This document shows positions 1-64,000 of a stretch of DNA of 64,000 nucleotides, one piece after another. The stretch spans positions 1,832-65,831 of the forward strand of contig JBBSYF010000001.1 in assembly GCA_038045405.1 (NCBI GenBank), read 5' to 3'. Numbering within the stretch: position 1 is the stretch's first letter; every line of letters starts with the position of its first letter. Source of the DNA: Nanobdellota archaeon. Its GTDB lineage: Archaea > Nanobdellota > Nanobdellia > Pacearchaeales > GW2011-AR1. The position numbers were made by a program, and so were the translations under genes. Below the pieces are notes generated by a model. The model did not search any database. It was not told the DNA's origin and worked only from the letters and a program-made list of their open reading frames with translations.

Positions 1-93
1 ACTGGTGAAATTATGCTTATGTTCAAAGCACTAACAGATACTACTGAGAAAAGGATAAGGAACATGCCTAAAAACGTTATCTTATTTGTCATT

Positions 94-149
94 TCTGATA
101 CTTATTTGATACTCGCATTTTATTTAAAAACATTCCGATTGATACTCTT
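94..149 (+). promoter_or_regulatory. Promoter with a repeated TGATACT motif around a TATA box
   Basis: TGATACT occurs three times (96-102, 108-114, 141-147). Two copies lie upstream and one downstream of the TATA-like tttatttaaaaa at 117-130. The ATG is at 150. Confidence 0.35.
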
Positions 150-323
150 ATGAGGATAAAAATCCAAAAATTAAGGGCAGGAACAGAATATCAATCATAT
201 CGAATAGCACTTCCAAAAGCGATAATTGAATCTAAAAATTTGGAAGATGCCGAGTTTGAACTTGAAGATAAAGGAGACAAATTAATCCTGAAAATTGTTA
301 GAAAGAAGATTAAAAGTAATTAG
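150..323 (+). CDS. Small AbrB/SpoVT-like DNA-binding protein (57 aa, below the ORF-track cutoff)
   Basis: Hand translation gives MRIKIQKLRAGTEYQSYRIALPKAIIESKNLEDAEFELEDKGDKLILKIVRKKIKSN. The 'IALPKAII...L.L...GD.LIL' pattern is typical of swapped-hairpin AbrB-type domains. Confidence 0.4.
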   Translation: MRIKIQKLRAGTEYQSYRIALPKAIIESKNLEDAEFELEDKGDKLILKIVRKKIKSN

Positions 324-544
324 GTTTTTATACACATTTTCCAAAAAATTTTATTCTTTAAGACAACTCTTTTAACTACCCCTTTTTTTTCAAGGTCTTC
401 TAACTTCTTTTTAGTAGTCGTCCAATGAATATTTAATGATTTAGCGAGAGTTCTAGTTGAAACATCTGTTCCAAGAGAATCTAAAAAAATAATTATCTCT
501 CTTTCATATTTATCGAGATATTTATACTCCCCTTCGCTCATCAT
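320..544 (-). CDS. Winged-helix DNA-binding protein (74 aa)
   Basis: The pattern 'REIIIFLDSLG..VSTRTLAKSLNIHWTTTKKKLEDLEKKGVVKRV' looks like a wHTH of the ArsR/MarR type. Confidence 0.45.
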   Translation of the reverse strand: MMSEGEYKYLDKYEREIIIFLDSLGTDVSTRTLAKSLNIHWTTTKKKLEDLEKKGVVKRVVLKNKIFWKMCIKT

Positions 545-842
545 TCACCTCTAATTTAATTTGAATTTTATCTGACTTTTTGGCTGGAATTTTAACAATA
601 AATTTAATTTTATTCCCTTCTTTTATATGCAATAGTCTCTCAAGGTCTTTTGGGATTATCACAAAAAGTTGCTTTGAGTTCTGAACGATAACTTCTTTGA
701 CAATTTCAATATCTTTTCTACTTTCCTGAGATTCTTCCAATAACCTTTTTACTTCTTTTTTTACATTTTCTTTCATTGTGTTTTCCTCAAATTTTTCAAT
801 TATCTTTTCAGCCGTCCCTTTTTTAGAATCATCTTTTCCCAT
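522..842 (-). CDS. Hypothetical protein with an AbrB-like C-terminal segment
   Basis: 'LFVIIPKDLERLLHIKEGNKIKFIVKI' resembles an AbrB/SpoVT strand-turn motif. The gene overlaps the downstream wHTH gene in operon fashion. Confidence 0.35.
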   Translation of the reverse strand: MGKDDSKKGTAEKIIEKFEENTMKENVKKEVKRLLEESQESRKDIEIVKEVIVQNSKQLFVIIPKDLERLLHIKEGNKIKFIVKIPAKKSDKIQIKLEVNDERRGV

Positions 843-954
843 TCTGAGAATAATATGTCTAATTATATAAATGTTACGTCTACCTTATGATTGACTTTAC
901 AAAATTGACACTGGCTAAACATTTATAAAGGAGATTGTATAGTAAATATTATGA

Positions 955-1938
955 TTGATTATACATAATCGTGTTATGGGAGCGATTATTGGGTGGTTTA
1001 TGGGACTACCCTTCTCAATCATAGGAAATGATAAAATGAAACAAATACTGAAAGACCCTCTTGAAAGGGAAAGAGCAAGATTTTTATCAGTTTGCTCTGA
1101 TTTTGTAGACGAGTTTGTTCGTCAGTCTCCACAAGGAGGAGGTAGACCAAAATTCCCTCCTAATGACCTTTTGAAGGCATTGTTAATACAATCCTTACAT
1201 GGTGTGTCTTTCCATAGGATACAATCTGATTTACATCTTGCCAAAATGCTTGGGTTCATTAATTCTGTCCCAAAGAAAAGCACATTAAGTAAATATATGA
1301 ATGACCCGTCATTAACTGATAAACTTGAAAGATTAATCCAAACTTGTGCTTTCAGTTTTATGAATTCTGAAGATACTTTAATTGTAGACTCAACATGGTT
1401 TGCTACGAAAATGTATACTGGCGGAAGCAAGATAGTCCATGATAAGGCAAATGCCCCCTTGGATAAGGTAAGAAAAGTTCATATCGGTTTCTTACCAAAT
1501 AGCAAAATAATTGCTTATGCAAAAGCAACAATTGGAACAACACATGATTGTCCCCTTTTCAAAGATATCGTTTCTACGGTAGTGAACAACGGTTTCAATA
1601 TAGACAAATTACTTGCTGACGCTGGTTACTTGAGCAAAGCTAACTATGCTTTATGTGAATCTCTTGGTATTAAAGGAGTTTTTATTAATTTCAAATCAAA
1701 CATAACTGGAAAACATCCTAAAAGCAAAGCTTGGCGTAATTCCTTTAATCTTTACAAAAACGAACCTGAAGTCTGGCATGAAAATTATCGTTACAGAGTT
1801 TTAATCGAAGCATTGTATTCAGCAATTAAAAAGAAATTTCTTCCTTGGTTACGAACTAAAACCGACACAGCCAGAGATAACGAAAGTTTATTGAAAATGT
1901 TGGCTTATAACTTAACTATTCTAGGTAGATATTATTAA
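955..1938 (+). CDS. DDE transposase, IS5/IS4-like
   Basis: Candidate DDE residues are present in 'LIVDSTWF', 'LLADAGY' and 'YRYRVLIEALYSAIKKKF' (the Y..R..IE..F..IK signature of IS5-type enzymes). The track start is a non-ATG codon, and an ATG at 976 is possible. No terminal inverted repeats were found. Confidence 0.6.
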   Translation: MIIHNRVMGAIIGWFMGLPFSIIGNDKMKQILKDPLERERARFLSVCSDFVDEFVRQSPQGGGRPKFPPNDLLKALLIQSLHGVSFHRIQSDLHLAKMLGFINSVPKKSTLSKYMNDPSLTDKLERLIQTCAFSFMNSEDTLIVDSTWFATKMYTGGSKIVHDKANAPLDKVRKVHIGFLPNSKIIAYAKATIGTTHDCPLFKDIVSTVVNNGFNIDKLLADAGYLSKANYALCESLGIKGVFINFKSNITGKHPKSKAWRNSFNLYKNEPEVWHENYRYRVLIEALYSAIKKKFLPWLRTKTDTARDNESLLKMLAYNLTILGRYY

Positions 1939-2303
1939 TTCAATATACCAAATGATTTAAGGAAAGCCAAGATTGCTAAAACTCCAATAACAGCTTCAAT
2001 AATCTTTCTCCAAAGAGACCAGTCATTTCTTCTGATATCTTCTAATCTTTGTAATTCCTTATAACCCTCTTTTGTTACTAAATAACTTAAGTCATATAAT
2101 TCTTCTTTTTTCTTTTCATAATCTTTTTCATCAATCAAATAGCCCTTGTCAATAAGTCTTTGTCTTTTTTCTGTTGATATGGGTGGTAAGGGTAATCTAA
2201 GGATTTCTTCCCTCGTATATTTGAAATATTGGTTTATTCCGTCTCTTACCTCTTTATCACTCTCTATCATATAACTTATTAATGGTTTTCTTATTTTTAA
2301 CAC
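1935..2303 (-). CDS. Hypothetical protein with a C-terminal TM helix
   Basis: The ORF is 122 aa. It has a hydrophobic C-terminus, 'IIEAVIGVLAILAFLKSFGIL'. Confidence 0.3.
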   Translation of the reverse strand: MLKIRKPLISYMIESDKEVRDGINQYFKYTREEILRLPLPPISTEKRQRLIDKGYLIDEKDYEKKKEELYDLSYLVTKEGYKELQRLEDIRRNDWSLWRKIIEAVIGVLAILAFLKSFGILN

Positions 2304-2370
2304 TTTTTAATTTACCTCCTACGATTTAATTAATAATAAATTTTATATAGCACGAAATATTGTACAGGAT

Positions 2371-2763
2371 ATGGCAAATTATCCGTTAATTATGACTTAT
2401 CTCCTCTCTTATCTTTTTCCTCTACTAATCGCATTGATTTGGGGGTTGGGATTCAAATTTAAATATAGTCCAAAATTAGCATGGGGAAATGCTTCATTCA
2501 TGATATTTGCTTTTGTTGCTTTAACTTATCGCAATAGGGCTCTTGTTGATGAAATAGCCGTTCCGTTAATCTTCTTATCTATTTCAATAATCTACTTTTT
2601 TGCACTGGTGTCTTTTTATGTTAAGGGATTAAAACAGGGAGTAAAATTTTGGAACTCTTTTTCGTGGAAAGTAATTACTTTTTTTGCACACCCCTTAATA
2701 GTGTACCCGACAGTTATAATAGTAAGTTTAATCGTTGATTTTAGATGGATTTTTTTTAGTTAG
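2371..2763 (+). CDS. Small polytopic membrane protein
   Basis: The ORF is 130 aa. It contains about four hydrophobic segments. Confidence 0.4.
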   Translation: MANYPLIMTYLLSYLFPLLIALIWGLGFKFKYSPKLAWGNASFMIFAFVALTYRNRALVDEIAVPLIFLSISIIYFFALVSFYVKGLKQGVKFWNSFSWKVITFFAHPLIVYPTVIIVSLIVDFRWIFFS

Positions 2764-2959
2764 ATTTATGGACGCTTATCTAAAAGTCATAGACAAAAAT
2801 TTAGTTTACGGACAGTGTCTATCTTTTTATATACAAGAAGACTTATACAAGTATTAGATTAAAATAATAGACCGACTTTTTTCTTTGTGCAAAACACTAT
2901 GTTGCACAGCGACGATAAATCAATTGTGCAAAGCCATTGAAACCAGAAGGTTTATAAAC

Positions 2960-2976
2960 CGAAACCTTTTTAAATA
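2960..2976 (+). promoter_or_regulatory. BRE/TATA promoter of tfb
   Basis: 'ccgaaacc' followed by 'tttttaaata' lies 25-35 nt upstream of the ATG at 3001. The same CGAAA-plus-TTTAAA arrangement recurs at 60598-60619 on the minus strand. Confidence 0.5.
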
Positions 2977-3000
2977 CTTCGTGAACTCTAAATCTTAAAA

Positions 3001-3927
3001 ATGGTCTTTATAAAAAAATGTCCCGAGTGCGGAAGTATTCATCTTACTTATGATTCTCATCTTGGTGAAATAATATGCAATGATTGTGGTTTAGTCGTCG
3101 AGGAAAAGATGGTTGATACGGGAATTGACTTACAAAGTAAGTTCGATAAGGGTGAAAAAAAGGGACGTGGTGGAGCACCAACGAGCATTCAAAAATTCGA
3201 CAAAGGACTAACAACCAACGTTGGAGAGATTTCTGATATATACAAGCTTGAGCCGAAACAAACTAGAAAATTCTTAAGATTAAAAAAGTGGCAAGAGCGT
3301 GTCTCAACGAGCATTGAACGTAATTTGCGTCTTGCAATGGCCGAACTTAGAGTTATAGCTTCTTATCTTAATCTTCCAAACGTCATTAGAGACGACGCAG
3401 CAAGAATTTACAACTATGTTCTTCAGCGTGGCCTCGTTCGAGGCAGAAGCATGGAATCTGTTATCGCTGCATGTCTTTACGCTGCATGTAGAAGTTACAA
3501 CATTCCAAGAACTTTGGATGAAATGGCAACAGCTTCCGACGTTGAAAGAAAAGAAATTGGAAGAACATATCGTTTCATCATAAGAAAACTTGGAATAAAA
3601 GTAAACCAAAGTTCTCCAAAGGATTACATTTCAAGATTCTCCTCAGTTCTCAAACTTTCTCCAAAAACGCAGAATGATGCTCTTAAGGTTCTGAAGAGAG
3701 CAGAAGAAGTTGAATTAACCTCTGGCCGTGGTCCAGCAGGAATTGCTGCTGCAGCATTATACGTCGCTGCTTTGATGAATGACGAAAAGAAAACTCAAAG
3801 AGAAGTTGCAGATATTGCAGGAATAACAGAAGTTACAATAAGAAACCGTTACAAAGAACTTATTGAAAAACTTAATCTAGAAGAAAAAATCAAACAGAAA
3901 GAAGTTGAATCTAAGAAGAAAGTTTGA
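3001..3927 (+). CDS. tfb: Transcription initiation factor IIB (TFB)
   Basis: An N-terminal zinc ribbon 'CPECGS...CNDCG' is followed by two cyclin-like repeats, including 'SMESVIAACLYAACR' and 'GRGPAGIAAAALYVAA'. Confidence 0.95.
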   Translation: MVFIKKCPECGSIHLTYDSHLGEIICNDCGLVVEEKMVDTGIDLQSKFDKGEKKGRGGAPTSIQKFDKGLTTNVGEISDIYKLEPKQTRKFLRLKKWQERVSTSIERNLRLAMAELRVIASYLNLPNVIRDDAARIYNYVLQRGLVRGRSMESVIAACLYAACRSYNIPRTLDEMATASDVERKEIGRTYRFIIRKLGIKVNQSSPKDYISRFSSVLKLSPKTQNDALKVLKRAEEVELTSGRGPAGIAAAALYVAALMNDEKKTQREVADIAGITEVTIRNRYKELIEKLNLEEKIKQKEVESKKKV

Positions 3928-4009
3928 TAATCAAGATTTTTAGTTCTCTAATATTTTTACTTAGAATATTACAATAATGCATAAAACTATTTATGGGATT
4001 GCTGAGGCA

Positions 4010-4267
4010 TTATTTATCTCCCAATTTGTTCCTTAAATTACCAAGTCTTGCTCTGTAAATTTTAAGAGAAGCGTCATCTTTAATCTTAAGAATTTCTAAT
4101 TTTACTTCAAGTGCCCTTAAAAGACCTTTGTCTATCTCTTTTGTATGGTATCTCGCTCTTTCAATTTCGTTTTCTTTGATATCTTTCTCTATTTTTAGGA
4201 AGTGCTCTTCAATTTCCTTCTTTAGGCTTTCTACACCCTTTTTTGTTCTTTTAGTTCTTTTAGCCAT
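4010..4267 (-). CDS. Hypothetical coiled-coil protein (85 aa)
   Basis: The sequence is charged and helical. The gene sits downstream of the nucleotidyltransferase gene and overlaps it. Confidence 0.3.
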   Translation of the reverse strand: MAKRTKRTKKGVESLKKEIEEHFLKIEKDIKENEIERARYHTKEIDKGLLRALEVKLEILKIKDDASLKIYRARLGNLRNKLGDK

Positions 4268-4992
4268 TTTTCAGATAAGTCAATAAGGTTTTTTACTTCT
4301 TGTGGAAAAGTATCGTTAACCTCTTTTTCTTCTCTCTTTACTCTTATATAAGTGGCATAATTTTTTTCCCCACATATTTTAAAAAAATCTGACTTGAAAT
4401 AAGTTTTCTTCAAGGCTAAACATTTTATTAAGTATAGTTCTCTCAATCTTAAAACAAGAGAATAAACAACCCCATCAAGAACTTTTTCATCATAATCTGT
4501 ACAAAAATTTACAAAGTCTTTATTCATTTTAAGCACACCTCTTATCTCTCCTAATGTCTTTTTAGGGTTAAAGGACTTTTTATTCTGAATATATTTTTCA
4601 ATAAGTTCTTTGTTTACTATAACATCTATTTCATTTAACATGCTTGCATAATACAAATTAGTTAGAAAATTTTTTGAGAGGCTTTCTTCTGAACATAAAA
4701 ATATTTCATAGTTTTTGTAAGTGATAAATTTATTTATTTCACTTGTTATAACCAAGATATCAATATCACTCCCCCTGTCATAATCTCCTCTAGAATAGCT
4801 ACCAAAAATATATATACCTTTTACCTCTTCATTTAAATTTTTGGTAAATAAAAAATCTAAAACATCTTTGGCAATTTCTGCTTTATCTGGCAAAAAAAGA
4901 GTTACAACTACTTGCTTATTTAACCATTTTCTCGGCAATAAAACGCCTGCTGAAGTTCCTACTTCTCTAGCTTGTTTTACTATAGTTTCCAT
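4231..4992 (-). CDS. Nucleotidyltransferase-domain protein with an AbrB-like N-terminus
   Basis: The minimal NTase motif 'GSYSRGDYDRGSDIDILV' is present. The N-terminus 'GTSAGVLLPRKWLNKQVVV' is AbrB-like. The start was moved to the internal ATG (METIVK) instead of the track start at 5079. Confidence 0.55.
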   Translation of the reverse strand: METIVKQAREVGTSAGVLLPRKWLNKQVVVTLFLPDKAEIAKDVLDFLFTKNLNEEVKGIYIFGSYSRGDYDRGSDIDILVITSEINKFITYKNYEIFLCSEESLSKNFLTNLYYASMLNEIDVIVNKELIEKYIQNKKSFNPKKTLGEIRGVLKMNKDFVNFCTDYDEKVLDGVVYSLVLRLRELYLIKCLALKKTYFKSDFFKICGEKNYATYIRVKREEKEVNDTFPQEVKNLIDLSEKWLKELKEQKRV

Positions 4993-5099
4993 ATTATAAT
5001 ATATTATAATACCACTTATAAACTTTATCTTTATCATAAGTTGTAATAAAATATTCAAATAACAAACTTTATTAAACAAAATAATTCTCTCATTTTAAC

Positions 5100-5183
5100 G
5101 CGGGAGTGCCGGAGCGGTCAAACGGGCTGCGCTTAGGACGCAGTAGCTTAGTGCTTGCATAGGTTCGAATCCTATCTCCCGCA
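5100..5183 (+). tRNA. tRNA-Leu(UAG)
   Basis: The cloverleaf folds by hand. The acceptor is GCGGGAG/CTCCCGC, the anticodon arm is CTGCG-CTTAGGA-CGCAG, there is a long variable arm, and the T arm is ATAGG-TTCGAAT-CCTAT. Confidence 0.9.
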
Positions 5184-5214
5184 TTTTGTAAAAAGCTTTA
5201 GAATTAACCTTAAA

Positions 5215-8200
5215 TTAAGCACATTCTGGGAATAATGCTTTTATTTCATCGTTAAAACCAAGAACATGTGATACATACTCGTTATTTCCTGTGCAACCCC
5301 ATCCATTATAGTTTCTTAATGCATACGTCCATCCAGAGTACTGTTTATTTGTACAGGTGAATGTTTTTGAATTGGAGTTGTATCCATTTATTAGAACATT
5401 GAGGCCGACGTTTATGTTAGTCTCAAAATCTGAAAGTTGTTTCTTACATTCTTCTAGGTTAGATGAAAGTCCATAAGTACCACAATGACCGATAAGTTGC
5501 CCAGCATTATTTTTGAACGCAATATTTATTTCCATGGTTCCTACACTCCCAAAGTTGTCACCATGAACGGTTTTGGTATAATCTCCTTCACAATACAAAG
5601 GATTTCCATTCTCTTGTGTCGGACTACATTGATGTATATCACTTTCCCTATATGCAACCTGTAAGGCCAAGCATTCAAAGTTTTTTGCTCCTGTTTGTTG
5701 TTTTACAACAGCATCGCTAAATTTAGCATCGCTTGTTTTCTTTGCTTCTGCTAGCTTAAGGATTTCTCTACCTAAAATTATTGAAGATAAATTCCTCTGA
5801 CAAGCAGGTAAATCTAAGCATTTCATTTTTCCATTTGTTTCTGTCGTTACTTCTTTTTGACAATCTTCAAATGTCGTGCATGTAAAGACAGTGGCGCCTG
5901 TCGTTGCAACTGCGGAGGTTGTAGCTGTTCCTGATGTTCCAGAGGTTCCTGAAGTCGATGATGTCCCGGATGCAGAATCAAGTCCAAAAAGTCTTTCGGC
6001 ACCCTGAATAGAATTTTTATCTCTCAAAATTGTTGCAATATTTTTGTTAAAAGAAGTTAAAGCAATCTGAGAATTTCCTATTGTGGTAATAGCATTTACA
6101 TCTGTCCACACATTTAGGTCACTTGAAATTTGCCAATTTTTTTTAGGAATGCTATACTTAAAGAATATTTTATCATCTTTTGTTAAAGTGAATATTTCTT
6201 CAGAGGAATATTCAACACTGTCTGTGACTAAAGACGGATTAGAAGAAAAATCCCCCCCGTCTCTTATATAAACTCTATTCATCAATTTAGAAAGACCTGC
6301 CGTGTAAGATTGACCATCTAGACTTTTAACGAATTCTTTATTTTTATCTGTTAATTGTGCAAACATCTGTTGATCAGTAAGCGTGCTTGAAGCAATAAAT
6401 GCACGTACTGTAGTTCTAAGACCGCCATCAGCATCTGAAGAAGAAACTGCTGTAGAAATCCATCTTTCTTTAGTCAATAGAGTGGATTTAGGATTTACAG
6501 ACCAATGCCAGTTACTTCCTGAAAAAGTGTAGTACAAATTAAATGCAATTGTGTCGTCTTTAAACTCAAAGATAGGATAGGTTATTTTTCCTATATTTTG
6601 CATTTCTTGTGCCTGAGGTGTTTGCGCTGGCACAACAAGAACGTCCCAATGATCCACTTCAAGGGCGTAAACCGCACCACTCACTTTGTTTCTGTATTGT
6701 TGCGCATTATCTCCACTTCTTTTTCCAACATCTTCAAAATTAGTTTTTATGTAAGCATCAAGTTGTGTGTTTAAACGTAAGTCAACTTTGTATCCGTTAG
6801 AATGACTGTACTGTCCTTCTGCATGATTCCCTTCCGTACCGCTTGTGATTGTTATTTCACAACCAGCGCATGATTGTTTAAGGTTCTCAATTTCTATTAA
6901 CGTTTGTTCTCGAACTCCTTGAAGGACAACTGTTCCATCTTTAACGCTGATTCCAGCACCAATCAAGGTTTTACGTGCAGTAGCTTCATTCACTGGAAGA
7001 TTGGATGGAGCTTCTGGAGTAGCAGGTTTTGCAGTTGTAGAAGTATCTGTATCTTTTGTTGGTCGTGTCGCTCGATATGCCTTCACGGCAATTGCTTTGT
7101 AAGCATTTGCCCTTAGAAGTGTTAGATAACCTTTTTTATCATTCTCTGAAACTCTGTTGTAAGCAGCAGCAATCAACCCTACTTTTTTAGAAAGATCTTT
7201 TTCTTTGTCGACAGAATCAACAAGATTAGTAAACTCGTCTGGAGTAAGTTCAGTACTTGAAAGAGCTTGATTAACATTCTTCACCGCATCATTTACTCCC
7301 TTCTCAGTTGAAACAGATCTTATCGTATCTTTAACGCTTTGTCCATCAAGCCAACATTTCATCTTTTCGTTTCCACAAATTCCAACTTCCGTCCATCTTT
7401 GATTTGCAGTTCCAACACCGGAGTCCGTTCCCGTTCCAGGATTAGTTGTTGCACAAACTCTCGTTATTCCTTGATTGTAAATTGCAGGATTAGCAAGTCC
7501 TTCTGCAGCAGATTGAATATTAGGAGTTAACAAATTCAATGCACTTGGAGTTCCTGAAATGCACGCTGCTTCAGTCTTTATGTTTGTTTGACTTGCTTGT
7601 GATGCAACTGCCTGTTCTGTAAGATAATTAATTCCAAACTCCGTTGTAACTTGTTTGAATCCACATTCTTCTTGATTGTTTACAACTATACAAAGTTCTT
7701 TGTATCCTGCAGGAGCGGGGAAGTCGGGAGTATCAGTTTTGAATTCTCCTCGTTTGATAAATCCATTTGCAACAATTCTTCTTTGGCCTGTATCTTCAAA
7801 GAAAGATCCTTCAGCTCCCTTAAGATAAACTTGATAGTAAGCTGGGAAATCTTTTCCTGCATATATGTGATAGAAAACTTTATACTGTGACATTGGGGGG
7901 TTCGTTGCAGTTGTTAATGGAATTTCATCAAATCTCCCATAGAATTGTGGAGGCACATCCGGAGTTGTTAAAGCATCTAATAAATTTCCTCCTTTTGGAG
8001 AAGCTATTGAAATCCAATTGTGACAAACTTCAGTCCCCACACCTTCCACTGTCCTTAACTTAAATGCATTGAATGAGTTTGATGCATAATACTGTGTGAA
8101 GAAATCAATAGAGTCTCCAGCTTTTTGCATTGCGTCCTGAACACCAAGATATTCTCCTCCTCCCCGAGTATTTTGTCCAAGAACAGAACCAATTATTTTA

Positions 8201-11200
8201 GGAGCAGCTATTTTTACAAGAGGAAGACTCTGTCTCCAGAAAAAGTCACACATATAAACAGAATTTATTTCATCACAAATTCCAACTTGCTGTCCAGTTT
8301 CTAAACTAGTTTGTAGGCATTGTTGGTAAGAGTTTGCAACACTCAAGTATCCAGAAAGTCCAGCATTAACTGCTGACAAACAAATAGGCACTTTAACATC
8401 GGGATAATTTGGGAGGCAAAGCATCAAGCCACCAATAACTCCCGATTGTATAACGTCTGCAACAGGGTAATCTCCCCCAAGGTCACATCTACTCGACGGA
8501 CAGATCACAGGGTCACAAACATTGAATAACAAGTTACAATCTGAGGGAGACATAAAATCTTGGCACTGAATACTTGGAATGTTTACTGCGGGAGAACCTA
8601 CCTGAATTTTATTTCTTGCTATGGTTACTTTAGTTATTCCAGGAGTACGCGCTCTTGCTTGTGATGCTTCTACAATTGCACTTTCTGCTCTACTGAAAAG
8701 ATCAGAAGACTCTCCAACACTAAGTCCGAATGCTTGTGTTTGTCCAGTTGCTCTTGGAACGAAATATTGACAGTCATCGTCCGAGGTACTCTGCTTTCTG
8801 TCTTCACCTATATTGCAAATGTAGAAGCTTGAAACTCTCACTGAATCATCATAAGGTTTTATTGCTCCCCCAACAGGAAGTATAGATTTAATTGCAGCAT
8901 ACCATCCATTCTTCAGATCAAATGGAACAGCTACAGGAAGTCCTTTGTAAGGTCCACTTTCAAAGTATGTAACTCTAGCGCTTCCGTCTGGATATGAATT
9001 CTGATATTTGTTGAGTACAAAAGAAGAGAACATTTCTTTTATCTTTTTAGATAATGGATTGTCTGCTGCTAAAAGATTTCCTGAAGAGCTATCATAAACG
9101 TTCTTTATTGTGTAAACATTCTGTCCTGCCAATTCCAATTCTAAAAGATAGTCAACATTGTTTAGATTAATTAACTTAACAGGTGTGCCTGCAGAAATTC
9201 CTAATGTATTTCCCTCTTTTGCAGTTGAGCCATAGTACACCCCTTCCTTTGAAAATTGGTCTTTGATAATTTCAGATAAAGGGTTGTCTACTTGTGCCTG
9301 CATTTTTTGTGAAAGAGCAGTTATAGCACTAATCTTTTCTTTGTTAGCATAAACACCCGTCAAAATCGAAGTTACTTGTGCTTTTGCAATCTCTCCAACT
9401 ATTCCCGGTTGATTCAGAAGTCCCGCATTTAATTCAAGGTCTCTTAGTTGAGTCGCAGAGATACTTTCTGAATTGAGGGAAGCAACAATTTCTGAAGCAG
9501 AAACATCTTTTCCCGAAACTTTGATATTAGGTATACCTGCAACATCTGTCTTAATCTTTTCTTTAGATGTCGTTAATTTTTGTTCTACATATTTTTTAGA
9601 ATCAACAGTCTGCTCGCCCGTAACATCTGTAGATATGACTGATTCTGTTGTAATCTCTTTATCATTCTTTGTTTGTTGGTCCATTGCCTGCGCATAAACA
9701 TTTACTGATGCGTCTATCTCATCAGAATTTCCAGTTAAACAAGAGTCAACACTCTTCCAAGGCCCCTTATTATTAATCTGAGCTCCTTTTTCAACAGCGT
9801 CCTTACATTTTTCAAACCATCCATTAGGCCCCCTCATGACTGTTTGTCTTGCAATTCCTTGCCCCCCAAGATTTGCTAAAAAGTTCTTTGCAGTAAGGAA
9901 AGCCCCAGTAGCAGCACAAACTTTTTTTTCCGTTTGTACTAATGTTCCAAGTTTTGAATTAATTCCTTCCCATTTTTCAATAGTTTTATTTAAGGATTCT
10001 ATTCTGCTTTTTGTTTTTTCCGGACTTAATTGTATTCCCCTCTTTTCAATTCCTATTTTGAAAGAGATATTTGCCTTGGATGTTTCATAATTTACATTTG
10101 GACTTATAGAAACACTTGCAAGTTTTTTCAAAGTTATTTTATTAACACTTATTTGGTACTTATTTGTCCCAACAATTGCATAAGAGTTCAGGTTTATCTT
10201 TACTGAATTAGAAGCCGTTCTCTCTTTTTGTACACCACTCACGTCAAATTCAGCATATTCATCTTCAAGTTTTGTCAAGATAATGAAGTCTGTAGCAGAA
10301 AGATACACTTTCTGGTATTGAGTGATTTGGTTAGGATAGTTTTCATATCCTGGTGCTACGTTTGTTACAGAAATGTCTGTGCTGTAGTCATCAAGGCTAG
10401 GTTCTTCTGCACCATCAAATTCTATTAAGTAAGTTTTCGAACCAATAGTAACCTCGCCTACTGAAACTTCCATGCTTGAAAGTTCCAAAGCATTCTTACA
10501 GATTGGGGGAATGTCTGAATTAGGATAACTCTCTGAAAATTCTTTGCAAAAGGTCGTAGCAGTTTTCTTTTGATTAGTTGTCCATGCTAATTCTATAATA
10601 TTTGTTAATGCTTTTTCTCCAAGCATTTGCATGTCTTCAGGAGGGTATGTTTCTGAAGCAAATTGATTAAGGATTGTTTCATAATCTTTCTTTGAACTCT
10701 CATAGTTCACTCTTGCTTTTACACCTTCAGGAGTAGTTGGAAATTCAGAATCAACAGCACTTGAAAAATCCATTATACCAACTTCTTTTCCGCCAACCGT
10801 CTCTTTCCCTTTTCCATAAAGAACCATATTGAAATTCCATCCTTTAAGGACGTTATTTGCACCTTTTTTAATGGTAGACATAATTTTATCAATCACTCCC
10901 CCATTCTCTTTAGTGGCAGTAGCAATCGTAGAAATTTCATTTTCAGTCAAGCTATTTTGTGTTGTTCTTCCTGCCAAAGGCAGATCAACAAGCATAGTAT
11001 AAGTAGACTCTAAAGTCTTGACGTTTTCTTCATTTCCTATAAATCCGATGTATACTCCTCTGTCCTTGTCGTCTTTGTCTTTGAATGTATAAAGTAAGTC
11101 TCCTATGCCAAATTCTTTTTCATTCTGCCCAGAAACTAAAAGGTTTAATTTAGGACTTACTGTCAAAGAGATAGTTGGAGACTTTGAATCCTGTTTGCAA

Positions 11201-12264
11201 CTAATATCCACTTTTTCAAAAAGGCCTCTTTTGTCTATTTTTTTAACGATACATTTATTCTCGAGGAATCTTTCTCCTTCCTTAATTTCAATAACATCTC
11301 CATTAACAACCAGTCTTGCCCTCGTGCCTGGATTCTCCAGCCCTAGAAGTGTAACCTTCAAATTTCCTAAACAATAATTAAATCCTGGTAAAGGAACTTG
11401 CATTGACTGCCCAATTTTTAAATTTGAAGAAGAAATTTTTATTTTTTCAACTGTTCTTCCTGTCCCATAACTGTTTCTATCAGAATAAATAGAAATGGTT
11501 GCACTATCGTCTCCAATTCCTTCTGCTCTCAAAAATCCTTTTCCCCTCCAGAATCCATACTGTTCTTGTCTTTCATTCCAATCAGAATCGCTCATCTCGG
11601 GAAGATAATATGAAGATGCTCCAACTCCAAATGCATTTTTAATATCATACATCAAAGTTGCCGTCAAGTTTCCTTGAACAAAATCAGGCATCGCACTTTC
11701 ATTTGGTTGTCTTCTTAAAACAATTACTGCGTAACCCATGTTATTTAAAATAGGCTCATTCATTTTTACATTCGAACCTAATAATGATGTTTCTAAAGCC
11801 GCTCTTGCGGGCGTATATGAAAGTCCTTGAACTTCCTTAGGGGCGTTGCCATTATACGAAAAAGAAATTCTGTTTATTGCTTTAACACCTATTAGGGGGT
11901 TTACCTGCATACCAATAATTGGGCAAAAAACTGGAGCGTTATTCTCCTCCAATAAGTCACTTCTTACAACGGAAGGTTGGCATCCATATGGGGAGATTTG
12001 AAGAACAAAATCCTGTCCCGTTTGGCACATCTCTTGATTAAATGTAAATAGAGAACTAGGCACCCCCCCTAATGGTGAGGCTAAAGGCGTATATGCAGTA
12101 CTTGTTCTAGAATATGAAGCTGCTGAAATAATGTTTAACAAGGACAAAACTAAGAATAAAACAGCAAAGGCTAAAACAAAACCTTTAACATAATTTGTAC
12201 TTACATTTTTTCCAATTAAAAGTTCACCTCTTTTTCTTCTCATCTCGTTTTCTCTTTTCATCAT
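5215..12264 (-). CDS. Giant secreted or surface protein (2349 aa) with C-terminal M15/LAS-like peptidase and SLT/lysozyme-like modules
   Basis: This is a single uninterrupted ORF. It has an N-terminal basic region plus hydrophobic helix, 'VKGFVLAFAVLFLVLSLL', and a Ser/Thr/Gly linker. 'ITSGTEGNHAEGQYSHSNGYKVDL...VDHWDV' resembles Zn DD/LD-peptidases. 'AYRES...GSVGTMEINI...ALRNYNGWG' resembles the lytic transglycosylase ES...GLMQ...YN motifs. Confidence 0.85.
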   Translation of the reverse strand: MMKRENEMRRKRGELLIGKNVSTNYVKGFVLAFAVLFLVLSLLNIISAASYSRTSTAYTPLASPLGGVPSSLFTFNQEMCQTGQDFVLQISPYGCQPSVVRSDLLEENNAPVFCPIIGMQVNPLIGVKAINRISFSYNGNAPKEVQGLSYTPARAALETSLLGSNVKMNEPILNNMGYAVIVLRRQPNESAMPDFVQGNLTATLMYDIKNAFGVGASSYYLPEMSDSDWNERQEQYGFWRGKGFLRAEGIGDDSATISIYSDRNSYGTGRTVEKIKISSSNLKIGQSMQVPLPGFNYCLGNLKVTLLGLENPGTRARLVVNGDVIEIKEGERFLENKCIVKKIDKRGLFEKVDISCKQDSKSPTISLTVSPKLNLLVSGQNEKEFGIGDLLYTFKDKDDKDRGVYIGFIGNEENVKTLESTYTMLVDLPLAGRTTQNSLTENEISTIATATKENGGVIDKIMSTIKKGANNVLKGWNFNMVLYGKGKETVGGKEVGIMDFSSAVDSEFPTTPEGVKARVNYESSKKDYETILNQFASETYPPEDMQMLGEKALTNIIELAWTTNQKKTATTFCKEFSESYPNSDIPPICKNALELSSMEVSVGEVTIGSKTYLIEFDGAEEPSLDDYSTDISVTNVAPGYENYPNQITQYQKVYLSATDFIILTKLEDEYAEFDVSGVQKERTASNSVKINLNSYAIVGTNKYQISVNKITLKKLASVSISPNVNYETSKANISFKIGIEKRGIQLSPEKTKSRIESLNKTIEKWEGINSKLGTLVQTEKKVCAATGAFLTAKNFLANLGGQGIARQTVMRGPNGWFEKCKDAVEKGAQINNKGPWKSVDSCLTGNSDEIDASVNVYAQAMDQQTKNDKEITTESVISTDVTGEQTVDSKKYVEQKLTTSKEKIKTDVAGIPNIKVSGKDVSASEIVASLNSESISATQLRDLELNAGLLNQPGIVGEIAKAQVTSILTGVYANKEKISAITALSQKMQAQVDNPLSEIIKDQFSKEGVYYGSTAKEGNTLGISAGTPVKLINLNNVDYLLELELAGQNVYTIKNVYDSSSGNLLAADNPLSKKIKEMFSSFVLNKYQNSYPDGSARVTYFESGPYKGLPVAVPFDLKNGWYAAIKSILPVGGAIKPYDDSVRVSSFYICNIGEDRKQSTSDDDCQYFVPRATGQTQAFGLSVGESSDLFSRAESAIVEASQARARTPGITKVTIARNKIQVGSPAVNIPSIQCQDFMSPSDCNLLFNVCDPVICPSSRCDLGGDYPVADVIQSGVIGGLMLCLPNYPDVKVPICLSAVNAGLSGYLSVANSYQQCLQTSLETGQQVGICDEINSVYMCDFFWRQSLPLVKIAAPKIIGSVLGQNTRGGGEYLGVQDAMQKAGDSIDFFTQYYASNSFNAFKLRTVEGVGTEVCHNWISIASPKGGNLLDALTTPDVPPQFYGRFDEIPLTTATNPPMSQYKVFYHIYAGKDFPAYYQVYLKGAEGSFFEDTGQRRIVANGFIKRGEFKTDTPDFPAPAGYKELCIVVNNQEECGFKQVTTEFGINYLTEQAVASQASQTNIKTEAACISGTPSALNLLTPNIQSAAEGLANPAIYNQGITRVCATTNPGTGTDSGVGTANQRWTEVGICGNEKMKCWLDGQSVKDTIRSVSTEKGVNDAVKNVNQALSSTELTPDEFTNLVDSVDKEKDLSKKVGLIAAAYNRVSENDKKGYLTLLRANAYKAIAVKAYRATRPTKDTDTSTTAKPATPEAPSNLPVNEATARKTLIGAGISVKDGTVVLQGVREQTLIEIENLKQSCAGCEITITSGTEGNHAEGQYSHSNGYKVDLRLNTQLDAYIKTNFEDVGKRSGDNAQQYRNKVSGAVYALEVDHWDVLVVPAQTPQAQEMQNIGKITYPIFEFKDDTIAFNLYYTFSGSNWHWSVNPKSTLLTKERWISTAVSSSDADGGLRTTVRAFIASSTLTDQQMFAQLTDKNKEFVKSLDGQSYTAGLSKLMNRVYIRDGGDFSSNPSLVTDSVEYSSEEIFTLTKDDKIFFKYSIPKKNWQISSDLNVWTDVNAITTIGNSQIALTSFNKNIATILRDKNSIQGAERLFGLDSASGTSSTSGTSGTSGTATTSAVATTGATVFTCTTFEDCQKEVTTETNGKMKCLDLPACQRNLSSIILGREILKLAEAKKTSDAKFSDAVVKQQTGAKNFECLALQVAYRESDIHQCSPTQENGNPLYCEGDYTKTVHGDNFGSVGTMEINIAFKNNAGQLIGHCGTYGLSSNLEECKKQLSDFETNINVGLNVLINGYNSNSKTFTCTNKQYSGWTYALRNYNGWGCTGNNEYVSHVLGFNDEIKALFPECA

Positions 12265-12282
12265 TTTAATTTTTTATTTAAA

Positions 12283-14163
12283 TCACTTAAAGTTTATATC
12301 CAAATTACTATCGCCAAATAAAACATAATTGTTTTGAAGTTTTTCAATTGTATCTGGCGTTGGAAGGCTCTTTGTATTTATCTCTAAAGTGTTTGAACTT
12401 GATAATTCAGATTCAAGTATATACTGACTCTGATTTCCTCCGCCAGCCAAAGCATTTGAAATAACTTGTGCAGGAACGGCTATATCAAAGCACTTCTTTT
12501 CTTCCAACCCTGCTATTCCCAAAACTCCTGCTCTTGGAACATTTATGCATTGCTGCGTTGTCGTTGCCCCTATAGTTATTGAGGTGTTCTTGTATACGTA
12601 AACTTGAACTTCATATTGCCCTTCTGCAAGTTGCACACTTCTCTGTTCAGGATAAGCAACTGTTTTAGAGAAATCTTGAGAAGTAAAGTAAATCATTGCT
12701 TCTCCATTATAGTTTACATTGTCTACTTTCAGTTGAATATTTTTATTGTAAAGTTTGTCCATAATAACATTAACGCTTCCTCCAGAAACTGTTGAAAACA
12801 AATACTTTATGTCTTTAAATCCTGAAGCTTTAGCAATAACATATCCATTCACACATTGAGGGAAGTTGTCGTCAAGCACTCCAGTCTCCGAAGTTGTACC
12901 AATAGCACAAGTATTTCCAAAACATTCGTAAGAAACATCTGCCTTCACCGCATGTCCATCCGTATCTGCTGTGCTTACCTGTACTTTTGTATTCTTGTAG
13001 GTACAGAATTCAGAATCACTTTCTGCAATAGCTGTTCCATTCAAAGAAACTCTTGGATTGTTATTTTGAAGAACAACAGCCATTGGGAACTGGAAGATTT
13101 CATCACCAGAAGAAACTTGAACTAAAACGGGATACTTCACACTGTAAACAAAGTGATATGGAACATAACAGAATCCTAGTATACCCAAGCCTTGTTGGTT
13201 CCCAACGGGATTTGAAACGAGCAGCGCTCCATCCGAAGGACTAACCTCTAAACTGCTTGTCCAGTTTCTTGAATTCAAAAATCTCACATCTTCCGTAACT
13301 CCGGGCACATTGACATTAAAGTAATCTTTGTCCCCACCACTATTCTTCAACGCAAGAGTGTTTACTTCTATAGCTTCTTGTAAGTCATCAAAGACTTTAT
13401 TTGCATTCCACACCATCGGAGAGCAAGTAACTTCAACCCCATCAACAGGAGCATAAAGTCTTAAAATATCAACAGAATAATTCTCCAAGAATAAACTTTT
13501 TTGCTCTTCATTATAAACTTTGATTGAGGAAGAATATAACTTTCCAAGATCAGAACTTACTATAACGTTATGTTTTTTCACAATGACGCTTTCATTTCCT
13601 ATGGCAATATTTAAGTTAAAGTTAAGTGTAACATCAACCTTATTGTTTTGGATGGAAACGCTTGAAGTAACCGGTTTTTCAAGATTAATTTCAAATCCTT
13701 GTTTGTAATAAGAATCAAAGTTACAGTTATCTACTTTTTCAGAAACAAACTGTCCAAGTTGTGTTTCCATAACTTCCTTCTTTGGAACTTGTTCTCGTTG
13801 AATGTTATTTCCAGAAACATAATACCAATAAGGGATTTGATTTCCCAGGAAATTAAGCTGTGATGAAAAAGGCATATATTTCGAACCAGGTTCAAACTCC
13901 GGAGTGTATATGTAACCCCCTTGACTTTCTAAAACACGAATTCCCGTTAAGGTATCTTGTTCAAGGCACGAAAGAAGAGTCGTATAAACTGGTTGAATAT
14001 CTGCCGGAATTTCAGGGTTTCCTAACGAGCCTCTCAAAAGAGCATAGGTTAACGCAGTTCCAACAACCAGCACTGCAATGATTATGAAAACGGTTACCTG
14101 CCCTTTCGTTTGGTTTGGTAAAAGCGAACGAGACCGAACTTGTGAGAGTCCTTTATTCTTCAT
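12283..14163 (-). CDS. Large secreted protein with a type IV pilin-like (class III) signal peptide
   Basis: The N-terminus is 'MKNKGLSQVRSRSLLPNQTKGQ/VTVFIIIAVLVVGTAL'. The start was taken at the internal ATG that overlaps the upstream stop (ATGA), whereas the track start at 14250 is TTG. Confidence 0.7.
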   Translation of the reverse strand: MKNKGLSQVRSRSLLPNQTKGQVTVFIIIAVLVVGTALTYALLRGSLGNPEIPADIQPVYTTLLSCLEQDTLTGIRVLESQGGYIYTPEFEPGSKYMPFSSQLNFLGNQIPYWYYVSGNNIQREQVPKKEVMETQLGQFVSEKVDNCNFDSYYKQGFEINLEKPVTSSVSIQNNKVDVTLNFNLNIAIGNESVIVKKHNVIVSSDLGKLYSSSIKVYNEEQKSLFLENYSVDILRLYAPVDGVEVTCSPMVWNANKVFDDLQEAIEVNTLALKNSGGDKDYFNVNVPGVTEDVRFLNSRNWTSSLEVSPSDGALLVSNPVGNQQGLGILGFCYVPYHFVYSVKYPVLVQVSSGDEIFQFPMAVVLQNNNPRVSLNGTAIAESDSEFCTYKNTKVQVSTADTDGHAVKADVSYECFGNTCAIGTTSETGVLDDNFPQCVNGYVIAKASGFKDIKYLFSTVSGGSVNVIMDKLYNKNIQLKVDNVNYNGEAMIYFTSQDFSKTVAYPEQRSVQLAEGQYEVQVYVYKNTSITIGATTTQQCINVPRAGVLGIAGLEEKKCFDIAVPAQVISNALAGGGNQSQYILESELSSSNTLEINTKSLPTPDTIEKLQNNYVLFGDSNLDINFK

Positions 14164-14288
14164 TTTTCTCTCCTTTCTAATTTTTTCTTTATCAATTCCA
14201 AAATTTCCGTATTGATATCTTTCTCTATACTTTTTTTGAATTTTTTCCAAAGCTCTTCATCTTCCACTAGAAGTAAATATTTTTTCAT
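14160..14288 (-). CDS. Small ribbon-helix-helix-like protein (42 aa, below the track cutoff)
   Basis: Hand translation gives MKKYLLLVEDEELWKKFKKSIEKDINTEILELIKKKLERREK, which has a beta-strand plus two helices in an RHH-like pattern. Its stop overlaps the ATG of the next gene. Confidence 0.35.
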   Translation of the reverse strand: MKKYLLLVEDEELWKKFKKSIEKDINTEILELIKKKLERREK

Positions 14289-14442
14289 AGTCCTCTTAGC
14301 TCACCAAGTCAGAAATGTTAAATTTTAGAAATATATAAATGTTTCTTAGTTAATTACTTAGTAAGTTAGTTACTAACAAAAATCAGTTGAGGTCAAGAAT
14401 AAAAAGAGGTAGTAAGTAGGTACAAACGTAAGTCCAAAAGAA

Positions 14443-14700
14443 TTAGTAAGATCTTGGTCGAATTACACTGGCTAACCCAAGAACAATTAATAGAACTCCG
14501 ACAGTGACATTAAATGGCTTTACAACTGCAACAGGCAAAGCCGGAACTTTAACCCACAAAAAAGTCAGATTTAAGAAGTAAAGTCCTAAAGCAATTCCTA
14601 AAATCAAAAGGAAAATTTTAAGTCCACTCGTTCTTGGAGGAACACCCATTCCTCCCATGTAAGGATTTCTATTGAACAGTCCCATAAAGAGAAGTAACAA
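14443..14700 (-). CDS. Small membrane protein
   Basis: The ORF is 85 aa. It has two hydrophobic helices. Confidence 0.35.
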   Translation of the reverse strand: MLLLFMGLFNRNPYMGGMGVPPRTSGLKIFLLILGIALGLYFLNLTFLWVKVPALPVAVVKPFNVTVGVLLIVLGLASVIRPRSY

Positions 14701-14807
14701 ACATTATATTTAAATATTTGGTGAAATTCCTAAAAGGACCAGGTCCCGTTGCCTATTGTTCAGAACAGAATAGAAAGATTAATAAATTAGTGGAAATTAA
14801 CTTAATA

Positions 14808-15857
14808 ATGAAATCAAGGGAAAGAAGAATAAAGCTAAAAAAGGGTGTTCAAAGAGAGATAATCCTTGAAGCTTCCAAAAGAGAAGGAAATATGAAGAAG
14901 ATGGCAGCAAAAGTAAAAGTCCCATACTCTACAATGAAGAATTACTCGGCAGAATACAGATTCTTACCGGAGAATTTATTTAATAATTTGTTAAAATTGT
15001 CCAACAAATCTACAGAAAATATTGATGCTTCTTACTTAGACTATAAATGGGGGCAACGCTTAGGAGGAAAATTGGGAATAAGAGCACTTGAAAAGAAATA
15101 TCCAGGTAAGATTAAGAAATGGAGAAGTTTAGCCATGAAAAAAGCACTAAGGACTAATCCACGTCTAAAAAAGATAAACTTACCCAAGATTAGTGAAGAG
15201 TTAGCAGAGTTTATAGGAATCTATTTAGGGGATGGTACAATGACAACAAATCAGATTAGAATAGTTGGCGATGCTAGGTACGATGTATTCTACTTCGAAT
15301 ACATATCTAAAATGGTTTATCATTTATTCGGGTTAAAAACTTCTTTAATAAAACATAAGGATACAAACACCTTTCTAGTTGTTGTTTATTCAAAGGCTTT
15401 ATGTGAGTTTATGAATCAAAATTTTAACTTGAAACCAGGAGATAAGATAAGAAATCAAAGCGGTATCCCTCAAAAGATTTTTCGGAATATAAATTTCGCA
15501 AAGGCTTGCTTAAGAGGGCTTATAGACACTGACGGATCGGTTTCAAGAAGGGGGAGAAACGGTAGTCAGTTTTGCATCCAATTCACTTCACACAATAAAA
15601 AACTTTTAGGTCAAGTGAAAAAAATAAACAAAAGACTTAAAATTTTTACATTTGGGGATGAAACAGGAACAGGTACGAATAAGTGGGAGAATATAGTCAA
15701 ATATTTTCAAATTGTTGGTAGCTCAAATCCAAAACACATAGTACGTTTTCTTTTAAGAAAAGAAGGTAGAGTTATTTATAGAGATGAATTGTCTTTTTAC
15801 TTCAAACAGGAAAGGTTTAAAGATTTAAATTTACCATTCAATTTAGGGGGCGTATAA
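14808..15857 (+). CDS. Free-standing double-motif LAGLIDADG homing endonuclease-like protein
   Basis: The two motifs are 'LAEFIGIYLGDGT' and 'CLRGLIDTDGS'. It is a paralog of the ORF at 32148-33059. The ATG at 14808 aligns with the paralog N-terminus, whereas the track start at 14718 is TTG. The last 10 nt overlap tRNA-Val. Confidence 0.8.
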   Translation: MKSRERRIKLKKGVQREIILEASKREGNMKKMAAKVKVPYSTMKNYSAEYRFLPENLFNNLLKLSNKSTENIDASYLDYKWGQRLGGKLGIRALEKKYPGKIKKWRSLAMKKALRTNPRLKKINLPKISEELAEFIGIYLGDGTMTTNQIRIVGDARYDVFYFEYISKMVYHLFGLKTSLIKHKDTNTFLVVVYSKALCEFMNQNFNLKPGDKIRNQSGIPQKIFRNINFAKACLRGLIDTDGSVSRRGRNGSQFCIQFTSHNKKLLGQVKKINKRLKIFTFGDETGTGTNKWENIVKYFQIVGSSNPKHIVRFLLRKEGRVIYRDELSFYFKQERFKDLNLPFNLGGV

Positions 15858-15918
15858 GCTAGCGGTAAACTGTGTCCTTGACGTGGACAATTCCCAAGTT
15901 CAACTCTTGGTACGCCCA
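15848..15918 (+). tRNA. tRNA-Val(GAC)
   Basis: The acceptor is GGGCGTA/TACGCCC and the anticodon arm is TGTCC-TTGACGT-GGACA. The T arm is CCAAG-TTCAACT-CTTGG. The D arm AGCT-AGCGGTA-AACT has one C-A mismatch. Confidence 0.75.
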
Positions 15919-15962
15919 TCCTTGACGTGGACAAAGCGCAGGTTCGATTCCTGTCAGGGCCA
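15919..15962 (+). pseudogene. 3' fragment of a second tRNA-Val(GAC) gene
   Basis: It begins with the 16-nt TCCTTGACGTGGACAA, identical to 15875-15890. It continues with a different T arm (GCAGG-TTCGATT-CCTGT) and acceptor strand (CAGGGCC-A). No matching 5' half (GGCCCTG) was seen nearby. Confidence 0.7.
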
Positions 15963-16004
15963 TTTTTTAACAACCTTTAAAAAGCCATTTTATCTTTTTC
16001 AAAT

Positions 16005-16322
16005 ATGAAGATTCCAAAGACAGTAAATAGGTACTGCCCACATTGTAATAAAAAGACAACTCAAAAAGTTAAGTTAGTCGGAACGGGTTTTAAGCGTGGT
16101 GCCTTAACAAGAGGAAGTATTATCAGAGCAAAGAAGAGAGGACGTGGAACGGGAATAGGAAACAAAGGAAAGTGGGGTTCTAAGCCAGCTATTTCAAAGA
16201 ATAAAAGAAAATCCAAAACAACAAAAAAGACAAACATAATGTACGTCTGTGGTGTTTGTGGAAAAGCAAAATATAGACAGGGAAGAAGAAATAAAAGAAC
16301 AGGGAAGGTAGTACAAGAATAA
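16005..16322 (+). CDS. rpl44e: 50S ribosomal protein L44e
   Basis: It has two CxxC pairs ('CPHCNKKT' and 'CGVCGKA'). The sequence is basic and the length is typical. Confidence 0.9.
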   Translation: MKIPKTVNRYCPHCNKKTTQKVKLVGTGFKRGALTRGSIIRAKKRGRGTGIGNKGKWGSKPAISKNKRKSKTTKKTNIMYVCGVCGKAKYRQGRRNKRTGKVVQE

Positions 16323-16323
16323 A

Positions 16324-16890
16324 ATGGCACAAGCAAAAAAAAGACAAAGATTTTTCGATGTGGACATGCCAATAATAGGCAAAGACACACAACTGTATGA
16401 TTATGAACTAGAAAATCTAAACGGTAAAATAATAAGTTATGACTTAACACGTCTTCTTAGAGGAAAAAGTGTTCTTTTAAAACTTAAAATAAAAATAGAG
16501 GGTGGCAAAGCTATTGCAGAACCTATTGAAATGGTCGTTCTTCCATACTTTATCAGAAGAATGATGAGGAAGGGAACAAATTACGTTGAAGACTCATTTT
16601 CTGCTGAATGCAAAGATGCAAAAGTAAGAATAAAACCTTTCCTTATCACAAGGAAAAAAGTTTCAAGAGCGATAAGAAAGGCTTTGAGAGACAAAGCAAG
16701 AGAAGAGCTAACTAACTATGTAAAAACAAAAGACACTGAAACTCTTTTCAATGAAATTATACAAAGTAAAATTCAGAAAAATTTGTCATTAGCTTTAAAA
16801 AAAGTTTACCCTCTTTCTCTTTGTGAAATAAGAATGTTCAAAGTAGAAAAAAAGTCTGGTGAGGGGAAGTTGACGGTTAAGAAACCGTAG
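16324..16890 (+). CDS. rps3ae: 30S ribosomal protein S3Ae
   Basis: 'FFDVDMP...', 'SYDLTRLL', 'KIKPFLITRKKVSRAIRKALR' and 'KKVYPLSLCEIRMFKV' match the S3Ae/S1e pattern. Confidence 0.85.
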   Translation: MAQAKKRQRFFDVDMPIIGKDTQLYDYELENLNGKIISYDLTRLLRGKSVLLKLKIKIEGGKAIAEPIEMVVLPYFIRRMMRKGTNYVEDSFSAECKDAKVRIKPFLITRKKVSRAIRKALRDKAREELTNYVKTKDTETLFNEIIQSKIQKNLSLALKKVYPLSLCEIRMFKVEKKSGEGKLTVKKP

Positions 16891-16900
16891 GTGTCTTACC

Positions 16901-17392
16901 ATGACAATCGAAAAAACATTAGTTCTTATCAAACCTGATGGAGTTCAGCGTGGTTTGATTGGTGAAATAATAAAAAGATTTGAACAGCGTGGTTTGAAAA
17001 TTGTTGGACTAAAACTCGTTAACCCTGATAAAAGTGCTGCTGAAGAACATTACACTGAAAGCATAGCAACAAAACATGGAAAGCATGTAAGAGACTATCT
17101 TCTGGATTACATAACAGAATCACCAATTATCGCAATAGCCATTCAGGGGGATAATGCAATTAAAGCAGTAAGAAAGATTGTTGGTTCAACCTACCCTGGA
17201 GAGGCAGACATTGGAACAATTCGGGGAGACTTTGCTCACGCAAGTAAAGAGTATGTAAAAGAGACTAACCAAGGTAAAAATCTTGTTCACGCATCAGAAA
17301 ACGAGGAAGATGCAAAGAGAGAACTTTCAATATGGTTCTCTATTGACGATATCCATGATTACACTCGTTCTGATGACAAGCATCTCATATAA
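16901..17392 (+). CDS. ndk: Nucleoside diphosphate kinase
   Basis: 'EKTLVLIKPDGVQRGLIGEIIKRFE', 'GTIRGDF' and 'NLVHASE' (containing the active-site His) are present. Confidence 0.9.
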   Translation: MTIEKTLVLIKPDGVQRGLIGEIIKRFEQRGLKIVGLKLVNPDKSAAEEHYTESIATKHGKHVRDYLLDYITESPIIAIAIQGDNAIKAVRKIVGSTYPGEADIGTIRGDFAHASKEYVKETNQGKNLVHASENEEDAKRELSIWFSIDDIHDYTRSDDKHLI

Positions 17393-17442
17393 GAAATTTT
17401 ATATAACTTTGAATTCTTACTAAGGCATATTCCAAAAAAAAT

Positions 17443-18462
17443 ATGAAAAGAGATTCTACGGACAAGCTGAGAAAGTCTATCAACAAAATAGACGAAGAGA
17501 TGTTAAATCTTTTATCAAAAAGACAACATCTGGCCAAAGAAGTAGGAACACTTAAGAAAAGTTTGAACATCCCCATATTTGATAAAGGAAGAGAGGAAGA
17601 AATTCTAAACAAAATTTCTAAAAGAGCGAAGAAATTAGAGTTAAAAGAAGAGTTTGTCGAAGAAATCTTTAGTGCAATATTCAAAAATTCAAGAGCTTCA
17701 CAACAAAGGCAGTTTAAAAATTTAAGTTGTAAAATAAAAAGGGTTGGACTTATAGGCTTTGGAAGGTTCGGGAAATTAATTGTTAAACATCTTTCTGGCG
17801 ATTTTAAATTTTACGTGTATGACAAAGCGAATAAGAAAGAAGAAATTAGAAAGAGTTATGCTACCCCCTCATCCCTTGAGGAAGTCTGTGAAAAAGAAAT
17901 AGTGATACTCGCAGTTCCGATCTCTAGAATGGAACGCACTCTAATAAAAATTAAGAATTTACTGAAAAGAAATGTGCTTGTTGTTGATGTATGTTCTGTA
18001 AAAGAATATCCTGTAAAATTGATGAAGAATATTCTGCCAAAGAATGTTCAAATACTGGCAACACACCCTCTTTTTGGACCAGATACAGCTTCTGATTCTC
18101 TCGAAGGAAGAAAAATTGCATTATGCAAGGTTAGAGTTTCAAGCAATTTGCACTCTCATATCAAAAGGTTTCTGGAAAGCAAAGGTTTGTTAGTTATAGA
18201 AACAACTCCAGACAAACATGATAGAGAAATTGCCAAGTCACTTGTTTTGACACACCTTATAGGAAGGGCTTTGATTGACATGAAAGCTTCTAACGTCAAT
18301 ATAGACACAAGAGGTTACAGGGATTTAATGAGAATACTTAACACGGTAAAAAATGACGTATGGCAACTTTTTGAAGATATGAATCACTATAACAAGTATT
18401 CAAAAAAAGTAAGAGGAAAGTTTGTTAAATCGATGAGTAGAATAAACAGAAAACTAAACTAA
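17443..18462 (+). CDS. Bifunctional chorismate mutase / prephenate dehydrogenase-like protein
   Basis: An N-terminal AroQ-type helix ('LRKSINKIDEEMLNLLSKRQHLAKEVG') is followed by a Rossmann motif ('VGLIGFGRFGKLI') and 'THPLFGP'. Confidence 0.75.
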   Translation: MKRDSTDKLRKSINKIDEEMLNLLSKRQHLAKEVGTLKKSLNIPIFDKGREEEILNKISKRAKKLELKEEFVEEIFSAIFKNSRASQQRQFKNLSCKIKRVGLIGFGRFGKLIVKHLSGDFKFYVYDKANKKEEIRKSYATPSSLEEVCEKEIVILAVPISRMERTLIKIKNLLKRNVLVVDVCSVKEYPVKLMKNILPKNVQILATHPLFGPDTASDSLEGRKIALCKVRVSSNLHSHIKRFLESKGLLVIETTPDKHDREIAKSLVLTHLIGRALIDMKASNVNIDTRGYRDLMRILNTVKNDVWQLFEDMNHYNKYSKKVRGKFVKSMSRINRKLN

Positions 18463-18578
18463 AACAAAATTTAAATACCCAAACATTTTGGTTCAAACAT
18501 GATATTTCAGCTACAAAGTTATTTCTGGTACTTTTAGGTAGCTGATGCTTTTAGCTCTAAATTCTTTTTAAATCTAAA

Positions 18579-19655
18579 ATGACTTCAAAAAATAATCACT
18601 CATGTTTAGTAGTAGATCAACGTATTCTTGAATATAAAACTCTAATTAGTCCTTACGATCTGAAAAAAGACTTGCCTCAAACAAGCAAAACAAAAGAAAC
18701 AACTATTTATGGAAGAAAGAGTATAGAAGACATCTTAGACGGGAAGGATTCTAAGATTACAATAATTGTCGGACCCTGTTCAATCCACAGTATTGAATCT
18801 GCTAAAGAGTATGCAACAAGGCTCAAGGAGATATCAGATAAAATCTCTGATAAGTTTTTGGTTGTGATGAGAACTTACTTTGAAAAGCCAAGAACAAGCG
18901 TCGGATGGAAAGGTTTCATCTATGATCCTCATCTTGATGGTTCAAATAACATAAATTGGGGCTTACACCTTTCTCGTGAATTTCTCTTACACAATGCAAG
19001 AATCGGATTACCTTCTGCTACAGAATATTTAGAAACGTTTACTCCGCAGTATAACTCGGATCTCATTTCTTGGTCGGCAATAGGAGCGAGAACAGTTGAA
19101 TCTCCACAGCATAGGCAGTTAGCTTCGGGACTTTCAATGCCAGTAGGGTTCAAGAATAATACAGAAGGGAATGTTAAAGTTGCAGTAAACGCTATGCTGT
19201 CTGCAAGAGAAGAGCACTCGTTTTTAGGAATAAATGAGCAAGGAACTCCGTGTGTTGTAATTACTTCTGGAAATCCATACACCCATATTGTCCTTAGAGG
19301 AAGCGAAACAAAAACAAATTACGACTATGAAAATGTTCGTGAAGCACAAAGTCAGCTTGAAGCTCACAAGCTTTCTCCAAAAATTATGATAGACTGTAAT
19401 CATGGAAACTCTAGCAAAGATTACAGAAATCAAGCAAGAGTCTTTGAAGATATACTCAACCAAATCAAAGAAGGAAATAAAAACATAATAGGAGTAATGA
19501 TAGAGTCTAACTTAAATCCGGGAAATCAGCAAATACCTCATAATCTCAACGGTTTTGATGCGAAAAAGTTAGCGTACGGAGTTTCAGTAACGGATTCATG
19601 TCTTGGATGGGAAGAGACTGAGGCTCTTCTGTTAAATGCCCACAGAAGTCTTTGA
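18579..19655 (+). CDS. 3-deoxy-7-phosphoheptulonate (DAHP) synthase, class I (AroG/F/H-like)
   Basis: 'IIVGPCSIH', 'MRTYFEKPRTSVGWKG', 'SWSAIGARTVESPQHRQLASG' and 'KIMIDCNHGNS' match the bacterial class I-alpha pattern. Confidence 0.85.
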   Translation: MTSKNNHSCLVVDQRILEYKTLISPYDLKKDLPQTSKTKETTIYGRKSIEDILDGKDSKITIIVGPCSIHSIESAKEYATRLKEISDKISDKFLVVMRTYFEKPRTSVGWKGFIYDPHLDGSNNINWGLHLSREFLLHNARIGLPSATEYLETFTPQYNSDLISWSAIGARTVESPQHRQLASGLSMPVGFKNNTEGNVKVAVNAMLSAREEHSFLGINEQGTPCVVITSGNPYTHIVLRGSETKTNYDYENVREAQSQLEAHKLSPKIMIDCNHGNSSKDYRNQARVFEDILNQIKEGNKNIIGVMIESNLNPGNQQIPHNLNGFDAKKLAYGVSVTDSCLGWEETEALLLNAHRSL

Positions 19656-19744
19656 AATGAGTCATTTACAAAACCTGAATTGAAAAGATTGGTTCAGGCA
19701 AATAAGAAATCTTTTAAACTGCTTATTCCCTTAGTTTTTCGTAA

Positions 19745-19816
19745 GCCTCGTTAGCTCAGGGGTAGAGCGGCAGTTTTGTAAACTGTAGGTCGGGGGTTCA
19801 AATCCCTCACGAGGCT
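19745..19816 (+). tRNA. tRNA-Thr(UGU)
   Basis: The acceptor is GCCTCGT/ACGAGGC and the D arm is GCTC-AGGGGTAG-AGC. The anticodon loop is TTTGTAA. The T arm is GGGGG-TTCAAAT-CCCTC. Confidence 0.9.
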
Positions 19817-19985
19817 TTGAATAGAGTGAAAAGACGCGTGTAGAAAAATTTCCTATTTTTACTCACGAGGCTTTTGAATGAAATGAAAAAGCAAGTAGAC
19901 GAAATTTATTTCAGTCACGAGGCTTTTGAGCAAAGCGAAAAAGTTCGTTGGAGAAATTCATTTCAACTCAGAGGCTTTTGAACTC
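19807..19985 (+). repeat. Tandem array (about 3.3 units of 52-56 bp) seeded in the 3' end of tRNA-Thr
   Basis: The head TCACGAGGCTTT(T)GA occurs at 19807, 19863 and 19915, with a variant TCAGAGGCTTTTGA at 19968. The unit bodies are related but diverged (..GAAAAAG....GT.GA.GAAATT.ATTTC..). Confidence 0.8.
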
Positions 19986-19987
19986 AA

Positions 19988-20461
19988 TCAAAAATCTTCT
20001 AAGATTCTTTCAAGTCTTTTCTTACCGCTTACTACAACATCTTTAGCAACATAAGCAGCATTAGCAGCAACAGCAATTAATCCAACAGCGCCAATAGCTT
20101 TCTTAGTTTTCTGAGCATAACTCATACGGAAAACTCCTTGAGCAAGATAGAATCCTTGATATCCCATAAATGCATTAGTTGCAGTTTCACCAAACTTGTC
20201 TTCAAAAAAGTAAGCAAAAGCAGCTTGGCTTAAAGCAGGAATGATAGTACAGATAACTGCATGCCCTATTGTCAAATCTTTCTCTTTCCACCCAATCCCT
20301 TCGGCAAGTCTCTTTTGGTACCTTCTCATTAACGCTCCACCTATTTCAAGAACATAAATGAAGTGGGCAATTTTTTTTGTTTTTTCCCAAGAAGAAGTTT
20401 CTGGGAGCTCATTAAATTCCGTGATTATTCCATCAACTTTAGTTTCGAGGTCATCTGTCAT
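19988..20461 (-). CDS. Hypothetical protein
   Basis: The ORF is 157 aa and partly hydrophobic. No recognisable motif was found. Confidence 0.3.
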   Translation of the reverse strand: MTDDLETKVDGIITEFNELPETSSWEKTKKIAHFIYVLEIGGALMRRYQKRLAEGIGWKEKDLTIGHAVICTIIPALSQAAFAYFFEDKFGETATNAFMGYQGFYLAQGVFRMSYAQKTKKAIGAVGLIAVAANAAYVAKDVVVSGKKRLERILEDF

Positions 20462-21012
20462 TTTTCAAGAATCTCAGCATTTCCATCTTCAATCAGAATT
20501 TTGGCAATTTCTTTAGAAATATTTGAGATTTCTCCCTTTGCAAAGGGTCCAACTCTTTCTCCATCCATACCCATAAATTCTCCAATATCATTTTTGAAAA
20601 CAACAAGTTCATTTTTGGAGTTGTCTTCTTTCTTACCTCCAAGAAGTTCAGCAAGGCTTTTGTCTGAAGTTTCTATATTCTTCATCATTTCTTCAAACAA
20701 AGATTTCTCAAATGAGAGCATATTATCAAAATCTTGTTTTGAAATGCCCGTTTCAGCAGCAATCAAAACCAAATCAAGTATTTTCTTCCTTCTTCTTGTC
20801 ATCAATTCTTTAAACAGAGTTGTAGCATTCTCAAGCTGCTTTTTTGTTTTTGCAATTATATCTGAAAAGATGTCATCATCCTTCGAAACAATCTCTTTTT
20901 TATCTTTGAGGTATTCAGCTATTTCTAATATGAAATTCTTTGAAAGAACTTGTAATTGGTCAGAATACCTCTCTTTTCTTGCAGCTTCATATAAGTCATT
21001 GTAGGTTATCAT
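20458..21012 (-). CDS. GINS subunit (Gins51/Gins15-like)
   Basis: The N-terminus 'YNDLYEAARKERYSDQLQVLSKNFILEIAEYL' and the C-terminal 'VGPFAKGEISNISKEIAKILIEDGNAEIL' match the archaeal GINS A and B domains. Confidence 0.6.
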   Translation of the reverse strand: MITYNDLYEAARKERYSDQLQVLSKNFILEIAEYLKDKKEIVSKDDDIFSDIIAKTKKQLENATTLFKELMTRRRKKILDLVLIAAETGISKQDFDNMLSFEKSLFEEMMKNIETSDKSLAELLGGKKEDNSKNELVVFKNDIGEFMGMDGERVGPFAKGEISNISKEIAKILIEDGNAEILEK

Positions 21013-21070
21013 AAAAATACAAATAGTAACGATTTTTAATAATTGTTGTGTTGGAAAAGGTCTAAAATTA

Positions 21071-22450
21071 TTATTTATTGAACCCTAACTTTTCAAGGAG
21101 TTCCTTTCCAGAAATCATCCCAAGTTTCCCGTTTCGCGCATTCTTCTCACAGAATTTTTCTCTTTTAATCAGGGTCGTATCAGGGCTTGTTGAAGGGATT
21201 GACATTTCAGTCTCGCCCCTATTAAGGTTTACAAGAGGGTTTTTCTTTGGATAAGCAGGTTTGAATTTCTGAAGAAATGATGCAAATCCAGTAGTTCTTG
21301 ATTTTGGAGGTGAGACATTATAAAATAGAACAGGAACCGGGTCTGCAGAGTGGTTTTTTAGTTTACAAGGAGTTGAATGATCTGCGGTAACAATCACTTT
21401 TATTCTATTTGGGGGAGCAAATTCCCTCAAAAAATTAAAAAGAGTTTTATCGACATACTCTATCATTGATTTTTTCTCAAACGGTTTGTTATCATGCCCC
21501 GGAATGTCTGTTTCTTTTATATGAATGTAAGCGTAGTCTACATCTTTATAATTTTTTTTCAATACTTTAATTGAAAAGGCACATGCTTCTTCCAGTCCTT
21601 CACGAAGGTTTTCATATGAATCTAAACTTTTCAATTTGGGGTAATCAAAAGAAAAAACTTTCATTCCACAAGTTTTGGCAAATCCAATTTCTAAAGGCAT
21701 GTAAGAAACAGAAAGCCATCTCTTGTAAAATTTTAATTTAGGGGTTTCAATGCCCGGGCCCCTCATAAGAATATAATTAGCAGGTAAGAGCCCTTTGATT
21801 CTTCTAGATTCATTAATAGGATGATGATTCAAAACCTCAAAAACCTTTTCGGTAAACTCTTTTAGTACATTAACTGTGTACTGAGCATTATCTTCCTCAT
21901 CTAAAGCTCTAATCACCCCCAATCTTTCTTGACTTGACATTCCGATTCCAGAATATGCAGGATCGTTTCCAGTAACATTATCTGAAAAACCACCACGCAA
22001 AACAAGAACAGCTCTGTGTTGAATTGTTGGTTTGAAAACAAATTCACATGGAAGTTTTATCTTACTTATTGCCTTTGCTAAAATCTCTGCTTCATAAGTA
22101 GTTAACGTTCTTCCCGCCCTTCTATCAATGATGTTCCCGTCTTTTGGAGAGTCAATCGTAGCAAAGTCCACTCTCAAAGCCAAATCCCCTCTAACAAGTT
22201 TGATGTCCGTCCCCCTTACTTCAAGTTGTCCTCTTGTACTATCTGTCAGATTATTTCCAAAAATAGAAACTATTGCCTCATCAGACTGTGGAACAAATCC
22301 CGGCTTCACAGAGTACATATATCCCATCTCCCCACGCGCAGCTAAAAAATCAAGATTTGGCGTCTCCGCCGCCTCAAGAGGAGTTTTATCTCCAAGTTGC
22401 TTGCATGGTAAGTCCCCCATTCCATCCATGACTACCAGTATTCCTTTCAT
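21071..22450 (-). CDS. apgM: 2,3-bisphosphoglycerate-independent phosphoglycerate mutase, archaeal type
   Basis: 'MKGILVVMDGMGD', 'TPNLDFLA' and 'VTADHSTPC' are present. Confidence 0.85.
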   Translation of the reverse strand: MKGILVVMDGMGDLPCKQLGDKTPLEAAETPNLDFLAARGEMGYMYSVKPGFVPQSDEAIVSIFGNNLTDSTRGQLEVRGTDIKLVRGDLALRVDFATIDSPKDGNIIDRRAGRTLTTYEAEILAKAISKIKLPCEFVFKPTIQHRAVLVLRGGFSDNVTGNDPAYSGIGMSSQERLGVIRALDEEDNAQYTVNVLKEFTEKVFEVLNHHPINESRRIKGLLPANYILMRGPGIETPKLKFYKRWLSVSYMPLEIGFAKTCGMKVFSFDYPKLKSLDSYENLREGLEEACAFSIKVLKKNYKDVDYAYIHIKETDIPGHDNKPFEKKSMIEYVDKTLFNFLREFAPPNRIKVIVTADHSTPCKLKNHSADPVPVLFYNVSPPKSRTTGFASFLQKFKPAYPKKNPLVNLNRGETEMSIPSTSPDTTLIKREKFCEKNARNGKLGMISGKELLEKLGFNK

Positions 22451-22615
22451 GAAATAAGCAAGGAGTTTTTCTTTATAAAAATTTATGTTTTAGTTGAATA
22501 AAAATTCAGTAAATACAAAGGGTTAATGTAAAAAACTGTTATAGTTAAAACTCACTTAATTTTGCACATAAAAGTAAGTTGAAAGTCTTATAAATATCTC
22601 AATCTTCTCAGAATC

Positions 22616-23749
22616 ATGTTCAAATTTCTTAAGGAAAAGCTCCAAAACTGGACAAAGAAGTTCTCGGAAGAAGAAAAGCCAAAAGAAAGGGCTAAGGGAA
22701 AATCTTCAAAGGCAAAGCCCCAAATGAAAAAAAGAGCAAAAACTCAACAACAAAAATCAGTTAAAGAAAGAGAGTACCGACAGCCAGAACTTAAAGAACT
22801 TAAAGAAATAGAGGAAGAAGAAAAAATAACGGCAGAAGAAGACCATGAAAGGCTCGGTTCTTTGTCCCTTTTCGATAGAATAAAATCAAAACTCACAAAA
22901 ATAAGAATTTCTGAAGAGGACTTTGAGCCATATGCGGAAGAATTAAACATGCTCCTTCTTGAGAATAACGTAGCTTTTGACGTTGCAGAAAAAATAATCT
23001 CTAAGTTAAAAGAAAAAATCTCGAACAAAGAACTTTCACGTAAGGAAGTCGGTCAAGAAATAAAATTAGCTTTGAAAGAAACGATAGAAGAAATCTTGAT
23101 TGAACCTTTTGATGTTTTAGACAAAATAAAAAGGAAAAATGAAAATTTCCCTAAAGAACCCTTTGTAATTCTTTTTGCAGGAATAAACGGAAGTGGAAAA
23201 ACAACAACGATTGCAAAGATTGCTAATTTCTTAGAAAAAAAAGATATTTCGTGCGTTCTAGCTGCGGGGGACACTTTCCGTGCAGCAAGCATTGAACAAA
23301 TAAAGAAACATGGAGAGAAGTTAGGAATAAAAGTGATAAGCCAGCAGTATGGCGCTGACCCTGCTTCTGTTGGCTTCGATGCAATAAGCTATGCAAAAAA
23401 GAACGGAATAAAATGTGTTCTCATTGACACAGCCGGAAGAATGCATACTGCAAAAAACTTGTTAAAAGAAATTGAAAAAATATCTAAGGTTTGTAAGCCA
23501 GACTTAAAACTTTTCATTGGAGAAAGCATAACCGGAAACGATGCAGTAGAACAAGCAAAGGGATTCGATGAAAGCATTGGAATAGATGGCATAATACTCA
23601 CAAAGGCAGATGTTGATGAAAAAGGCGGAACCGCATTGTCTGTCGGCTACACAACAAAGAAGCCAATTCTTTTCTTAGGAACTGGGCAAGAAATGGATAA
23701 GATAGAACCCTTCAACAAAAAGAAGTTTGTTGAGAAGTTGGGGTTGTAA
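22616..23749 (+). CDS. ftsY: Signal recognition particle receptor FtsY
   Basis: A charged N-terminus is followed by the NG domain motifs 'GINGSGKTTTIAK', 'DTAGR' and 'LTKADVDEKGG'. Confidence 0.9.
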   Translation: MFKFLKEKLQNWTKKFSEEEKPKERAKGKSSKAKPQMKKRAKTQQQKSVKEREYRQPELKELKEIEEEEKITAEEDHERLGSLSLFDRIKSKLTKIRISEEDFEPYAEELNMLLLENNVAFDVAEKIISKLKEKISNKELSRKEVGQEIKLALKETIEEILIEPFDVLDKIKRKNENFPKEPFVILFAGINGSGKTTTIAKIANFLEKKDISCVLAAGDTFRAASIEQIKKHGEKLGIKVISQQYGADPASVGFDAISYAKKNGIKCVLIDTAGRMHTAKNLLKEIEKISKVCKPDLKLFIGESITGNDAVEQAKGFDESIGIDGIILTKADVDEKGGTALSVGYTTKKPILFLGTGQEMDKIEPFNKKKFVEKLGL

Positions 23750-23755
23750 AAAAGT

Positions 23756-26356
23756 CTAATCGGACAAAAACTGTTTCATATATTGGTATGTCTCGGGATA
23801 TTTTGAAGAGTCTAAGAGGTTGCTGTGGAAACCACGGTTAAGTAATCCTTCACATTTTCCGTTTACTTTAACATTTTTAGCAAAATCAAGTTGAGCGTTC
23901 CTTGTTAAGACTATTCCATCCCCATCCCCTAAACTTAGAATACAACCAGAACCATAAATCACATAATATTTTACTCTGTCGGCATATTGTTCCCCTGAAT
24001 TTAATGAAGCAATAAAAGTACTATTTGCTTTCATTTGGGAACATTCGGTGTCTGCACCAAGCCAAGAGCATTTGTCCGCTACTACAGACCCTTCTATACC
24101 TTTATTTGGTGTTCCTACCATAATAAGTTTGTTTACTGAAGAATCGCCGCCATATTTTTTAATATAATCTCTAGCAACTAAGCCCCCCATAGAATGAGCT
24201 ACAATATTAACTTTGTTTCTGCCAGTTCGATATTTAACTAGCTCAACAACGGTTTTAAGTTTCTGGGCATAATCATCTATAGACTCTTGTTTTGAAGGAG
24301 CATTAACAATCTTTCCATCTGAACTGTAAACATTGTAGTAGTAAGTTGCTTTAACTGTGATTGGAAATTTAACCTTACCCCATTCACCGGCCATCACTTC
24401 GGAGTATTGGTCTGAGGGCCTTATTACTCCCCCTATTCTATATTTATCATTATATAAGGCTGATTGAAGGTTTGCAAAAGCATCTAAAGAGTATTCTGGA
24501 GAAGATGCATCAGAAAAAGAATGTCCGTGTAAGAATATAACGGGATAAGAGCCAGCATCGTCCGCACACTCAATACCTTCGCAGCACTTACTTGTCACAC
24601 CGAAACTAGTGCATTGATTTTCGTGTTCTGTGACATCTCCGACATTAGAGTTTGTTATTTGAGCGCCTTGAGCATTGGTTACATAATCAGTTTTTTTTAT
24701 TGAAAGATTAAGGTCTAAATTGCAGTAATCAGAGCTATATTTTTTAGAATCAGAAGAGAAATCTAAAATTTCTGGTGAATGAGGGTTATTCTTTTTCTCT
24801 AGTTTCTTAATTTCAGCAAATTTGACAGCATCAAATGGCCAGAGGGTTCTAAGGAGTCTCATAATCTTAAAAGAAAAAGAATTCGATTTAGTGACTCTTA
24901 ATTCAGAGAGTGTCTCATTCAAAACTAAGCAGGAACTAGAGGATTCTAAAGAGAGGTTCATCAGCTGTGTACTATTTAAAGAAATAAAGGAAAGAAGTTC
25001 ATTCTGGCAAGAAGTGTAGTCCTGATTTTTTATGCCTTCTTTGTTTATCATTCGACTTATATCTTTTCTCAGATTATTTATGCTATCAATATTAGAATTT
25101 ATGCTCACTAAGTTTTCATTGTAACTACTCACTTCAATTAAAGCAGTGTTATACTCATCGGTTCTTCTACTATCCTCTTGTTCGAACGTTGATTTTATTG
25201 AAGACAATTGTGAACAAAGATTTTTTATTCCTTCAAGATCTTTAGCATTTACTACAGAATACTGTATTGAAGAATTGAATTTAGATGACTCTAATAAAAC
25301 AAGATTATTACCATCCTTTATTATTCCTACAACCTTTTTGTCTAAATTAGAAGACTCAGAGTTTATTTGATTCTTTAATGATGAAACTTTGTCCTGAATA
25401 TCAGAATAGCTCGTGAACGAGCCCAACTCAAATGTGCTTTCTAAAGAATCAACTTGAGAGGACAAACCAGATACATCTTGTCCGAATAATTTGGCCTTCG
25501 CTTCAAGATTGGCAGAATCTTCCTTGAGTTTGTTTAAGTTATCTGTAACCTCATTATGGAGTTTAATTCTTTCTTCAATTGAACTGGATAAAACATTCAG
25601 GTTTGTATTTAACTGATTTAGTTGGTTTTGAAGATTAGGGTTTAGATTATTCTTTGCCTCTAGATAGTCTCCAGTATTAACCCAGAGGCTGTATAATTTA
25701 TTTGTAGAGTCATAATTACTTTTGTAACTATTGTAGTCGGAGTTATATGAGTTTAGACTGCTCTTCAAATCTGATATTAATACACTCTTAGGCAAAGCAT
25801 TCATTTTGGAATTTAGCGTATAAATAGTCGATTCTGAGTTTTTTAGGAGGTTACCAATAGAAGAAAGTAAGGGCTGAAGATAATTTTTTGCATTTTTTTC
25901 GTCAGGAGTTAAGTCGTAATTTAAGGTGACTGATGTCTCTTTATCTTTAAATGCGTCTGGAGAGCATAATAAAGGTACGTAAATCTTGCTACATTTGATT
26001 TTTAAGAGGTATTGGGAGTTCCCACTATCTTGTTGAGCAACTGTCTTTATGGGCGCTACAAATGTAGAAGTTAATTGAAAACTGCCACCCCCAGAAACAT
26101 TTCTGAGTCCTTGTGAGATTGTATGAGTGGAATCTTGAATCAGATCATAAGTACATTGCAAAGAACAAAGAGAGAGGGCATCATTTTTTACAGTAAACAC
26201 AATTTGTTGAGACTGTCCGTGGTTCAAGTTTAAAGATGGACTAGAAGGATTGTATTGAAGGTTGTTGTCTATTGCAATAATAGACCATTCTGCCGAAATC
26301 AAAGGTGGAATAAATAAAATAGAAACCAGAATCACAAAAAGACCCTTTTGTTCCAT
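23756..26356 (-). CDS. Secreted protein with a long Asn/Ser-rich coiled-coil region and a C-terminal alpha/beta-hydrolase (lipase/PGAP1-like) domain
   Basis: The signal-like N-terminus is 'MEQKGLFVILVSILFIPPLISA'. The nucleophile elbow is 'VAHSMGGLV', preceded by 'IFLHGHS'. The start was moved to the internal ATG because the track start at 26395 is TTG. Confidence 0.6.
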   Translation of the reverse strand: MEQKGLFVILVSILFIPPLISAEWSIIAIDNNLQYNPSSPSLNLNHGQSQQIVFTVKNDALSLCSLQCTYDLIQDSTHTISQGLRNVSGGGSFQLTSTFVAPIKTVAQQDSGNSQYLLKIKCSKIYVPLLCSPDAFKDKETSVTLNYDLTPDEKNAKNYLQPLLSSIGNLLKNSESTIYTLNSKMNALPKSVLISDLKSSLNSYNSDYNSYKSNYDSTNKLYSLWVNTGDYLEAKNNLNPNLQNQLNQLNTNLNVLSSSIEERIKLHNEVTDNLNKLKEDSANLEAKAKLFGQDVSGLSSQVDSLESTFELGSFTSYSDIQDKVSSLKNQINSESSNLDKKVVGIIKDGNNLVLLESSKFNSSIQYSVVNAKDLEGIKNLCSQLSSIKSTFEQEDSRRTDEYNTALIEVSSYNENLVSINSNIDSINNLRKDISRMINKEGIKNQDYTSCQNELLSFISLNSTQLMNLSLESSSSCLVLNETLSELRVTKSNSFSFKIMRLLRTLWPFDAVKFAEIKKLEKKNNPHSPEILDFSSDSKKYSSDYCNLDLNLSIKKTDYVTNAQGAQITNSNVGDVTEHENQCTSFGVTSKCCEGIECADDAGSYPVIFLHGHSFSDASSPEYSLDAFANLQSALYNDKYRIGGVIRPSDQYSEVMAGEWGKVKFPITVKATYYYNVYSSDGKIVNAPSKQESIDDYAQKLKTVVELVKYRTGRNKVNIVAHSMGGLVARDYIKKYGGDSSVNKLIMVGTPNKGIEGSVVADKCSWLGADTECSQMKANSTFIASLNSGEQYADRVKYYVIYGSGCILSLGDGDGIVLTRNAQLDFAKNVKVNGKCEGLLNRGFHSNLLDSSKYPETYQYMKQFLSD

Positions 26357-26433
26357 CCGTAAAAAGAGGGTATTCTTTTTTATAATTCTTTCCAAACCAC
26401 AAATTTATTAACTCTTAAATTGCTTCTAAAAAC

Positions 26434-29409
26434 ATGCTTGAAAAACTTGGAGAGGTTCTAAGAAAAGCAACAGATAAGGTAGCAAATGCTATATTCCTTG
26501 ACAAAAACCTCGTTGATTCTATAGTAAAAGACCTTCAACGTGCTCTTATAGAAGCAGACGTTAACGTTGCTCTAGTAAAAGATATTTCAGACCAAATTCG
26601 CAAGGCTGCAATGGATGAAAGAATTAATGGTTTGGAAAAGAAAGAGCATATGATTAAACTCCTTCATGACAGGCTTACAGAAATACTAGGAGAATACAAG
26701 CCATTAACATTGGCTGGTTCCCATGAGCAAAATAGGATAATGTTCTTGGGTTTGTACGGGGCAGGAAAATGTGTTCACCCAGATAGCAATGTTCAGTTAG
26801 CCAACGGAGAGATAATTAGAATTGAAGAACTTTATGAGAGATATGCAAAAAACTTCGAAGAAGAAAGTCTGGAGGATGGTAAAATAATTGAGATATCAAA
26901 CTCGAATCTTTTTGTGCCCTCTTTTAATCCCCTTACTGCAAAAATAGAAAATAAAAGAGCAACCCATTTATGGAAGCTAAACAAAAAAGATTTAGTAGAA
27001 ATTAAAGCAGAAAACGGTAATGATTTCTCGATTAAAGTAACCCCTGAACATCCTTTCTTTGCATTAAAAAATGGACAAATAAATAAGATTAGGGCAGATA
27101 ACTTAACAGAAAACGATTATATCGCAATTCCAAGAGAAATAGACATAAGAGGAAATCCGATAGATCTATCTAAAAGGATAAAGAACTTTAATCTGTCGGG
27201 AGTAAACGACAGAAGAAAAAAGCCGATTAATTTCCCTTCTTTTCTTAATCCCGAATTAGCAGAGTTTATCGGATATGTAATGGGAGATGGACACATAGGA
27301 AGCAGATATGTAGAAATTGTTACAGAGGACATGGAGATTATAGATAGAGTAATTTATCTCTCAAAAAATTTATTCGGTTTGAATGTCCTACCAAAAAGGG
27401 ATTTGAGAACAAAGAATATGGTTAAGCTGATAGTCATGTCCTCAACATTGGTGAAAATACTTTCTATTTTTGGCTTAAAACCAGGGAAAAAGGGTAAACA
27501 ATTAAAGATTTCAGATGAAATCTTAAGGTCAGATAAAGAAGTGATAAGGAGTTTTATAAGAGCATATTTTGACTGTGATTCTTATGCCGCAAAAAATAGA
27601 AGATCAATAGAACTTACGTCAGAAAGCAATATCCTGATTAAACAAATGAGTTTATTATTAAACAGGTTTAATATTGCCTCTACAACATCAAAAAAATTGA
27701 TTAATAGTGTTCCTTATTGGAGACTGATTATTAAGTCAAAATCAGCAGAATTATATTCTGATAGAATAGGGTATCTCATAGAAAGAAAACAAAAGATCAT
27801 AGACAGCTACAAGTTAATTGGGATAAATCAAGGGTGCGGAGATCAGGAAATGATTCCTCTGGGAAAAATTCTAAAAGAGATAAGGGAACAATTAGGATTT
27901 TCAATAGGAGAAATACAAGCAAATGCCGTCTTTAGTTATGGGGGGTACGAAGAAAAAGGTTTTATATCTAGAGAACACTTAAAAAAATTAATAAGTTATT
28001 ATAGAGGCAGAAAAGGGAGATTTTTCCAAATTCTTGATTCTATTTCAAGAAAAGAAAATATTTATGAAAAATATTCTAAAGAGGTAATAAATGGTTTGAC
28101 CCACTTCTTGGAAAATCAAGGTGTAATACACAAAGAAAGAGGAAATGTAACTTTAACAGAAAGTGGATTAGAATCACTCCAATCAATAAAAACTAATAAT
28201 TTAGTTGAAATATTAAGTAATCTTGAGCTTCTTTCAGAATCTGATGTTTTTTGGGTTTCAATTAAAGAAGTAAACAAAATAACAAACGAAAGGGGGGTAG
28301 TTTATGATTTAACAGTAGAAGATAATCATAGTTTCATAGCAGAGGGGTTTATAGTCCACAACACAACAACGATTGCAAAACTAGGGAATTATTTTGCAAA
28401 GCGTGGAAACAGAGTTGTTCTTGTTGGTCTTGATGTTCATCGTCCCGCGGCTGCAGAACAATTGAAACAGATGGCAGACAAAAACAAAATTCCATGTATT
28501 GTTGATTTAGAAGAAAAAAATCCAATTAAGATACTTAAAAAATACAAAAAAGAATTGAATGAATATGACGTTGTTCTTCTCGACACTGCGGGAAGACATT
28601 CTTTAGACAAAGATTTGATAAAAGAAATAAAATCAATCTCCGATGAGGCAAAGCCAACAGAAACAATTCTTGTAATGCCTGCTGATATAGGCCAAGCAGC
28701 AAAAAAACAGGCAAAAGAATTTCAAGAGGCAGTTAAGATTTCCGGTGTGATTATTACAAGAATGGACTCTACTGCTAAAGGGGGCGGCTCTTTGACAGCA
28801 TGTGCAGAAACAAAGGCACCAGTGTACTTTATTACAACAGGAGAAAAAATAAACGATATCGAAGAGTTCAATCCTAAATCTTTCCTTTCAAGATTGTTAG
28901 GTATGGGTGACCTTGAAGCATTGATGGAAAAAGTCCGTTCTGTAACCGGAGAAGATAAGCAGAAACAAATGCAAAAAAAGATGGAAGAGGGAAAGATATC
29001 CCTTGAAGACGTTATAGAACAAGTCAAATCAATGAATTCTCTTGGGGGTTTTGAAAAAATAAAGTCTATGATTCCCGGCTTTTCTTCAGCAAAAATTCCT
29101 GAAGGAACTCTTGAAAACCAAGAAGCAAAAGTTGCAAAATGGGAACATATAATAAAATCAATGACAAAAGAAGAGCGAGAAAATCCGGAACTTCTTGAAA
29201 AACAAACTCAAAGAATAGGGCGTGTTGCACAGGGTGCGGGAGTTAACAACAGCGATGTTCGTGCTCTTCTAAAACAGTACAAAATGTTAAATGAAATGAT
29301 AAAGTCAGGTATGGGCTCTGGAGGTATGGACATGTCTCAAGGAATGAGCCAAAAACAAATGCAAAAATTTGCAAAGAAATTTGGTAAGATGAAAAAGATG
29401 AGGTTTTAA
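26434..29409 (+). CDS. srp54: Signal recognition particle protein SRP54, interrupted by an intein
   Basis: The exteins carry 'GLYGAGK|TTTIAKL', 'DTAGR', 'TRMDSTAKGG' and a Met-rich M domain. The ORF is 991 aa in total, of which 460 aa is extein. Confidence 0.9.
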   Translation: MLEKLGEVLRKATDKVANAIFLDKNLVDSIVKDLQRALIEADVNVALVKDISDQIRKAAMDERINGLEKKEHMIKLLHDRLTEILGEYKPLTLAGSHEQNRIMFLGLYGAGKCVHPDSNVQLANGEIIRIEELYERYAKNFEEESLEDGKIIEISNSNLFVPSFNPLTAKIENKRATHLWKLNKKDLVEIKAENGNDFSIKVTPEHPFFALKNGQINKIRADNLTENDYIAIPREIDIRGNPIDLSKRIKNFNLSGVNDRRKKPINFPSFLNPELAEFIGYVMGDGHIGSRYVEIVTEDMEIIDRVIYLSKNLFGLNVLPKRDLRTKNMVKLIVMSSTLVKILSIFGLKPGKKGKQLKISDEILRSDKEVIRSFIRAYFDCDSYAAKNRRSIELTSESNILIKQMSLLLNRFNIASTTSKKLINSVPYWRLIIKSKSAELYSDRIGYLIERKQKIIDSYKLIGINQGCGDQEMIPLGKILKEIREQLGFSIGEIQANAVFSYGGYEEKGFISREHLKKLISYYRGRKGRFFQILDSISRKENIYEKYSKEVINGLTHFLENQGVIHKERGNVTLTESGLESLQSIKTNNLVEILSNLELLSESDVFWVSIKEVNKITNERGVVYDLTVEDNHSFIAEGFIVHNTTTIAKLGNYFAKRGNRVVLVGLDVHRPAAAEQLKQMADKNKIPCIVDLEEKNPIKILKKYKKELNEYDVVLLDTAGRHSLDKDLIKEIKSISDEAKPTETILVMPADIGQAAKKQAKEFQEAVKISGVIITRMDSTAKGGGSLTACAETKAPVYFITTGEKINDIEEFNPKSFLSRLLGMGDLEALMEKVRSVTGEDKQKQMQKKMEEGKISLEDVIEQVKSMNSLGGFEKIKSMIPGFSSAKIPEGTLENQEAKVAKWEHIIKSMTKEERENPELLEKQTQRIGRVAQGAGVNNSDVRALLKQYKMLNEMIKSGMGSGGMDMSQGMSQKQMQKFAKKFGKMKKMRF
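26770..28362 (+). mobile_element. Intein (531 aa) with a LAGLIDADG endonuclease domain, inserted in the SRP54 P-loop
   Basis: It begins with Cys ('CVHPD') and has a block B 'TPEHPF'. The LAGLIDADG motifs are 'LAEFIGYVMGDGHI' and 'IRAYFDCDSY'. It ends '..GFIVHN' and is followed by Thr at +1. Confidence 0.85.
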
Positions 29410-29417
29410 AAAATAAG

Positions 29418-29978
29418 ATGAAAAGGGCAATAATAGTTCATGGGTGGGATTTCAATCCAAGTATGAATTGGTATCCTTGGTTAAAGAGAGAATTAGAAGA
29501 AAGAGTGTATGAAGTAATCGTTCCAGAGATGCCTAATACAGAAGATCCAAAAATTAATTCTTGGATTTCACACTTGAAAAAAGTTATCAAAAATCTCGAT
29601 AGAGACACTCTTTTAATAGGCCACAGCATTGGATGTCAAACAGTAATGAGATATCTAGAAAAAGAAAGCTTCAACGATAAGTTAAAAGTTATATTTATTG
29701 CTGGGTGGTTTAAGCTAGATAATTTGGAGGGCAGTGAAGTTGAAAAAATAGCAAAACCTTGGTTAGAAACACCAATAGATTTCAATAAAGTCAAAAGTAA
29801 AATTAGTTCTCTTACAGTTTTCTTATCTGACAACGAACCATACAACTATATTGATTACAACTCTAAACTTTTTAAAGAAAAGCTAGGAGCAAAAACGATT
29901 ATTTTAAAAAACAAAGGACACTTTACTGAAGAAGATGGAATTAAACATATTCCAGAGATATTAGAGCTTATTAAATAA
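29418..29978 (+). CDS. Small alpha/beta serine hydrolase (YdeN/RBBP9-like)
   Basis: 'IIVHGW' and the nucleophile elbow 'IGHSIGC' are present. The ORF is 186 aa. Confidence 0.55.
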   Translation: MKRAIIVHGWDFNPSMNWYPWLKRELEERVYEVIVPEMPNTEDPKINSWISHLKKVIKNLDRDTLLIGHSIGCQTVMRYLEKESFNDKLKVIFIAGWFKLDNLEGSEVEKIAKPWLETPIDFNKVKSKISSLTVFLSDNEPYNYIDYNSKLFKEKLGAKTIILKNKGHFTEEDGIKHIPEILELIK

Positions 29979-29982
29979 AAAA

Positions 29983-30597
29983 TTATTCCTTTCCGAGAGC
30001 ATATTTGTAACCTACAAGAAACTCGTTACCACTCATTTCAATTTCTCCAGAGAAAGATTTGTAATTTATCTCACCGAAAATTCTTGAGCTGTCGTCAAAA
30101 TTAAATTCAATTCCACCACCAAGAAGAAATCCTGTACCTTGTGCACTTGTTTGTTCAGAGTAACCTCCTCCTTGAGCACCAGATTTCATTTGTGTTAGAG
30201 AAAATCCTGCTCTCGAATAAAATGCGCCGCCGCCGCCGCTCCACCTGCTCACATAATGCATAGTACCTTCGAAGGAAAGGAAAGAAACATCTGAAGTAAT
30301 TTTAACACCGGAAACTTTGAGTTCAGATTTGGCTCCTGAACTTGAGACACCAATTTCGCCCCTAAAATTCTCGCTAAAATCCCTAGTTACGCTTCCCTTA
30401 AAACCATCTATTGATTTGTAGAATTTTTTTATTTCAGGATCATTATCAACATAACGAATAAAAGATGAAGAGATATTTGTTTGGGGAGAAAATCTTCCAG
30501 ATGTGGACAACGAATCCTGAGCAAGAGAATTTTTCGAAACAGAGAGTAAGGCCACAGCACCAATAGGCAATAGCAGTTTTCTTAAAAGAGCACTCAT
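29983..30597 (-). CDS. Secreted protein resembling a bacterial outer-membrane beta-barrel (OmpW/OMP_b-brl-like)
   Basis: The signal peptide is 'LLLPIGAVALLSVSKNSLAQ'. Amphipathic strands alternate, the turns are Gly-rich, and the sequence includes 'GGGIEFNFDDSSRIFGEINYK' and 'FLVGYKYA'. Confidence 0.45.
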   Translation of the reverse strand: MSALLRKLLLPIGAVALLSVSKNSLAQDSLSTSGRFSPQTNISSSFIRYVDNDPEIKKFYKSIDGFKGSVTRDFSENFRGEIGVSSSGAKSELKVSGVKITSDVSFLSFEGTMHYVSRWSGGGGAFYSRAGFSLTQMKSGAQGGGYSEQTSAQGTGFLLGGGIEFNFDDSSRIFGEINYKSFSGEIEMSGNEFLVGYKYALGKE

Positions 30598-30682
30598 AAG
30601 TAATCTTTGTTAGGAAGATATTTAAACATTATTGTAACGTGATATACATCAAATTTAAAAAATAAAAATACCTTAAGATTAT

Positions 30683-31075
30683 ATGAAATACAAAATATTC
30701 CTCTTCGTTTTCATAATAGGGCTCATTAGCTCAATAATTATCACTTCAAACTCTTCAACAGGGATATGCCGGCCTGGAAATGGATGTGATACTGTAACAG
30801 GTTCTTCCTACGGCTCAACTTTAGGAATAAAGAACGCAACATATGGAGTTGTAATCTTTCCTCTGCTTATACTCCTCACCATTTTTCATATGAAAAAACC
30901 AAACAATCACACAAGAAGAATTCTACATCTTGCCGTGGGTTTTGGTGCACTTGTATCAATTTATTTCCTATATCTTCAAGTATTTGTAATAAAAGCTTTT
31001 TGTGAATTTTGTATTGTAATTGACATTGCGCTTCTCATAGGACTTGGTTTTATGTTCTATCTTTGGGAACATTAA
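30683..31075 (+). CDS. Vitamin K epoxide reductase (VKOR) family protein
   Basis: It has four TM segments, a loop Cys pair 'GICRPGNGC', the segment 'SSYGSTLGIKNATYG', and a CxxC motif 'CEFC' in the last helix. Confidence 0.65.
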   Translation: MKYKIFLFVFIIGLISSIIITSNSSTGICRPGNGCDTVTGSSYGSTLGIKNATYGVVIFPLLILLTIFHMKKPNNHTRRILHLAVGFGALVSIYFLYLQVFVIKAFCEFCIVIDIALLIGLGFMFYLWEH

Positions 31076-31088
31076 TTAAATAATTCAA

Positions 31089-31703
31089 ATGGTAGAAAAA
31101 ATAATTCAACAGGGAGCTGAAGCATCTATTATTCTTGATGAAAATAGAATAATCAAAAGAAGAATAAAAAAATCTTACAGGCTTGATATTCTCGATGAAA
31201 GAGTCAGGAAACAAAGAACTCGCTCTGAAGCAAAGCTAATTGAAAAGGCATCAAAAGTTATTCCTGTTCCAAAATTAGAAGAAGTTGACGAAAAAACCAA
31301 AGAGATAAAGATGCAATTCTTAGACGGTCAAAGACTTTCCGTTCATCTTGATTCTCTGCCTTTAACTAAACAAGAGAAGATATGCAAACAAATTGGAGAA
31401 AACATCGCGAAGCTTCATGATGTAGAAATAATTCACGGAGATTTAACAACGAGCAATATGATTTTACAGGGCTCAAAAGTTTATTTTATAGACTTCGGAC
31501 TGGGTTTCATAAGCCCAAAGGTTGAAGACAAAGCAGTTGATTTACACGTTCTACGACAAGCCCTAGAAGCAAAACATTTCAAACACTGGCAAGACTTGTT
31601 TGCACAAGTTCTTGCAGGTTACGCTATATCAAAAAACCATAAAAAAGTCCTCGAACAATTCAAGAAAGTTGAAACTCGTGGAAGGTATAAAGAACAGTAT
31701 TAA
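31089..31703 (+). CDS. bud32: Bud32/PRPK kinase (KEOPS subunit)
   Basis: 'IIQQGAEASI', 'IIHGDLTTSNMIL' and 'FIDFGL' are present. The ORF is about 200 aa. Confidence 0.8.
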   Translation: MVEKIIQQGAEASIILDENRIIKRRIKKSYRLDILDERVRKQRTRSEAKLIEKASKVIPVPKLEEVDEKTKEIKMQFLDGQRLSVHLDSLPLTKQEKICKQIGENIAKLHDVEIIHGDLTTSNMILQGSKVYFIDFGLGFISPKVEDKAVDLHVLRQALEAKHFKHWQDLFAQVLAGYAISKNHKKVLEQFKKVETRGRYKEQY

Positions 31704-32036
31704 TCATTTAGCATTCTTTAGACAATACTTTAACAAGCCGTATTGAGAGGTCCCGAAAAAACTCAAATTATTATTTTTTCTCCATTTCTTAAGAGAAAGA
31801 TCACTTACACTCTTCAAGTCTCTATTTATTGCTCGATACATCATTAAAGCGTCATCAAAAGTTATTTCTTCAATAGGCTTTCTTTCAAACTGAGAGATAC
31901 TCCTGATTAACATGCTCGGCACCCCTAATTGACAAGAAATTTCTCTCTTATCACCCCTATTCACTAAAATATATCCATTCATAACCTCTTCTTTTTGGCA
32001 ATATTTGAGCAAGTCATCTTTAGTTAGAAGTTCCAT
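31704..32036 (-). CDS. Hypothetical protein
   Basis: The ORF is 110 aa. No motif was recognised. Confidence 0.3.
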   Translation of the reverse strand: MELLTKDDLLKYCQKEEVMNGYILVNRGDKREISCQLGVPSMLIRSISQFERKPIEEITFDDALMMYRAINRDLKSVSDLSLKKWRKNNNLSFFGTSQYGLLKYCLKNAK

Positions 32037-32089
32037 CTGTTTCTCAGAAAAATAGCATTTATTAAAATTATTGTGGCTATTTGAAAGAA

Positions 32090-32162
32090 TAGCCCCACTC
32101 GGATTCGAACCGAGGTTTCAGCCTTCAAAGGGCCGCGAACTTGACCACTATTCTATGGGGCT
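32090..32162 (-). tRNA. tRNA-Gln(UUG)
   Basis: Read on the minus strand, the acceptor is AGCCCCA/TGGGGCT and the D arm is GAAT-AGTGGTCAA-GTTC. The anticodon arm is CGGCC-CTTTGAA-GGCTG. The T arm is CTCGG-TTCGAAT-CCGAG. Confidence 0.88.
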
Positions 32163-33059
32163 TTGGAGATTCCAAATCTTAACTTTGTTCAGATGCCTCG
32201 AATTTTTGAAACCAACTTCATTTAAAAATTTTCTCAATTCCGATTTTTTAGTGATTACTATGTCTTTTCCTTTAGTTATCTCTGAAACACCTATTCCTAG
32301 AGATAACAACCCTTTCCTTACATCTTTTAGTAAGGTATTGTTATAATTAGTAAAACAAATTTGATGAGAATTTTGATTTGTTAATTTGTAAACTGAACCG
32401 TCCGTATCAAATAGTCCTCTAAGACATGCCTTGAGATAAGAGTCTTTTTCTTTAATCCAAGAGGGAATTGTAACCTGATTTTTTATTTTGTTACCATGAT
32501 TTAGCCCATTAGAAATAAAAAAGTTTACCAATTGCTTGCTAGAAACCACTATATGCCTTCCATTGCTATCTTTAGGTAATTTTTCTTTGGGTTTTACGCC
32601 GAATAATTCTTCAAATAAAATTGAAATATAATTTAGGTGATATTCCTTGTCTAAATTCTTGTCACCTGCGATGTTAACTTGATAAACACCAATCTTCTTT
32701 CCTTTTTTGTAATAATTTATATTTCCATCTCCCAAGATAATGCCTATTAATTCAGCAAGCTTCTCGCTTCGTTCAGGTGTTCTTATTTTTATGGTAGACC
32801 CTAGAGAGTTAAGCCCTCCTTTAGATTGTCCCCAGAAAGTGTCTAGCTTATTTATAATGAATCTGTCAAAATTTCTATTGGTGATGGTGCTTAATTTAGA
32901 GTATAATTCTTCAGAAATTAATCTTCTCTCATTCTTCAAATCTCGATTTAAATAATCAGCCCCCATCCCAATTTTTTTAGCTAACTCTTTCCATGTTGAA
33001 TCACCTTTCGCTAATAAGATTAATTCTTTTTGCTTTCCTTTCTGCAGCTTTATTTTCAC
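32148..33059 (-). CDS. Free-standing double-motif LAGLIDADG homing endonuclease-like protein
   Basis: The motifs are 'LAELIGIILGDGN' and 'CLRGLFDTDGS'. It is a paralog of the gene at 14808-15857 and uses a GTG start. Its last 15 nt overlap the 5' end of tRNA-Gln. Confidence 0.8.
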   Translation of the reverse strand: MKIKLQKGKQKELILLAKGDSTWKELAKKIGMGADYLNRDLKNERRLISEELYSKLSTITNRNFDRFIINKLDTFWGQSKGGLNSLGSTIKIRTPERSEKLAELIGIILGDGNINYYKKGKKIGVYQVNIAGDKNLDKEYHLNYISILFEELFGVKPKEKLPKDSNGRHIVVSSKQLVNFFISNGLNHGNKIKNQVTIPSWIKEKDSYLKACLRGLFDTDGSVYKLTNQNSHQICFTNYNNTLLKDVRKGLLSLGIGVSEITKGKDIVITKKSELRKFLNEVGFKNSRHLNKVKIWNLQSPIE

Positions 33060-33109
33060 AGATTAAGTAAGAATCAGATATTTATATACTTTTTGACCGC
33101 TACACCACA

Positions 33110-33129
33110 TTCGAATCCTGGCGGGGCTA
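33110..33129 (+). pseudogene. tRNA 3'-end fragment (T loop, T stem and acceptor), inverted relative to tRNA-Gln
   Basis: TTCGAATCCTGGCGGGGCTA compares with the tRNA-Gln 3' end TTCGAATCCGAGTGGGGCTA. There is no 5' partner, and the 5' strand of the T stem is missing. Confidence 0.55.
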
Positions 33130-33181
33130 GGTGTATATTCTTCTAGATATAAACTTAAAAACTCAATTCATAAGTTATTTT

Positions 33182-33451
33182 ATGACAAAAGACTTAGAGC
33201 TGACTGTTGGTGGTTTGCCTGTTGTTTCAGAAGAAACTTTTTTGGAGGTTGTAACCACATATCCTTTAGTTTCAGGAACTAACAATCCTGAAACAAGAAT
33301 GAGGATAGAAAAAGAAAATCCTCAGATAGCAGAGGTAGTCAGAATAGGTATATCTGCTGCACCAAACCTTGCAGCTGGAGTATACTTCGAAATGGGATGT
33401 CAAATCACTTATGAACTTTTAAGAGCTCAGGGTATTTTTAATAAAGAATAG
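33182..33451 (+). CDS. Hypothetical protein
   Basis: The ORF is 89 aa from the first ATG. The track start at 33131 is GTG and overlaps the tRNA fragment. Confidence 0.3.
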   Translation: MTKDLELTVGGLPVVSEETFLEVVTTYPLVSGTNNPETRMRIEKENPQIAEVVRIGISAAPNLAAGVYFEMGCQITYELLRAQGIFNKE

Positions 33452-33468
33452 TCTCAAAAGTCCTAATT

Positions 33469-34269
33469 TTATTCCTTAAAAATTCTGTTATAAAAAATCT
33501 CTCTGTTAACTTCTTCTTGTTTTGGATCAAGACCGAAGAAGTTCCTGAAGTTGAAAGCACCTTCTTCATATTTTTCTCCAACAAGAACAGAAGCTAGTTT
33601 TTTGTATTCAATGCTTCCCTTAGACTTTGGACTGAATGTTGTCGATGGCTCCATCCTTGAAAGGGCCTTGAGAGCATTAAGATCGTAAGGGATAACTGCA
33701 AGAACAGGGACATCTAAAGTTTCTTCAATACTTGAGATGGAAATTTCAAAATCTTTTCCATGAACTTTGTTTAAAACAATTCCAGAGATAGGAACGCCTC
33801 TCTGTTTTGCCAATTTCACAGCTTTCATAGTAGCGGTTAATGTTGGATGATCCGGCGTTGTTATAGCAATAACTTGATCAGAAGCAAGAATGACCGATAG
33901 CGATTCTTCAGCTATAGATGGCCCGGAGTCTATAAGAATAATGTCATAATTTCTTTTTAATCCGTTAATTTTGTCCTTTAATCCAAGAGGGCTGGTTTCT
34001 GCTCTTTCAAAGATGGAAGCAGGCATCACATCAAAGTTTCCATGTTGATATATGGCATCTTTTGGTCTAGCCATTCTGTTCAAAACGTGATGTAGTGTTC
34101 TCTTTGGATCAACAATACCAAGATGAAGTCCAAGGCTTGGAGAGGACAAGTTTCCGTCGACTAAAAGAACTTTTTTTCCAATTTCTGCAAATGCAGCTCC
34201 GAGGGCCGCAACAACACTAGTTTTTCCAACACCGCCCTTCAAACTTATCACCCCTATTACTTTCCCCAT
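33469..34269 (-). CDS. MinD/ParA-family P-loop ATPase
   Basis: The deviant Walker A 'SLKGGVGKTS' and the Walker B 'IILIDSGP' are present. Confidence 0.8.
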   Translation of the reverse strand: MGKVIGVISLKGGVGKTSVVAALGAAFAEIGKKVLLVDGNLSSPSLGLHLGIVDPKRTLHHVLNRMARPKDAIYQHGNFDVMPASIFERAETSPLGLKDKINGLKRNYDIILIDSGPSIAEESLSVILASDQVIAITTPDHPTLTATMKAVKLAKQRGVPISGIVLNKVHGKDFEISISSIEETLDVPVLAVIPYDLNALKALSRMEPSTTFSPKSKGSIEYKKLASVLVGEKYEEGAFNFRNFFGLDPKQEEVNREIFYNRIFKE

Positions 34270-34353
34270 CCCATTAATAAAATTTTAATGTTTAAATTCT
34301 TTTACTTTTGAAGCACACATAAGATTTAAAAACAAACTCCTTTATCTAATAAA

Positions 34354-34725
34354 ATGCAGAAAAAAGCGAAAGCGAAAAAACGAGAAAAAGTGCCTTCAAA
34401 GAAGGTTTCTCAAGAAGAATTTGAGAAAAAAGTCTTAGAATTAGCTTCTACAGGACTAACAAGCGAAAAGATTGGAGAAGCCCTAAGAAGAGAAGGAATT
34501 CACCCTAAAGAACACGGAAAGAATATATCTTTAATTCTAAAAGAAAAGGGAAAATATGTATCTCCAGACCTGAAAAACGTGGAAGCTCAACTTGAAAAGA
34601 TAAAGAAACACTTTGAAAAGAACAAACAAGATAAAAGAGCTTTGAGAGACAGAGAAAGAACATTCTCAAAATTAAGAAAGCTTAAGAGATACCATAAAGT
34701 ACCTGATGTTAAAGTGAAAAAGTAG
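34354..34725 (+). CDS. rps15: 30S ribosomal protein S15 (S13e)
   Basis: 'GLTSEKIGEALRREGI', 'SPDLKNVEAQLEKIKKHFEKNKQDKRA' and 'KLRKLKRYH' match the family pattern. Confidence 0.75.
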   Translation: MQKKAKAKKREKVPSKKVSQEEFEKKVLELASTGLTSEKIGEALRREGIHPKEHGKNISLILKEKGKYVSPDLKNVEAQLEKIKKHFEKNKQDKRALRDRERTFSKLRKLKRYHKVPDVKVKK

Positions 34726-34768
34726 ACGGAATTATTCAAAGTAATTTTTAAGAAGAGGATTATACAAT

Positions 34769-36175
34769 ATGATAAAAGAGGGTGAGCTAATTTCTGAAAG
34801 TCTCGAAGAGAGCACTCCACTTTTAGAAGGATATAAAGAGAATATTTCTTTGGAAGAAAAAATAAAAAGAGTTTCAAAAATATTTCTTCAAAAATCAGAA
34901 AGCAGTGAGGTTGTAGTTGTTAGCCACTTTGATACTGATGGAATAACTTCTGCAGCTATTATGACTAAATGCCTAAGAAGATTAGACAGAAAGTTTTCAG
35001 TAAAAATTGTGAAGTCTTTGGAAAGTCCGTTTATTCATTCTCTTCCAAAAAATAAAATAATTCTTTTCCTCGACCTCTCTTCAGGGAGTTTAGGCCACAT
35101 ACAAGAAGCTGGATTGAGCAACGTTTTCATAATAGACCACCACGAACTTGATCGTGAAATTCCAAGAGAGGTTGAGATAGTCAACCCCCAGCTTCATCGC
35201 AAAGAAAAAATAAGTTCATCGGGGCTCACTTATCTTTTTTGCAAAGAGATAGATCCTGAAAGTAAAAAGTCTGCAAAACTTGCAGTCCTTGGAATGATTG
35301 GAGACTTGTTAGAAAAAGAAATAGATAAACTCAACAACGGAATATTAGAAGACGGAGAGATAAAGAAAAAACGTGGGCTTCTAATTTATCCGTCAACAAG
35401 ACCAATAAACCGTGCTTTGGAGTATTCTTCAAATCCGTATATCCCCGGAGTCACTGGAAATTCCCTTGGAGTTCTTGAACTTTTAAGAGAAGCCGGTTTA
35501 GAAGCCACAAGGGGACAATACAGAAGTTTAATGGAAATAACAGAAGATGAAATGAAAAGACTTGTAACAGCAATTGCGATTAGAAACCCTAAAGCTGCTG
35601 GAGAAATTGTTGGAGATATATTCTTAATCAAATTTTTTAACAAATTAGAAGATGCAAGAGAACTAAGTGCAATGGTTAATGCCTGTTCAAGACTTGGACA
35701 AAGCGGTGTTGCTTTGCGATTCTGTATGGAAGTTCCAGGTTCGAGAAAAGAGGCGGAAGAAATTCATATAAAATACAAACAGCACATAATTTCTGGACTT
35801 GATTTTGTTTCAAAAGCTGACAAGGTTGTTGGAAAAAGTTTTGTGATAATCAATGCTAAAGATCAGATAAAAGATACTATTGTTGGAACCATAGCAAGCA
35901 TTCTTTCAAACTCTTCTGTTTACGAAAAGGGAACAGTTATAACAACAATGGCATACTACGACGACAAAATAAAAGTTTCAGCGAGAGTTTGTGGCAGAAA
36001 CGCAAGTGGAAGTCAAAGAAACATTAGAGAAATCCTCAGCGGAGTTATGAATGAGGTAGGGGGAGAGGTGGGTGGACACGAATTCGCCGCAGGATGTATT
36101 CTAACAAGAGATAAAGAAAAGCAGTTTATTGAAGTTCTTAGTAAGGCTCTTGAAATAGAATTTGTAAAGATTTAA
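34769..36175 (+). CDS. DHH-family phosphoesterase, RecJ/GAN (Cdc45)-like
   Basis: 'VVSHFDTDGITSAAI' and 'IIDHH' give the DHH motifs. A DHHA1-like 'GGHEFAAG' lies near the C-terminus. Confidence 0.65.
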   Translation: MIKEGELISESLEESTPLLEGYKENISLEEKIKRVSKIFLQKSESSEVVVVSHFDTDGITSAAIMTKCLRRLDRKFSVKIVKSLESPFIHSLPKNKIILFLDLSSGSLGHIQEAGLSNVFIIDHHELDREIPREVEIVNPQLHRKEKISSSGLTYLFCKEIDPESKKSAKLAVLGMIGDLLEKEIDKLNNGILEDGEIKKKRGLLIYPSTRPINRALEYSSNPYIPGVTGNSLGVLELLREAGLEATRGQYRSLMEITEDEMKRLVTAIAIRNPKAAGEIVGDIFLIKFFNKLEDARELSAMVNACSRLGQSGVALRFCMEVPGSRKEAEEIHIKYKQHIISGLDFVSKADKVVGKSFVIINAKDQIKDTIVGTIASILSNSSVYEKGTVITTMAYYDDKIKVSARVCGRNASGSQRNIREILSGVMNEVGGEVGGHEFAAGCILTRDKEKQFIEVLSKALEIEFVKI

Positions 36176-36199
36176 AACCTCTTTTTCTCTTCCTAAAAT

Positions 36200-36916
36200 A
36201 TGACACTAGAAGAAGGAGAAATTGTTTTTTGCACTGTTGACAGAATAATAGGAACAAATGTATTTGTAAAACTCCTAGAAAACAATAGAGAAGTAGAAGG
36301 CTGTATTGTTATGAGTGAAATTGCACCAGGAAGAATAAGGAACATAAGAGATTATGTTGTTCCAAAGAAACAAATCGTTTGTAAAATCTTACGAATTTCT
36401 GGAGACAGAATAGACCTTTCCTTAAGGCGTGTAACACTTAAGGAACAAAAAGAGGTAAAAGAAAGATACAATCAAGAGAAGAGTTATGAAAGCATACTAA
36501 AAAGCGTTCTTGGTGAAAATGCTGAAAAAATAAAAGGAATAATTTCTAAAAACGGAAAAGTCTACGACTTCTTAAACGAAGCAAAAGAGAATCCTAAAGA
36601 ACTTGAAGAATTAACAAGTAAGGATGATGCAAAAAAAATACTTGACATTATAAATGCTCAGCAAAAAAAGAAGAAAATTGTGTTAAAAAGAGAAATATCC
36701 TTAACAGCGACGGACACTCTTGGAATTGAAACAATAAAAAAACTCTTAACAAACATAAAAGAGGCAAAAATAAGTTACATCTCTGCTGGAAATTACGTTC
36801 TAAAAATAGAATCCGACGACTTAAAGAAAGCAGACAATGAACTTCGAGATATTCTTGTAGAACTTGAAAAAGATGCAAAAAAAGTAGGGGCAGAGTTTAG
36901 CATTATCAAGAAGTAA
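36200..36916 (+). CDS. eif2a: Translation initiation factor 2 alpha subunit (aIF2-alpha)
   Basis: The N-terminal S1 domain reads 'EGEIVFCTVDRIIGTNVFVKLLE...MSEIAPGRIRNIRDYV...RIDLSLRRV'. Confidence 0.8.
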   Translation: MTLEEGEIVFCTVDRIIGTNVFVKLLENNREVEGCIVMSEIAPGRIRNIRDYVVPKKQIVCKILRISGDRIDLSLRRVTLKEQKEVKERYNQEKSYESILKSVLGENAEKIKGIISKNGKVYDFLNEAKENPKELEELTSKDDAKKILDIINAQQKKKKIVLKREISLTATDTLGIETIKKLLTNIKEAKISYISAGNYVLKIESDDLKKADNELRDILVELEKDAKKVGAEFSIIKK

Positions 36917-37002
36917 AACCAATTCTCAAATTTTCTTTAATTTTTCTCTTGTCTGAAACCAACAATCACAAAACTTAAAAAGATATTTTTTAGTGAAGTT
37001 AT

Positions 37003-37413
37003 ATGAAAGAGATGAATGATTTTAAAGTAATAGTTCTCGGCATCATATACGACCCAAAGAGGAAGAAAATACTTATTGGCAAGAGAGAAAATGATCCTTT
37101 TGTTAAAAAATTAGGATGGACTCCTCCTGGAGGAAGAGTTTCCCACGGTGAAGACTTGGAAATTTCTCTTAAAATCAAAGTCAAAGAACAAACGGGACTT
37201 GAAGTAGCAAATTTAGGGCATATTTTCTCAATGATTCCTAAAGAAAAAAAGGATTTCATGCTTGTTATCCACCTCTGCGAGGCCGTCAAAGGAAAAGAGA
37301 AGGTTGGTGGCAATTTAAAGGAGCTAAAGTGGGTCAATCCTGAAGAACTTGATAATTACTTCAACATAGCTTACCATCCTCATTTGAAAGAGTACATTCT
37401 TAACCTGAAATGA
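37003..37413 (+). CDS. NUDIX hydrolase
   Basis: A Nudix-box-like segment 'GGRVSHGEDLEISLKIKVKEQTGL' is present. The ORF is 136 aa. Confidence 0.6.
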   Translation: MKEMNDFKVIVLGIIYDPKRKKILIGKRENDPFVKKLGWTPPGGRVSHGEDLEISLKIKVKEQTGLEVANLGHIFSMIPKEKKDFMLVIHLCEAVKGKEKVGGNLKELKWVNPEELDNYFNIAYHPHLKEYILNLK

Positions 37414-37553
37414 AACTCCGTAAATGCAAATCTTGCGAGAGCTACACTTTAAAGGAAGTTTGCGACAAATGTAAAGGAAAAACTTCTGACGCCCATTACA
37501 AATTCATAAAAGTACGTTCTCAAGAAAACCAGGAAACAAAAGTCAAGAATTAA
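37410..37553 (+). CDS. nop10: H/ACA RNP protein Nop10 (47 aa, below the track cutoff)
   Basis: Hand translation gives MKLRKCKSCESYTLKEVCDKCKGKTSDAHYKFIKVRSQENQETKVKN, with a zinc ribbon C..C..YTL...C..C as in Nop10. The ATG overlaps the upstream stop. Confidence 0.7.
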   Translation: MKLRKCKSCESYTLKEVCDKCKGKTSDAHYKFIKVRSQENQETKVKN

Positions 37554-37616
37554 TCCAAACTAACTATTAATTTTCAACAGGTTATTTCATTAACTTTTTA
37601 TCTTTGCCTTGTGTTA

Positions 37617-38222
37617 CTATGCCAATTCTTTCTGCCCTATCTCTTCCTTCACAATTTCCATATCTTTTTCCCACAAACCAATAAGACTTCTGTTGTAAAT
37701 AATCGCCGCAGGATGAAATAAAGGTATGAGCTTTATTTTAACTCCATGAAAGTCCATTATTCTTATTTTCCCATGAACTTGTGTTATTCCGGGCATTTTG
37801 TCCATCCTTTCAACCTCGCCATCAGAAAGAAAGAACTTAGTAGAATAATTTCCCAAAGAACAAACCACCTTTGGCTTTATTTCCTTTATTTGTTCAATCA
37901 ACCAAGGCGTATGGGCCTTTATTTCTTCTGGGCTCGGACCCCTATTCTCTGGCGGGCGATATTTTAGTATATTAGTGATATACACGTCATTTAGAGCCAA
38001 CCCTACTTTAGAAAGCAAAATATCAAGGTTTTTCCCTGCTGCACCAACAAAAGGCTTGCCTTGTTCGTCCTCATTGCGTCCTGCTGCTTCACCAACAAAC
38101 ATGATTTCAGCTTCAGCATTCCCTTTTCCAAAAACAAGGTTGAGAGCACCCTCTTTTAAGGGAAGGTTTGCTTTCCTGCAATCCTCTTCAAGTTTGTCAA
38201 GGATTTCCTTCTTACTTAGCAT
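37617..38222 (-). CDS. udg: Uracil-DNA glycosylase, family 4
   Basis: 'IMFVGEAAGRNEDEQGKPFVGAAGKNLD' and 'HPAA' are present. Confidence 0.85.
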   Translation of the reverse strand: MLSKKEILDKLEEDCRKANLPLKEGALNLVFGKGNAEAEIMFVGEAAGRNEDEQGKPFVGAAGKNLDILLSKVGLALNDVYITNILKYRPPENRGPSPEEIKAHTPWLIEQIKEIKPKVVCSLGNYSTKFFLSDGEVERMDKMPGITQVHGKIRIMDFHGVKIKLIPLFHPAAIIYNRSLIGLWEKDMEIVKEEIGQKELA

Positions 38223-38415
38223 TTTTAGTCAACATTTTTAGCATGTTTATGTATTCTGGCTCAATTAGATTTAGAAGAAAAGATTATTTTTAAGAATTTG
38301 GATTCAAATTACTCCCCCATCAATAAAAAATTTTAATAGTAAAAGCACTATGTAAGCTTAAATTAAATTGATTTTACCAAATTAAAAGGTTCAAATCAAT
38401 CTTAAAAATCTAATC

Positions 38416-40005
38416 CTACTTCTTCCTTACTACAGCCCAAATCAACAATGCAAGAACAACAACCCCTATAACAACCCAAAGCCATGTAAGATTACTACTA
38501 CCGGCATTTCCAGTTGTTCCATCGCTGCCAGTACCTGCATTATCACTTGTAGCAACATTCTCTGATATTGCGAAGTAACTAAAGGAGCTTACCTCAGCAT
38601 CATAGTAATATGAAGTACTGTCTTCAGATGAAAGAGTTGTTGAAAGTTCATTCCATTTCTTTCCAGTTTCATCAAACTTGGAAACAATAACCTTGTTCTT
38701 ATCAGAGACTTTTGATTTCTCAACTTTGAATTGAACTTTTGCAGTAGCCAACTTGTCTGCAAGATTCTGAGTACTTATTTGAACATACTGATAAACTGTT
38801 CCAGTCTTTGCAACTGAAACTGCAGCAGGTTTAGTGTCATACTTTGTTACAGTAACCTGAACGTTTTGCGCAGGGTTATTTACTGTTATTTCTATTTGTT
38901 TCACTCCAGTTGTAGCATCTGCGAATTTCACAACAGAAGCTACTCCAGGTTTTATTTCAGAAACAGTGTTAGTAACTGGTTTTGGTGTAGTTGATGCTCC
39001 ACCACCGCCAGCACCACCGCCACACGCGTTTGTAGAGAATGTTTTTGTTGCAGAACCAGTGTTTCCTGCGACATCAGTACAAGTAACAACATAAGTATAG
39101 GCATTTGCACAACTTAATCCAGATTCTGTCAAGCTCGTTGTTCCTGAAACAGTTGCTCCAGATCTATCGACTGTGCAAGAACTTGTTGCAGTATAAGTAT
39201 CTGTTAATCCTATATTAAGTGTTAATGAACTTTTATCAGAACTTGCCAAAGAAAGTTCAACTTGGGGTCCTGTTCCGTCAATGAAGACTGCTTGTGTAGC
39301 ATTTACTCCAATAAGATTTGCATTCCAATATGTTGTATTTCTACCCGCATATATGTTAATTGTCTGGTTTGCTTCTGCAATGCCCTTCAAAGATAATGTA
39401 GTTGTATTACATGTTCCAACAGTATTATCGGCATTGGGAGTCACAGAAAGGGTTTGATTTGTTCCATTAACATTGACCATACAAACAGTTCCTCGAGTAA
39501 TGTTAATATCAGCAACCGAAATATTTATTGTAAGATTAGTATTTGGGAGTTTTAGTGTCCCATTGACATATCCTACTGAAATTATCGTTGGTGCTGTATT
39601 GTCTATTACAATTCCGGTCGCATTTGTTGAATTTAAAGCAGCAACTCCTGCTGCTGTTGTATTTACTGCTGTTATATTAAATATAGAAGAAGAAACATTT
39701 GCATTTAATGCTGAAGTGCTAAATGCACAGGTAACATTACCATTCGTGGCAATAGAAGTATTACCACATAATGTTGCCCAGTCACCTAATGTTCCATTCC
39801 ACCATTTAACAGTAAAGTTATAAGCACCAGTAATATTCGTTACATTCGCAATAACAGTGAATGTTCCAGTTATATTAGCACTTGCCACAGGGTTCAGTAT
39901 AGTAAAATTAGTTACCTCAGCACTCACAAAACTCGTTGAAACTAAAATAATTGCGAATAAGAACAAAATTCCCAGAACATTAAAATTTTTATTTCTCATC
40001 TTCAT
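38416..40005 (-). CDS. Surface (S-layer-like) glycoprotein with a PGF-pre-PGF-like domain and a C-terminal TM anchor
   Basis: It has a signal peptide and very many N-x-S/T sequons. An Ig/HYR-like segment 'VVTCTDVAGNTGS' and the motif 'FSYFAISE' are present. The C-terminal helix 'LWVVIGVVVLALLIWAVV' is followed by RKK. Confidence 0.65.
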   Translation of the reverse strand: MKMRNKNFNVLGILFLFAIILVSTSFVSAEVTNFTILNPVASANITGTFTVIANVTNITGAYNFTVKWWNGTLGDWATLCGNTSIATNGNVTCAFSTSALNANVSSSIFNITAVNTTAAGVAALNSTNATGIVIDNTAPTIISVGYVNGTLKLPNTNLTINISVADINITRGTVCMVNVNGTNQTLSVTPNADNTVGTCNTTTLSLKGIAEANQTINIYAGRNTTYWNANLIGVNATQAVFIDGTGPQVELSLASSDKSSLTLNIGLTDTYTATSSCTVDRSGATVSGTTSLTESGLSCANAYTYVVTCTDVAGNTGSATKTFSTNACGGGAGGGGASTTPKPVTNTVSEIKPGVASVVKFADATTGVKQIEITVNNPAQNVQVTVTKYDTKPAAVSVAKTGTVYQYVQISTQNLADKLATAKVQFKVEKSKVSDKNKVIVSKFDETGKKWNELSTTLSSEDSTSYYYDAEVSSFSYFAISENVATSDNAGTGSDGTTGNAGSSNLTWLWVVIGVVVLALLIWAVVRKK

Positions 40006-40157
40006 CCTCTTTACTGTTTATCTTAATTTCATAACCTTTATAAATATTTCTTTTGGGAAAAGTTTTGGGGAAATTTAAATCTGCTTTTAATTACCTTATT
40101 TTTATTCTGCGAGGACAAGAAATATATAGACAGCATTTGTTTATTTAAAAATAAAAA

Positions 40158-40229
40158 GCCCTCATAGTTAAACGGATATAATTTTTCCTTGCGGAGGAAA
40201 AGTTCGAGGTTCGATTCCTCGTGGGGGCA
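40158..40229 (+). tRNA. tRNA-Arg(GCG)
   Basis: The acceptor is GCCCTCA/TGGGGGC (one G-U pair). The anticodon arm is TTTCC-TTGCGGA-GGAAA. The T arm is CGAGG-TTCGATT-CCTCG. Confidence 0.88.
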
Positions 40230-40320
40230 TTTGCATAGCAAATGAACACTGACGAAATTTTCCAATTTCAGTCTGTGGTGGCGTTAATCCTCAAGCTTCA
40301 AAAAATGAAGCAACAGAAGA

Positions 40321-40366
40321 TTTATAAACATTCATTAATAATGAATAATTATTCACTTTAAGTGAA
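40321..40366 (+). promoter_or_regulatory. TATA box plus two palindromes upstream of the MNT/HEPN pair
   Basis: The TATA-like tttataaac lies at 40321-40329. Palindromes are ATTCATTA-A-TAATGAAT (40330-40346) and TTCACTT-T-AAGTGAA (40352-40366). The ATG is at 40376. Confidence 0.45.
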
Positions 40367-40375
40367 AACTATAAG

Positions 40376-40960
40376 ATGATACCTAAAAACACGAAGAAGA
40401 TAATACTCTACTTACTGAGAAATCTGGAACTGGTTAATATTAATCAGATTTCTAAGAAGTTAAGTATAAGTGTAGGCAGTGCATTTAAAATTTTAAAAGA
40501 TTTGGGGAAGGATAATCTCGTCTTATCTTCTAACTTAGGAAATGCTAAGTTCTATCGAATTAATTTAAACAATGAAGAAACAATGAGATGGTGTGAAATT
40601 CTTCTGTCGGAAGAAAGAAGAAACCTAAAGGGATACCCTAAAGTCTATGCAGAAGAAATACAAAAATTTGAACAAGCAGAGTTAATTATTTTATTTGGCT
40701 CTGTTCTGAGCAACAAAGATTTTAATGATGTAGATGTTTTGTTTATAACAAGCAAACCTAAAGAAATTACAAAATTTTGTTTAAATCTATCGAAGATAAG
40801 AACAAAACCTGTTGTTCCATTGATTCTAAAGAAAGAAGACTTAATTAATGAAATAAAAAACAAGAAAGAAGTAGTTTTAGATATAATCAAAACAGGGATT
40901 ATATTAAAGGGTGAATCAGCGTTATTAAAGGTGCTAAAAGATGTCAAACAGCAAAGATAG
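40376..40960 (+). CDS. wHTH-fused minimal nucleotidyltransferase (MNT, antitoxin-like)
   Basis: An N-terminal wHTH ('INQISKKLSISVGSAFKILKDL') is followed by the NTase motif 'LFGSVLSNKDFNDVDVLF'. Confidence 0.7.
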   Translation: MIPKNTKKIILYLLRNLELVNINQISKKLSISVGSAFKILKDLGKDNLVLSSNLGNAKFYRINLNNEETMRWCEILLSEERRNLKGYPKVYAEEIQKFEQAELIILFGSVLSNKDFNDVDVLFITSKPKEITKFCLNLSKIRTKPVVPLILKKEDLINEIKNKKEVVLDIIKTGIILKGESALLKVLKDVKQQR

Positions 40961-41417
40961 ATTAAGTTGGTGTCTTGAAAATGAAAAGAGAATGAGAAAG
41001 ATTAAGCCAAATGATAGTCTTTCTAAAGAACATATAGGGAAGGCAAAACATAACTTGAAAGCATCCGATTATAACATTCAAGGACACTTTGATGACTGGG
41101 CTGTTTCTCAATCTTATTATGCAATGTATCATGCGCTTTTAGCAATTCTGTTTAAGAAAGGTTTTGAATCAAAAAATCACGAATGCACAATAAGCACAGT
41201 AGAATTTTTAATTGAAACTAAAGAGATTAATTTGGATATGGAAGATTTATCTTTTATCAGAACAACTGAACAGATGACTACTAAAGACGCCAAGTCATTA
41301 AGAGAAGAATTTCAATATGGAACAAAAACAGATGTAAACAAAGTTCTACTGACTGAACTCCTACAAAAATCTAAAGTTATTGTTGAGAAAATAGAAGTTA
41401 TATTAAACGAGATGTAG
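40941..41417 (+). CDS. HEPN-domain protein (toxin-like partner of the MNT)
   Basis: 'AKHNLKASDYN', 'DWAVSQSYYAMYHALLAILF' and 'SKNHECT' are present. The gene overlaps the upstream MNT gene by 20 nt. Confidence 0.65.
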   Translation: MSNSKDRLSWCLENEKRMRKIKPNDSLSKEHIGKAKHNLKASDYNIQGHFDDWAVSQSYYAMYHALLAILFKKGFESKNHECTISTVEFLIETKEINLDMEDLSFIRTTEQMTTKDAKSLREEFQYGTKTDVNKVLLTELLQKSKVIVEKIEVILNEM

Positions 41418-41435
41418 ATTAAATCTCAAATAGTA

Positions 41436-41486
41436 GGGGGAAAACGTTGGAGACTTAATCTTTAGGGTTAAGTAATCGTGGGGCAT
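41436..41486 (+). pseudogene. Degenerate copy of the tRNA-Arg 3' half (possible att remnant)
   Basis: GGGGGAAAACGTTGGAG...TCGTGGGGCAT compares with the tRNA GGAGGAAAAGTTCGAGG...TCGTGGGGGCAT. The middle part (T loop) is replaced. Confidence 0.4.
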
Positions 41487-41500
41487 ATTTAATTCAAGAC

Positions 41501-41743
41501 TTATTTTTTCTTCTTTAATCGAATCTTTGTATAAACAGCTGACTCTAAATCTTCAAAGAGACTGTTAAGCACTAAGGCAAACGAATGAATTCTAATTTTT
41601 TTAGGAAATTTTCCCATATAACTAATCTCCTTGACTATTGGAAGTTTTTCTACTAAATCTGCTCTCTTTAGACCATCGCTCTCTAACCAATCTTTCCAAA
41701 ATTTGATTTCATAGTCTCCAAATTCTTTATTCTTCTTTTTCAT
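41501..41743 (-). CDS. Hypothetical protein
   Basis: The ORF is 80 aa. No motif was recognised. Confidence 0.3.
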   Translation of the reverse strand: MKKKNKEFGDYEIKFWKDWLESDGLKRADLVEKLPIVKEISYMGKFPKKIRIHSFALVLNSLFEDLESAVYTKIRLKKKK

Positions 41744-41823
41744 CTACCAAAAGAGACTCTTTAATTTTTAAGTTTGTGCTTTAATTTATGAATGAAAAGA
41801 ACCATTTCCTTTTTACCATTTAT

Positions 41824-42882
41824 TTACTCCAACTCATCAACAACGCCAGCATCAGTAACGTGAAATATTGTTTCGGTGTCTGGAAGATTTGGAGAATCAA
41901 TAAGTTTTGCAACTCTGCTTCCTTGTTTTCCACGACGCAAATAAATTCTGTAAGTTGAAGCGTGTCCTACAATATGTCCTCCGATTGCCGTCGTTGGGTC
42001 TCCAAACATTTGTGCAGGGTTTGCCATAACTTGATTTGTAACATAAACTGCAAGATTATGTGTCTCTGCAAGTTTCATAAGTTGATGCATATACCTATTA
42101 AGTTTTTGTTGTCTGTCTGCTAATTGTCCTCTTCCAGCAAACTCTGCTCTAAAGTGGGCAGTCAAAGAGTCAACAATAAGAAGTTTTATTGGTTCCCCAT
42201 CTTTAATCATTTCTGCAACTTTATCAAGCAAAAGAATTTGATGATCTGAATTAAAGGCACGAGCAACAAAAATATTTTTGAGAACCTTATCGGGATTTAG
42301 TTCAAGTTTTTCTGCAATCTGCTTTATTCTTGAAGGTCTAAACGTTCCTTCAGTGTCCATAAAAACGCATTTTCCGTTTGCCCCACCCATATCAATAGGA
42401 TACTGAACATTAATTGCTAGAGTCAACCCAACTTGAGTCTTTCCACTTCCGTAAGCCCCGAAAGCCTCTGTGATGGACCTGCTTTCAATACCCCTCCCCC
42501 CTAAAAGATTGTCAAAGTTTTTGCTTCCAGTTTTTATGTAAATTATATTCTCTCTTTTTTTTGCATATTCTGCCCCATCAACAAACCCCAAGTCTAACAT
42601 CTTTCTTGCTGCTTGAATCGCTTTCCTTGCAACAGCAGGACTAATGCCAGCAGTATCCCCTAAATCACTAGGAGTCATTACAGCAATTGTCATTAAGTCA
42701 TAAATTCCTGCGGATTCAAGCTTCGCGGAAACAGCAGGCCCTATACCAGGTAAGTCGGTAATTTTTGGTTCTTTGTTCTCTTTTCCTTCTTTGTTTCTTT
42801 TCCCTTCTTCTTTTCCGTCTTCTTCCTCAGAAATAGCTTCTTTAATTTTTTTAACTTCGTCCTTAGATGTCATAAAAACCAA
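41824..42882 (-). CDS. radA: DNA repair and recombination protein RadA
   Basis: The HhH segment 'LPGIGPAVSAKLESAGI' and Walker A 'GAYGSGKTQ' are present, as are 'VFMDTEGTFRP' and 'LLIVDSL'. A slightly later ATG start is possible. Confidence 0.93.
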   Translation of the reverse strand: MVFMTSKDEVKKIKEAISEEEDGKEEGKRNKEGKENKEPKITDLPGIGPAVSAKLESAGIYDLMTIAVMTPSDLGDTAGISPAVARKAIQAARKMLDLGFVDGAEYAKKRENIIYIKTGSKNFDNLLGGRGIESRSITEAFGAYGSGKTQVGLTLAINVQYPIDMGGANGKCVFMDTEGTFRPSRIKQIAEKLELNPDKVLKNIFVARAFNSDHQILLLDKVAEMIKDGEPIKLLIVDSLTAHFRAEFAGRGQLADRQQKLNRYMHQLMKLAETHNLAVYVTNQVMANPAQMFGDPTTAIGGHIVGHASTYRIYLRRGKQGSRVAKLIDSPNLPDTETIFHVTDAGVVDELE

Positions 42883-43022
42883 AGCGTTAACTTCTTTATA
42901 AAGATTTTTTGCCTGCGTGATATATATTGATAAGACAGGGATTTTGTAGAAACTTCTGAGGCCCTTGATGTAGGAAAGGGATGGATAATTATATCTCTGT
43001 AACGGACAATGTTTTTTAGTAG

Positions 43023-43376
43023 TTACATATTTCTATAACTTCTAGGATGTCTGTCTCTGTCTATATTCTTAGAAGAATATCCAACTATAAATAAGCAACC
43101 TATGATAATAAAAAAGGATATTACATCCTGATTAAAGGACACATCAAAATACCACACATAAAAAATCAGTGCGGCAAGGATGACAAAAAGAATAATTTTG
43201 GGGGTAAAACTTCTTGGCTTAGCAGGGTTACTTTCAGCCCAATCAATTAAAAACATTAAAACTATTGCGACAGTAAAAACTATTGTATTCTGGCTAAACT
43301 CAACATGAAAATACCAAATATAACCTATAAGCGCAGCAACTATTGCCAAAAGAAAAATCTTAGTTTTAAAACCCAT
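43023..43376 (-). CDS. Small membrane protein with an internal duplication
   Basis: Two similar halves are visible ('LIGYIWYFHVEFSQNTIVF' and 'LIFYVWYFDVSFNQDVISF'). The start was moved to the internal ATG to avoid overlapping RPA. Confidence 0.4.
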   Translation of the reverse strand: MGFKTKIFLLAIVAALIGYIWYFHVEFSQNTIVFTVAIVLMFLIDWAESNPAKPRSFTPKIILFVILAALIFYVWYFDVSFNQDVISFFIIIGCLFIVGYSSKNIDRDRHPRSYRNM

Positions 43377-43425
43377 TTGAAGTATAATTATTTGTTCTTT
43401 AAAAATGTTCTCATGTTTTTGTTTT

Positions 43426-44370
43426 CTACTTTTTCTCCAACCCAGCAATCACTAAATCAATATCAACATCTTTCAAGTCGTTTACAATAAATTCCGGCGT
43501 ATTGAAAAAAGCGTTGTTTCTAACATTTCCAGAGAAAACCATTTCCTTTCCAAGAATAGCTTCTTTCTGTTGAGATAAAACTTCTAAATTTTCAAGGTCG
43601 GTCATTCCTAGCTTGCCCATAACATCATGAAATAATACTGCCCTTATTGATTCAGTTCCATCATCAAGAACAAGGCTAGCAACTGCCCTCTTCTCTGGAA
43701 CAACTTTTTCATGAGTCAGGCATACCCACGCATCTCCATCGCTTGTTACTTTCTTTTTACATCCAGGACAAACATTAAAAAATTTAGGTTCGAATGCTTG
43801 GACTATGAAGGCTCGCGTTGAAACATTTTCCCCGTTTTTGAAGTCAGAAATATTTTTTTCCCTTACAACTTTCGTCGTAACAACTTCACTAATAATCTCG
43901 CTGCTTGGTTTTATTTGAGAAAAATTTCCTAGGTGCAGTTCGCTATCTCTCATAGAAGCATTTCCAATTTCAACAACCGTTCCTTCTTTTATCTCTCCTT
44001 TTTCAATCAATGCAACATGATTAGTATCCCACAAAACTACTTTTATATTAGAAGTATTATCAGCAATCCAAAAATTCGCAACTTTACTTTCATCTCCTTT
44101 CTTTGTTTTGAAACTCCTCACGGGGAAAAGATTTATCACTTTTCCAACAACACTTACATTCCTCATTCCCGGAAGCAATTCATCCACCTTCAACTTCTCG
44201 CCTTCAAAAGAAACTCCAAGTTCAGAAGCAACTACTTGTGCTGCCCCTTCGGGACTTATTAATCCTGAAAGTTTTGATCTCTTTGCTTGAATTCTACTTT
44301 CAACCTCATTTACAAGAAGTCCAGATTTCGCTGCAATTTTCTCAACTATTCTCTCATAATTTCCTTGCAT
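43426..44370 (-). CDS. Replication protein A (RPA)-like ssDNA-binding protein
   Basis: OB-fold segments are present ('VSVVGKVINLFPVRSFKTKKGDESKVANFWIADNT'). There is a zinc-finger-like 'CPGCKKKV...CLTHEKV'. Confidence 0.7.
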   Translation of the reverse strand: MQGNYERIVEKIAAKSGLLVNEVESRIQAKRSKLSGLISPEGAAQVVASELGVSFEGEKLKVDELLPGMRNVSVVGKVINLFPVRSFKTKKGDESKVANFWIADNTSNIKVVLWDTNHVALIEKGEIKEGTVVEIGNASMRDSELHLGNFSQIKPSSEIISEVVTTKVVREKNISDFKNGENVSTRAFIVQAFEPKFFNVCPGCKKKVTSDGDAWVCLTHEKVVPEKRAVASLVLDDGTESIRAVLFHDVMGKLGMTDLENLEVLSQQKEAILGKEMVFSGNVRNNAFFNTPEFIVNDLKDVDIDLVIAGLEKK

Positions 44371-44494
44371 TTTAATTTATTAAAGTGCATGGCGGAATTT
44401 AAATTCCAGCCTGCATAAGTCAAAAAGAAATTTGATGTTTTTAAGGATTGTTATAAAAATAAACTTTTATAAACCTCTTTCTTTAGTTGAATAT

Positions 44495-44767
44495 ATGTCA
44501 GTAGTCGCAGTAAAAATAAAGCTTATGCCCACCTCACCAGCAACAGATATGAAGCTTCTAGAGAAAGATGTAATCAAATTGCTAGAAGAAGAAAAAGTAA
44601 AGAACCCCAATTTTGAGATTCAACCTATTGCATTTGGGCTAAAAGCCCTTATCATAATGTTCGGTTGGCCTGAAGATAAAGAGTTAGAGCCTCTTGAAGA
44701 AAAGTTCAGCCAAATCAATGACGTTAATTCTGTTGAAGTGCTTGATATTCGAAGGGCGATTGGGTAA
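44495..44767 (+). CDS. ef1b: Elongation factor 1-beta (aEF-1beta)
   Basis: 'VAVKIKLMPTSPATDM' and 'IQPIAFGLKALIIMF' are present. The start was moved to the ATG at 44495, giving 90 aa. Confidence 0.8.
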   Translation: MSVVAVKIKLMPTSPATDMKLLEKDVIKLLEEEKVKNPNFEIQPIAFGLKALIIMFGWPEDKELEPLEEKFSQINDVNSVEVLDIRRAIG

Positions 44768-44801
44768 TTCTCTTGTTCTTAGTTAAATATATTAACATTA
44801 T

Positions 44802-45476
44802 TTGCGACATGTATTCATGTTAACAAAAGAACAAGCCGAAGCAGTAAAGAAACAAATAATTCATCATATTGAAGAAAGTTTTCCTGAAGACAAGAAGAGT
44901 TTTGCTAGGAAAAGAATAGAGTCTATGGCTTCTGAAGAGCTTGAAGAATTTCTCAAGAAAAATAATCTTTCAATGAATCAAACAAGCCAAGAGGCTAACG
45001 GAAAGTCACCACAATGTGTTTTTTGTTCAATTATCTCTGGAGACATCTCTTCCCACAAAATTGATGAGAATGAGTTTGCAATTGCAGTTCTAGAAATAAA
45101 TCCAATTTCTAAAGGGCATATTCTTGTTATTCCAAAAGAGCATTCTGCCAGTCACAAGAAAGAACAAAAGAAGAGTATAGAAAAATTAGTAAAAGACATC
45201 TCAAAATTATTAGAACAAAAGCTAAAACCAAAAAAAGTGATAATTTCTCATTCAAATCTCTTCGGACATGGAACAACAAGTGTAATTCCTCAGTTCAATA
45301 ATGAAACAGCAGAATCAGAAAGACATTCTGCAACTCCCGAGGAAATTTCAGAATTGCAAAAGCTTCTTTCAACGAGAAAAGAAAATCCTACAAAAAAAGT
45401 AGAAAAAATAAAAGTCAAGAAGTCAAAGCCTGAAAGAATTGAAGAAAAAACTTGGCTTCCAAGAAGAATTCCTTAA
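44802..45476 (+). CDS. HIT-like protein with a degenerate histidine triad
   Basis: 'CVFCSIISGD' and 'ISKGHILVIPKEH' look like the HIT fold. However, the canonical HxHxH is replaced by 'SHSNLFGHG'. Confidence 0.5.
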   Translation: MRHVFMLTKEQAEAVKKQIIHHIEESFPEDKKSFARKRIESMASEELEEFLKKNNLSMNQTSQEANGKSPQCVFCSIISGDISSHKIDENEFAIAVLEINPISKGHILVIPKEHSASHKKEQKKSIEKLVKDISKLLEQKLKPKKVIISHSNLFGHGTTSVIPQFNNETAESERHSATPEEISELQKLLSTRKENPTKKVEKIKVKKSKPERIEEKTWLPRRIP

Positions 45477-45578
45477 GGCTCGCATTTGCTCGCTACGCTC
45501 GCTTTAAAAATTAAAAAATTAACATAGTGAAATCAAGCTTTTATTATTAAAAATTTTTTCTACGTTCATATTTTTGTT

Positions 45579-46421
45579 TTAGAACAAAAGTTGCCAATTT
45601 CCATTTTTCCAAAGCCAAGTAAATATTAAAAAACTAATCAAAAACGCTGGAGAGAAAGGAATTCCATGCCTTATTAAAACAAACTTCTGACTTTTTTTCA
45701 GCTGTTTAATTTGTTCTTTCGCCAGCCCATCCCATGTTGCCTTTATCACTTTTCCTTTAACACGAACATCTTTGTAAAGCCAGTCTCCTTCGGTAAGTTC
45801 ACTTGTTCTCGTCTTCTTTATCATGCATGATTCATCAACTGCCTTGGCATACATGTAAACATAAGGGATAAAGAACACAACTACTGCTAAATAGACTAAA
45901 ATTTCATCTAAGAAGAAACCTACAACAGACAAGAGGAGTGCAAAGAACAAAACTAAAAAACTTGCTTTAAAGTGGGTTTTAAACTGCTTTCTAAATTCTT
46001 TTTTGAATTGTTCAAAGTTTCTTATACTGAAAAAAAGACTCCCTAATAAACTGTACACCGCCCCAACAAGGAGAAAGATAATAAAAAATATTACAAAAAA
46101 CTCGAGATTCCTCGTGAAACTTTCTTGAAGAGGAAGAATAGCCCCTAATGCAATCATCAGTTTTGCATCTCCTCCTGCGAACATCTTTCCATAATAAAAC
46201 GCGTTTCCCAATAAAAAGAAAATACCAAGTCCAATCAAGCCTTGATAAAAAAATCCAAAACCTTGCATGGAAAACAGCGAATAAAAAAACCTAAAGCCAA
46301 GAGCAAAAACAATCAACGAAAAGTTAAGCCAGTCTGCTATTTCTCTTTTCCTCAAATCCTGAACAACTGCAAAAGTCATCCAAACCAACGCAAGTGAAAA
46401 TAAGAAAATTGTTTCTATCAT
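45579..46421 (-). CDS. A24-family prepilin/preflagellin peptidase
   Basis: It is polytopic. The catalytic Asp contexts 'VQDLRKREIADWLN' and 'FAGGDAKLM' are present, and there is an extra C-terminal soluble domain. Confidence 0.85.
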   Translation of the reverse strand: MIETIFLFSLALVWMTFAVVQDLRKREIADWLNFSLIVFALGFRFFYSLFSMQGFGFFYQGLIGLGIFFLLGNAFYYGKMFAGGDAKLMIALGAILPLQESFTRNLEFFVIFFIIFLLVGAVYSLLGSLFFSIRNFEQFKKEFRKQFKTHFKASFLVLFFALLLSVVGFFLDEILVYLAVVVFFIPYVYMYAKAVDESCMIKKTRTSELTEGDWLYKDVRVKGKVIKATWDGLAKEQIKQLKKSQKFVLIRHGIPFSPAFLISFLIFTWLWKNGNWQLLF

Positions 46422-46539
46422 AATATAAATCAGAAAACTAAATTTATAAAATGCACGAATAAGATTAGTTAAAAGCAGTGTTAATAGAATAAAATCAAGA
46501 TGTTAAGATTAAAAGTGATTTAACTAGAGTTTTTAATTT

Positions 46540-46650
46540 TTATCTTCTCTTAACTCTTCCCTTTCCGCCAGCTCGATAAGGATGTTTCTTCCTTTCCTTT
46601 CTTTTATCTTTTCCCTTATTTCTTCTCTCTGATGAAACATAGTCTGACAT
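46540..46650 (-). CDS. Possible very basic 36-aa peptide
   Basis: Hand translation gives MSDYVSSERRNKGKDKRKERKKHPYRAGGKGRVKRR. Its composition resembles small ribosomal proteins, but no family was recognised. Confidence 0.2.
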   Translation of the reverse strand: MSDYVSSERRNKGKDKRKERKKHPYRAGGKGRVKRR

Positions 46651-46787
46651 GATTCAGTAAAGAAGGTTCAATTTAAAAAAGTTGGGATGAGGTTGTTAAG
46701 GGCTTAATATAAACACAAGGCTAATAAAAAATTAGTTAGTAGAAGTTACAGTGTACAATGTTTGCTATTAAAATTAATCGGGGAGTT

Positions 46788-47210
46788 TTAAGCACAACTG
46801 ATAGAAGAACAAGCTTCGATGTCATAAGCAGAGTACTTTGCATCAGAAGAGAAAGTTTTACATGTTCCTTTCCTGTCAGCTTCAGCAAGTCCATCAGCTT
46901 TCAAAGTTCTTGGTGCAGTACAGAAATCATACTGACTTCCTGTTGCACATGCAGAACCACATGCAGTAACTACATTTTGAACATTATTTGAAGGTAAGAA
47001 AGGAAGAACTTTATCCCATCCTATTCTAAATCCTAAAACTAGAACAACAAGAACAATAACACCGAGAATTATTAAAATAATAGTAGTCGTGCTCATCTCT
47101 TGAGCTTTCTTACTCTTAGGCAAAAATCCGCTCCCACCACCAAAGATACCACCTGTTTTCTTAGTCATATTAGATTCAGGGTTATTTTGTTTAAAAATGT
47201 TTTTGTTCAT
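46788..47210 (-). CDS. Type IV pilin-like protein
   Basis: The class III signal is 'KSKKAQ/EMSTTTIILIILGVIVLVVLVLGF'. The C-terminus is Cys-rich. Confidence 0.7.
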   Translation of the reverse strand: MNKNIFKQNNPESNMTKKTGGIFGGGSGFLPKSKKAQEMSTTTIILIILGVIVLVVLVLGFRIGWDKVLPFLPSNNVQNVVTACGSACATGSQYDFCTAPRTLKADGLAEADRKGTCKTFSSDAKYSAYDIEACSSISCA

Positions 47211-47226
47211 GATTGTTCACAATCTA

Positions 47227-47535
47227 CTAAGGAAGATTATACCTTACAGACACACCATCTTTTTCCATTTGAATAAATTGACCCTGAACATCAGATTTAA
47301 CTCCTAAGAGTTGTTCTATTTCGCCTTGGCTCATTCCAATGCTGCTGTAAAAAGATATCTTTTCTTTTTCTATTGCTACTTTTTCTGGGAGGTCAATTGA
47401 GTTAAAGTTATTTTTTGTAGCTTTGTTTGAAATATAAAAACTCAAGATAGCAAGAAGGCACACTGCAAGGACTCCAATCACAAGAATTACTATTGGAATA
47501 TCTCCGCGTCTGTTTTTTATTCTTAGATTTTTCAT
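47227..47535 (-). CDS. Type IV pilin-like protein
   Basis: The N-terminus is 'MKNLRIKNRRGD/IPIVILVIGVLAVCLLAILSF'. The start was moved to the ATG immediately after the upstream stop. Confidence 0.6.
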   Translation of the reverse strand: MKNLRIKNRRGDIPIVILVIGVLAVCLLAILSFYISNKATKNNFNSIDLPEKVAIEKEKISFYSSIGMSQGEIEQLLGVKSDVQGQFIQMEKDGVSVRYNLP

Positions 47536-47536
47536 T

Positions 47537-48031
47537 TTATTTTTTCCCGTAAAGCATGAGGTTGAGATTATTTTGCTCATCTAATTTAATTGTTTGTGAA
47601 ACATGTGGACTTGAAGGGCTGAACTCTTCCTTTACGCCGAACCCTCTTCTTCCAAAGAAACTGTTTTCGGAAGAAAGTCCTTGGTTGTCAATTACTCCAA
47701 GCCATACTTTGGAGTATTCATTTGAGTAATATCCAGAGAAAACCTTTATTGAAAGATTCCCATTAGCCTCACTAAAAAACTTATCTTGTTTTATTTGTTC
47801 ATAAATCGTTTTTCCACCATCATCTTTAGTCAGGGTATAAGAAAGCAAAGACTTTGAAGCCAAAACATCTGTCGTTTTAATATTCTTTACCCCGCCACCC
47901 TTACTAAATGCGAATGAGACGGAAAAGATAGATATTGCAAGGATGACGACTATGGCTATAGTTGCAACAAACCAGGTTATAGTATCACCTACTTGTGCTT
48001 TATTATTTTGTATTTTAGTTTTATTTAACAT
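47537..48031 (-). CDS. Type IV pilin-like protein
   Basis: The N-terminus is 'NNKAQ/VGDTITWFVATIAIVVILAISIF'. Confidence 0.6.
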   Translation of the reverse strand: MLNKTKIQNNKAQVGDTITWFVATIAIVVILAISIFSVSFAFSKGGGVKNIKTTDVLASKSLLSYTLTKDDGGKTIYEQIKQDKFFSEANGNLSIKVFSGYYSNEYSKVWLGVIDNQGLSSENSFFGRRGFGVKEEFSPSSPHVSQTIKLDEQNNLNLMLYGKK

Positions 48032-48524
48032 TTTTCTCAGTTTTCCTCACCACAGAAAGGATGTTTACTTGATATTGATTATTTTGTTTGTCGATTGAGT
48101 AAAAGCTTCTGTTCAAACATGTTGGAGAATTCTTCGATGCAGGTTCACAAAAATCTTTCAAATTAGAATTTCCTGCTGACACTTCAACAACCTTTACTTT
48201 AGAATTAAACTCGAGAACTTCTAATTTAACATAAAATTGCTCTTGAGTTTTCCAATCGTAAGCGTCTTCAACTTCAAAGTTTAGACGGCATTTAGTCATG
48301 AAACCATTTTGAAATACAGGAGTTAAAACTTCTTCATTAAGATAACCATTAGTTGAAACACAGTCTGCAATTCTATTTGTCAGTACATTTGCTTCCAGTT
48401 CTCTTATATCATAAGGCTTTCCGTAAAAAGAAATCACCATGTATGAAATTCCAGCAGCAACTAAGAATAAAATTACAAACCAATAAACAGAGATTATCTT
48501 ATCTCCACCTTTTTTATTTTTCAT
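48021..48524 (-). CDS. Type IV pilin-like protein
   Basis: The N-terminus is 'MKNKKGG/DKIISVYWFVILFLVAAGISYMVI'. Confidence 0.6.
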   Translation of the reverse strand: MKNKKGGDKIISVYWFVILFLVAAGISYMVISFYGKPYDIRELEANVLTNRIADCVSTNGYLNEEVLTPVFQNGFMTKCRLNFEVEDAYDWKTQEQFYVKLEVLEFNSKVKVVEVSAGNSNLKDFCEPASKNSPTCLNRSFYSIDKQNNQYQVNILSVVRKTEKNVK

Positions 48525-48931
48525 TTTTCTCCTATAACAAAGTAATACCCTTTGTTGTTTGTGGTATCAAAATTAGCCTTTACATTTACGTCGTTAAAAA
48601 AAGAATAACTTCCCAAAGAATTTTCTGCTCCTTTTTCACGAAGCTGAACCTTTACTGTATTGCCCTCGATAAATACAATCTTATCAAGAGGCCACTTTTC
48701 TTTTTTGGCAATTTTAACAGCATCTTCCATGTTTAAGCTGATTGTCATTCCTGGTTTTGCAGAGTCTATAAGAAGAGCTATTTCTTTTGAGTATCTTTCC
48801 TCGAGAACTGCTGCACTTCCCATCTTGGAGAACAAAAACAAAATCAGAATAGACAGGAAAACGATATTCAGAATAATAAAAATAAGATTCTCTGTTAAAA
48901 TATTTCCTTTTTTGTTTTTCAGAATTTTCAT
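48521..48931 (-). CDS. Type IV pilin-like protein
   Basis: The N-terminus is 'KNKKG/NILTENLIFIILNIVFLSILILF'. Confidence 0.6.
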   Translation of the reverse strand: MKILKNKKGNILTENLIFIILNIVFLSILILFLFSKMGSAAVLEERYSKEIALLIDSAKPGMTISLNMEDAVKIAKKEKWPLDKIVFIEGNTVKVQLREKGAENSLGSYSFFNDVNVKANFDTTNNKGYYFVIGEK

Positions 48932-48932
48932 T

Positions 48933-49691
48933 TTATGCTTTCGTTATGAACTCGTCACATCCAAATTGTGAATTGATACCATCAGATTTTAGGTAGTAGG
49001 GATAAATGAAAACATCACTCGTAGCTTTTCCCCAGTATGCACCCTGCTTCACACCAGTAACAACTGCGTATTTTCCATCACTTATGATTAAGTCCTTGTC
49101 TAAGTCTACTTGTAAATAAGAAATCTTGCTCTGAAAGTCATTTATATCGTTAGAACCGTAGAGATATGAAAAATAAGTTCTATCTCCTTTTTGGGTTGAA
49201 CTCAAGTAGTTATAAAATTCTCGATAGGTTATTTGTGCGTTTTTGTCTGAAACATCCTTATCAAATTCAACCACAGAGCATACAGCGCAGCTATCCGTTC
49301 CCCATCCAGACCTATCGCTAATTCCCAAATAGTTCGCTTTCCCCTCCCCAAACTGCCACCAACAATCAGACATCTTATCTGCAAGAACTTTCATAATTGC
49401 TTCTTTGTTCGAAGCATCCACCTTTACATTTGAAGAAGAGCTTAAGCCAGCGCAATCACTTCCTCCCGACACGCAAGTGTAATCTGTTCTGCAATCTAAT
49501 GAACCAACAAAACCTTCAGTTTTTGATTTTAAAACAACAGAGTTGTGGCAAATTTCTTTGTTCGTTTGCTCTCCGAGATTTAGCCTAAAAAAAAGAATAA
49601 GGATTACAACAAAACTAACAATAATAACAATAAGCCCTACGAGTTGTGCCGTTGTCAATTCTGCTTTTTTATTCATTTTATTTTCACCCAT
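48933..49691 (-). CDS. Type IV pilin-like protein, Cys-rich
   Basis: The N-terminus is 'MNKKAE/LTTAQLVGLIVIIVSFVVILILF'. The mature part contains several Cys residues. Confidence 0.6.
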   Translation of the reverse strand: MGENKMNKKAELTTAQLVGLIVIIVSFVVILILFFRLNLGEQTNKEICHNSVVLKSKTEGFVGSLDCRTDYTCVSGGSDCAGLSSSSNVKVDASNKEAIMKVLADKMSDCWWQFGEGKANYLGISDRSGWGTDSCAVCSVVEFDKDVSDKNAQITYREFYNYLSSTQKGDRTYFSYLYGSNDINDFQSKISYLQVDLDKDLIISDGKYAVVTGVKQGAYWGKATSDVFIYPYYLKSDGINSQFGCDEFITKA

Positions 49692-49695
49692 ATTC

Positions 49696-49803
49696 CTACC
49701 CCATAACTCCTAGTTTCCTAAGTAAAAGATAAACACCTGCAAGAGCTAATCCGAAAAACACTATCCAAGTTAAATATTTTATCAAGTCTTCAATGTTGTC
49801 CAT
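49696..49803 (-). CDS. 35-aa single-TM peptide (below the track cutoff)
   Basis: Hand translation gives MDNIEDLIKYLTWIVFFGLALAGVYLLLRKLGVMG. It sits between pilin genes on the same strand. Confidence 0.35.
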   Translation of the reverse strand: MDNIEDLIKYLTWIVFFGLALAGVYLLLRKLGVMG

Positions 49804-49817
49804 TTTATTTTTTAAGT

Positions 49818-50297
49818 TTACGCTGATGAGATTATCTTACTTTTGTAGTCTACCTTAATTGTTATTGGAGGGTTCGCTATTTCAATATTTCCCCCATCTA
49901 TTTGAAATTTATCTTCGGTGTTTACACATACACCCTCACCGTCACAACTTTCCGCATTATCTTCTTTACAGATGCAGATACATTTGTTCCATCCTAAATT
50001 AGAACAAGATTTTGGAAACTGAAATTGTGTAGTTTTGAACATCGCAATGCCAGTCTCAACATCATGTGGCCAAGTTCCAATATTCCATCCTTTAGGATTG
50101 TAAACGTCTATCAAAGTGCTTTCCGCGTTTATTCCTTGAACAAGAAAATCTATTGACTCTTTCGCAAACTCTAAATCTTTTGCATTTTTCCCATTATTAT
50201 AAAGAGAAAAAAGGAGAAAGGCTAAAAGTCCAATAGAAATAACAGCAATTACAATCTTCAACGTTTCTTCTGCAAGTAGAAACCCTTTTTTGTTCAT
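49818..50297 (-). CDS. Type IV pilin-like protein, Cys-rich
   Basis: The N-terminus is 'MNKKG/FLLAEETLKIVIAVISIGLLAFLLF'. The C-terminal half includes 'CSNLGWNKCICICKEDNAESCDGEGVC'. Confidence 0.65.
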   Translation of the reverse strand: MNKKGFLLAEETLKIVIAVISIGLLAFLLFSLYNNGKNAKDLEFAKESIDFLVQGINAESTLIDVYNPKGWNIGTWPHDVETGIAMFKTTQFQFPKSCSNLGWNKCICICKEDNAESCDGEGVCVNTEDKFQIDGGNIEIANPPITIKVDYKSKIISSA

Positions 50298-50461
50298 TTT
50301 AAAATTCCTAGTAGCACTTTAACTGGCTGATCTGGGACTGTGTTATTGAAAAAATCTATCACAGAACCTTTGAAAAAGTGATAAACTCCATAAATAACAG
50401 CAACGAAAACGAGAACACCTATAATTATTTTGATTAAATTTTCTACCGTTAGTTGTGTCAT
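50294..50461 (-). CDS. 55-aa single-TM peptide (below the track cutoff)
   Basis: Hand translation gives MTQLTVENLIKIIIGVLVFVAVIYGVYHFFKG... Its stop overlaps the next ATG (ATGA). Confidence 0.4.
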   Translation of the reverse strand: MTQLTVENLIKIIIGVLVFVAVIYGVYHFFKGSVIDFFNNTVPDQPVKVLLGILK

Positions 50462-50462
50462 T

Positions 50463-50615
50463 TTATCTGAAAATATTCTTTATGTTATCTATCAAAGAAA
50501 TCCCTTTTCCTTTTAGTATGAATATTGTAATCGTCAGTATAAAGAGCATTGCAACAGCCATTAAAAGCCAGATAAGGTAGTCTGGAATAATCCCTTTGAC
50601 ATCTCTTTTTTTCAT
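50463..50615 (-). CDS. 50-aa pilin-like peptide (below the track cutoff)
   Basis: Hand translation gives MKKRDVKG/IIPDYLIWLLMAVAMLFILTITIFIL... Confidence 0.4.
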   Translation of the reverse strand: MKKRDVKGIIPDYLIWLLMAVAMLFILTITIFILKGKGISLIDNIKNIFR

Positions 50616-50652
50616 GGATAAAAAAACAAACACGATTTAATAAATTTAACTC

Positions 50653-52833
50653 TTAACCCAAATTTCCGAGAACAACAGAAGTTAAGACAAACAATGCCAG
50701 AGTAGATATTACTGACGTTACAAAGAAGAGTATCATCGCACTTGTTAGGTTCTTTCCAGTCTTATTCGTTCTTTCAAGCTTATCTTCTCCAGAGTCTATT
50801 GTTACAAGAGTTCTCGTTAATATGAAGACTATCTGAATGAGATAAATCCCAATTATTAACTGAAGGAAATAAGGAGGTATCATCTTTGAAACATCAAAGA
50901 TGTCCATGATTGCTCCAATGTTTCCAAAGCCAGCAGCAGACTCTCCAGAGAGTTCAGAAAGATTCAGCTTCGTTAAGATAGCAGTTATCATTGCAGCCAG
51001 TCCCACAACAACTCCAGAAAGAAGTGGAGCTAAGAAAGACATGTTGCTTCTCATGTCTGAAACAACCTCTGCAAGCATATCTCTCAATCGTTCATTAATC
51101 TGATGGATGTTTTTTACATATTCTGAAATGCTCATCATGCTTATTGCCGCAATTTGCAACCCTTTTTTCGATGATTCCACAAGAATCCTCATACTTGTAG
51201 CAATTAAATCTGAAGGATAGTAGATTATTGCACCTTTGTTAGGGTCAAATATTGCTCTTTCAACGCTCATTCCCATTTGTCTTATATTATAATTAACTCT
51301 CATAAAAAAGTCTTCAGACACTAAACCCTTTGAAGACTCTGCAATTTTTCCGAAAGCAATTTCTGGAGGAACCTCATTTCCTATTCTATTTCCCAATTGA
51401 AATAAGGAATTGTTAAATTCAGTTTCAAGTTGTTTCGTTCTTTCTCTTTCAATAATCATATCTTTTGTCCTATCTTTGAAAGCTATAGCAAAGAACATCG
51501 CAGCACCAAGAGGAATGAACATGCTGAGTATCAAAGAGCCTACGCCGAATGGCCCAGCGATTTTTCCGGCATCATTTGAAAAGCCAAAGAAATTTTCTTT
51601 TCCAAAGAACGTTAATCCAATTTGTGAAAAAGTAAAATCTTTCTGCAATCCAATCAAAGAAGGTATTGGAGTGTATTGAAATACAAAAGGTAATATTCCC
51701 AGGATTAAGAAAGGAAGTGCAATAAAGAATGCTTTCCAATAAGGTTTTTTACTTTTGTATTTGTAGTAAAGAGGATTTCTTTCAAGTAAAGAAGTCTCTC
51801 CATAACCGCCGGGGCGCAAGAAGATTATTTTGTCTGTCAAGTAGAAAACAAAGAATGGCACAATTAGATTAAACAGAATAAAAATATGAATCCAAGTTAA
51901 CATTCCTCCAAGCATCGCAGTTGCAAGAGGTAATAACGCCAATCCTAAAGTAGGAAGCACAACCCCTAACATGTAAACGTTTGTTAATGGGCTCCGAACG
52001 TCATGAGTGAACTTCAACATTTTTTCATAAACTCCTTCAAGAACAACTCGCAAGGATTTCTCCAAACTCAAAATTCTACGAGAATTATCAGGCTCATACA
52101 AACTGCTTTCAATTAAATGAAATGCTTCAATGAACTCGACAGAATAATCTCTCCATGTTTCAAGGTAGTTATCTAAACTTTCCTTTATCGTTGAAAATTT
52201 TCCTATTTGAACATTGTAAAAAACTTTCTTGAAATCTAAAGCTAAGGGATAGCTTAAATGTTCTGAAGCAAACTCTACAGCCCTCTCTAAATTTGAAGTG
52301 TGTCTCATGTAAACAACAATGTACAATATTGCTGGAACCATCTGACTGCTTGCCTTCAACCGCCATTTATTCGCAAGTCTTGCCGGATAATCTTTCATAA
52401 AATAGAATGCAAAGAAGGAAAGAACAGACATTAGAAAGAAAAATAAGAACGGAAAAGAAGCAAGATTTCCATTAATTAAGACTATTGAAAAGGATAAGAC
52501 AAGCCCTATGAAAAAAACACTAAGGAAAGAAACTACGCTTAGCGTCAAAGGTTGCCAAGCTTCTAAATCAAGATGTGCTATTTCAAGTTGTCTTCTAATT
52601 TTCGCTTCGTCCTTTTCTGAAACTTTTAACTTGATAAGATTCCCAAGGCTTTTACACCATTTTTCATATCTTGAAGTCTCTGGTGCCATCTCGTCTTTAA
52701 ATTTAACATAAGACTGGCTGTAATCTCCGGAACCAACGCCACGAGCATTAAAAGTGGAAACTTGTGAGTCTATCTTACTTCCATATTCTCTAAGAATGTC
52801 ATCAACTTCTTTTTTTTCAGGTGGCATTTTCAA
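50653..52833 (-). CDS. Polytopic membrane platform protein (FlaJ/TadC/PilC-like)
   Basis: The ORF is 726 aa with many TM helices separated by two cytoplasmic helical domains. It lies immediately downstream of the secretion ATPase. Position and topology support the call, and no strict motif was identified. Confidence 0.55.
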   Translation of the reverse strand: MKMPPEKKEVDDILREYGSKIDSQVSTFNARGVGSGDYSQSYVKFKDEMAPETSRYEKWCKSLGNLIKLKVSEKDEAKIRRQLEIAHLDLEAWQPLTLSVVSFLSVFFIGLVLSFSIVLINGNLASFPFLFFFLMSVLSFFAFYFMKDYPARLANKWRLKASSQMVPAILYIVVYMRHTSNLERAVEFASEHLSYPLALDFKKVFYNVQIGKFSTIKESLDNYLETWRDYSVEFIEAFHLIESSLYEPDNSRRILSLEKSLRVVLEGVYEKMLKFTHDVRSPLTNVYMLGVVLPTLGLALLPLATAMLGGMLTWIHIFILFNLIVPFFVFYLTDKIIFLRPGGYGETSLLERNPLYYKYKSKKPYWKAFFIALPFLILGILPFVFQYTPIPSLIGLQKDFTFSQIGLTFFGKENFFGFSNDAGKIAGPFGVGSLILSMFIPLGAAMFFAIAFKDRTKDMIIERERTKQLETEFNNSLFQLGNRIGNEVPPEIAFGKIAESSKGLVSEDFFMRVNYNIRQMGMSVERAIFDPNKGAIIYYPSDLIATSMRILVESSKKGLQIAAISMMSISEYVKNIHQINERLRDMLAEVVSDMRSNMSFLAPLLSGVVVGLAAMITAILTKLNLSELSGESAAGFGNIGAIMDIFDVSKMIPPYFLQLIIGIYLIQIVFILTRTLVTIDSGEDKLERTNKTGKNLTSAMILFFVTSVISTLALFVLTSVVLGNLG

Positions 52834-52895
52834 CTCTTTTGTAGATGATATAGAGAATAAAAACTAATTAATAAATGTTAACTTAAGAACAACCT

Positions 52896-55211
52896 TCACA
52901 CCTTCTGCTTCTTTAATTCCTCACTAAACCACTTCAGCCAAAGAGGATAAACTTTTTCCATTAGAGGTAATCCAATTTCTTGTCGAACTTCGTCAGAAAT
53001 TCTGTGGAACGCATGATTTGCTTGTGCATTAAACTCTGCTTCGAGAATTTTATAATTATTTATTCTCTTTGCAGTATTCACAATTTCTTCCTTAATTTTT
53101 GCTCTTAGCAGAATATTATCCCAAACAGCATCCCAGTTTCCAGCCCAACCTTTTACATTAGAAGCAACATCTTTGATAATCTCACTGTCGCCATTAATCA
53201 AATCTTCCGTCGGCTCCAGCTCGTCGGTTTCAACATTATACTTGAACAAATCAACAAACCCTTTTTCTTCTAAAGGATCAACTTTCCAATGTTTTCTAAC
53301 TTCGGAAATTTGAACAACTCTTTTCCAAGAGTGCAATCCATCTGCGGTCTTTATCGGGTTTGCTACGATAATTATGTCCGTTGCTTTAAAACTCGTAGCA
53401 GGAACTTTAAGGTCATTAACAACTCTGTCAAAAACCCCATAAGGTGAAGCACCGTGAATCGTTCCTGCAACTACATTTGCCAACGCTCCAACCCTCATCG
53501 CTTCATACAAAGCCTGTGCTTCTACGCTTCTTACTTCCCCTATAATCAAACTGCTGTCCCCCAATCTTAAACTGGTTCTTATTCCATCATCGGCAGAAAC
53601 TTCCGTAGTTGTTTTCAAAAGCGCAGACCGAACTTTCATTCTGAGGATGTCATATTTTAATTTCCTCATAGACTCAACGGGAAGTTCTAAGGAGTCTTCA
53701 ATTACAATAACACGATACTTAGGAATAATTTCCAACATTAAACTTCCAAGCAAACTAGTTTTTCCGCTGCTTCTTGTACCAGCCACAAGTAGTGTTCTCG
53801 AACCATCAACCAAAAAACTTAGAAAACCTGCAGCAAGAGGATTTATCATTTTATTTTGTACAAACAAAGGTAATGTCCAAGGCTCCTCCCTATGTCTTCT
53901 AATTGCATACGACAGCCCATCTGGACTCAACGGCCTTTGTACTATCGCTATTCTCGCTCTAACTTGCCCAAGCTTTGAAGAACTTCCTAGCTCAAGTTGA
54001 GTATCAAGTATTGGATTTGCTTCATCTAACGGCCTCCCAGAAATTAATCTAAATTTCGCAGCCCAGGAGTCTATGTCCTCTTGACTTGGAATTATATTTG
54101 TTAAACATTCATCAAACTCTTGGTGACGAACAAAAATAGGAATCATTGAAACCGGTGCATTCAAAGAAATATCTTGAAGTTTTTTATCTTGAAGTAAAAC
54201 TTCAATAAGCCCAAAGCCGATGGTATGCCTTACAAGAATTGTTGCCAGTTTGTTCAAGTCTTGATAAGAAACTTTCAAACCTTTGCTTTGTGCCAAATCT
54301 TGGAGCAAATCTTTTGAAATATTAAAAAAAACTTGTCTTGTTCTTTCAGTATCTGTAAATTCCTCTGCCTTTGGTTGGTGTTCTATCAATACTCCTCTTG
54401 CTAAATTCAAAAGCATTCCTTGATCCTCGGGTAAAATATTTTCCGGAGGCACTAAATGGTAAATTAATTTTGGCTCATCTCTTTTTTTTAAAATAGTTAC
54501 AAGAGACGTATCGTAATCCTCACTTGAGATTTCGTACTGGTCTACAATCTCTGCTTCTTCCGGCAAATCAGAAATAAGTCTTGTAAATGTAAAATTAGGG
54601 ATAACATCAGGTCGAAAAAGTTTTTCGTATATGTTTCTACTTCCTTTTTTGTAATCTTGCATATAAGGAATAGCCTCGCTGATGAGACTCAGTTTTTCCA
54701 TCATCAACAAAGTTTTTTCTAACAAGCTTATGTAACTAGATTGGTCATTTCTGTATTGTGCCCCTATTTTTTCAAGATTTATTCTTGCTTGAAGAATTAT
54801 TTTCCTTAACTCAAAGTAAGCGGAAATAGAATCTCTTTTCAAAAAGGAAAGGAAGGTAAAAATTTCATTATACCTATTGGGAAAAAATTGGTCATGTCCA
54901 GTTGTTAGTTTATCTTTCGAGAGAATTTTTTCTTGTTGAACAAGGTATGTGTAAAAGTGAGCAATCTCAAGCAAAAAATTTGTTTCTTTGAAATCATAGT
55001 TGTAGTTTTTTTGTTGAAGAAAAACAACTCTTGAAACATTTGGATTTTCAGCAAGAGCATCAACAGTTTTTTCCATAACCTCTGGAGATTCAGCAAGGCT
55101 TGGAACAAACGGGGCGCCCATATAATTTATGTAAAGAATGTCTTCTCCCCCTTCACGCCTAACTTCGTAAGAATAAAGTGTTTGTCCTCCTTTTCCACCT
55201 GTTTGCGCCAT
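52896..55211 (-). CDS. Type II/IV secretion-system ATPase (FlaI/PilB/VirB11 superfamily)
   Basis: Walker A 'GTRSSGKTSLL' and Walker B 'VIVIEDSLEL' are present. 'GEVRSVEAQALYEAMRVG' and the His box 'GTIHGAS' are also present. The N-terminal region is long. Confidence 0.85.
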   Translation of the reverse strand: MAQTGGKGGQTLYSYEVRREGGEDILYINYMGAPFVPSLAESPEVMEKTVDALAENPNVSRVVFLQQKNYNYDFKETNFLLEIAHFYTYLVQQEKILSKDKLTTGHDQFFPNRYNEIFTFLSFLKRDSISAYFELRKIILQARINLEKIGAQYRNDQSSYISLLEKTLLMMEKLSLISEAIPYMQDYKKGSRNIYEKLFRPDVIPNFTFTRLISDLPEEAEIVDQYEISSEDYDTSLVTILKKRDEPKLIYHLVPPENILPEDQGMLLNLARGVLIEHQPKAEEFTDTERTRQVFFNISKDLLQDLAQSKGLKVSYQDLNKLATILVRHTIGFGLIEVLLQDKKLQDISLNAPVSMIPIFVRHQEFDECLTNIIPSQEDIDSWAAKFRLISGRPLDEANPILDTQLELGSSSKLGQVRARIAIVQRPLSPDGLSYAIRRHREEPWTLPLFVQNKMINPLAAGFLSFLVDGSRTLLVAGTRSSGKTSLLGSLMLEIIPKYRVIVIEDSLELPVESMRKLKYDILRMKVRSALLKTTTEVSADDGIRTSLRLGDSSLIIGEVRSVEAQALYEAMRVGALANVVAGTIHGASPYGVFDRVVNDLKVPATSFKATDIIIVANPIKTADGLHSWKRVVQISEVRKHWKVDPLEEKGFVDLFKYNVETDELEPTEDLINGDSEIIKDVASNVKGWAGNWDAVWDNILLRAKIKEEIVNTAKRINNYKILEAEFNAQANHAFHRISDEVRQEIGLPLMEKVYPLWLKWFSEELKKQKV

Positions 55212-55269
55212 TATGTACTCAAAAGACTAAAGGACTTTAAAATATTTTATGTTAGGAAGAATTTAGTTT

Positions 55270-58200
55270 CTAATTTCCTCCGAATACTCCTTTAACCCAT
55301 CGAACTAATTTTTTAAAGAAACCTACGTTCACTTCAGTGCATTTACTTTCTGAACAAAGATTGCTCTTACATTCGAAGTTATTTCCACAAGATTCATCAA
55401 CATTTTTTTGTCTTACGAATTTTGTTTCATCAGAGCAGTAGTCTATGTTAGACCTATGCCCCAAATTGTAACATTTTTGCCCAACTAAACATCCATTACA
55501 ATTTTCAGATGAACTTCTTTTAGATGTTGAAGGTGTTGAAGAGCTAGCAACAGCAGCAGATGCTGAAGGAGAGTTTACTAAGCTAGAAGAAGTTGTTGAA
55601 AAAGTTAACATATAGTCTTCCGTATCTTTATTTCCAGCGAGGTCAACACATCTTATATAAACTTTATTTGTGCCTGCTGACACTAAAAAACCCGCTCGGC
55701 TATGAGAAACTTTATACTGTGAATTGGAAGTATAAGTAAATGAATTTGGCATTTTATCGTATTCAACTTTTGATGTTAATGCGTATTTACATCTAGATTC
55801 TTCGTCAGTTTCTATAGATATTGTAGTTTGAGTCGTTTCTGATAGAAGAGTTCCACTCGGCTTTCCACTTGATATTTTTGGAGCAATAGTGTCTATTAAA
55901 GCTGCTGTGCCAGAAGATGCTCTATTTGGATTAACAGTCATATCTTTGGAAACAGTGCCACCAGGACCATTACACGTTAAAGTAAACTTAGAACTGTTTA
56001 TTACTCCCCCACCGACACATCCAACACAGAATATACCTTTCTGGCTTGGAGTAACTAAACCATAAGAATTGAAAACATTATCGTTATACAGTGTTCCATT
56101 CCTAAACATCTGACATCTATTGATGTTAGTTGCACTCCAGTTTAAAACTACTGAACCACCAGAGACCACACTAACAGGAGCATAAGAACCGCCATAATTA
56201 AAATCAAGGGTTGGAGCAGAAGAAGAGGTTGGATTAGAAGAACAGTAAGCAGAAGGATTTGTAAAAGATATTGTGCTTGTAGCATAGGTTTCTGTACCAG
56301 TAAGTTTACATTTAACATTAAACGTGTTAAGCCCGACAGAGATAGGAACTTCTGCTCTGATGTCTAATCTATCCCCAACATTTGTAACAGAGGGCATAGA
56401 CTTCATCAAGTTGTAGTCTGTACTTGTTTTAGAATATCTACACTCAGAAATTCGATTAGGCCAAACTATGATAGTTGCCTCATCCTGTCGACAATTCATA
56501 TATCCAGAACCAGTATATCCACCCAACGTTCCAGAGGGCGAAGTTGAAACAATTGAAAAAGCAGGACAATCTCTTTTTTCTGTAATAACAGAATCACACG
56601 AACCACATGTCCTTGTTTGTTTATTACTACTGTCGCATGCTATAGAGTACATTATGTGCGGAGGACAAGTGGCTGCTGAAGGAGCCGGAGTACAACACAA
56701 TCCACCATAACACGTTTTTGCATTTCCGCATACTGCTAAAGTATTCGTTGCAGTGCATTCTGTTCCGCCTTTCAAAAGATCTTGGCATCTTGTTTTGAAA
56801 GATTGTGATGTTAAATCTAAAGTAGGATCAAAAGCATTTCCAATTAACAAATCTTGTGCTAAAATTTTTATGTCTCCATTTCCGTAAACAGTTGCACTTC
56901 CTATTCCATAAACAAAACAAGATGAAAGAGCTTGGTCCAATCTCCACTGTCTCCATGAAGAGCCATAACCGTCTCCAACCAATCCTATATCAGCCATTTT
57001 CTGTGAACACTGAGGGATATTCATATTTTGGCATACTCTAGAAACTGATTGGGCAACAAGTGATTTTTTAGAAGAATCAAGTGCTTTTACAAAGTTATAC
57101 CTTTCCAACCACCCGGATGGGGGACCGTTCGTTGATGAACCTAAAGGAACTTCAAAATAATAATAACCAAGAAGATAATTCGCAACAACATTTCCTGCTT
57201 CATTTTGAATTTGAGAACAACTGTTGCTCAGCCCAATCATTGCCATAGAAATATCTCCGTTTGCTATCCCAACTCTTAATCCACTAGATGGTGCAAAATT
57301 CAAGCATGCGTAATTTTTCCATCCACCTCCAGTACCAAAACAACCAGCATAATCACAATAACATCCTGCAGGATCATTAATAATTAATTCTCCATCTGGA
57401 GTTTTACAATTAGGGTCAGTAGTGCCAACAGCGGGAAAGCATCCATTCCATCCACACTTGTTTGCTGTTCCCGTAGGAGTACAAGAACCAACATCACAAG
57501 ACCATCCTTGTGTACCAGGAACATTATTTTTCCATCCTCCCGTCGCAGAACATTTTGTATTATCTGGATTTCCAGTACATGGTGCATTCGTTTGAGTTGC
57601 AAGTATTCTTTTCCTTCCATCATCATAACAAAAGGCTTTGCTTATGTCTTCGTATCCCCATTGACATGTTGGAGGAGTTGTTGAAATGCAACCTTGGGTT
57701 TCTGTTTTAGGAGTAGCACAGTTGGAAGAAGTACAACTTCTTGTTTGCTGATTGTTTACACATGATACTGTTGACCAATCCGGGAGATTGCAATTAGGAG
57801 TACATGCAGCCGCAGTTGTTTTGCATTCTGCAACATTATTTGTTGTTTGACAAGTTTGTCCTGCCGTAGTACATGCCGTTGCAGTACCCCACACACCACA
57901 ACTATTTGTTGAAGATGTTACTACACATGTTTGTATTTGCGCCCCACTTGCCCCACCACACTTTTTTGTTCCAACAGTACATGCTGTTGTTGGACATCCT
58001 GTTCCGGCATTTTGCACACAACTTGCTTTTTTTGTATTTAAGTCATATTCACATTTTTGTGTTGAAGTACATGCAGTTTTATCTGCAAATTTAATACAAT
58101 TATTTACTGTATCTTTAACACATACTAAAGGAACATTTCTGTAATAGGAACACATTTCATCACCTACACCACCCCCTGCACAAAATGAGTCTGTAGGTGT

Positions 58201-58530
58201 ACATGCCTTTAGTGGGGCCACATAGGTACAAGCGTCTGTCTCTTGTTTATCCGAAGCACAGTTATTCAAATCAGTGCACGTTCTCGTACGTTGGCTATTT
58301 GTTCCGCAAGCAGACCAGTCTCCGCAACTCCAACCGGAGGTGCATGAAGAAGTAGAACAAAAACCAAGCCAGTTGCAGTATTGATCCGTATTACAGTCAT
58401 CATTAGTCTCGCATGATCGAATGACACTCCCAGTAATTTTTCCAAAAGAATTAGTTAAAAAATTTGCGGAAGCAAATGAAGAAACAAGAATCAGTATAAA
58501 GATTACACTAAAGAACAGCCCTCTTTTCAT
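55270..58530 (-). CDS. Cysteine-rich secreted protein with TSP1-like repeats and Ig/HYR-like domains (putative adhesin)
   Basis: The Sec-type signal is 'MKRGLFFSVIFILILVSSFASA/N'. Repeats include 'WSCGDWSACGTNSQRTRTCTDLNNC', 'DWSTVSCVNNQQTRSCTSSNC' and 'IACDSSNKQTRTCGSC'. An Ig/HYR-like segment 'YIRCVDLAGN' is present. The start was taken at the internal ATG, whereas the track start is 58590. Confidence 0.75.
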   Translation of the reverse strand: MKRGLFFSVIFILILVSSFASANFLTNSFGKITGSVIRSCETNDDCNTDQYCNWLGFCSTSSCTSGWSCGDWSACGTNSQRTRTCTDLNNCASDKQETDACTYVAPLKACTPTDSFCAGGGVGDEMCSYYRNVPLVCVKDTVNNCIKFADKTACTSTQKCEYDLNTKKASCVQNAGTGCPTTACTVGTKKCGGASGAQIQTCVVTSSTNSCGVWGTATACTTAGQTCQTTNNVAECKTTAAACTPNCNLPDWSTVSCVNNQQTRSCTSSNCATPKTETQGCISTTPPTCQWGYEDISKAFCYDDGRKRILATQTNAPCTGNPDNTKCSATGGWKNNVPGTQGWSCDVGSCTPTGTANKCGWNGCFPAVGTTDPNCKTPDGELIINDPAGCYCDYAGCFGTGGGWKNYACLNFAPSSGLRVGIANGDISMAMIGLSNSCSQIQNEAGNVVANYLLGYYYFEVPLGSSTNGPPSGWLERYNFVKALDSSKKSLVAQSVSRVCQNMNIPQCSQKMADIGLVGDGYGSSWRQWRLDQALSSCFVYGIGSATVYGNGDIKILAQDLLIGNAFDPTLDLTSQSFKTRCQDLLKGGTECTATNTLAVCGNAKTCYGGLCCTPAPSAATCPPHIMYSIACDSSNKQTRTCGSCDSVITEKRDCPAFSIVSTSPSGTLGGYTGSGYMNCRQDEATIIVWPNRISECRYSKTSTDYNLMKSMPSVTNVGDRLDIRAEVPISVGLNTFNVKCKLTGTETYATSTISFTNPSAYCSSNPTSSSAPTLDFNYGGSYAPVSVVSGGSVVLNWSATNINRCQMFRNGTLYNDNVFNSYGLVTPSQKGIFCVGCVGGGVINSSKFTLTCNGPGGTVSKDMTVNPNRASSGTAALIDTIAPKISSGKPSGTLLSETTQTTISIETDEESRCKYALTSKVEYDKMPNSFTYTSNSQYKVSHSRAGFLVSAGTNKVYIRCVDLAGNKDTEDYMLTFSTTSSSLVNSPSASAAVASSSTPSTSKRSSSENCNGCLVGQKCYNLGHRSNIDYCSDETKFVRQKNVDESCGNNFECKSNLCSESKCTEVNVGFFKKLVRWVKGVFGGN

Positions 58531-58623
58531 TTTAGACTTAAACAAATTCAGATTTAAATTGTTTTCCGTTTTTGTTAACATAACAAGCACAACAAATTTA
58601 AACCGTTTTCTCCTCTAGTTATA

Positions 58624-58971
58624 ATGGCGGGTGAACAAAATTATGGTGATTCTCAAGGTGGACAACTTACTTCTGAATTTGCAACAAAGCTCCGAGACTT
58701 AGAAGAAAAGCAGAGAATGATAAAAGACAGGCTTCTTCTTATAGGACAAAATCTTGTTGAAACAAAGGAAAAAACAAACTCTGACATCCTTGAAATAAAA
58801 AGAGATTTAGAAATTATTAAGTCTACAATGAACAGACTTGTTTCTTTTTTAGAAACAGCATCTCAGGAATTTTCCAAATTTGCAAGAAAAGAGGACCTTG
58901 AAATTCTTTCAAAGCAAGCGAAGATGTTTCAACCTCTTAATTTTGTATTAAAAAAAGATTTGAAAAATTAA
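58624..58971 (+). CDS. Coiled-coil protein (115 aa)
   Basis: The sequence has a heptad-like charged pattern. The gene is divergently oriented from the pilus operon. Confidence 0.4.
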   Translation: MAGEQNYGDSQGGQLTSEFATKLRDLEEKQRMIKDRLLLIGQNLVETKEKTNSDILEIKRDLEIIKSTMNRLVSFLETASQEFSKFARKEDLEILSKQAKMFQPLNFVLKKDLKN

Positions 58972-59008
58972 AAGATAATTAAATAAAACCAAAATAACTT
59001 ATATAAAA

Positions 59009-59893
59009 ATGGGAACATTAGAACAGGTAATGGATTTGAAAAGTAAAGGAACTTCTGATTCTGATATCATAAGCATCCTAAAAGAACAAGGCATTTCCCC
59101 AAAAGCAATAAGCGAAGCTCTTAGTCAGGCAAAAATAAAGGGGGCAGTTTCTTCTGGAAATGGAAACGATGAAGGAATGGAAAGATCAATTCTAAGACCA
59201 GACACAGCAGAAGACCTTCCTACAGAAGGTTCAATCTCTGACGAAGATTTAACACCCCCACCCAGAGGGTTACCTGCTTTCATGCAACAAAGAAGTTATG
59301 TTCCACTCCATCAAGAGGAGGGTGAAGAGGTATACGTTCCACAACCTCAAGAAGACGCAGGTAATTATAATACTCAAGCACAGGGGTATCAATACCAACC
59401 ACAAGAATATACTCAACAAGAAGGTTCAGAGTATCAACCAGGGGCAATGGCTTCTTCAGATACAGACACTATAATAGAGATTTCGGAACAAGTCTTTGCA
59501 GAAAGAATGAAAGGAGCAGTAAAACAACTTGAATCTTTAATTGAATTCAAAACTCTCTCAGAAACGAAGATAGAAAACATTTCTCATCGACTTGCAAGAT
59601 TAGAAGCCTCGATTGACAAACTTCAGATAGCAATACTTGAAAAAGTGGGTTCTTATGGTAGGGGGTTGGACACTGTTAAAAAAGAAATGGAAATGGTTGA
59701 AGATTCCTTCAGTAAGATTGTAAATAAGGTTGCAGAAAAACATTCTGGCGCAGAACATTATCAAACGCAACACCTTGCACAACAACATCACACTCAATCA
59801 CAGCCCCAACATACTACACATAGAATTGAAAAGAAAACAACAGTTGTTCACAAATCTCAAAAGCCAGCAGCAAAAAAACATTCTAAGAAATAA
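59009..59893 (+). CDS. Protein with a small N-terminal helical domain, an acidic Q/E/P-rich linker and a C-terminal coiled coil
   Basis: The N-terminal domain reads 'LEQVMDLKSKGTSDSDIISILKEQGISPKAISEALSQA'. A low-complexity region follows. The coiled coil includes 'LESLIEFKTLSETKIENISHRLARLEASIDKLQ'. Confidence 0.4.
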   Translation: MGTLEQVMDLKSKGTSDSDIISILKEQGISPKAISEALSQAKIKGAVSSGNGNDEGMERSILRPDTAEDLPTEGSISDEDLTPPPRGLPAFMQQRSYVPLHQEEGEEVYVPQPQEDAGNYNTQAQGYQYQPQEYTQQEGSEYQPGAMASSDTDTIIEISEQVFAERMKGAVKQLESLIEFKTLSETKIENISHRLARLEASIDKLQIAILEKVGSYGRGLDTVKKEMEMVEDSFSKIVNKVAEKHSGAEHYQTQHLAQQHHTQSQPQHTTHRIEKKTTVVHKSQKPAAKKHSKK

Positions 59894-60010
59894 GAAAATT
59901 TTAATTTAAACATTTAGATAAAATAATTTTTTAACGTAGTAAAATCGATATAACTTAAACCGTAAGTTTTACATTAATACTTTATTCTTTCCCAACTTCT
60001 GAACTAAGAA

Positions 60011-60577
60011 TTAAGGCGCTCTGTACATAGGTGTTGGATAAGGAGGTGTTGCTGGTGTACTAACACCCACAACAGCACCGATAGCAACTAACACAATTAC
60101 CACCGTAGTAATCAAGGGTAAATTAGCATAAATCCAATATCCTATATTAGAAGTTCCAAATCCCAAATCTCCAAAAGATTTTGTGATGACAACTAAGAAA
60201 ACAATAACTGCAACTCCCATAAGGAGATAGTTCCACTTATGTGTTGGATCGGCAGGCATAAAGAGGCCCGTTAGTATCATAAGAACGAGAATTACAGAGA
60301 GTCCTATACCTAATCTTGGAAATATATCAGAGAAAAAAATTGGAACTACATTAAACTGCAAAGATAAAAGCCCAATAACTAATGCTATAACCGCATTAAG
60401 CCCTTTATTTGCTTCTCCAAAAATTTTGGCTCTCGTTAATATTCCAAAGATAACAGTGAATATCAAAAGGAATGGAAGAACATAAGCAAAAAATCCTGCT
60501 TGCTCCCAATAAGAAAGTAGGTCACCTACACTACCACCGTAGAATCCACCCATTGCTAAAAATAGTCCGCTAAACAT
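60011..60577 (-). CDS. Polytopic membrane protein (paralog of 60704-61204)
   Basis: It shares 'FxLPFLLIFxxxFGxLxxxKIFG' with its neighbour. The start was taken at the ATG at 60577, whereas the track start is TTG. Confidence 0.5.
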   Translation of the reverse strand: MFSGLFLAMGGFYGGSVGDLLSYWEQAGFFAYVLPFLLIFTVIFGILTRAKIFGEANKGLNAVIALVIGLLSLQFNVVPIFFSDIFPRLGIGLSVILVLMILTGLFMPADPTHKWNYLLMGVAVIVFLVVITKSFGDLGFGTSNIGYWIYANLPLITTVVIVLVAIGAVVGVSTPATPPYPTPMYRAP

Positions 60578-60599
60578 ATTCTCATTTGCCAAATATTCT

Positions 60600-60679
60600 T
60601 TAAATAGTTTTCGAGACTATACTATAGAAAAGTATTTTTGAAAAAACAACGATTTTTGATTAAATAGTTTTCGAGACTA
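60600..60679 (-). promoter_or_regulatory. Duplicated BRE/TATA promoter module (two copies exactly 60 bp apart)
   Basis: The plus-strand TTAAATAGTTTTCGAGACTA occurs at 60600-60619 and at 60660-60679. On the minus strand this reads TCTCGAAAACTATTTAA. The proximal copy lies about 22-31 nt upstream of the ATG at 60577. Confidence 0.5.
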
Positions 60680-60703
60680 AAATATAAAGAAATATTTTAC
60701 GAA

Positions 60704-61204
60704 TTACTTTCCAGGTTTAAGAACAAGTGCAAGTGCTGCTATTACAACAACAACAAAAGAGGCATTAGTCCAAAAGTCCTTGCTCCAACCACTCTTAAAG
60801 ACAAAATCATATACACTTACAAAAAATATACCTTGAACCCCAAGAGCCCAAAGAAGAGCAGCAACTGTAGCAATAACAATAACCAATCCAATGAAATATC
60901 TTAATCCTGCTGGGGCTTCATTGAACTTAAGAGTATCACCTGCAACAAATCCCCAAAGTAAAAGTGCTACAAACATTGTTACAAGTGCGATTGTTAAAAA
61001 GAGAATAAGATTTCCAACAACTAGCTTAGGAAATATAGCACCAACAAAGATTAAACCTATTACAAAAGCAATACCTGCGTTAAGTTGTTTAGCTTGACCA
61101 AAAATCTTTGACTTCTCCAAAACTCCGAAAGCTATAAAGAATATTAGAAGGAAAGGGAATATGAACTGAGTAAAAACCCAGTGTTGTAATATCGTTTCAG
61201 CCAT
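60704..61204 (-). CDS. Polytopic membrane protein (paralog of 60011-60577)
   Basis: 'FIFPFLLIFFIAFGVLEKSKIFGQAKQLNAGIAFVIGLIF' aligns with the neighbouring gene. Confidence 0.5.
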   Translation of the reverse strand: MAETILQHWVFTQFIFPFLLIFFIAFGVLEKSKIFGQAKQLNAGIAFVIGLIFVGAIFPKLVVGNLILFLTIALVTMFVALLLWGFVAGDTLKFNEAPAGLRYFIGLVIVIATVAALLWALGVQGIFFVSVYDFVFKSGWSKDFWTNASFVVVVIAALALVLKPGK

Positions 61205-61277
61205 TAGTTAAGAAATGATAAAGCGTATTTAAATATTTTCATGTTATACTTATAACTAGCAAAAATTAGTTAGGAAC

Positions 61278-61574
61278 TTAGGCTTCACTTACTTCTTCCA
61301 TGCCCATTCCCATTCCAGACTCAGAACTTGGAAGTGCTGCTTTGCTTATGATGAAAACATCACTTATTGCTCTAACAAACTGATGAGGAATGATTACACC
61401 ACGAGCGCCACCGATTAAAGACATGATACTTCCACCAACTCTTATTCTCCAGCCGTCTATCTTGTTCTCTTGTAAGTTAGCTTCTTCAATCTCTCCGAAG
61501 TATTCTCCAGAGTCCGTATAGACTCTTGCTCCCAAAACTTCTGTTACTTTCTTTACTCTCATATTAAAATTCAT
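61278..61574 (-). CDS. PRC-barrel domain protein
   Basis: 'VTEVLGARVYTDSGEYFGEIEEANLQENKIDGWRIRVGG' is typical of archaeal PRC-barrel proteins. Confidence 0.6.
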   Translation of the reverse strand: MNFNMRVKKVTEVLGARVYTDSGEYFGEIEEANLQENKIDGWRIRVGGSIMSLIGGARGVIIPHQFVRAISDVFIISKAALPSSESGMGMGMEEVSEA

Positions 61575-61725
61575 TCAAGTTTATTTAAATACTTTTCCGT
61601 AATTCACCACCATAATTATTTAGCAGTTTTCGAGTACAAAAATGAACAAAACATCTAGGGAAAGCTAAAAAACAGGGTTTAGTAAAAATGGCAAACTTTA
61701 TAAAAAAATAATTCGTGACTAAAAC

Positions 61726-62352
61726 ATGTTAAACAAGAAAGAAACCATTTCGATTGTTATTGCAACCATAATTCTCACACTGGCAGTAAGTTTTTTTAAT
61801 GGAATAGAAACTTTTCTTTTTGCACTTCTTTCTGTTTTTCTTGTGGTTTTCATAAATGTTCTCGCTAAAAAGATTGGAAGTTTTTATATGGATTCTGAAA
61901 TAGAAATTGAATTGTGGAAAGTACAAAGATTTGGACTCAGACCTGGACAACACCTTAATAGACCTTTTCCAGCAGGAATATTCCTTCCAATAATCTTTGG
62001 GATTTTATCTCTTGGGAGATTTGTGTGGATGGCTGCTCTTACCTTCGAAGTAAAACCTAAAGCATACCGAGCTGCAAAAAGACATGGTCTTTATTCATAC
62101 TCTGAGATGACGGAGTCACATATAGGGTATATTGCTGCTGTTGGAATTTTCGCCAACTTAATATTTGCTTTCATTGGTTATCTTCTTGGTTTCTCAGAAT
62201 TCTCAAGATTGAACATCTATTATGTCTTCTTTAACATGCTTCCATTTTCCGACTTAGATGGAAATAAAATATTTTTCGGAAATATTGTCTTGTGGAGTTT
62301 GTTAGCAGCACTCTCATTAATAGGACTTAGTTATGCTTTCTTCCTTGTATAA
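61726..62352 (+). CDS. M50 (site-2 protease)-like membrane protein lacking HExxH
   Basis: The conserved 'NMLPFSDLDGNKIF' (NxxPxxxLDG) is present. At the position where HExxH is expected, the sequence reads 'FINVLAKKIG'. Confidence 0.5.
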   Translation: MLNKKETISIVIATIILTLAVSFFNGIETFLFALLSVFLVVFINVLAKKIGSFYMDSEIEIELWKVQRFGLRPGQHLNRPFPAGIFLPIIFGILSLGRFVWMAALTFEVKPKAYRAAKRHGLYSYSEMTESHIGYIAAVGIFANLIFAFIGYLLGFSEFSRLNIYYVFFNMLPFSDLDGNKIFFGNIVLWSLLAALSLIGLSYAFFLV

Positions 62353-62457
62353 TTCTTTAGAAAAAAGAATTTAATAAAAAAGATAAAGATTAACAAGAAG
62401 AAACATTATATAGGGGTTTATTGATTAACACTTATCTAAAAAAGATTTATCGTTAAT

Positions 62458-64000
62458 ATGGAATTTTTACAAAACGTTACTCCAAGAGAATATCAAAAAG
62501 CTATTCTTGAAACATGTATAAAAAAGAATTGCTTAGTAGTTCTTCCAACAGGGTTGGGAAAAACCCTCATTGCCCTTATGCTAACAATTGAAAGGATGAA
62601 ACAATTTCCGGGAGAGAAAGTTGTTTTTCTTGCTCCAACAAGACCTTTAGCAGAACAACATTTGAGATACTTCAAGGAATACCTTCCAGAACTCTTCGGA
62701 GATATGCAGTTATTTACTGGAGAGGTAGATGCTGCAAATAGAAAAAAGATATGGCAAACATCGGATATCATTTTCTCTACACCCCAGTGCATTGCAAATG
62801 ATGTAAAGAAGGGATTGTATGACCTAAAAGAAGTCTGTCTTCTAATTGAAGATGAAGCACATAGATGCATAAACAACTATGATTACAATTACGTTGCAGA
62901 AAGATACAAGAAGCAATCAACAAACCCTAGAATTCTTGGAATGACTGCTTCCCCAGGAAGTGAAGCACCTCGAATTAAAGAAATTTGTAGAAATCTTTCA
63001 ATAGAAGCCGTAGAGTTGCGTACGAGAGAGAGTCCTGATGTAAAAAATTATTTAAAAGAATTAGAAACAGAAAAAGTAATGGTTGATCTCCCGGAAGATT
63101 TTGTTAAGATGAGAGACTCTCTTCTGAGACTTTTCCAAGAGTACATCTCAGAGTTACGAGGAAGAAGAACTCTTTTTGGAGCTCCAACAAAATCTGAACT
63201 GATAAGACTCCAGAAAAAACTCTTCTTAGACATCGCGAAAGGAAATAAAAATTTTAACATTCTTCTTTCAGTCAGTGCATGTGCCCAAGCGATAAAGATA
63301 CAACACGCAATAGAACTTTTAGAAACACAAACTCACGCTGGATTTAACAAGTACCTTAAAGAGTTGTTCAGAAAGGCAGCAGCCAAAGAAAGTAAAGGTG
63401 TTGTTCGCCTTGTTTCAAAACCTGAATTTAATTATGTCTTCATGAAATCAAACGAAGCTCTTGCATCTGGTTTAGAGCATCCTAAAGTTCTGAAGTTGGT
63501 TGAACTTGTTACTTTAGAAAAAGAAAAAAACAAAGACGTAAAAATAATTGTCTTTACTCAATTTAGAGACACTGCAAAGATGATTTCTAGCAAGATAAAT
63601 GAGATTCAAGGTTTGCACTCGAAAGTTTTCGTTGGGCAAACAAAGAAAACAGATACGGAAACTAACAAAAAAACAGGAGTCAAAGACATATCTGGGTTGA
63701 GTCAAAAAGAACAGAGACAAGTGATAGTAGATTTCTCTTCTGGAAAAACTAATGTTTTGTGTGCCACTTCTATAGGAGAAGAGGGCTTAGACATCCCTGA
63801 AGTTAACATCGTAATATTTTACGAACCCGTTCCATCAGCAATCAGAACAATACAACGTGGAGGAAGAACAGCACGATTAATCGACGGAAAAATAATCATG
63901 CTAATAACAAGAAAAACCCGTGACGAAGCATACTTTTACATCTCAAAAGCAAAAGAGAAAAAGATGCATTCTGCGATAAGCTCAATTAAAGATGGTTTTA
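62458..64000 (+). CDS. hef: Hef/FANCM-type helicase, N-terminal part (runs off the window end)
   Basis: Hand translation from the ATG at 62458 gives 'REYQKAILETCIKKNCLVVLPTGLGKTLIA', 'IEDEAHRC' (DEAH box), 'LGMTASPG', 'VLCATSIGEEGLDIPE' and 'IQRGGRTAR'. The ORF is absent from the track because it has no stop within the window. Confidence 0.85.
   Translation, partial: MEFLQNVTPREYQKAILETCIKKNCLVVLPTGLGKTLIALMLTIERMKQFPGEKVVFLAPTRPLAEQHLRYFKEYLPELFGDMQLFTGEVDAANRKKIWQTSDIIFSTPQCIANDVKKGLYDLKEVCLLIEDEAHRCINNYDYNYVAERYKKQSTNPRILGMTASPGSEAPRIKEICRNLSIEAVELRTRESPDVKNYLKELETEKVMVDLPEDFVKMRDSLLRLFQEYISELRGRRTLFGAPTKSELIRLQKKLFLDIAKGNKNFNILLSVSACAQAIKIQHAIELLETQTHAGFNKYLKELFRKAAAKESKGVVRLVSKPEFNYVFMKSNEALASGLEHPKVLKLVELVTLEKEKNKDVKIIVFTQFRDTAKMISSKINEIQGLHSKVFVGQTKKTDTETNKKTGVKDISGLSQKEQRQVIVDFSSGKTNVLCATSIGEEGLDIPEVNIVIFYEPVPSAIRTIQRGGRTARLIDGKIIMLITRKTRDEAYFYISKAKEKKMHSAISSIKDGF

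Follow-up and report, generated by a model that had tools for sequence, protein, structure and literature searches.

A conserved gene module of Pacearchaeota and Woesearchaeota predicted to place peptidoglycan-cutting enzymes at the cell surface

A short operon in the window (the whole 64-kb stretch of DNA analysed here) carries a conserved pair of genes, encoding a 626-aa surface protein with a class III (prepilin-type) signal and a giant secreted protein of 2349 aa, whose exchangeable C-terminal tail ends in a predicted lytic transglycosylase. With somewhat more confidence than doubt, we read the products of this module as a complex anchored at the cell surface and directed against the walls of bacteria. 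The open reading frames of 42, 626 and 2349 aa are three real genes on the minus strand, arranged with their neighbouring elements as follows (positions in the window).

14160..14288, minus strand: 42-aa protein, the small first gene of the operon, a probable DNA-binding regulator (MKKYLLL[IV]EDEKLW.KFK...KDINTEI..LI.KK)
12283..14163, minus strand: 626-aa surface protein, counted from its ATG, the middle gene, with a class III signal and the putative partner of the giant (family alignment and AF2 model)
5215..12264, minus strand: giant secreted protein, 2349 aa, the last gene (family comparison)
14332..14346, minus strand: archaeal promoter, BRE-like AAGAAAC and then TATA box TTTATATA, some 45 nt ahead of the start codon (ATG at 14288)
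14354..14364, no strand: palindrome TTACTNAGTAA, predicted as the probable operator, just upstream of the operon promoter
14443..14685, minus strand: two-transmembrane-helix protein, 80 aa from its ATG, a conserved neighbour upstream of the module

Direct reading of the letters bears out the preliminary description in its layout of three co-directional genes, with an ATGA overlap between the 42-aa and 626-aa genes (14163-14160) and an 18-nt gap between the 626-aa and giant genes (12265-12282); the 626-aa reading frame is open further upstream, to a TTG at 14250. The operon and its synteny, also proposed there, hold in relatives: in 79 of 81 loci the giant gene comes next after the 626-aa gene, and within these 79 the two lie no more than 25 nt apart in 60 and overlap by 4 nt in 39 (median spacing -4 nt). 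The 626-aa protein has more than 2400 matches at 55-80% identity and its gene is present in 477 species-level genomes, while relatives of the giant fall into more than 1000 clusters. The layout shows the pair to be a conserved, translationally coupled module. It is flanked by genes for rpS3Ae, an rpL44e-like protein (assigned by eye) and TFIIB. Homologues of the 80-aa protein, which has two hydrophobic segments and the same length in the ENA gene calls, lie immediately upstream in 62 of 81 loci; its gene is probably a transcription unit of its own. One locus (L001) repeats the theme with a second pair, in which a class III protein of 272 aa is joined by one of 776 aa that contains PG_binding_1 and YkuD domains.

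The giant is divided into a conserved core of ~1700 aa and a polymorphic C-terminal tail, with these features.

12121..12264, minus strand: Sec-type signal peptide, aa 1-48, with a predicted signal peptidase I site I-S-A↓A-S-Y-S-R
7045..12087, minus strand: conserved core, aa about 60-1740, column identity 0.4-0.6
7315-8967: Cys-rich stretch, aa 1100-1650, the best-conserved part of the core, column identity 0.56-0.69
6625..6987, minus strand: tail module A, aa about 1760-1880, with motifs that by eye resemble LAS/M15 metallopeptidases
5815..6582, minus strand: tail module B, aa about 1895-2150, signature P-x-F-E-F-x-D-x...Y-Y-x-F...W-x-W-S
5218..5814, minus strand: tail module C, aa 2151-2349, a predicted divergent SLT/GH23 lytic transglycosylase domain (conserved motifs and profile matches)
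5644-5646, minus strand: Glu2207, putative catalytic residue of module C, the invariant E of its E-S motif

Module C carries the enzymatic prediction. Its conserved motifs are E-S (with the E invariant), G-x-M-[QE]-I-N and Y-N-G-W. The Pfam SLT model does not detect the window giant's own module C at E<=1 and does detect 3 of 20 modules homologous to it; an HMM of module C, in turn, matches (E 1e-15 to 1e-21) the parts of relatives that score above the Pfam SLT gathering threshold, and a profile of the whole giant family searched against the PDB matches goose-type lysozymes (GH23) and nothing else. On these profile comparisons the last module of the giant is homologous to bona fide SLT domains and is predicted to be a lytic transglycosylase. 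Module A, seen in a handful of relatives only, has the motifs S-H-S-N-G-Y-K-V-D at 1820 and D-H-W-D at 1871 and may be a putative M15-like peptidase, with zero Pfam matches even at E<=10. Module B is shared by 50 of 120 relatives, its copy number ranging from one to three (two in the relative P0112); it has no Pfam match and may be a binding module. Elsewhere in the family the tails carry SLT, Amidase_2 with Peptidase_M15_4, VanY, Amidase_3, weak NlpC/P60 and PT-HINT domains. Comparison of the window giant with two relatives (P0002 and P0003) gives cores that are 98-100% identical, set against 29-33% identity in module B and 44-90% in module C, a pattern indicating that near-identical strains exchange tail cassettes.

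The core itself contains many invariant Cys and has no match in Pfam, the PDB or NCBIfam. The AF2 models reach pLDDT 61 and 66, the latter for aa 551-1750 of the giant, and Foldseek with the aa 551-1750 model against the PDB and BFVD returned nothing better than E 0.015-0.04. With no recognisable fold and mediocre models, to call the core a 'scaffold' is a guess.

The 626-aa protein would supply the anchor. These further features bear on its processing and on a possible pilus.

14029..14163, minus strand: class III signal of the 626-aa protein, a 21-residue leader with a predicted cut G21↓Q22, then the hydrophobic helix QVTVFIIIAVLVVGTALTYALL
45579..46421, minus strand: A24 prepilin-type peptidase (Pfam PF01478, E 6e-13)
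50653-55211: ATPase and platform, type IV pilus-like

The preliminary description assigned a class III signal to the middle protein and an A24 peptidase to 45579-46421; the Pfam match confirms the second, and the first is upheld by a motif, [KR]-x0-1-[GAS]↓Q-[VIL]-T-[IV]-F-I-I-I-A, that is invariant throughout the family, together with the presence of the peptidase and of a type IV pilus-like locus in the genome. The quoted motif ..QTKG is indeed there (..QTKG↓QVTVFIIIAVLVVG), with the cut expected after G21 (KG↓QVT) and not after Q22 as first given. Across the family Q22, T24, F26, I28 and A30 are invariant, the -1 position is G, A or S, and many other residues are invariant, 8 Cys among them. 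The protein has one hydrophobic segment. In its AF2 model a helix at the N-terminus leads into an alpha/beta region, and beta-sandwich domains make up the C-terminal part (residues 390-626); Foldseek with this model returned generic CnaB/Ig/transthyretin-like surface-protein domains and nothing else. The A24 peptidase is presumed to process this protein. Its gene is unlinked to the operon, about 31 kb distant, and adjoins pilin-like open reading frames, a polytopic membrane protein and a T2SSE ATPase.

The 42-aa protein belongs to an unnamed family of 344 clusters, all 40-50 aa in length, with 16 invariant residues, and its codon-position variability (0.10/0.05/0.30) follows a coding-type pattern. 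It had been described as RHH-like; searches of Pfam, NCBIfam and PDB profiles and hhalign against CopG found no RHH family. The gene is present in 38 of 81 loci, accompanied every time by the palindrome region, and missing in the other 43, which means that the module can exist without it. TTACTNAGTAA occurs once in the window, with additional AGTAA/TTACT half-sites directly upstream of it. Related loci totalling 1.27 Mb contain 28 exact copies, of which 25 are within the 110 nt upstream of the small gene; none of the 43 loci without that gene has the palindrome upstream of the 626-aa gene. A block, AAGAAACATTTATATA, is near-invariant across loci upstream of the small gene. Because the palindrome beside the promoter tracks the gene's presence, the 42-aa protein is probably a DNA-binding regulator of the operon.

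How the giant is held at the surface admits several readings. The preliminary description raised the possibility, on the strength of VKG-FVLAFAVLFLVLSLL at its N-terminus, that the A24 peptidase processes it; in this version the cut would fall at VKG↓F and the giant would be anchored or polymerised as pilins are. K27-G28 does stand immediately ahead of the hydrophobic stretch in the window giant and a few close relatives; however, [KR][GA] occupies this place in only 8 of 210 homologues, the stretch is not conserved (column identity 18%), and a signal-peptidase-I type site, (V/I)-S-A↓(A)-Y-x-R, is conserved downstream of it. Family conservation thus shows the N-terminus to be an ordinary Sec signal, the sole transmembrane-like segment of the giant (aa 1-48), and we take the prepilin-like reading as scarcely credible: of the earlier interpretation the operon, the class III 626-aa protein and the surface role stand, and the giant as a prepilin-peptidase substrate does not. 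Display on a pilus, solely through the 626-aa partner, is possible. Here the partner would be a large minor pilin at the tip of a type IV pilus-like filament built by the ATPase and platform, bearing the Sec-exported giant so that its tail is delivered at a distance by a pilus that might retract. Bacterial minor pilins carry PilY1/PilC, and PilY1 is a non-pilin exported by Sec, the route predicted for the giant. As in pilus tip complexes and modular pilins, a class III protein gene adjoins a gene for a large Sec-exported non-pilin. Translational coupling is the norm, the class III N-terminus is invariant and its hydrophobic helix conserved, and a full pilus-type gene set, including prepilin peptidase and pilus ATPase, lies within the window. 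Yet the module is linked to pilus genes in none of 80 related loci, the partner (~610 aa) is much bigger than filament pilins, and it keeps 55-80% identity across an order, as typical pilin head domains do not. No pilin head appeared among the Foldseek matches of its model, and neither sequence nor fold resembles PilY1 or minor pilins. Class III signals are also found on non-filament archaeal surface proteins, such as the sugar-binding proteins of Sulfolobus. We regard the pilus tip as unlikely.

A two-component S-layer, with the giant as outer lattice, the 626-aa protein as membrane stalk and the lytic tail as a surface-exposed add-on, is decidedly unlikely. The module is near-universal, single-copy and core-chromosomal, adjoining ribosomal genes, and like SlaA/SlaB of the Sulfolobales it co-encodes a large anchorless outer protein and a smaller tethered protein rich in beta-sandwiches; SlaB (8qox_B) is even among the partner's Foldseek matches, but as a generic beta-sandwich with a TM of about 0.15. 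There is no homology, the partner is anchored N-terminally by a class III helix whereas SlaB is not, and half of the loci are probably regulated by a dedicated small repressor or activator. Core identity of 40-69% is unusually high for an S-layer protein, and the proteins are Cys-rich, highly conserved, furnished with enzyme tails and poor in N-glycosylation sequons (6 in the 2349 aa of the giant). Release of the giant as a free polymorphic antibacterial toxin, with the 626-aa protein unrelated or accessory to export or maturation, is very unlikely. It would suit a protein with a Sec signal and no anchor, and Rhs/CdiA/MafB-type polymorphic toxins likewise join a long conserved N-terminal region to a variable C-terminal effector, with pretoxin-HINT or toxin-like ends in some members and cassettes exchanged among near-identical strains; archaeal examples of such toxins or effectors are attributed to Makarova et al. 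2019 (via PMC12352652). Unlike in these systems, most tails here are peptidoglycan hydrolases (not nucleases or deaminases), there is no evident immunity gene, and the known delivery repeats, RHS/YD and filamentous haemagglutinin included, are absent from the core. For a genome of about 0.76 Mb, a conserved 1700-aa core would be costly if the enzyme simply diffused away, and a stoichiometric complex is indicated by the 4-nt coupling and by the strong conservation that partner and core share.

The SPEARE proteins of Nanohaloarchaeota, reportedly described by Hamm and colleagues in 2019, are said to be giant multi-domain surface proteins with protease, adhesion and nuclease domains, proposed to act in interaction with archaeal hosts. 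They too are giant DPANN surface proteins; their sequence and domain content are unrelated to the giant, and their hosts are archaea, not bacteria as proposed here. Closer at hand are large SLT-domain proteins, predicted to be extracellular and specific to Pace-/Woesearchaeota, which the literature names 'large murein transglycosylase proteins', uncharacterised, and for which bacterial-wall binding or degradation has been proposed (2021, PMC8204110; Vigneron et al. 2022, PMC9723730). The window giant's family is almost certainly the same: shared are the taxa, the size (about 2000-3000 aa or more), the extracellular prediction and SLT/GH23. The earlier suggestion of a surface or host-interaction role agrees with PMC8204110. 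The published mention is a single paragraph resting on the SLT match, and the two papers do not describe the split into core and swappable tail, the other hydrolase cassettes or the Sec-type signal of the giant; we found nothing in the literature on the coupled class III partner, on the regulator with its operator or on cassette swapping.

In the favoured reading, that of a surface-anchored complex, the module would be a chromosomal, vertically inherited cell-surface system of Pacearchaeota and Woesearchaeota. One promoter with an upstream palindromic operator would serve the three genes, and the 42-aa protein would bind the palindrome and regulate them. The A24 prepilin peptidase would cut the 626-aa protein after G21, leaving the mature protein tethered by its N-terminal hydrophobic helix, either membrane-embedded or as part of a short pilin-like stalk. 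The giant, made in step with it through translational coupling, would leave through Sec and lose its signal to signal peptidase I around residue 48; as it lacks a membrane anchor, binding to the 626-aa protein probably keeps it at the surface. Its ~1700-aa core may act as a scaffold or reach-out arm for the exchangeable tail with its predicted peptidoglycan-cutting enzymes (here SLT/GH23, a putative M15-like domain and a repeat module). Since this archaeon is not expected to have murein of its own, the likely target is the cell wall of bacteria, be they host or prey. The tail enzymes would open that wall locally, for attachment, nutrient access or killing, a step that agrees with the published proposal for the giant's family. 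Wall-cutting enzymes on a swappable end suggest that these tiny groundwater Pacearchaeota (DPANN) may attach to, or prey on, bacteria.

The module lies on the minus strand, immediately behind the gene for a small 2-TM protein:

14443-14685, minus strand: small 2-TM protein of 80 aa, upstream neighbour of the module
14160-14288, minus strand: 42-aa protein
12283-14163, minus strand: 626-aa protein, the partner
5215-12264, minus strand: 2349-aa protein, the giant

The preliminary description had interpreted the last three of these open reading frames (ORFs) as an operon, and it gave their boundaries correctly: an ATGA overlap at 14163-14160 and, at 12265-12282, a gap of 18 nt. ORFs were called and clustered in 80 fetched related loci plus the window (81 loci), in which the small 2-TM gene comes first, followed by those for the 42-aa protein, the 626-aa protein and the giant. 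Synteny in relatives upholds the operon: the giant follows the 626-aa gene in 79 of the 81 loci, the exceptions being cut by contig ends; among these 79, a 4-nt overlap is seen in 39 and a spacing of 25 nt or less in 60. The flanking genes have housekeeping functions (rpS3Ae, an rpL44e-like gene recognised by eye, TFIIB, GINS and phosphoglycerate mutase). Because of this synteny and these flanks, the module is a core chromosomal operon and no mobile element; a mobile-element or prophage origin was rejected since in most of the 80 loci the rpS3Ae and rpL44e-like genes lie on one side and TFIIB on the other. The giant is followed here by a tRNA, a nucleotidyltransferase and TFIIB, and in related loci by TFIIB or unrelated ORFs. 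The gene content of the window, which has a GC content of about 34%, is archaeal (TFIIB at 3001-3927, ribosomal protein S3Ae, GINS and a prepilin-type A24 peptidase), and the taxon names attached to hits and loci are Pacearchaeota, Woesearchaeota or 'Nanoarchaeota'.

Two loci, labelled 'Patescibacteria group bacterium' (L033, JAHYJW010000006) and 'Bacillota bacterium' (L006, DATKUW010000047), carry the full archaeal module beside TFIIB and archaeal ribosomal protein genes, and are therefore mis-binned archaeal contigs in bacterial MAGs. Some loci have a further copy of the small 2-TM gene close behind the giant (L010:13749-13949, L033:18219-18416), so that two copies bracket the module. In six loci (L024, L043, L071, L075, L079 and L080), the 626-aa gene and the giant are separated by an additional ORF, whose product is a small hydrophobic protein of 56-59 aa and of the form MExxLLxWxxxxxNFxIL. 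Extra genes are also present upstream of the 2-TM gene (L003:165-3324, L005:3703-6786) or between the 2-TM and 42-aa genes (L058:3884-9705, L067:2121-7965); their products across these four loci are proteins of 790-860 aa whose N-termini are class III-like or TM, a subtilase combining Peptidase_S8 and Inhibitor_I9, and a protein of about 190 aa that weakly matches an OMP beta-barrel, and in L067 a second copy of the 42-aa gene stands in front of one extra gene. Just upstream of the module in the window, a LAGLIDADG-domain ORF (14718-15857, plus strand) abuts or overlaps tRNA-Val (15848-15918, plus strand) and clusters with two further window ORFs (26434-29409, plus strand; 32148-33059, minus strand); these ORFs may therefore represent inteins or homing endonucleases. 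Many related loci have a tRNA gene upstream of the 2-TM gene, and it appears there as spurious 'RIELG..PRQG' ORFs.

The 626-aa partner belongs to a large family, with more than 2400 matches at 55-80% identity, and is encoded by 477 GTDB species-representative genomes. Its N-terminus (TKG/QVTVFIIIAVLVVGTALTYALL, the slash marking the predicted cleavage position) comprises a short charged leader followed by a hydrophobic stretch of about 20 residues, and this segment is invariant in the family as [KR]-x0-1-[GAS]/Q-[VIL]-T-[IV]-F-I-I-I-A. Within it, Q, T, F, I and A do not vary, and G, A or S occupies position -1; position -2 itself is not always K or R, with K-[SNH]-G in many members. Conservation of the hydrophobic helix fits its retention in the mature protein. 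The class III signal proposed in the preliminary description is thus supported by the invariant N-terminal segment, by the conserved helix and by the presence in the same genome of an A24 peptidase gene, which we confirmed at 45579-46421 (PF01478, E 6e-13). We infer that this peptidase processes the partner. By gene content, the peptidase gene is part of a type IV pilus-like locus:

45579-58590, minus strand: type IV pilus-like locus
45579-46421, minus strand: A24 peptidase (PF01478)
46788-50297, minus strand: seven small pilin-like ORFs with class III-like N-termini, e.g. KKG/FLLAEE and RRG/DIPIVILV
50653-52833, minus strand: 726-aa polytopic membrane protein
52896-55211, minus strand: 771-aa T2SSE ATPase
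55270-58590, minus strand: 1106-aa Cys-rich secreted protein

Searches with the partner and the giant against Pfam (whole proteins and 350-aa tiles), NCBIfam and the PDB (single-sequence and profile searches) gave no annotation beyond noise. The AF2 model of the partner (pLDDT 61) begins with two helices, the first at the N-terminus, and continues with an alpha/beta region; the middle is unmodelled, and well-modelled beta-sandwich domains start at residue 390. For this model Foldseek returned only generic beta-sandwich matches to CnaB, Ig and transthyretin-like domains (Gram-positive pilins, TIE, SlaB). The model is consistent with a surface stalk for which no specific family can be named.

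The N-terminus of the giant is of another kind. It had been suggested that a K-G preceding its hydrophobic stretch might make it, too, a prepilin peptidase substrate; family conservation contradicts a pilin-like giant and corrects this view of its N-terminus. The first 50 residues have only 18% column identity, [KR][GA] adjoins the hydrophobic stretch in only 8 of 210 homologues, and a conserved site of the signal-peptidase-I type, (V/I)-S-A/(A)-Y-x-R, comes after the stretch. Since, in addition, the N-terminal hydrophobic segment is the only one in the protein, the giant is predicted to lack an anchor and to be a substrate of Sec and signal peptidase I. Its relatives, of 1800-3800 aa, gave more than 371 word-indexed matches and form 1058 clusters at 50% identity. 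Residues 60-1740 are conserved, with residues 1100-1650 reaching 56-69% column identity and containing many invariant Cys. This core gave no match in Pfam, NCBIfam or the PDB by sequence and profile searches; a phmmer search of its most conserved domain against 1.84 billion representatives retrieved the 1058 clusters, and among the 150 matches listed, all of the same architecture, there was no bridge to another family. In the AF2 model of residues 551-1750 (pLDDT 66), beta-sandwich domains and long helices are seen and the most conserved part is unmodelled; Foldseek found no significant match to it in the PDB or BFVD. Tape-measure, tail-fibre, teneurin/Rhs-shell and PilY1-like folds for the giant or the partner are unsupported by AF2 and Foldseek, because the partner matches are generic and the core has none of significance. 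The giant contains 6 N-x-S/T sequons in 2349 residues, compared with about 20 expected from composition on a rough estimate, and 44 Cys, many of which do not vary; such a composition is unusual for a surface protein of an archaeon.

Divergence within the giant family begins at about residue 1740, and the tail of the window giant beyond this point is composed of three modules, A, B and C:

Giant residues ~1760-1880, minus strand: module A, M15-like motif
5815-6582 (giant residues 1895-2150), minus strand: module B, unannotated domain with the signature P-x-F-E-F-x-D-G...Y-Y-x-F...W-x-W-S
Giant residues 2151-2349, minus strand: module C, putative lytic transglycosylase

Module A is rare in the family, and its assignment to the M15/LAS peptidases stays at the level of a motif lead, with no Pfam match even at E<=10. 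Module B, which could be a new wall-binding module, was present in 50 of 120 relatives, some of which carry two or three copies (for example P0053 and P0112). Module C carries all three GH23 motifs. Across 20 homologous modules, the Glu of its E-S motif (E2207-S2208, in AYRES) is invariant and the Ser nearly so, and G, M, N and Y-N-G are invariant in the G-x-M-Q-I-N (GTMEIN in the window giant) and Y-N-G-W motifs. The window module has no match to Pfam SLT (PF01464) at E<=1; 3 of the 20 homologous modules do match (best E 1.6e-4), a module C HMM matches, at E 1e-15 to 1e-21, regions in three loci (L007, L057 and L065) whose Pfam SLT scores exceed the gathering threshold, and a PDB profile search returned GH23 goose lysozymes only (E 0.17-0.85). 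Module C is thus probably homologous to SLT/GH23 lytic transglycosylases, as a divergent domain with E2207 as the putative catalytic residue.

Other members of the giant family carry Amidase_2 with Peptidase_M15_4, VanY, Amidase_3, DUF1615, CAP or a weak NlpC/P60 domain, and in some a pretoxin-HINT domain is followed by further sequence. Strains whose cores are 98-100% identical to that of the window giant differ from it far more in module B (29-33% identity) and module C (44-90%). Because near-identical cores are joined to such divergent modules, the tail is exchanged as cassettes; an arms race is suggested by this swapping between such close strains. We consider a self-wall autolysin unlikely, because relatives have tail enzymes of different kinds and strains swap them. 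In one related locus (L001:18747-21895), the giant is directly followed by a second pair of genes, encoding a 272-aa protein with the same type of class III N-terminus (RKRG/QVTIFIIIAV) and a secreted protein of 776 aa that carries two PG_binding_1 domains as well as a YkuD L,D-transpeptidase domain. By its predicted signals and domains, this pair would again combine a class III protein with one that targets murein, in support of the same theme.

The 42-aa protein is extremely conserved, with 16 of 42 residues invariant, and its ORF evolves as coding sequence; the gene is present in only 38 of the 81 loci. An identical copy is found on a 760-kb contig from Hainich groundwater. Upstream lies a nearly invariant block made up of a palindrome, TTACTNAGTAA, and then AAGAAAC-ATTTATATA, a BRE/TATA promoter. 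The window has a single copy of the palindrome; of the 28 exact copies in 1.27 Mb of loci, 25 are within 110 nt upstream of the 42-aa gene, and the palindrome is absent upstream of the 626-aa gene in every locus that lacks the 42-aa gene. The simplest reading is that the 42-aa protein is a small DNA-binding regulator with the palindrome as its candidate operator, because the palindrome adjoins the BRE/TATA element and strictly co-occurs with the gene. The 'RHH-like' label in the preliminary description found no backing: no RHH match was obtained in Pfam (E<=1), NCBIfam or a PDB profile search (E<=10), and hhalign against a CopG sequence gave a probability of 0.6%, a weak negative for so short a query. 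By eye, the length and strand-helix-helix pattern would fit an RHH protein (about 45 aa).

Neither the giant family nor the headline function proposed for it is new. Two earlier studies noted large SLT-domain proteins specific to Pacearchaeota and Woesearchaeota and proposed an attack on bacterial walls (Castelle et al., 2021, PMC8204110; Vigneron et al., 2022, PMC9723730). Matched by description and not by accession, the giant family shares with fam00969 of Castelle et al. its restriction to these lineages, a size of up to about 3000 aa, a predicted extracellular location (Sec signal) and SLT domains in many members. Our text searches of the literature retrieved no description of the coupled class III partner, the division into a conserved core and polymorphic tail with its various hydrolase cassettes, the exchange of cassettes between strains, the regulator with its operator or the Sec-type signal of the giant; PMC11606122 offered nothing relevant. 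The architecture resembles polymorphic toxin and effector systems in that the N-terminal body is conserved, the C-terminal effector is hypervariable and close strains exchange cassettes. Unlike those systems, the giant has no cognate immunity gene immediately downstream, which may not be needed against murein hydrolases, and its core contains none of the known delivery scaffolds (RHS/YD, haemagglutinin repeats, T5/T6/T7SS markers) by Pfam, NCBIfam, PDB or Foldseek searches.

In the most likely reading, partner and giant would form a surface complex in which the partner, tethered through its class III segment, binds and holds the Sec-exported giant, and the interchangeable tail degrades bacterial murein. 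Gene organisation, signal types, domain content, cassette swapping and the association between palindrome and 42-aa gene are observed; processing by the A24 peptidase, binding of the giant to the partner, the role of the core and the bacterial target are inferred. Besides the pilin-like giant, which family conservation contradicts, three rivals assign the pair other roles. The class III signal and the pilus-like locus would also suit a partner that displays the giant at a pilus tip; the partner gene is coupled to the giant in a separate operon flanked by housekeeping genes. A two-component S-layer would accommodate two exported proteins, one with a generic SlaB-type match; the strong conservation of the core, its many invariant Cys and the few sequons speak against it. 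A freely released toxin would fit an anchorless giant with exchangeable enzymes; the 4-nt coupling of its gene to that of the partner and the strong conservation of both partner and core speak for a complex. A more far-reaching version, tentative and somewhat unlikely in our estimation, is that the class III-anchored partner (610 aa) and the 1700-aa Cys-rich core, whose fold has no assignment, make up an undescribed archaeal surface machine, universal in Pacearchaeota and Woesearchaeota, that engages bacteria, the tail breaching murein and the core and partner serving as contact or conduit. If this were true, these abundant DPANN archaea would live as episymbionts or predators on bacteria and not on archaea, and the swappable tail cassettes would set host range.

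Groundwater, lakes and sediments harbour Pacearchaeota and Woesearchaeota among their most abundant uncultured archaea; to our knowledge, every DPANN archaeon cultured to date lives on other archaea. The idea of a bacterial target is now testable, with expressible domains (E2207), a defined partner and signal-cleavage sites and a defined candidate operator, and tail type might be correlated with co-occurring bacteria. As a core, single-copy and tightly organised unit whose variable end consists of enzymes directed at bacterial murein, the module is among the most concrete genomic handles on the possibility that Pacearchaeota and Woesearchaeota live on, or kill, bacteria.

Follow-up and report, generated by a model that had tools for sequence, protein, structure and literature searches.

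Giant transglycosylase proteins were reportedly first noted by Rinke in 2013 and by Castelle in 2015. In Pacearchaeota and Woesearchaeota, giant extracellular murein-transglycosylase proteins have been described as family fam00969, with bacterial walls as their target (Castelle et al. 2021, PMC8204110), and GH23 giant proteins of the same lineages have been reported as well (Vigneron et al. 2022, PMC9723730). The protein studied here is like these giants in lineage, in size class (up to approximately 3000 amino acids), in being predicted extracellular, in its C-terminal transglycosylase-like domain and in the target proposed for it. In particular, it fits the description of fam00969, namely more than 1500 amino acids, a transglycosylase-like domain and a predicted extracellular location, and it is by this description that we set it beside that family. 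That said, both papers mention a transglycosylase domain only (PMC8204110, PMC9723730), whereas our giant adds a LAS-like module. In other words, the C-terminal transglycosylase-like domain is already known for the family, and what is new here is the second, previously unannotated module.

Two further systems are close enough to be instructive. TraG of pIP501 and PrgK of pCF10, both Gram-positive conjugation hydrolases, combine SLT with CHAP (PMC12102498). There, one apparatus that spans the envelope or makes contact combines an SLT domain for the glycan with a second domain for the peptide, and the bacterial proteins P0037 and P0140 discussed below pair SLT with a candidate peptidase in a similar way; unlike there, the candidate peptidase partner in our case is LAS-like and not CHAP, and in the archaeon it is carried by a giant protein of the cell surface, without T4SS context. 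For the LAS-like module itself, the relevant system is VldE (Spr1875) of Streptococcus pneumoniae, whose MT3 domain (9FLK and related PDB entries) also occurs in the tape measure protein of mycobacteriophage TM4, where it is motif 3. Experiments have shown MT3 to be a zinc L,D-endopeptidase of clan MD with the LAS fold, its ligands being H301, D308 and H375 (PMC11667670).

The giant protein and its locus

The window, that is, the whole stretch of 64,000 nucleotides that was analysed, comes from a groundwater Pacearchaeota-like (DPANN) archaeon, and the genome is archaeal, with genes for TFIIB and ribosomal protein S3Ae in the window. The giant ORF runs from 5215 to 12264 on the minus strand, as do all features given below, in a single intact reading frame of 2349 amino acids, and its product is a giant secreted protein of the Pace-/Woesearchaeota type. 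The peptides on which the earlier note had based its claims are indeed all encoded in this one frame: 'CEITITSGTEGNHAEGQYSHSNGYKVDLRL...YALEVDHWDVLV' lies within residues 1764-1878 (window 6631-6975) and 'AYRESDIHQC...GSVGTMEINI...YALRNYNGWG' within residues 2203-2324. Several groundwater metagenomes (e.g., Hainich well H52, 0.1 um fraction) together contain the identical protein on 10 contigs, so the ORF is not an assembly artefact. A near-orthologue, P0002, is 74% identical to it, and homologues with 33-52% identity, over up to residues 1-2349, are found in 10 DPANN MAG loci, the closest genomes being Pacearchaeota/Woesearchaeota MAGs.

A hydropathy scan finds one strongly hydrophobic segment only (residues 21-52), within which we place the N-terminal signal or anchor (12118..12183, residues 28-49); this segment being single and N-terminal, the remainder of the protein is predicted to be extracellular. 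The 44 cysteines of the giant include clusters at residues 1200-1300 and within the C-terminal domain. Towards the C-terminus, translation gives a Thr/Pro/Ser-rich linker (6988..7059, residues 1736-1759), followed by the LAS-like module (6631..6975, residues 1764-1878), a middle domain of unassigned function (5977..6606, residues ~1887-2096), a low-complexity linker rich in Ser, Thr and Gly (5890..5976, residues 2097-2125) and, finally, the SLT-like domain (5218..5889, residues 2126-2349). The middle domain has no Pfam match and is common to approximately 20 other giants, as judged by local phmmer matches with E between 1e-5 and 1e-15.

Directly upstream of the giant gene lies an ORF of 655 amino acids (12283..14250), singled out by its position in related loci: in 9 of 10 of these, an ORF of 615-639 amino acids, matched by size and position, directly precedes the giant gene, and most of these ORFs start with the same KRGQVT...-type N-terminus. 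The 655-aa product itself matches nothing in Pfam or NCBIfam; its N-terminus ('KGQVTVFIIIAVLVV') is reminiscent of a class III, type IV pilin-like signal. The two genes probably form an operon. Scanning the surroundings of the 3' end for promoters and terminators, with a method built for bacterial sigma-70 and thus not covering archaeal promoters, gave nothing informative.

Direct searches with the window sequence returned little. In Pfam, neither the whole ORF nor any of three pieces from its C-terminus had a relevant match, phmmer against PDB sequences found nothing for the two pieces or the whole ORF, and a word-indexed homology search with the C-terminal 661 amino acids gave no matches, the Ser/Thr/Gly-rich linkers having probably saturated the candidate list; repeated without linkers, it returned P0001 only. 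An exhaustive HMMER scan of the same 661 amino acids against 1.84 billion representative proteins, on the other hand, yielded 1106 matches at E<=1e-3 and 484 at E<=1e-10, with homologues reaching E 1e-83 and motifs sharply conserved. These matches split into two separate domain families that cover exactly residues 1764-1878 and residues 2126-2349. Both stretches are real conserved domains and not chance motifs.

The C-terminal goose-lysozyme-like domain

The assignment of the SLT-like domain rests on alignment A3, on Pfam matches of relatives, on hhalign, and on AlphaFold2 and Foldseek. Motif I, Y-R-E-S-D (5638..5652), contains the putative catalytic pair Glu2207-Ser2208, suggested by conservation and by the model: Glu2207 is present in 56/56 relatives and Ser2208 in 53/56, and in the predicted structure the glutamate sits at the C-terminal end of helix 71-83. 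Motif II, the GLMQ of SLT enzymes, appears as G-T-M-E-I-N (5524..5541), with Gln replaced by Glu2245. Across the 56 relatives this motif is highly conserved (G in 56, M in 55 and Q in 53), and the Q-to-E change is seen only in the window copy, P0002 and P0003. After motif II comes a Cys-containing insert of 30 residues (5431..5520), present in only 5/56 relatives and modelled with lower pLDDT. Motif III, AYNxG, takes the form Y-N-G-W (5299..5310), and all four of its residues are found in every one of the 56 relatives.

Pfam SLT is matched by 8 of 34 members of the family (best E 7.5e-6) and Lysozyme_like by 2; the window's own copy reaches no Pfam threshold and has no NCBIfam or PHROGs match. 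Against the PDB, the family profile retrieves lysozymes only, the goose type scoring best (E 0.016), with MQIN of the family aligned to MQVD of goose lysozyme. In hhalign comparisons, the family matches E. coli EmtA with P 0.005 and the canonical SLT domain of P0140 with P 0.15 only. The AlphaFold2 model has a pLDDT of 86.7, and its top Foldseek matches in the PDB are goose lysozymes (weak, E 0.39-1.8), GH124 (TM 0.42) and MltF, none of them significant. The same domain is present in giants L001, L002, L003 and L005.

With Slt70, EmtA/MltE and goose lysozyme (GH23), the domain family shares the E-S, G-L-M-Q and A-Y-N-x-G motifs, as well as the position of the glutamate at a helix end. It is unlike these enzymes in being rich in cysteine, with C73, C88, C100 and C223 (numbering of alignment A3) invariant and C10 nearly so, in having Y-N-G-W followed by a conserved Y-V-E and, in the window copy, in its G-T-M-E and its 30-residue insert; what is more, the structural similarity of these enzymes to the model is low (TM 0.31-0.42). 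Taken together, the alignments and the model support the view that residues 2126-2349 are a divergent GH23/SLT, goose-lysozyme-like domain. The earlier note had read an SLT-type enzyme into 5215-5820, and the nearly invariant motifs, the Pfam SLT matches of relatives and those to goose lysozyme and EmtA bear this out; only the edge has to be moved, the real start (5889) lying approximately 70 bases upstream of 5820.

The LAS-like module and its family

The LAS-like (Hedgehog/DD-peptidase-fold) module, a putative zinc peptidoglycan peptidase, was assigned using alignment A2, AlphaFold2, Foldseek and hhalign. Its conservation was assessed in the 53 sequences of alignment A2 and in a wider set of 96. 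The motif S-H-S-N-G-Y-K-V-D (6781..6807) carries H1821 and D1828, an H-x6-D pair which, on the basis of conservation and hhalign, we propose as zinc ligands; its H, G and D are invariant in both sets. H1814 (6823-6825) is nearly invariant in the family alignment. In E-V-D-H-W-D (6643..6660), conservation and the model suggest E1869 as a general base and H1872 as a third zinc ligand: of E-x-x-H-W-D, the E, W (W1873) and D (D1874) are invariant and the H is at least 90% conserved. Where M15 has S-G-Y-R, the family consensus reads T-x-G-T-E-G, the arginine being absent.

The AlphaFold2 model of the module has a pLDDT of 95.2 and runs through a helix, a strand (ITITS), the His loop, a strand (KVDLR), a helix, further strands and a last strand (HWDVL), in which the E-V-D-H-W-D motif lies. 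Its top Foldseek match in BFVD (E 3.2e-5, probability 1.00, TM 0.56, rmsd 3.4 A over 118 columns) is a Microviridae protein named Sonic hedgehog-like, a name given automatically to a predicted structure, and match 3 there is a phage 'LT_GEWL domain containing protein'. In the PDB, the best fold match is the VldE MT3 domain, 9flk, which is weak (E 0.058, probability 0.75, TM 0.40-0.44); MepA stands at rank 47. From these models we conclude, with moderate confidence, that the module has the LAS / Hedgehog-DD-peptidase (clan MD) fold.

At the level of sequence profiles, neither the module nor its 53 relatives match anything in Pfam, NCBIfam, PHROGs or the PDB. Namely, the window copy has no Pfam match even at E<=10 and the relatives none at E<=1, in a test in which the positive controls MepK and T5 endolysin match their own families; the family profile finds no PDB sequence at E<=10, and the window domain has no NCBIfam or PHROGs match. 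The earlier note had assigned this region to the M15/LAS peptidases. Its assignment stands at the level of fold and motif, the family carrying the M15 zinc-ligand motif H-x-x-G-x-A-x-D (H-x6-D), and falls at the level of sequence profiles: those of Peptidase_M15 (PF01427), VanY (PF02557), M15_2 (PF05951), M15_3 (PF08291) and M15_4 (PF13539) are all unmatched, so that membership in these Pfam families is not borne out. Formally, for M15, an absence of profile matches in the window copy and the 53 relatives is the very outcome on which the note had said that its idea would fail.

Profile-profile alignment gives a finer view. With hhalign, the family aligns to that of VldE (P 0.0085) with H1821/D1828 in register with the zinc ligands H301/D308, and to Shh (P 0.038) in register with H141/D148. 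Against the single sequence of T5 endolysin the register is correct (H66/D73) but P is 0.48, and against that of MepK the alignment is meaningless. The hhalign probabilities of these comparisons are low, at most 4.7%, and the C-terminal E-x-x-H-W-D motif was never placed against a reference motif by any alignment program.

Like VldE, the module is a small alpha/beta domain of approximately 115-125 residues with H-x6-D, a C-terminal His motif and a long linker to a wall-binding domain. Unlike it, and with an identity of 22% over only 65 aligned columns, the family ends in E-x-x-H-W-D, whereas VldE ends in H-x-D-H-V-H with a zinc-zipper loop; the family has T-x-G-T-E where VldE has an SGYR-type Arg, and PF26571 is annotated on relatives of VldE and not on P0001, a relative of our module. 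The M15/Hedgehog proteins (VanX, VanY, the T5 and Ply500 L-Ala-D-Glu endolysins, MepK and the N-terminal domain of Hedgehog) have the same order of secondary-structure elements, and the H-x-x-G-x-x-x-D spacing recurs in T5 ('HITGDAID'), MepK ('HTKGQAMD') and Shh ('HYEGRAVD'). In VanX, E181 precedes the last His, H184, by three residues (E-x-x-H); in the same way, E1869 lies three residues before H1872. The family differs from all of these in the invariant W and D after the last His, and the module reaches no threshold of the Hedgehog profile.

Among the 45 giants examined, 4 carry the module, at differing positions, namely the window copy, P0002 and two others with different arrangements. The family as a whole comprises at least 100 cluster representatives at 50% identity, and 59 of 96 carriers have a T4SS_pilin domain; these are T4SS VirB2-like pilins of Patescibacteria. 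P0037 and P0140 join a T4SS pilin, a canonical SLT domain and the LAS-like domain, P0001 consists of two PG_binding_1 domains and the LAS-like domain, and the gene of P0029, from a Paceibacterota genome in which a Mur ligase is encoded as well, adjoins genes of the TraC-like and VirB4-like types. On Streptomyces plasmids, a 'GH25 family lysozyme' ends in the domain, which also occurs in 'peptidoglycan-binding proteins'. All non-archaeal members come from murein-containing bacteria (Patescibacteria, Streptomyces, Ktedonobacteraceae and Deinococcus), and their fusion partners are domains that bind or cleave murein. In P0015, a sister giant, the module is directly followed by pretoxin-HINT (PF07591, E 3.9e-12, residues 2186-2318), a polymorphic toxin cassette that does not occur in the window protein; the 300-aa tail after HINT matches nothing in the PDB and does not resemble the SLT-like family. 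A tblastn search with the domain against 50,697 phage genomes gave nothing, and no relatives were found in IMG/VR viral contigs.

A bacterial wall as the likely target

We read the giant as a wall-cutting surface protein of the known Pace-/Woesearchaeota family that has acquired a LAS-like peptidase module and acts on bacterial murein, and we put the probability of this reading at roughly 0.6. The LAS-like family is taken to consist of peptidoglycan peptidases because of its fold matches and its fusions to T4SS pilins, SLT, GH25 and PG-binding domains. Taking VldE, T5 endolysin, VanX and Sonic hedgehog as models, we infer that H1821, D1828 and H1872 would hold a zinc ion, that E1869 would activate water with the assistance of H1814, and that the peptide bond which the module would cleave belongs to the stem peptide or the cross-link of murein. 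Glu2207 of the C-terminal domain would cleave the MurNAc-GlcNAc glycan, probably as part of a lytic transglycosylase, since goose lysozyme has a second carboxylate that the family lacks. The giant would present both modules at the cell surface, on long and flexible linkers at its far end, where together they could open the peptidoglycan of a contacted bacterium, be it host, prey or food source; in bacterial walls, then, the archaeon probably cuts the sugar part as well as the peptide part. A bacterial wall had been suggested as the target from the outset, which is reasonable and, as far as the transglycosylase is concerned, already published (PMC8204110, PMC9723730).

The same two modules could be real hydrolases that serve for scavenging, with amino acids and amino sugars obtained from bacterial wall material that is free or dead. 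A study of chimney Pacearchaeota proposes dead-cell peptidoglycan as an amino-acid source (PMC11537232), and nothing in the sequence separates attack from scavenging. We nevertheless regard this as rather improbable: the modules sit on a cell-bound protein of 2349 amino acids and not on a small secreted enzyme, their bacterial homologues belong to contact-dependent machinery, being found on T4SS pilins in T4SS clusters, and in P0015 the module is coupled to pretoxin-HINT, a kind of cassette typically seen in contact-dependent antagonism. One can equally argue, with about the same low likelihood, that only the SLT-like domain is catalytic and that the LAS-like module is a Hedgehog-like, metal-binding domain for adhesion or recognition. 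The Sonic hedgehog annotation of its best fold match, the lack of an M15 profile match, the absence of the substrate-stabilising Arg of the M15 'SGYR' and the presence of most bacterial copies on pilins, a natural place for an adhesin, all fit such a role. Set against this, the residues conserved across at least 96 sequences are the clan MD catalytic set (H-x6-D and a Glu three before the last His), the module is joined to wall hydrolases that are themselves catalytic (SLT, GH25), an arrangement known from two-domain lysins, and VldE, which among solved structures comes closest, has endopeptidase activity.

Far less probable is an archaeal envelope as the target, either the pseudomurein of a methanogen host, an alternative that the earlier note had raised, or the archaeon's own wall, even if cultivated DPANN archaea are reported to have archaeal hosts. 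Lytic transglycosylases depend on a beta-1,4 bond and on the hydroxyl group at C6 of MurNAc, whereas pseudomurein contains beta-1,3-linked N-acetyltalosaminuronic acid and is lysozyme-resistant. The known pseudomurein endoisopeptidases are, to our knowledge, cysteine enzymes, and they are unrelated to either fold. The chemistry and the taxonomic distribution of the homologues, murein-containing bacteria throughout outside the archaea, thus make the pseudomurein alternative unlikely. As to a chance resemblance of motifs in a fast-evolving, low-complexity giant, for which the empty direct Pfam and PDB searches and the empty first word-indexed search might speak, we consider it negligible in view of hundreds of homologues, pLDDT values of 95 and 87, and relatives that match Pfam SLT.

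On the reading that we prefer, i.e., a giant acting on bacterial murein, the LAS-like module most likely represents a peptidoglycan peptidase family, zinc-dependent and new, as judged from the predicted fold and the fusion partners, that a few DPANN giants have captured. A broader statement, namely that this unrecognised peptidase family rides on Patescibacteria T4SS pilins, has been captured repeatedly from these bacteria by DPANN archaea and that at least some Pacearchaeota parasitise bacteria and not archaea, we can put forward only tentatively, and we would sooner doubt it in full than accept it.

Among the few indications that some Pacearchaeota and Woesearchaeota target bacteria are their giant transglycosylases, and a peptidase-type module from a family dominated by Patescibacteria T4SS pilins and bacterial lysins strengthens the bacterial-wall hypothesis. 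The two domains are small and confidently modelled, and their bond specificity could narrow down the type of host wall. Moreover, an unannotated LAS-like family bears on the T4SS biology of Patescibacteria and on the cell-wall hydrolases of Streptomyces, and its distribution suggests that, in groundwater, genes have passed between CPR bacteria and DPANN archaea. If the broader statement is true, a pilin-borne LAS-like peptidase could explain the many Patescibacteria T4SS clusters without a VirB1 hydrolase, and the two great radiations of ultra-small episymbionts would share a wall-breaching tool via inter-domain transfer.

The giant protein and its surroundings

The giant protein is encoded by a single open reading frame of 2349 codons on the minus strand (window 5215-12264; ORF list and translation), and both peptide strings quoted by the earlier note are found in it, at residues 1764-1878 and 2203-2324. 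According to the translation, the first belongs to a stretch resembling the LAS (Hedgehog/DD-peptidase, clan MD) fold (residues 1764-1878; window 6631-6975, minus strand), and the second to an SLT-like domain (residues 2126-2349; window 5218-5889, minus strand). The DNA is archaeal, with the archaeal markers TFIIB and ribosomal protein S3Ae within the window, and the closest genomes in which the giant has a homologue are MAGs of Candidatus Pacearchaeota and Woesearchaeota (33-52% identity, several near full length). The identical protein was recovered on 10 contigs of independent groundwater metagenomes, one of them the 0.1 um fraction of Hainich well H52. A contig of 2560 bases (CAYRAD010000425.1), which consists entirely of a fragment of a giant homologue, is binned in an 'uncultured Vicingus sp.' MAG; Vicingus is presumably a genus of Bacteroidota, and the contig is probably mis-binned archaeal DNA. 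The giant contains 44 cysteines and one hydrophobic segment (residues 21-52), and since this sole segment is N-terminal, we infer that the protein would be secreted or N-terminally anchored, with the remainder outside the cell.

Directly upstream of the giant gene lies an ORF of 655 aa (window 12283-14250, minus strand) that matched nothing in Pfam or NCBIfam, and an ORF of similar size (615-639 aa) takes the same upstream position in 9 of 10 related giant loci. Its N-terminus, 'KGQVTVFIIIAVLVV', resembles a class III (type IV pilin-like) signal peptide, and its product may serve the giant as a structural partner. Some 30 bases past the stop of the giant ORF, on the opposite strand, a tRNA-Leu gene (window 5100-5183, plus strand) separates it from a nucleotidyltransferase gene (4231-5079), and roughly 3 kb separate the 3' end of the giant gene from an insertion sequence, namely a transposase ORF with DDE_Tnp_1 and DUF772 (window 955-1938, plus strand). 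At window 14718-15918 (plus strand), there is a 379-aa LAGLIDADG_3 homing-endonuclease ORF whose end runs a few bases into a tRNA-Val gene (15848-15918). A chorismate mutase/prephenate dehydrogenase fusion gene and an adjacent DAHP synthase gene (window 17443-19655, plus strand) belong to aromatic amino-acid biosynthesis, a notable presence in a genome of the DPANN type, which one would otherwise expect to be reduced.

Two divergent domains near the C-terminus

Direct searches with the giant ORF and its C-terminal pieces gave no relevant match in Pfam and no match among PDB sequences, and a first word-indexed homology search with the C-terminal sequence was equally empty, probably because the low-complexity linkers saturated it. 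A linker-free query matched one protein, P0001 from a Ktedonobacteraceae bacterium, in which two PG_binding_1 domains are followed by a C-terminal stretch of 95 residues that is 42% identical to the LAS-like stretch. When the last 661 residues of the giant were scanned exhaustively with HMMER against 1.84 billion representative proteins, 1106 matches came back at E<=1e-3 (484 at E<=1e-10), and their local mapping resolves two independent domain families, at residues ~1764-1880 and ~2126-2349, with a third, weaker family between them. Judged by these homologues, both domains are real, although direct searches fail to find them.

The LAS-like module follows the pattern T-x-G-T-E-x-G-H-x-x-G-x-x-S-H-x-x-G-Y-K-x-D ... 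E-x-x-H-W-D. In an alignment of 53 copies of the module, as well as in one of 96 carriers other than giants, the residues H, G, D, E, W and D are invariant and T, T, H, G, K, R, D and H nearly so. No family member matched an explanatory Pfam family, and the module matched nothing among PDB sequences, NCBIfam or PHROG. Its AlphaFold2 model is very confident (pLDDT 95.2, pTM 0.87) and runs through a helix, a strand ending in T-S-G, a His-bearing loop, an Asp-carrying strand, a helix, further strands and a last, His-carrying strand, an order that we take to be that of M15 and Hedgehog domains. Among PDB folds, its top match is the MT3 domain of pneumococcal VldE (9flk; E 0.058, probability 0.75, TM 0.40-0.44), with MepA at rank 47; VldE is an experimentally characterised zinc L,D-endopeptidase of the LAS fold and clan MD, with ligands H301, D308 and H375 (PMC11667670). 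Among the predicted viral structures of BFVD, the module finds a significant top match (E 3.2e-5, probability 1.00, TM 0.56; 24% identity, rmsd 3.4 A over 118 columns), a Microviridae protein automatically named 'Sonic hedgehog protein'; in third place comes a phage protein with the name 'LT_GEWL domain containing protein'.

For comparison, T5 endolysin, MepK, VldE (via the TM4 tape measure protein) and the N-domain of Sonic hedgehog (Shh) served as references. With hhalign, the 53-sequence profile aligned to a VldE-family profile of 17 sequences at P 0.0085 (65 columns), to Shh at P 0.038 and to T5 endolysin at P 0.48. In all three comparisons H1821 and D1828 align to the zinc-ligand His and Asp, with hhalign probabilities that are low, at most 4.7%; the C-terminal E-x-x-H-W-D motif was never aligned to the references. 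We conclude that the module is a new family within the LAS fold, outside every defined M15 family.

As for the SLT-like domain, conservation across 56 relatives extends to the catalytic Glu (56/56), the Ser that follows it (53/56), G-x-M (55-56/56), Gln (53/56) and Y-N-G-W (56/56), the three motifs that mark goose lysozyme and the lytic transglycosylases of family 1. Pfam SLT was reached independently by 8 of 34 relatives (best E 7.5e-6) and Lysozyme_like by 2. Against PDB sequences, the family profile found lysozymes only, the goose type being best (E 0.016) and its 'G-L-M-Q-V-D' aligning with 'G-V-M-Q-I-N' of the family; hhalign against E. coli EmtA gave P 0.005, spanning motifs II-III. The AlphaFold2 model (pLDDT 86.7) places the Glu at a helix end with a small sheet after it, and its top PDB folds are goose lysozymes, GH124 and MltF, none of them significant (E 0.39 and above). 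Consequently, we conclude that residues 2126-2349 form a divergent domain of the GH23/SLT type. Where goose lysozyme has its second carboxylate, the family has Asn, which argues for a lytic-transglycosylase mechanism rather than hydrolysis. The Gln of motif II (GLMQ) is replaced by Glu only in the window copy, in its near-orthologue P0002 (74% identity) and in P0003, and the window copy also carries a 30-residue, Cys-containing insert found in 5 of the 56 relatives only (both features at window 5431-5541, minus strand, from the alignment of 56). With an additional carboxylate next to its active site, this copy might catalyse a different type of reaction.

For the reading proposed in the earlier note, this means partial support. 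Its observation holds, and the call of an SLT-type lytic transglycosylase is firmly borne out at the family level by the motifs and the relatives that reach Pfam SLT. The M15/LAS peptidase call stands at the level of fold and motif only (the VldE and BFVD matches and the register of H1821 and D1828), and M15 family membership, lacking a Pfam match, does not.

The LAS-like module in bacteria and archaeal giants

A T4SS_pilin domain (VirB2-like, PF18895) is N-terminal in 59 of the 96 non-giant carriers; two of these also contain a canonical SLT domain, and one carrier has PG_binding_1. The named carriers are Patescibacteria and Paceibacterota. In other words, the module often sits at the C-terminus of Patescibacteria VirB2-like T4SS pilins, one of them at 8001-8831 of locus L013 (Ca. 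Paceibacterota GCA_017991375.1), and at least one such gene is located inside a T4SS cluster. Carrier P0029 is encoded two genes downstream of ATPase genes resembling TraC and VirB4, and the same bacterial genome has a Mur ligase gene. The VirB1 wall hydrolase is missing from most such clusters according to a recent survey (PMC12102498), and the module could fill its role there. On Streptomyces plasmids, a 553-aa 'GH25 family lysozyme' (L019 1199-2860, Streptomyces sp. NBC_00376 plasmid) has the module at its very C-terminal end, and 'peptidoglycan-binding proteins' contain it too; 40 plasmid records from Streptomyces, one from Deinococcus and one from Nonomuraea contain it, the module itself being unannotated. 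The bacterial protein P0035 (353 aa) has two tandem copies (residues 53-132 and 163-249). In every informative fusion, the partner is a peptidoglycan-binding or -cleaving domain or an envelope-crossing apparatus, and it is mainly for this reason that we assign to the module a putative wall-peptidase function. The assignment is to wall peptidases in general, as the bonds cut within clan MD include L-Ala-D-Glu, D-Ala-D-Ala and mDAP-mDAP, among others.

Among 45 collected giants of at least 1000 aa, the SLT-like domain is present in 39 and the LAS-like module in 4, and both together only in the window giant and P0002. In the giant of archaeon GW2011_AR19 (L008), the module is found mid-protein (residues 669-789) rather than near the C-terminus and the SLT-like domain is absent, for which reason it behaves as a mobile cassette. 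In P0015 (Pacearchaeota, MCX6749728.1), it occupies residues 2018-2162 and is directly followed by pretoxin-HINT (PF07591, E 3.9e-12) and a tail of 300 residues of unassigned type and with no detectable relatives, the whole cassette spanning residues 2018-2624. The layout, in a DPANN archaeon, matches that of a polymorphic toxin, and the order 'Hedge-like plus Hint' recalls Hedgehog proteins. In an unlabelled neighbour-joining tree of 110 columns, the three archaeal lineages of the module do not fall closest to one another, each clustering with a different set of bacterial sequences, which is only suggestive of repeated capture from Patescibacteria.

Proposed action on bacterial walls and its alternatives

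In the mechanism we propose, a cell-anchored giant would present at its distal end two enzymatic heads, kept apart by a middle domain and by flexible linkers rich in T/P/S and in S/T/G. In the zinc peptidase head, H1821, D1828 and H1872 would hold the metal, with E1869 acting as the base and H1814 assisting; the transglycosylase head would act through E2207, and jointly the two heads would cut the glycan strands and the peptide cross-links or stems of bacterial murein at the contact site. Zinc binding, catalysis and the bacterial target are what we infer for the modules of the giant.

Would other readings serve as well? Chance resemblance of the motifs is excluded. The LAS-like module may possibly be a non-catalytic adhesin, in line with its Hedgehog resemblance, its pilin context and the missing Arg of SGYR, but this is disfavoured by the invariance of its catalytic-type residues and by its fusion to other hydrolases. 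Pseudomurein is an unlikely target, being a chemically improbable substrate for a lytic transglycosylase and a poor fit to the bacterial distribution of the homologues. Use of the modules in scavenging dead wall material instead of in attack, for which support can be cited (PMC11537232), is less likely.

The idea of an attack on bacterial walls has precedents. Castelle et al. proposed that a giant extracellular transglycosylase protein binds and degrades bacterial walls, noting that Rinke 2013 and Castelle 2015 had sighted it before (PMC8204110), and Vigneron et al. 2022 named the same kind of protein GH23 and argued that it serves to prey on bacteria (PMC9723730). For the transglycosylase domain, the main biological idea has thus been published already, and the new part is the LAS-like module, from an unannotated family shared by T4SS pilins of Patescibacteria, bacterial lysins and a few DPANN giants.

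What the first reader, a model, noticed from the sequence alone, without database searches (positions are those of the whole stretch)
14718..15962. LAGLIDADG endonuclease gene reads into tRNA-Val(GAC), which is followed at once by a 44-nt second copy of a tRNA-Val 3' portion
The endonuclease ORF stops at 15857, 10 nt inside the acceptor stem of a foldable tRNA-Val(GAC) at 15848-15918. One nucleotide after the discriminator base, a second anticodon-arm-to-3'-end segment begins at 15919. It repeats 16 nt exactly (TCCTTGACGTGGACAA, 15875-15890 and 15919-15934). It then continues with a different T arm and acceptor strand (CAGGGCC), for which I find no 5' partner nearby. This looks like a resident tRNA-Val gene that was cut in its anticodon stem and functionally replaced by an incoming HEG-plus-tRNA unit. 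A homing-endonuclease cassette that brings its own replacement tRNA is not something I know to be described. Alternatively it could be one half of a split tRNA system.
Basis: partly seen in the sequence, partly recalled or inferred. Interest (0 to 1): 0.78.

Follow-up and report, generated by a model that had tools for sequence, protein, structure and literature searches.

The report
Homing endonuclease cassette carrying spare tRNA
A selfish endonuclease gene has inserted into the middle of this archaeon's tRNA-Val gene and carries its own working copy of that tRNA, so the broken halves of the original gene remain on either side; relatives of the same enzyme sit directly in front of tRNA genes in dozens of other tiny-celled archaea and bacteria.

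Summary
A 349-aa LAGLIDADG ORF (14808-15857) ends 10 nt inside a valid tRNA-Val(GAC) (15848-15918). A 44-nt 5'-truncated tRNA-Val (15919-15962) follows directly.

- A decayed 5' partner does exist, at 14742-14767, just upstream of the ORF.
- Close relatives without the ORF keep the same flanking genes and promoter. At that spot they carry one uninterrupted tRNA-Val(GAC).
- Joining the window's two fragments aligns colinearly with that intact gene.
- So a roughly 1.15-kb cassette (ORF plus spare tRNA) sits between nt 26 and 27 of the resident gene.

The trait is family-wide. In 70 of 78 homologous loci a same-strand tRNA starts at the ORF stop. It is tRNA-Val or tRNA-Gln in DPANN archaea and tRNA-Ser in CPR bacteria. 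Many archaeal loci also carry 5' remnants. A second member next to tRNA-Gln lies in this window.

ORF identity does not track host ribosomal-protein identity, which fits horizontal spread. The split-tRNA, integrase and tandem-duplication readings are not supported. Cleavage specificity and homing are inferred, not shown. I found no published description. The closest analogue is phage SegB.

The parts
14705..14719 (+). Promoter (TATA-like TATATTTAAATATTT) of the resident tRNA-Val gene, retained upstream of the 5' remnant
   Evidence: The same motif lies 20-28 nt upstream of the intact tRNA in empty sites L087/L089/L092 and upstream of the 5' remnant in window/L081/L082. These columns are invariant in alignment A2. 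Promoter function is inferred from archaeal TATA geometry.
14742..14767 (+). 5' remnant (positions 1-26) of the resident tRNA-Val(GAC) gene, degenerate
   Evidence: It aligns colinearly with positions 1-26 of the intact tRNA in empty sites. Identity to L089 is about 17/25. The homologous remnant in L082 is 22/25. Acceptor strand GGTCCCG pairs 6/7 with the 3' remnant's CAGGGCC. G18/G19 are lost. There is no Rfam hit on its own.
14768..14807 (+). Left end of the cassette: AT-rich leader with TATA-like TTAATAAATTA (14779-14789), 20-28 nt before the ATG
   Evidence: Conserved among window, L081, L082 and L004 directly after the 5' remnant. A promoter role is inferred.
14808..15857 (+). Free-standing double-motif LAGLIDADG endonuclease gene (349 aa) with an N-terminal helical extension of about 125 aa. 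Its stop codon lies inside the tRNA.
   Evidence: Pfam LAGLIDADG_3. A profile search hits intein endonuclease domains 7qss/7qsu at E 8e-9. The AF2 model has pLDDT 88.8. Foldseek top hits are TliVMA, PI-PfuI, I-AniI, I-DmoI and WhiA. The acidic residues ending both motifs (LGDGT, IDTDGS) are conserved in 26 homologues.
15822..15833 (+). TATA-like box (GATTTAAATTTA) inside the ORF's 3' end, 15-26 nt before the cassette tRNA
   Evidence: Present at the same place in window, L081-L084 and L001. It encodes the conserved DLNL of the protein's C terminus. Promoter function is inferred.
15848..15918 (+). Cassette-borne, functional-looking tRNA-Val(GAC), the 'spare' copy
   Evidence: ARAGORN and Rfam at 53.8 bits. 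It is 63-71/71 identical among six cassette-bearing genomes, with compensatory stem changes. It is only 46-51/71 identical to resident tRNAs of empty sites.
15919..15962 (+). 3' remnant (positions 29-73) of the resident tRNA-Val(GAC) gene
   Evidence: Rfam truncated tRNA match, model positions 28-71, 26.3 bits. It aligns with positions 27-73 of the intact tRNA in empty sites, 36/43 identical. Homologous remnants occur in L001, L008, L081, L082, L084 and L085.
15963..15968 (+). T-run that follows the resident tRNA's 3' end, as in empty sites
   Evidence: CCATTTTT follows the tRNA in both empty and filled sites. A terminator role is inferred.
32148..33059 (-). Second member of the same family in this window: a 303-aa LAGLIDADG ORF that reads 15 nt into tRNA-Gln(TTG)
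   Evidence: tblastn shows 35% identity to the first protein, E 2e-33. Pfam LAGLIDADG_3, E 2e-15. Sequence read.
32090..32162 (-). tRNA-Gln(TTG) linked to the second endonuclease gene
   Evidence: ARAGORN. The ORF's stop TAG at 32150-32148 lies inside the tRNA.
33093..33129 (-). Remnants of a resident tRNA-Gln upstream of the second ORF. A 20-nt inverted copy of a tRNA-Gln 3' end (TAGCCCCGCCAGGATTCGAA) is fused to a D-arm piece (TGTGGTGTAGCGGTCAA). A TATA-like AAAGTATATAAATA follows.
   Evidence: Sequence. The same 'GGTCAA + AAGTA-TATAAA' remnant lies upstream of most tRNA-Gln-linked homologues.

Best explanation
Window 14768-15918 is a compact mobile cassette. It holds a free-standing LAGLIDADG homing endonuclease gene followed, with a 10-nt overlap, by its own tRNA-Val(GAC) gene. 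The cassette sits between nt 26 and 27 of the host's original tRNA-Val(GAC) gene. The two halves of that gene survive as dead remnants at 14742-14767 and 15919-15962.

Proposed mechanism:
1. The enzyme recognises the uninterrupted tRNA-Val(GAC) gene of cassette-free genomes around the junction of D stem and anticodon stem, and cuts it.
2. The break is repaired by copying the cassette from a filled allele. The two tRNA halves serve as the homology arms.
3. The cassette's own tRNA replaces the destroyed essential gene. An intron or intein normally makes such an insertion harmless by splicing; here a spare gene does that job.
4. The spare tRNA escapes cutting because it differs in the 5' half of the presumed target: CTAGCGGTAAACTG against the resident CTAATGGTAGACCA. 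In other family members it carries a D-loop intron there.

The resident tRNA promoter, a cassette-internal AT-rich box and a TATA-like box inside the ORF's 3' end could drive the endonuclease and the tRNA.

Shown: the insertion architecture, the empty sites, the family-wide linkage to tRNA genes, an intact LAGLIDADG fold with conserved catalytic residues, and mismatch with host phylogeny.

Inferred: cleavage specificity, homing, immunity and expression.
For: 1. Empty versus filled sites.
- L087-L094 have the same flanking genes and the same promoter. They carry one intact tRNA-Val(GAC) and no endonuclease gene.
- The joined flanks of window, L081 and L082 align colinearly with it.
- In L082 the remnants are still 22/25 and 43/45 identical to the intact gene, and its acceptor halves pair 7/7.

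2. These are real former genes.
- The 3' remnant in L085 still carries a 35-nt insert at the canonical 37/38 intron site. The empty site L087 has an intron at that same place.

3. There is no target duplication.
- The remnants cover positions 1-26 and 27-73 without overlap, as expected for endonuclease-driven insertion.

4. Patchy distribution.
- By ribosomal proteins, empty-site genomes (S3Ae 82-85% to the window) are nearer the window than several filled-site genomes (59-70%).
- Endonuclease identity does not correlate with host identity (Spearman -0.11).
- The most distant host (L082) has one of the most similar endonucleases and the freshest remnants.

5. Family-wide trait.
- 70 of 78 homologous loci have a same-strand tRNA at the ORF stop, against about 1.5% expected.
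- Clades map to isoacceptors: Val, Gln, Ser.
- 5' tRNA remnants lie about 20-110 nt before the ATG in many archaeal loci.
- A second member lies in this window.

6. The protein looks active.
- It has a double-motif LAGLIDADG fold and conserved catalytic Asp residues.

7. The spare tRNA looks functional.
- It keeps a full cloverleaf with compensatory changes across genomes.
Against: - No cleavage or mobility experiment exists. The target site is inferred only from the insertion point.
- The remnants in the window are old. The 5' piece is about 65% identical to an intact gene, and the joined halves no longer score as a tRNA. This copy may therefore be fixed and inactive as a mobile element.
- The protein family is well conserved at constant length (44-76% identity over 349 aa). 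That pattern would also fit a host-retained function.
- How the cassette first acquired a whole tRNA is unexplained. So is the fact that its right end coincides exactly with the tRNA's discriminator base.
- Not every cassette tRNA differs from resident tRNAs at positions 25-26; L008 keeps A26. The immunity argument is therefore weak.
- The phylogenetic mismatch rests on only seven genomes.
Confidence: 0.72

Rival explanations
1. The cassette insertion is real, but the LAGLIDADG protein does not drive it. On this reading it is a domesticated DNA-binding or regulatory protein (WhiA-like, or a tRNA-locus factor) that is inherited linked to a tRNA gene. The interruption of the resident tRNA would then have arisen by illegitimate recombination or another recombinase.
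For: - The family is conserved at constant length with strong purifying selection.
- WhiA is among the structural neighbours.
- An N-terminal helical domain is present.
- The ORF-tRNA overlap is conserved over deep divergence.
- One member (L018/P0067) has lost the first catalytic Asp yet keeps the arrangement.
Against: - Catalytic acidic residues are retained in nearly all members, unlike WhiA.
- Presence and absence are patchy among close relatives, at exactly one nucleotide position.
- Endonuclease identity does not track host identity.
- Paralogues in one genome each sit at a different tRNA, each with its own remnants.
- No other recombinase gene lies in the 1.15-kb cassette.
Confidence: 0.17
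2. The 44-nt piece is a functional 3' half of a split tRNA, or the 3' exon of a tRNA with a giant intron. RNA splicing would join it to a 5' half, as in Nanoarchaeum split tRNAs or archaeal bulge-helix-bulge (BHB) introns that carry LAGLIDADG genes.
For: - The host is a DPANN archaeon, a group known for split and oddly interrupted tRNAs (own knowledge).
- The fragment keeps intact anticodon and T arms.
- A 5' piece with a near-complementary acceptor strand lies upstream.
- Archaeal rRNA introns with LAGLIDADG genes exist, for example I-DmoI (own knowledge).
Against: - The 5' piece has lost G18/G19 and its D-stem pairing.
- Acceptor pairing is 6/7 with a C-A mismatch.
- The joined halves are not recognised as a tRNA by ARAGORN even at relaxed settings.
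- In relatives the remnants decay differently: the anticodon loop is destroyed in L084 and L036, and the 5' piece is deleted in L001.
- The anticodon merely duplicates that of the intact neighbouring tRNA.
- No other 5' half with a GGCCCTG-type acceptor exists in the 64-kb window.
Confidence: 0.03
3. The fragment is an att-site footprint of an integrase-type integrative element or provirus that targeted the 3' half of tRNA-Val, as with SSV-type elements. The endonuclease gene would be unrelated.
For: - An anticodon-arm-to-3'-end fragment of about 44 nt is the classic size of a tRNA att core (own knowledge).
- In L018 three tRNA-Val 3' fragments alternate with small toxin-antitoxin modules, which looks like serial integration.
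Against: - No integrase gene lies in or near the cassette.
- There is no duplicated core. The two remnants are non-overlapping halves of one gene.
- The T arm and acceptor of the fragment differ from those of the full tRNA, so it is not a repeat of it.
- The insert consists only of the endonuclease gene plus the tRNA.
Confidence: 0.04
4. The arrangement is a local partial tandem duplication of the tRNA, or an assembly artefact.
For: A 16-nt exact direct repeat lies 44 nt apart.
Against: - Beyond the 16 nt the fragment diverges from the adjacent tRNA. It matches the resident tRNA type of empty sites instead.
- The same architecture recurs in independent assemblies from NCBI, ENA and JGI samples.
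Confidence: 0.02

Closest known systems
Phage T4/T6 SegB, a free-standing homing endonuclease in the tRNA gene cluster (Brok-Volchanskaya et al. 2008, as cited in PMC13096335; and PMC13096335 itself)
   Same: It is a free-standing endonuclease gene next to tRNA genes. It cuts inside tRNA genes of genomes that lack it. It drives preferential inheritance or amplification of the adjacent tRNA region. Its homologues are widely co-located with tRNA genes.
   Different: - SegB is a phage protein. It is a GIY-YIG enzyme (own knowledge), not a LAGLIDADG enzyme.
- It lies between tRNA genes and does not split a resident tRNA gene.
- It has no precise 26/27 insertion, no flanking tRNA half-remnants and no one-to-one isoacceptor specificity.
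- The element here lives in cellular chromosomes of DPANN archaea, with relatives in CPR bacteria.
Archaeal intron- and intein-encoded LAGLIDADG homing endonucleases (I-DmoI in a 23S rRNA intron; PI-PfuI and TliVMA inteins)
   Same: Same protein fold and closest sequence and structure matches. Same logic of invading a highly conserved essential gene at one exact position and leaving empty and filled alleles.
   Different: Those elements are made harmless by RNA or protein splicing. Here nothing is spliced: the target gene is destroyed and a second, cleavage-resistant copy of it is supplied in cis.
tRNA-targeting integrative elements (SSV-type and other integrase-bearing islands) that restore the tRNA with their own copy of its 3' part
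   Same: A mobile element inserts in a tRNA gene, brings replacement tRNA sequence and leaves a tRNA fragment behind as a footprint (own knowledge; compare the L018 array).
   Different: Those use a tyrosine or serine recombinase and duplicate an att core. Here there is no recombinase, no duplicated core, a complete spare tRNA and an endonuclease gene that overlaps it.
'Fractured genes': a free-standing homing endonuclease gene inserted between split-intein halves (Dassa et al. 2009, PMC2677866)
   Same: An endonuclease gene physically splits a host gene into two pieces on either side of it (abstract listed).
   Different: In fractured genes both pieces stay functional and are rejoined by trans protein splicing. 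Here both pieces are dead and function is supplied by a spare gene.
Nanoarchaeum-type split tRNAs and Thermoproteales non-canonical tRNA introns
   Same: tRNA genes in pieces in DPANN and other archaea. Several cassette-linked tRNAs in this family carry D-loop BHB-type introns.
   Different: The pieces in the window are not rejoined and cannot form a cloverleaf.

Membership tests
LAGLIDADG homing endonuclease (double-motif, monomeric) | Two LAGLIDADG motifs in an alpha-beta-beta-alpha-beta-beta-alpha pseudo-dimeric fold | tested here: met
   Pfam LAGLIDADG_3. A profile hits intein endonuclease domains at E 8e-9. The AF2 model has pLDDT 88.8. Foldseek gives probability 1.00 to PI-PfuI, I-AniI, I-DmoI and others. 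The motifs are LAEFIGIYLGDGT and ACLRGLIDTDGS.
LAGLIDADG homing endonuclease (double-motif, monomeric) | A catalytic acidic residue at the end of each motif | tested here: met
   D142 is present in at least 90% of 26 homologues and D242 is invariant. Among the 26 aligned homologues, only P0067 (L018) replaces the motif-1 Asp (LGAGS).
LAGLIDADG homing endonuclease (double-motif, monomeric) | Site-specific double-strand cleavage of the allele that lacks the gene | not testable with these tools
   This needs purified protein and the L089-type intact tRNA-Val(GAC) DNA as substrate.
LAGLIDADG homing endonuclease (double-motif, monomeric) | Empty and filled alleles at one exact position, with distribution that does not follow host phylogeny | tested here: met
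   Empty sites are L087-L094 and filled sites are window, L081-L085, L001 and L008, all at positions 26/27. Spearman correlation of endonuclease against host identity is -0.11 over 21 pairs. The sample is small.
Split tRNA (Nanoarchaeum type) or tRNA with a BHB intron | The two pieces reconstitute a valid cloverleaf with a paired acceptor stem | tested here: not met
   The window's joined halves are not called as a tRNA by ARAGORN at relaxed settings. The acceptor pairs 6/7, and the D-loop GG and D stem are lost.
Split tRNA (Nanoarchaeum type) or tRNA with a BHB intron | Complementary leader and trailer, or a bulge-helix-bulge at the junctions | not tested
   No folding of the junctions was run. 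The 3' junction is occupied by the acceptor strand of the spare tRNA, which argues against one (sequence).
Split tRNA (Nanoarchaeum type) or tRNA with a BHB intron | The pieces supply an isoacceptor that is otherwise missing | tested here: not met
   The fragment's anticodon GAC duplicates that of the intact tRNA immediately upstream.
Integrase-type tRNA-targeting integrative element | A tyrosine or serine recombinase gene within the element | tested here: not met
   The only sense-strand ORF of at least 50 aa in 14768-15918 is the LAGLIDADG gene. A 58-aa antisense ORF overlapping the tRNA region (15797-15973, minus strand) was not analysed. The neighbours are a ribosomal protein gene and a small membrane-protein gene shared with empty sites.
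Integrase-type tRNA-targeting integrative element | Direct repeat of an att core at both ends | tested here: not met
   The remnants are non-overlapping (positions 1-26 and 27/29-73). The 16-nt repeat lies between two different tRNA genes, not at the element's ends.
Seg-type free-standing phage homing endonucleases (SegB) | GIY-YIG nuclease domain and phage genome context | tested here: not met
   The protein is a LAGLIDADG enzyme. The context is an archaeal chromosome with ribosomal protein genes. The viral contig scan gave only weak generic hits. It works like SegB but is not a member.

The most novel reading that the evidence does not exclude
This may be a previously undescribed class of self-compensating homing elements. 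A LAGLIDADG endonuclease gene is fused to a spare, cleavage-resistant tRNA gene. The unit invades the matching isoacceptor tRNA gene at the junction of D arm and anticodon stem (about 26/27), kills it and replaces its function. If so, carrying a second copy of the target is a third way, besides introns and inteins, for a homing endonuclease to live inside an essential gene.

The class would span DPANN archaea (tRNA-Val, tRNA-Gln and others), with relatives beside tRNA-Ser in CPR bacteria. It would be a driver of tRNA gene turnover and of tRNA pseudogene fragments. The D-loop introns seen in many cassette-linked tRNAs might be selected because they break the endonuclease target. That would be direct support for the old idea that tRNA gene disruption protects against mobile elements.
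Probability: 0.5. Interest if true: 0.85.

Novelty: new variant of a known kind. Interest (0 to 1): 0.78.

Why it matters
Homing endonuclease genes are thought to survive in essential genes only inside self-splicing introns or inteins, or else to sit harmlessly between genes. Here the target gene is destroyed and a replacement copy travels with the endonuclease gene. That is a different evolutionary solution.

If confirmed, it would:
- explain orphan tRNA fragments and rapid replacement of tRNA genes in ultra-small archaea (DPANN), and possibly in CPR bacteria, where only the linkage to tRNA-Ser genes was seen;
- give a concrete selective agent for the unusual interruptions of archaeal tRNA genes, namely introns at odd positions and split genes; that is a long-standing question which becomes testable with a simple cleavage assay;
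- provide a set of natural LAGLIDADG enzymes whose targets (tRNA genes) can be read directly from the genomes.

It also matters for annotation. tRNA finders mis-called many of these loci, and the endonuclease ORFs overlap tRNA genes.

Tried and rejected
1. A search of the 64-kb window for a 5' half with an acceptor complementary to CAGGGCC, using the exact motif, G-U tolerant matching and a D-arm filter, gave only chance-level hits.

2. Rfam on the 5' remnant alone gave no hit. The best ungapped match of an intact 5' half elsewhere in the window is as good as the remnant. The remnant is therefore supported only by position and comparative alignment.

3. I first thought the fragment's anticodon arm is kept identical to that of the neighbouring tRNA by gene conversion, as seen in the window and L001. 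L081 and L082 break the pattern, so I dropped this.

4. I first thought the D-loop introns of cassette-linked tRNAs sit exactly at the cassette insertion point. Re-reading L010, L012 and L020 shows the 5' remnants run on to about position 25-26 without an intron. The introns therefore lie 6-10 nt upstream of the insertion point. They could still disrupt a 20-bp target, but that is only an inference. In the Gln clade the remnant end (about 21 or about 26) is ambiguous.

5. The metagenome scan with the single protein returned only 4 loci.

6. The viral-contig scan gave only weak generic LAGLIDADG matches, so a virus vector is not indicated.

7. Eight literature searches found no description of this arrangement.

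Full report
**1. What is in the window**

Reading 14500-16300 and the ORF list shows an ORF ending with TAA at 15855-15857. ARAGORN calls tRNA-Val(GAC) at 15848-15918. Rfam's tRNA model matches it end to end at 53.8 bits. The stop codon therefore occupies tRNA positions 8-10.

The ORF has a Pfam LAGLIDADG_3 domain. Directly after the discriminator base the sequence TCCTTGACGTGGACAA recurs (15919-15934, the same as 15875-15890). It continues into a different T arm and the acceptor strand CAGGGCC. When the search is started at 15919, so that truncated matches are allowed, Rfam reports 15919-15962 as a 5'-truncated tRNA (model positions 28-71, 26.3 bits, E 3e-4).

The neighbouring genes encode ribosomal proteins L44e and S3Ae. 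An identical protein in the database comes from a 'Nanoarchaeota archaeon' MAG. The host is therefore a DPANN archaeon.

**2. The protein family**

The protein from ATG 14808 (349 aa) has 464 homologues at E <= 1e-3, most of the listed ones about 345-355 aa long and aligned end to end. The 120 best listed are 42-76% identical and are mostly from Pacearchaeota, Woesearchaeota or Nanoarchaeota MAGs. In an alignment of 26 (A1) both LAGLIDADG motifs and their terminal Asp residues are conserved.

A profile search of the PDB hits the endonuclease domains of archaeal V-ATPase inteins. An AlphaFold model has pLDDT 88.8. It matches PI-PfuI, TliVMA, I-AniI, bI3 maturase, WhiA and I-DmoI.

The C termini of the homologues (...LPFxLKGV*, ...KGPVV*) are translations of tRNA 5' ends. 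That observation prompted a look at the genomic context.

**3. Linkage to tRNA genes is a property of the whole family**

Eighty loci from species-representative genomes were fetched. In 70 of the 78 with enough downstream sequence, a same-strand tRNA T arm lies within -60 to +160 nt of the ORF stop. The tRNA density in the same flanks predicts about 1.5%.

ARAGORN mis-assigned several tRNAs because of introns. After correcting those calls, the loci group as follows:
- Archaeal loci most similar to the window protein carry tRNA-Val, mostly GAC and sometimes CAC.
- The next clade carries tRNA-Gln(CTG), with a few Glu or Gly.
- CPR bacterial homologues sit beside tRNA-Ser.

The window itself holds a second member. 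ORF 33059-32148 on the minus strand is 35% identical to the first and reads 15 nt into tRNA-Gln(TTG).

**4. The fragment recurs, and it has a partner**

The same layout, with the ORF reading into a tRNA-Val and a 3' fragment abutting or lying close after the discriminator, is seen in L001, L008, L018, L081, L082, L084 and L085. Shorter or more decayed 3' pieces follow the tRNA in L013, L030 and L036.

Upstream of the ORF, the window, L081, L082 and L083 carry a tRNA-like 5' piece. In the window it is GGTCCCGTTGCCTATTGTTCAGAACA at 14742-14767. In window, L081 and L082 it sits 22-28 nt downstream of a TATA-like box. In L082 its acceptor strand GGCCTCG pairs 7/7 with the downstream fragment's CGGGGCC. 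In the window and L081 the pairing is 6/7.

Comparable 5' remnants lie about 20-110 nt before the ATG in many Val- and Gln-clade archaeal loci. They were not seen in the bacterial Ser clade.

**5. Empty sites**

Homologues of the adjacent S3Ae protein led to contigs with the same gene order on both sides but no endonuclease gene: L087-L094. At the corresponding spot, behind the same promoter motif, they carry one uninterrupted tRNA-Val(GAC). In L087/L088 it has an intron at 37/38.

The joined flanks of window, L081 and L082 align colinearly with these intact genes (alignment A2). Identities to the intact gene are:

| Locus | 5' remnant | 3' remnant |
|---|---|---|
| L082 | 22/25 | 43/45 |
| window | about 17/25 | 36/43 |

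. The 3' remnant in L085 still contains a 35-nt insert at the 37/38 intron site.

Hence a cassette (window 14768-15918) consisting of a short leader, the endonuclease gene and a complete tRNA-Val lies between positions 26 and 27 of a formerly intact gene. There is no target duplication. In the window nt 27-28 are missing.

**6. The two tRNAs are different genes**

The cassette tRNA is 63-71/71 identical among six genomes and keeps every stem through compensatory changes. It is only 46-51/71 identical to the resident type. It differs from the resident type mainly in the acceptor stem, the T loop and the D-stem side of the insertion point. The anticodon arm is shared, which is what produces the 16-nt 'repeat'.

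The window's joined remnants are no longer recognised as a tRNA, whereas L082's still are.

**7. Evidence for mobility**

By ribosomal proteins, the empty-site genomes (S3Ae 82-85%, L44e about 90% to the window) are closer to the window than several filled-site genomes (S3Ae 59-70%). The cassette is therefore patchily distributed among relatives, always at the same nucleotide position.

Across seven cassette-bearing genomes, endonuclease identity does not follow host identity (Spearman -0.11). L082 is the most distant host. It has one of the most similar endonucleases and the least decayed remnants, as expected for a recent invasion.

The viral contig scan gave no close relatives.

**8. Mechanism**

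The most economical reading is homing, in these steps:
1. The enzyme cuts the intact tRNA-Val(GAC) gene near 26/27.
2. Repair copies the cassette.
3. The spare tRNA substitutes for the destroyed gene.
4. The spare tRNA is not cut because the 5' half of the presumed site differs.

These steps are inferred. The architecture, the empty sites and the family-wide pattern are shown.

The resident promoter (14705-14719), an AT-rich box in the cassette leader (14779-14789) and a TATA-like box inside the ORF's 3' end (15822-15833) are candidate promoters. Because the stop codon lies inside the tRNA, RNase P processing of a co-transcript would remove it. This might limit endonuclease expression, but that is speculation.

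**9. Rivals**

- **Split tRNA or giant intron.** This fails on the decayed 5' piece, the mismatched acceptor, the failed cloverleaf and the redundant anticodon.
- **Integrase footprint.** This fails on the absence of a recombinase gene and of a duplicated core.
- **Tandem duplication or assembly artefact.** This fails because the fragment matches the resident type rather than the neighbouring tRNA, and because the layout recurs in independent assemblies.
- **Domesticated protein.** The serious residual rival is that the protein is domesticated and does not drive the insertion. Strong conservation and a WhiA-like neighbour fit that view. Retained catalytic residues, patchy presence and the mismatch with host phylogeny argue against it.

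**10. Comparison with what is known**

Phage SegB is a free-standing endonuclease next to tRNA genes. It cuts within tRNA genes and promotes their inheritance and amplification. It is a phage enzyme (a GIY-YIG nuclease, by my own knowledge) and does not split a resident tRNA.

Archaeal intron and intein LAGLIDADG enzymes share the fold and the invasion logic but rely on splicing. Integrative elements restore tRNA 3' parts but use recombinases and att repeats. 'Fractured genes' split a host gene around an endonuclease gene but rejoin the product with split inteins.

Eight full-text searches found no description of an endonuclease cassette that carries a spare tRNA, or of this DPANN/CPR family. 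The library is incomplete, so prior description cannot be excluded.

**11. Verdict**

I rate it a new variant of a known kind: a homing endonuclease element with a new way of tolerating insertion into an essential gene. Interest is high.

Noticed in passing
window 32090-33129 (minus strand): A second member of the family lies here. A 303-aa LAGLIDADG ORF (33059-32148) reads 15 nt into tRNA-Gln(TTG) (32162-32090). Upstream is a D-arm remnant (TGTGGTGTAGCGGTCAA) fused to a perfect 20-nt inverted copy of a tRNA-Gln 3' end (TAGCCCCGCCAGGATTCGAA, 33129-33110). The inversion is unexplained; it may be a fold-back repair product.
   Followed up: partly
window 26434-29409 (+): The SRP54 gene is interrupted by an intein that carries a LAGLIDADG domain (Pfam Intein_splicing plus LAGLIDADG_3). 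It is a third, distantly related LAGLIDADG protein in the same 64 kb.
   Followed up: partly
L018 3392-5010: tRNA-Val(GAC) is followed by three successive tRNA-Val 3' fragments (3465-3510, about 4275-4319, about 4966-5010). Between them lie two small modules that look like toxin-antitoxin pairs. 'PIN' and 'AbrB-like' are my reading of the ORF translations; no domain search was run. The array looks like serial insertions into the same tRNA. This locus's endonuclease has lost its first catalytic Asp.
   Followed up: partly
L002, L005, L010, L012, L017, L019, L020, L022, L025, L032, L038 (Val); L034, L035, L052, L061 (Gln), just after the ORF stop: Many cassette-linked tRNAs carry non-canonical introns in the D loop, at about 16/17 or 20/21. 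Sequences near the intron's 3' end are complementary to the upstream exon, as in a BHB motif. ARAGORN mis-called their isotype. The introns lie 6-10 nt 5' of the cassette insertion point and might protect the tRNA from the endonuclease.
   Followed up: partly
L019 about 700-800: Two successive 5' tRNA remnants lie upstream of one endonuclease gene. One is a 15-nt piece identical to the start of the downstream tRNA-Val(CAC). The other is an older piece of about 25 nt. This suggests two rounds of invasion.
   Followed up: no
L026, L028, L031 (Iainarchaeum loci): Here a tRNA-Val(CAC) lies just upstream of the ORF. In L031 the ORF is followed only by an orphan 3' fragment that shares 27 nt (GCGGGAATCGGCGGTTCGAATCCGCCC) with that upstream tRNA but has a different acceptor strand. 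This is a mirror-image layout compared with the window.
   Followed up: partly
window 14737-14747: The palindrome GGACC-A-GGTCC sits at the start of the 5' remnant, so the 5 nt before the remnant are the reverse complement of its first 5 nt. L081 has GACC-T-GGTC at the same place. Its meaning is unknown and it may be chance.
   Followed up: no
L040-L080, CPR bacterial loci (e.g. L049, L050, L058, L064, L075): Bacterial homologues (27-33% identity) sit in tRNA-Ser clusters. Often a tRNA-Ser, or an orphan tRNA-Ser 3' end, lies directly before the ATG and another tRNA-Ser lies just after the stop. No 5' remnants like those in the archaeal loci were seen.
   Followed up: partly
L016 1067-1137: In this one locus the tRNA-Val(GAC) at the ORF's 3' end lies on the opposite strand and overlaps the ORF end.
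   Followed up: no
L087/L088 about 3011-3122 and L085 (3' remnant): Resident-type tRNA-Val(GAC) genes in this lineage are polymorphic for a canonical 37/38 intron of 35-41 nt. ARAGORN mis-called the L087 gene as tRNA-Gly.
   Followed up: partly
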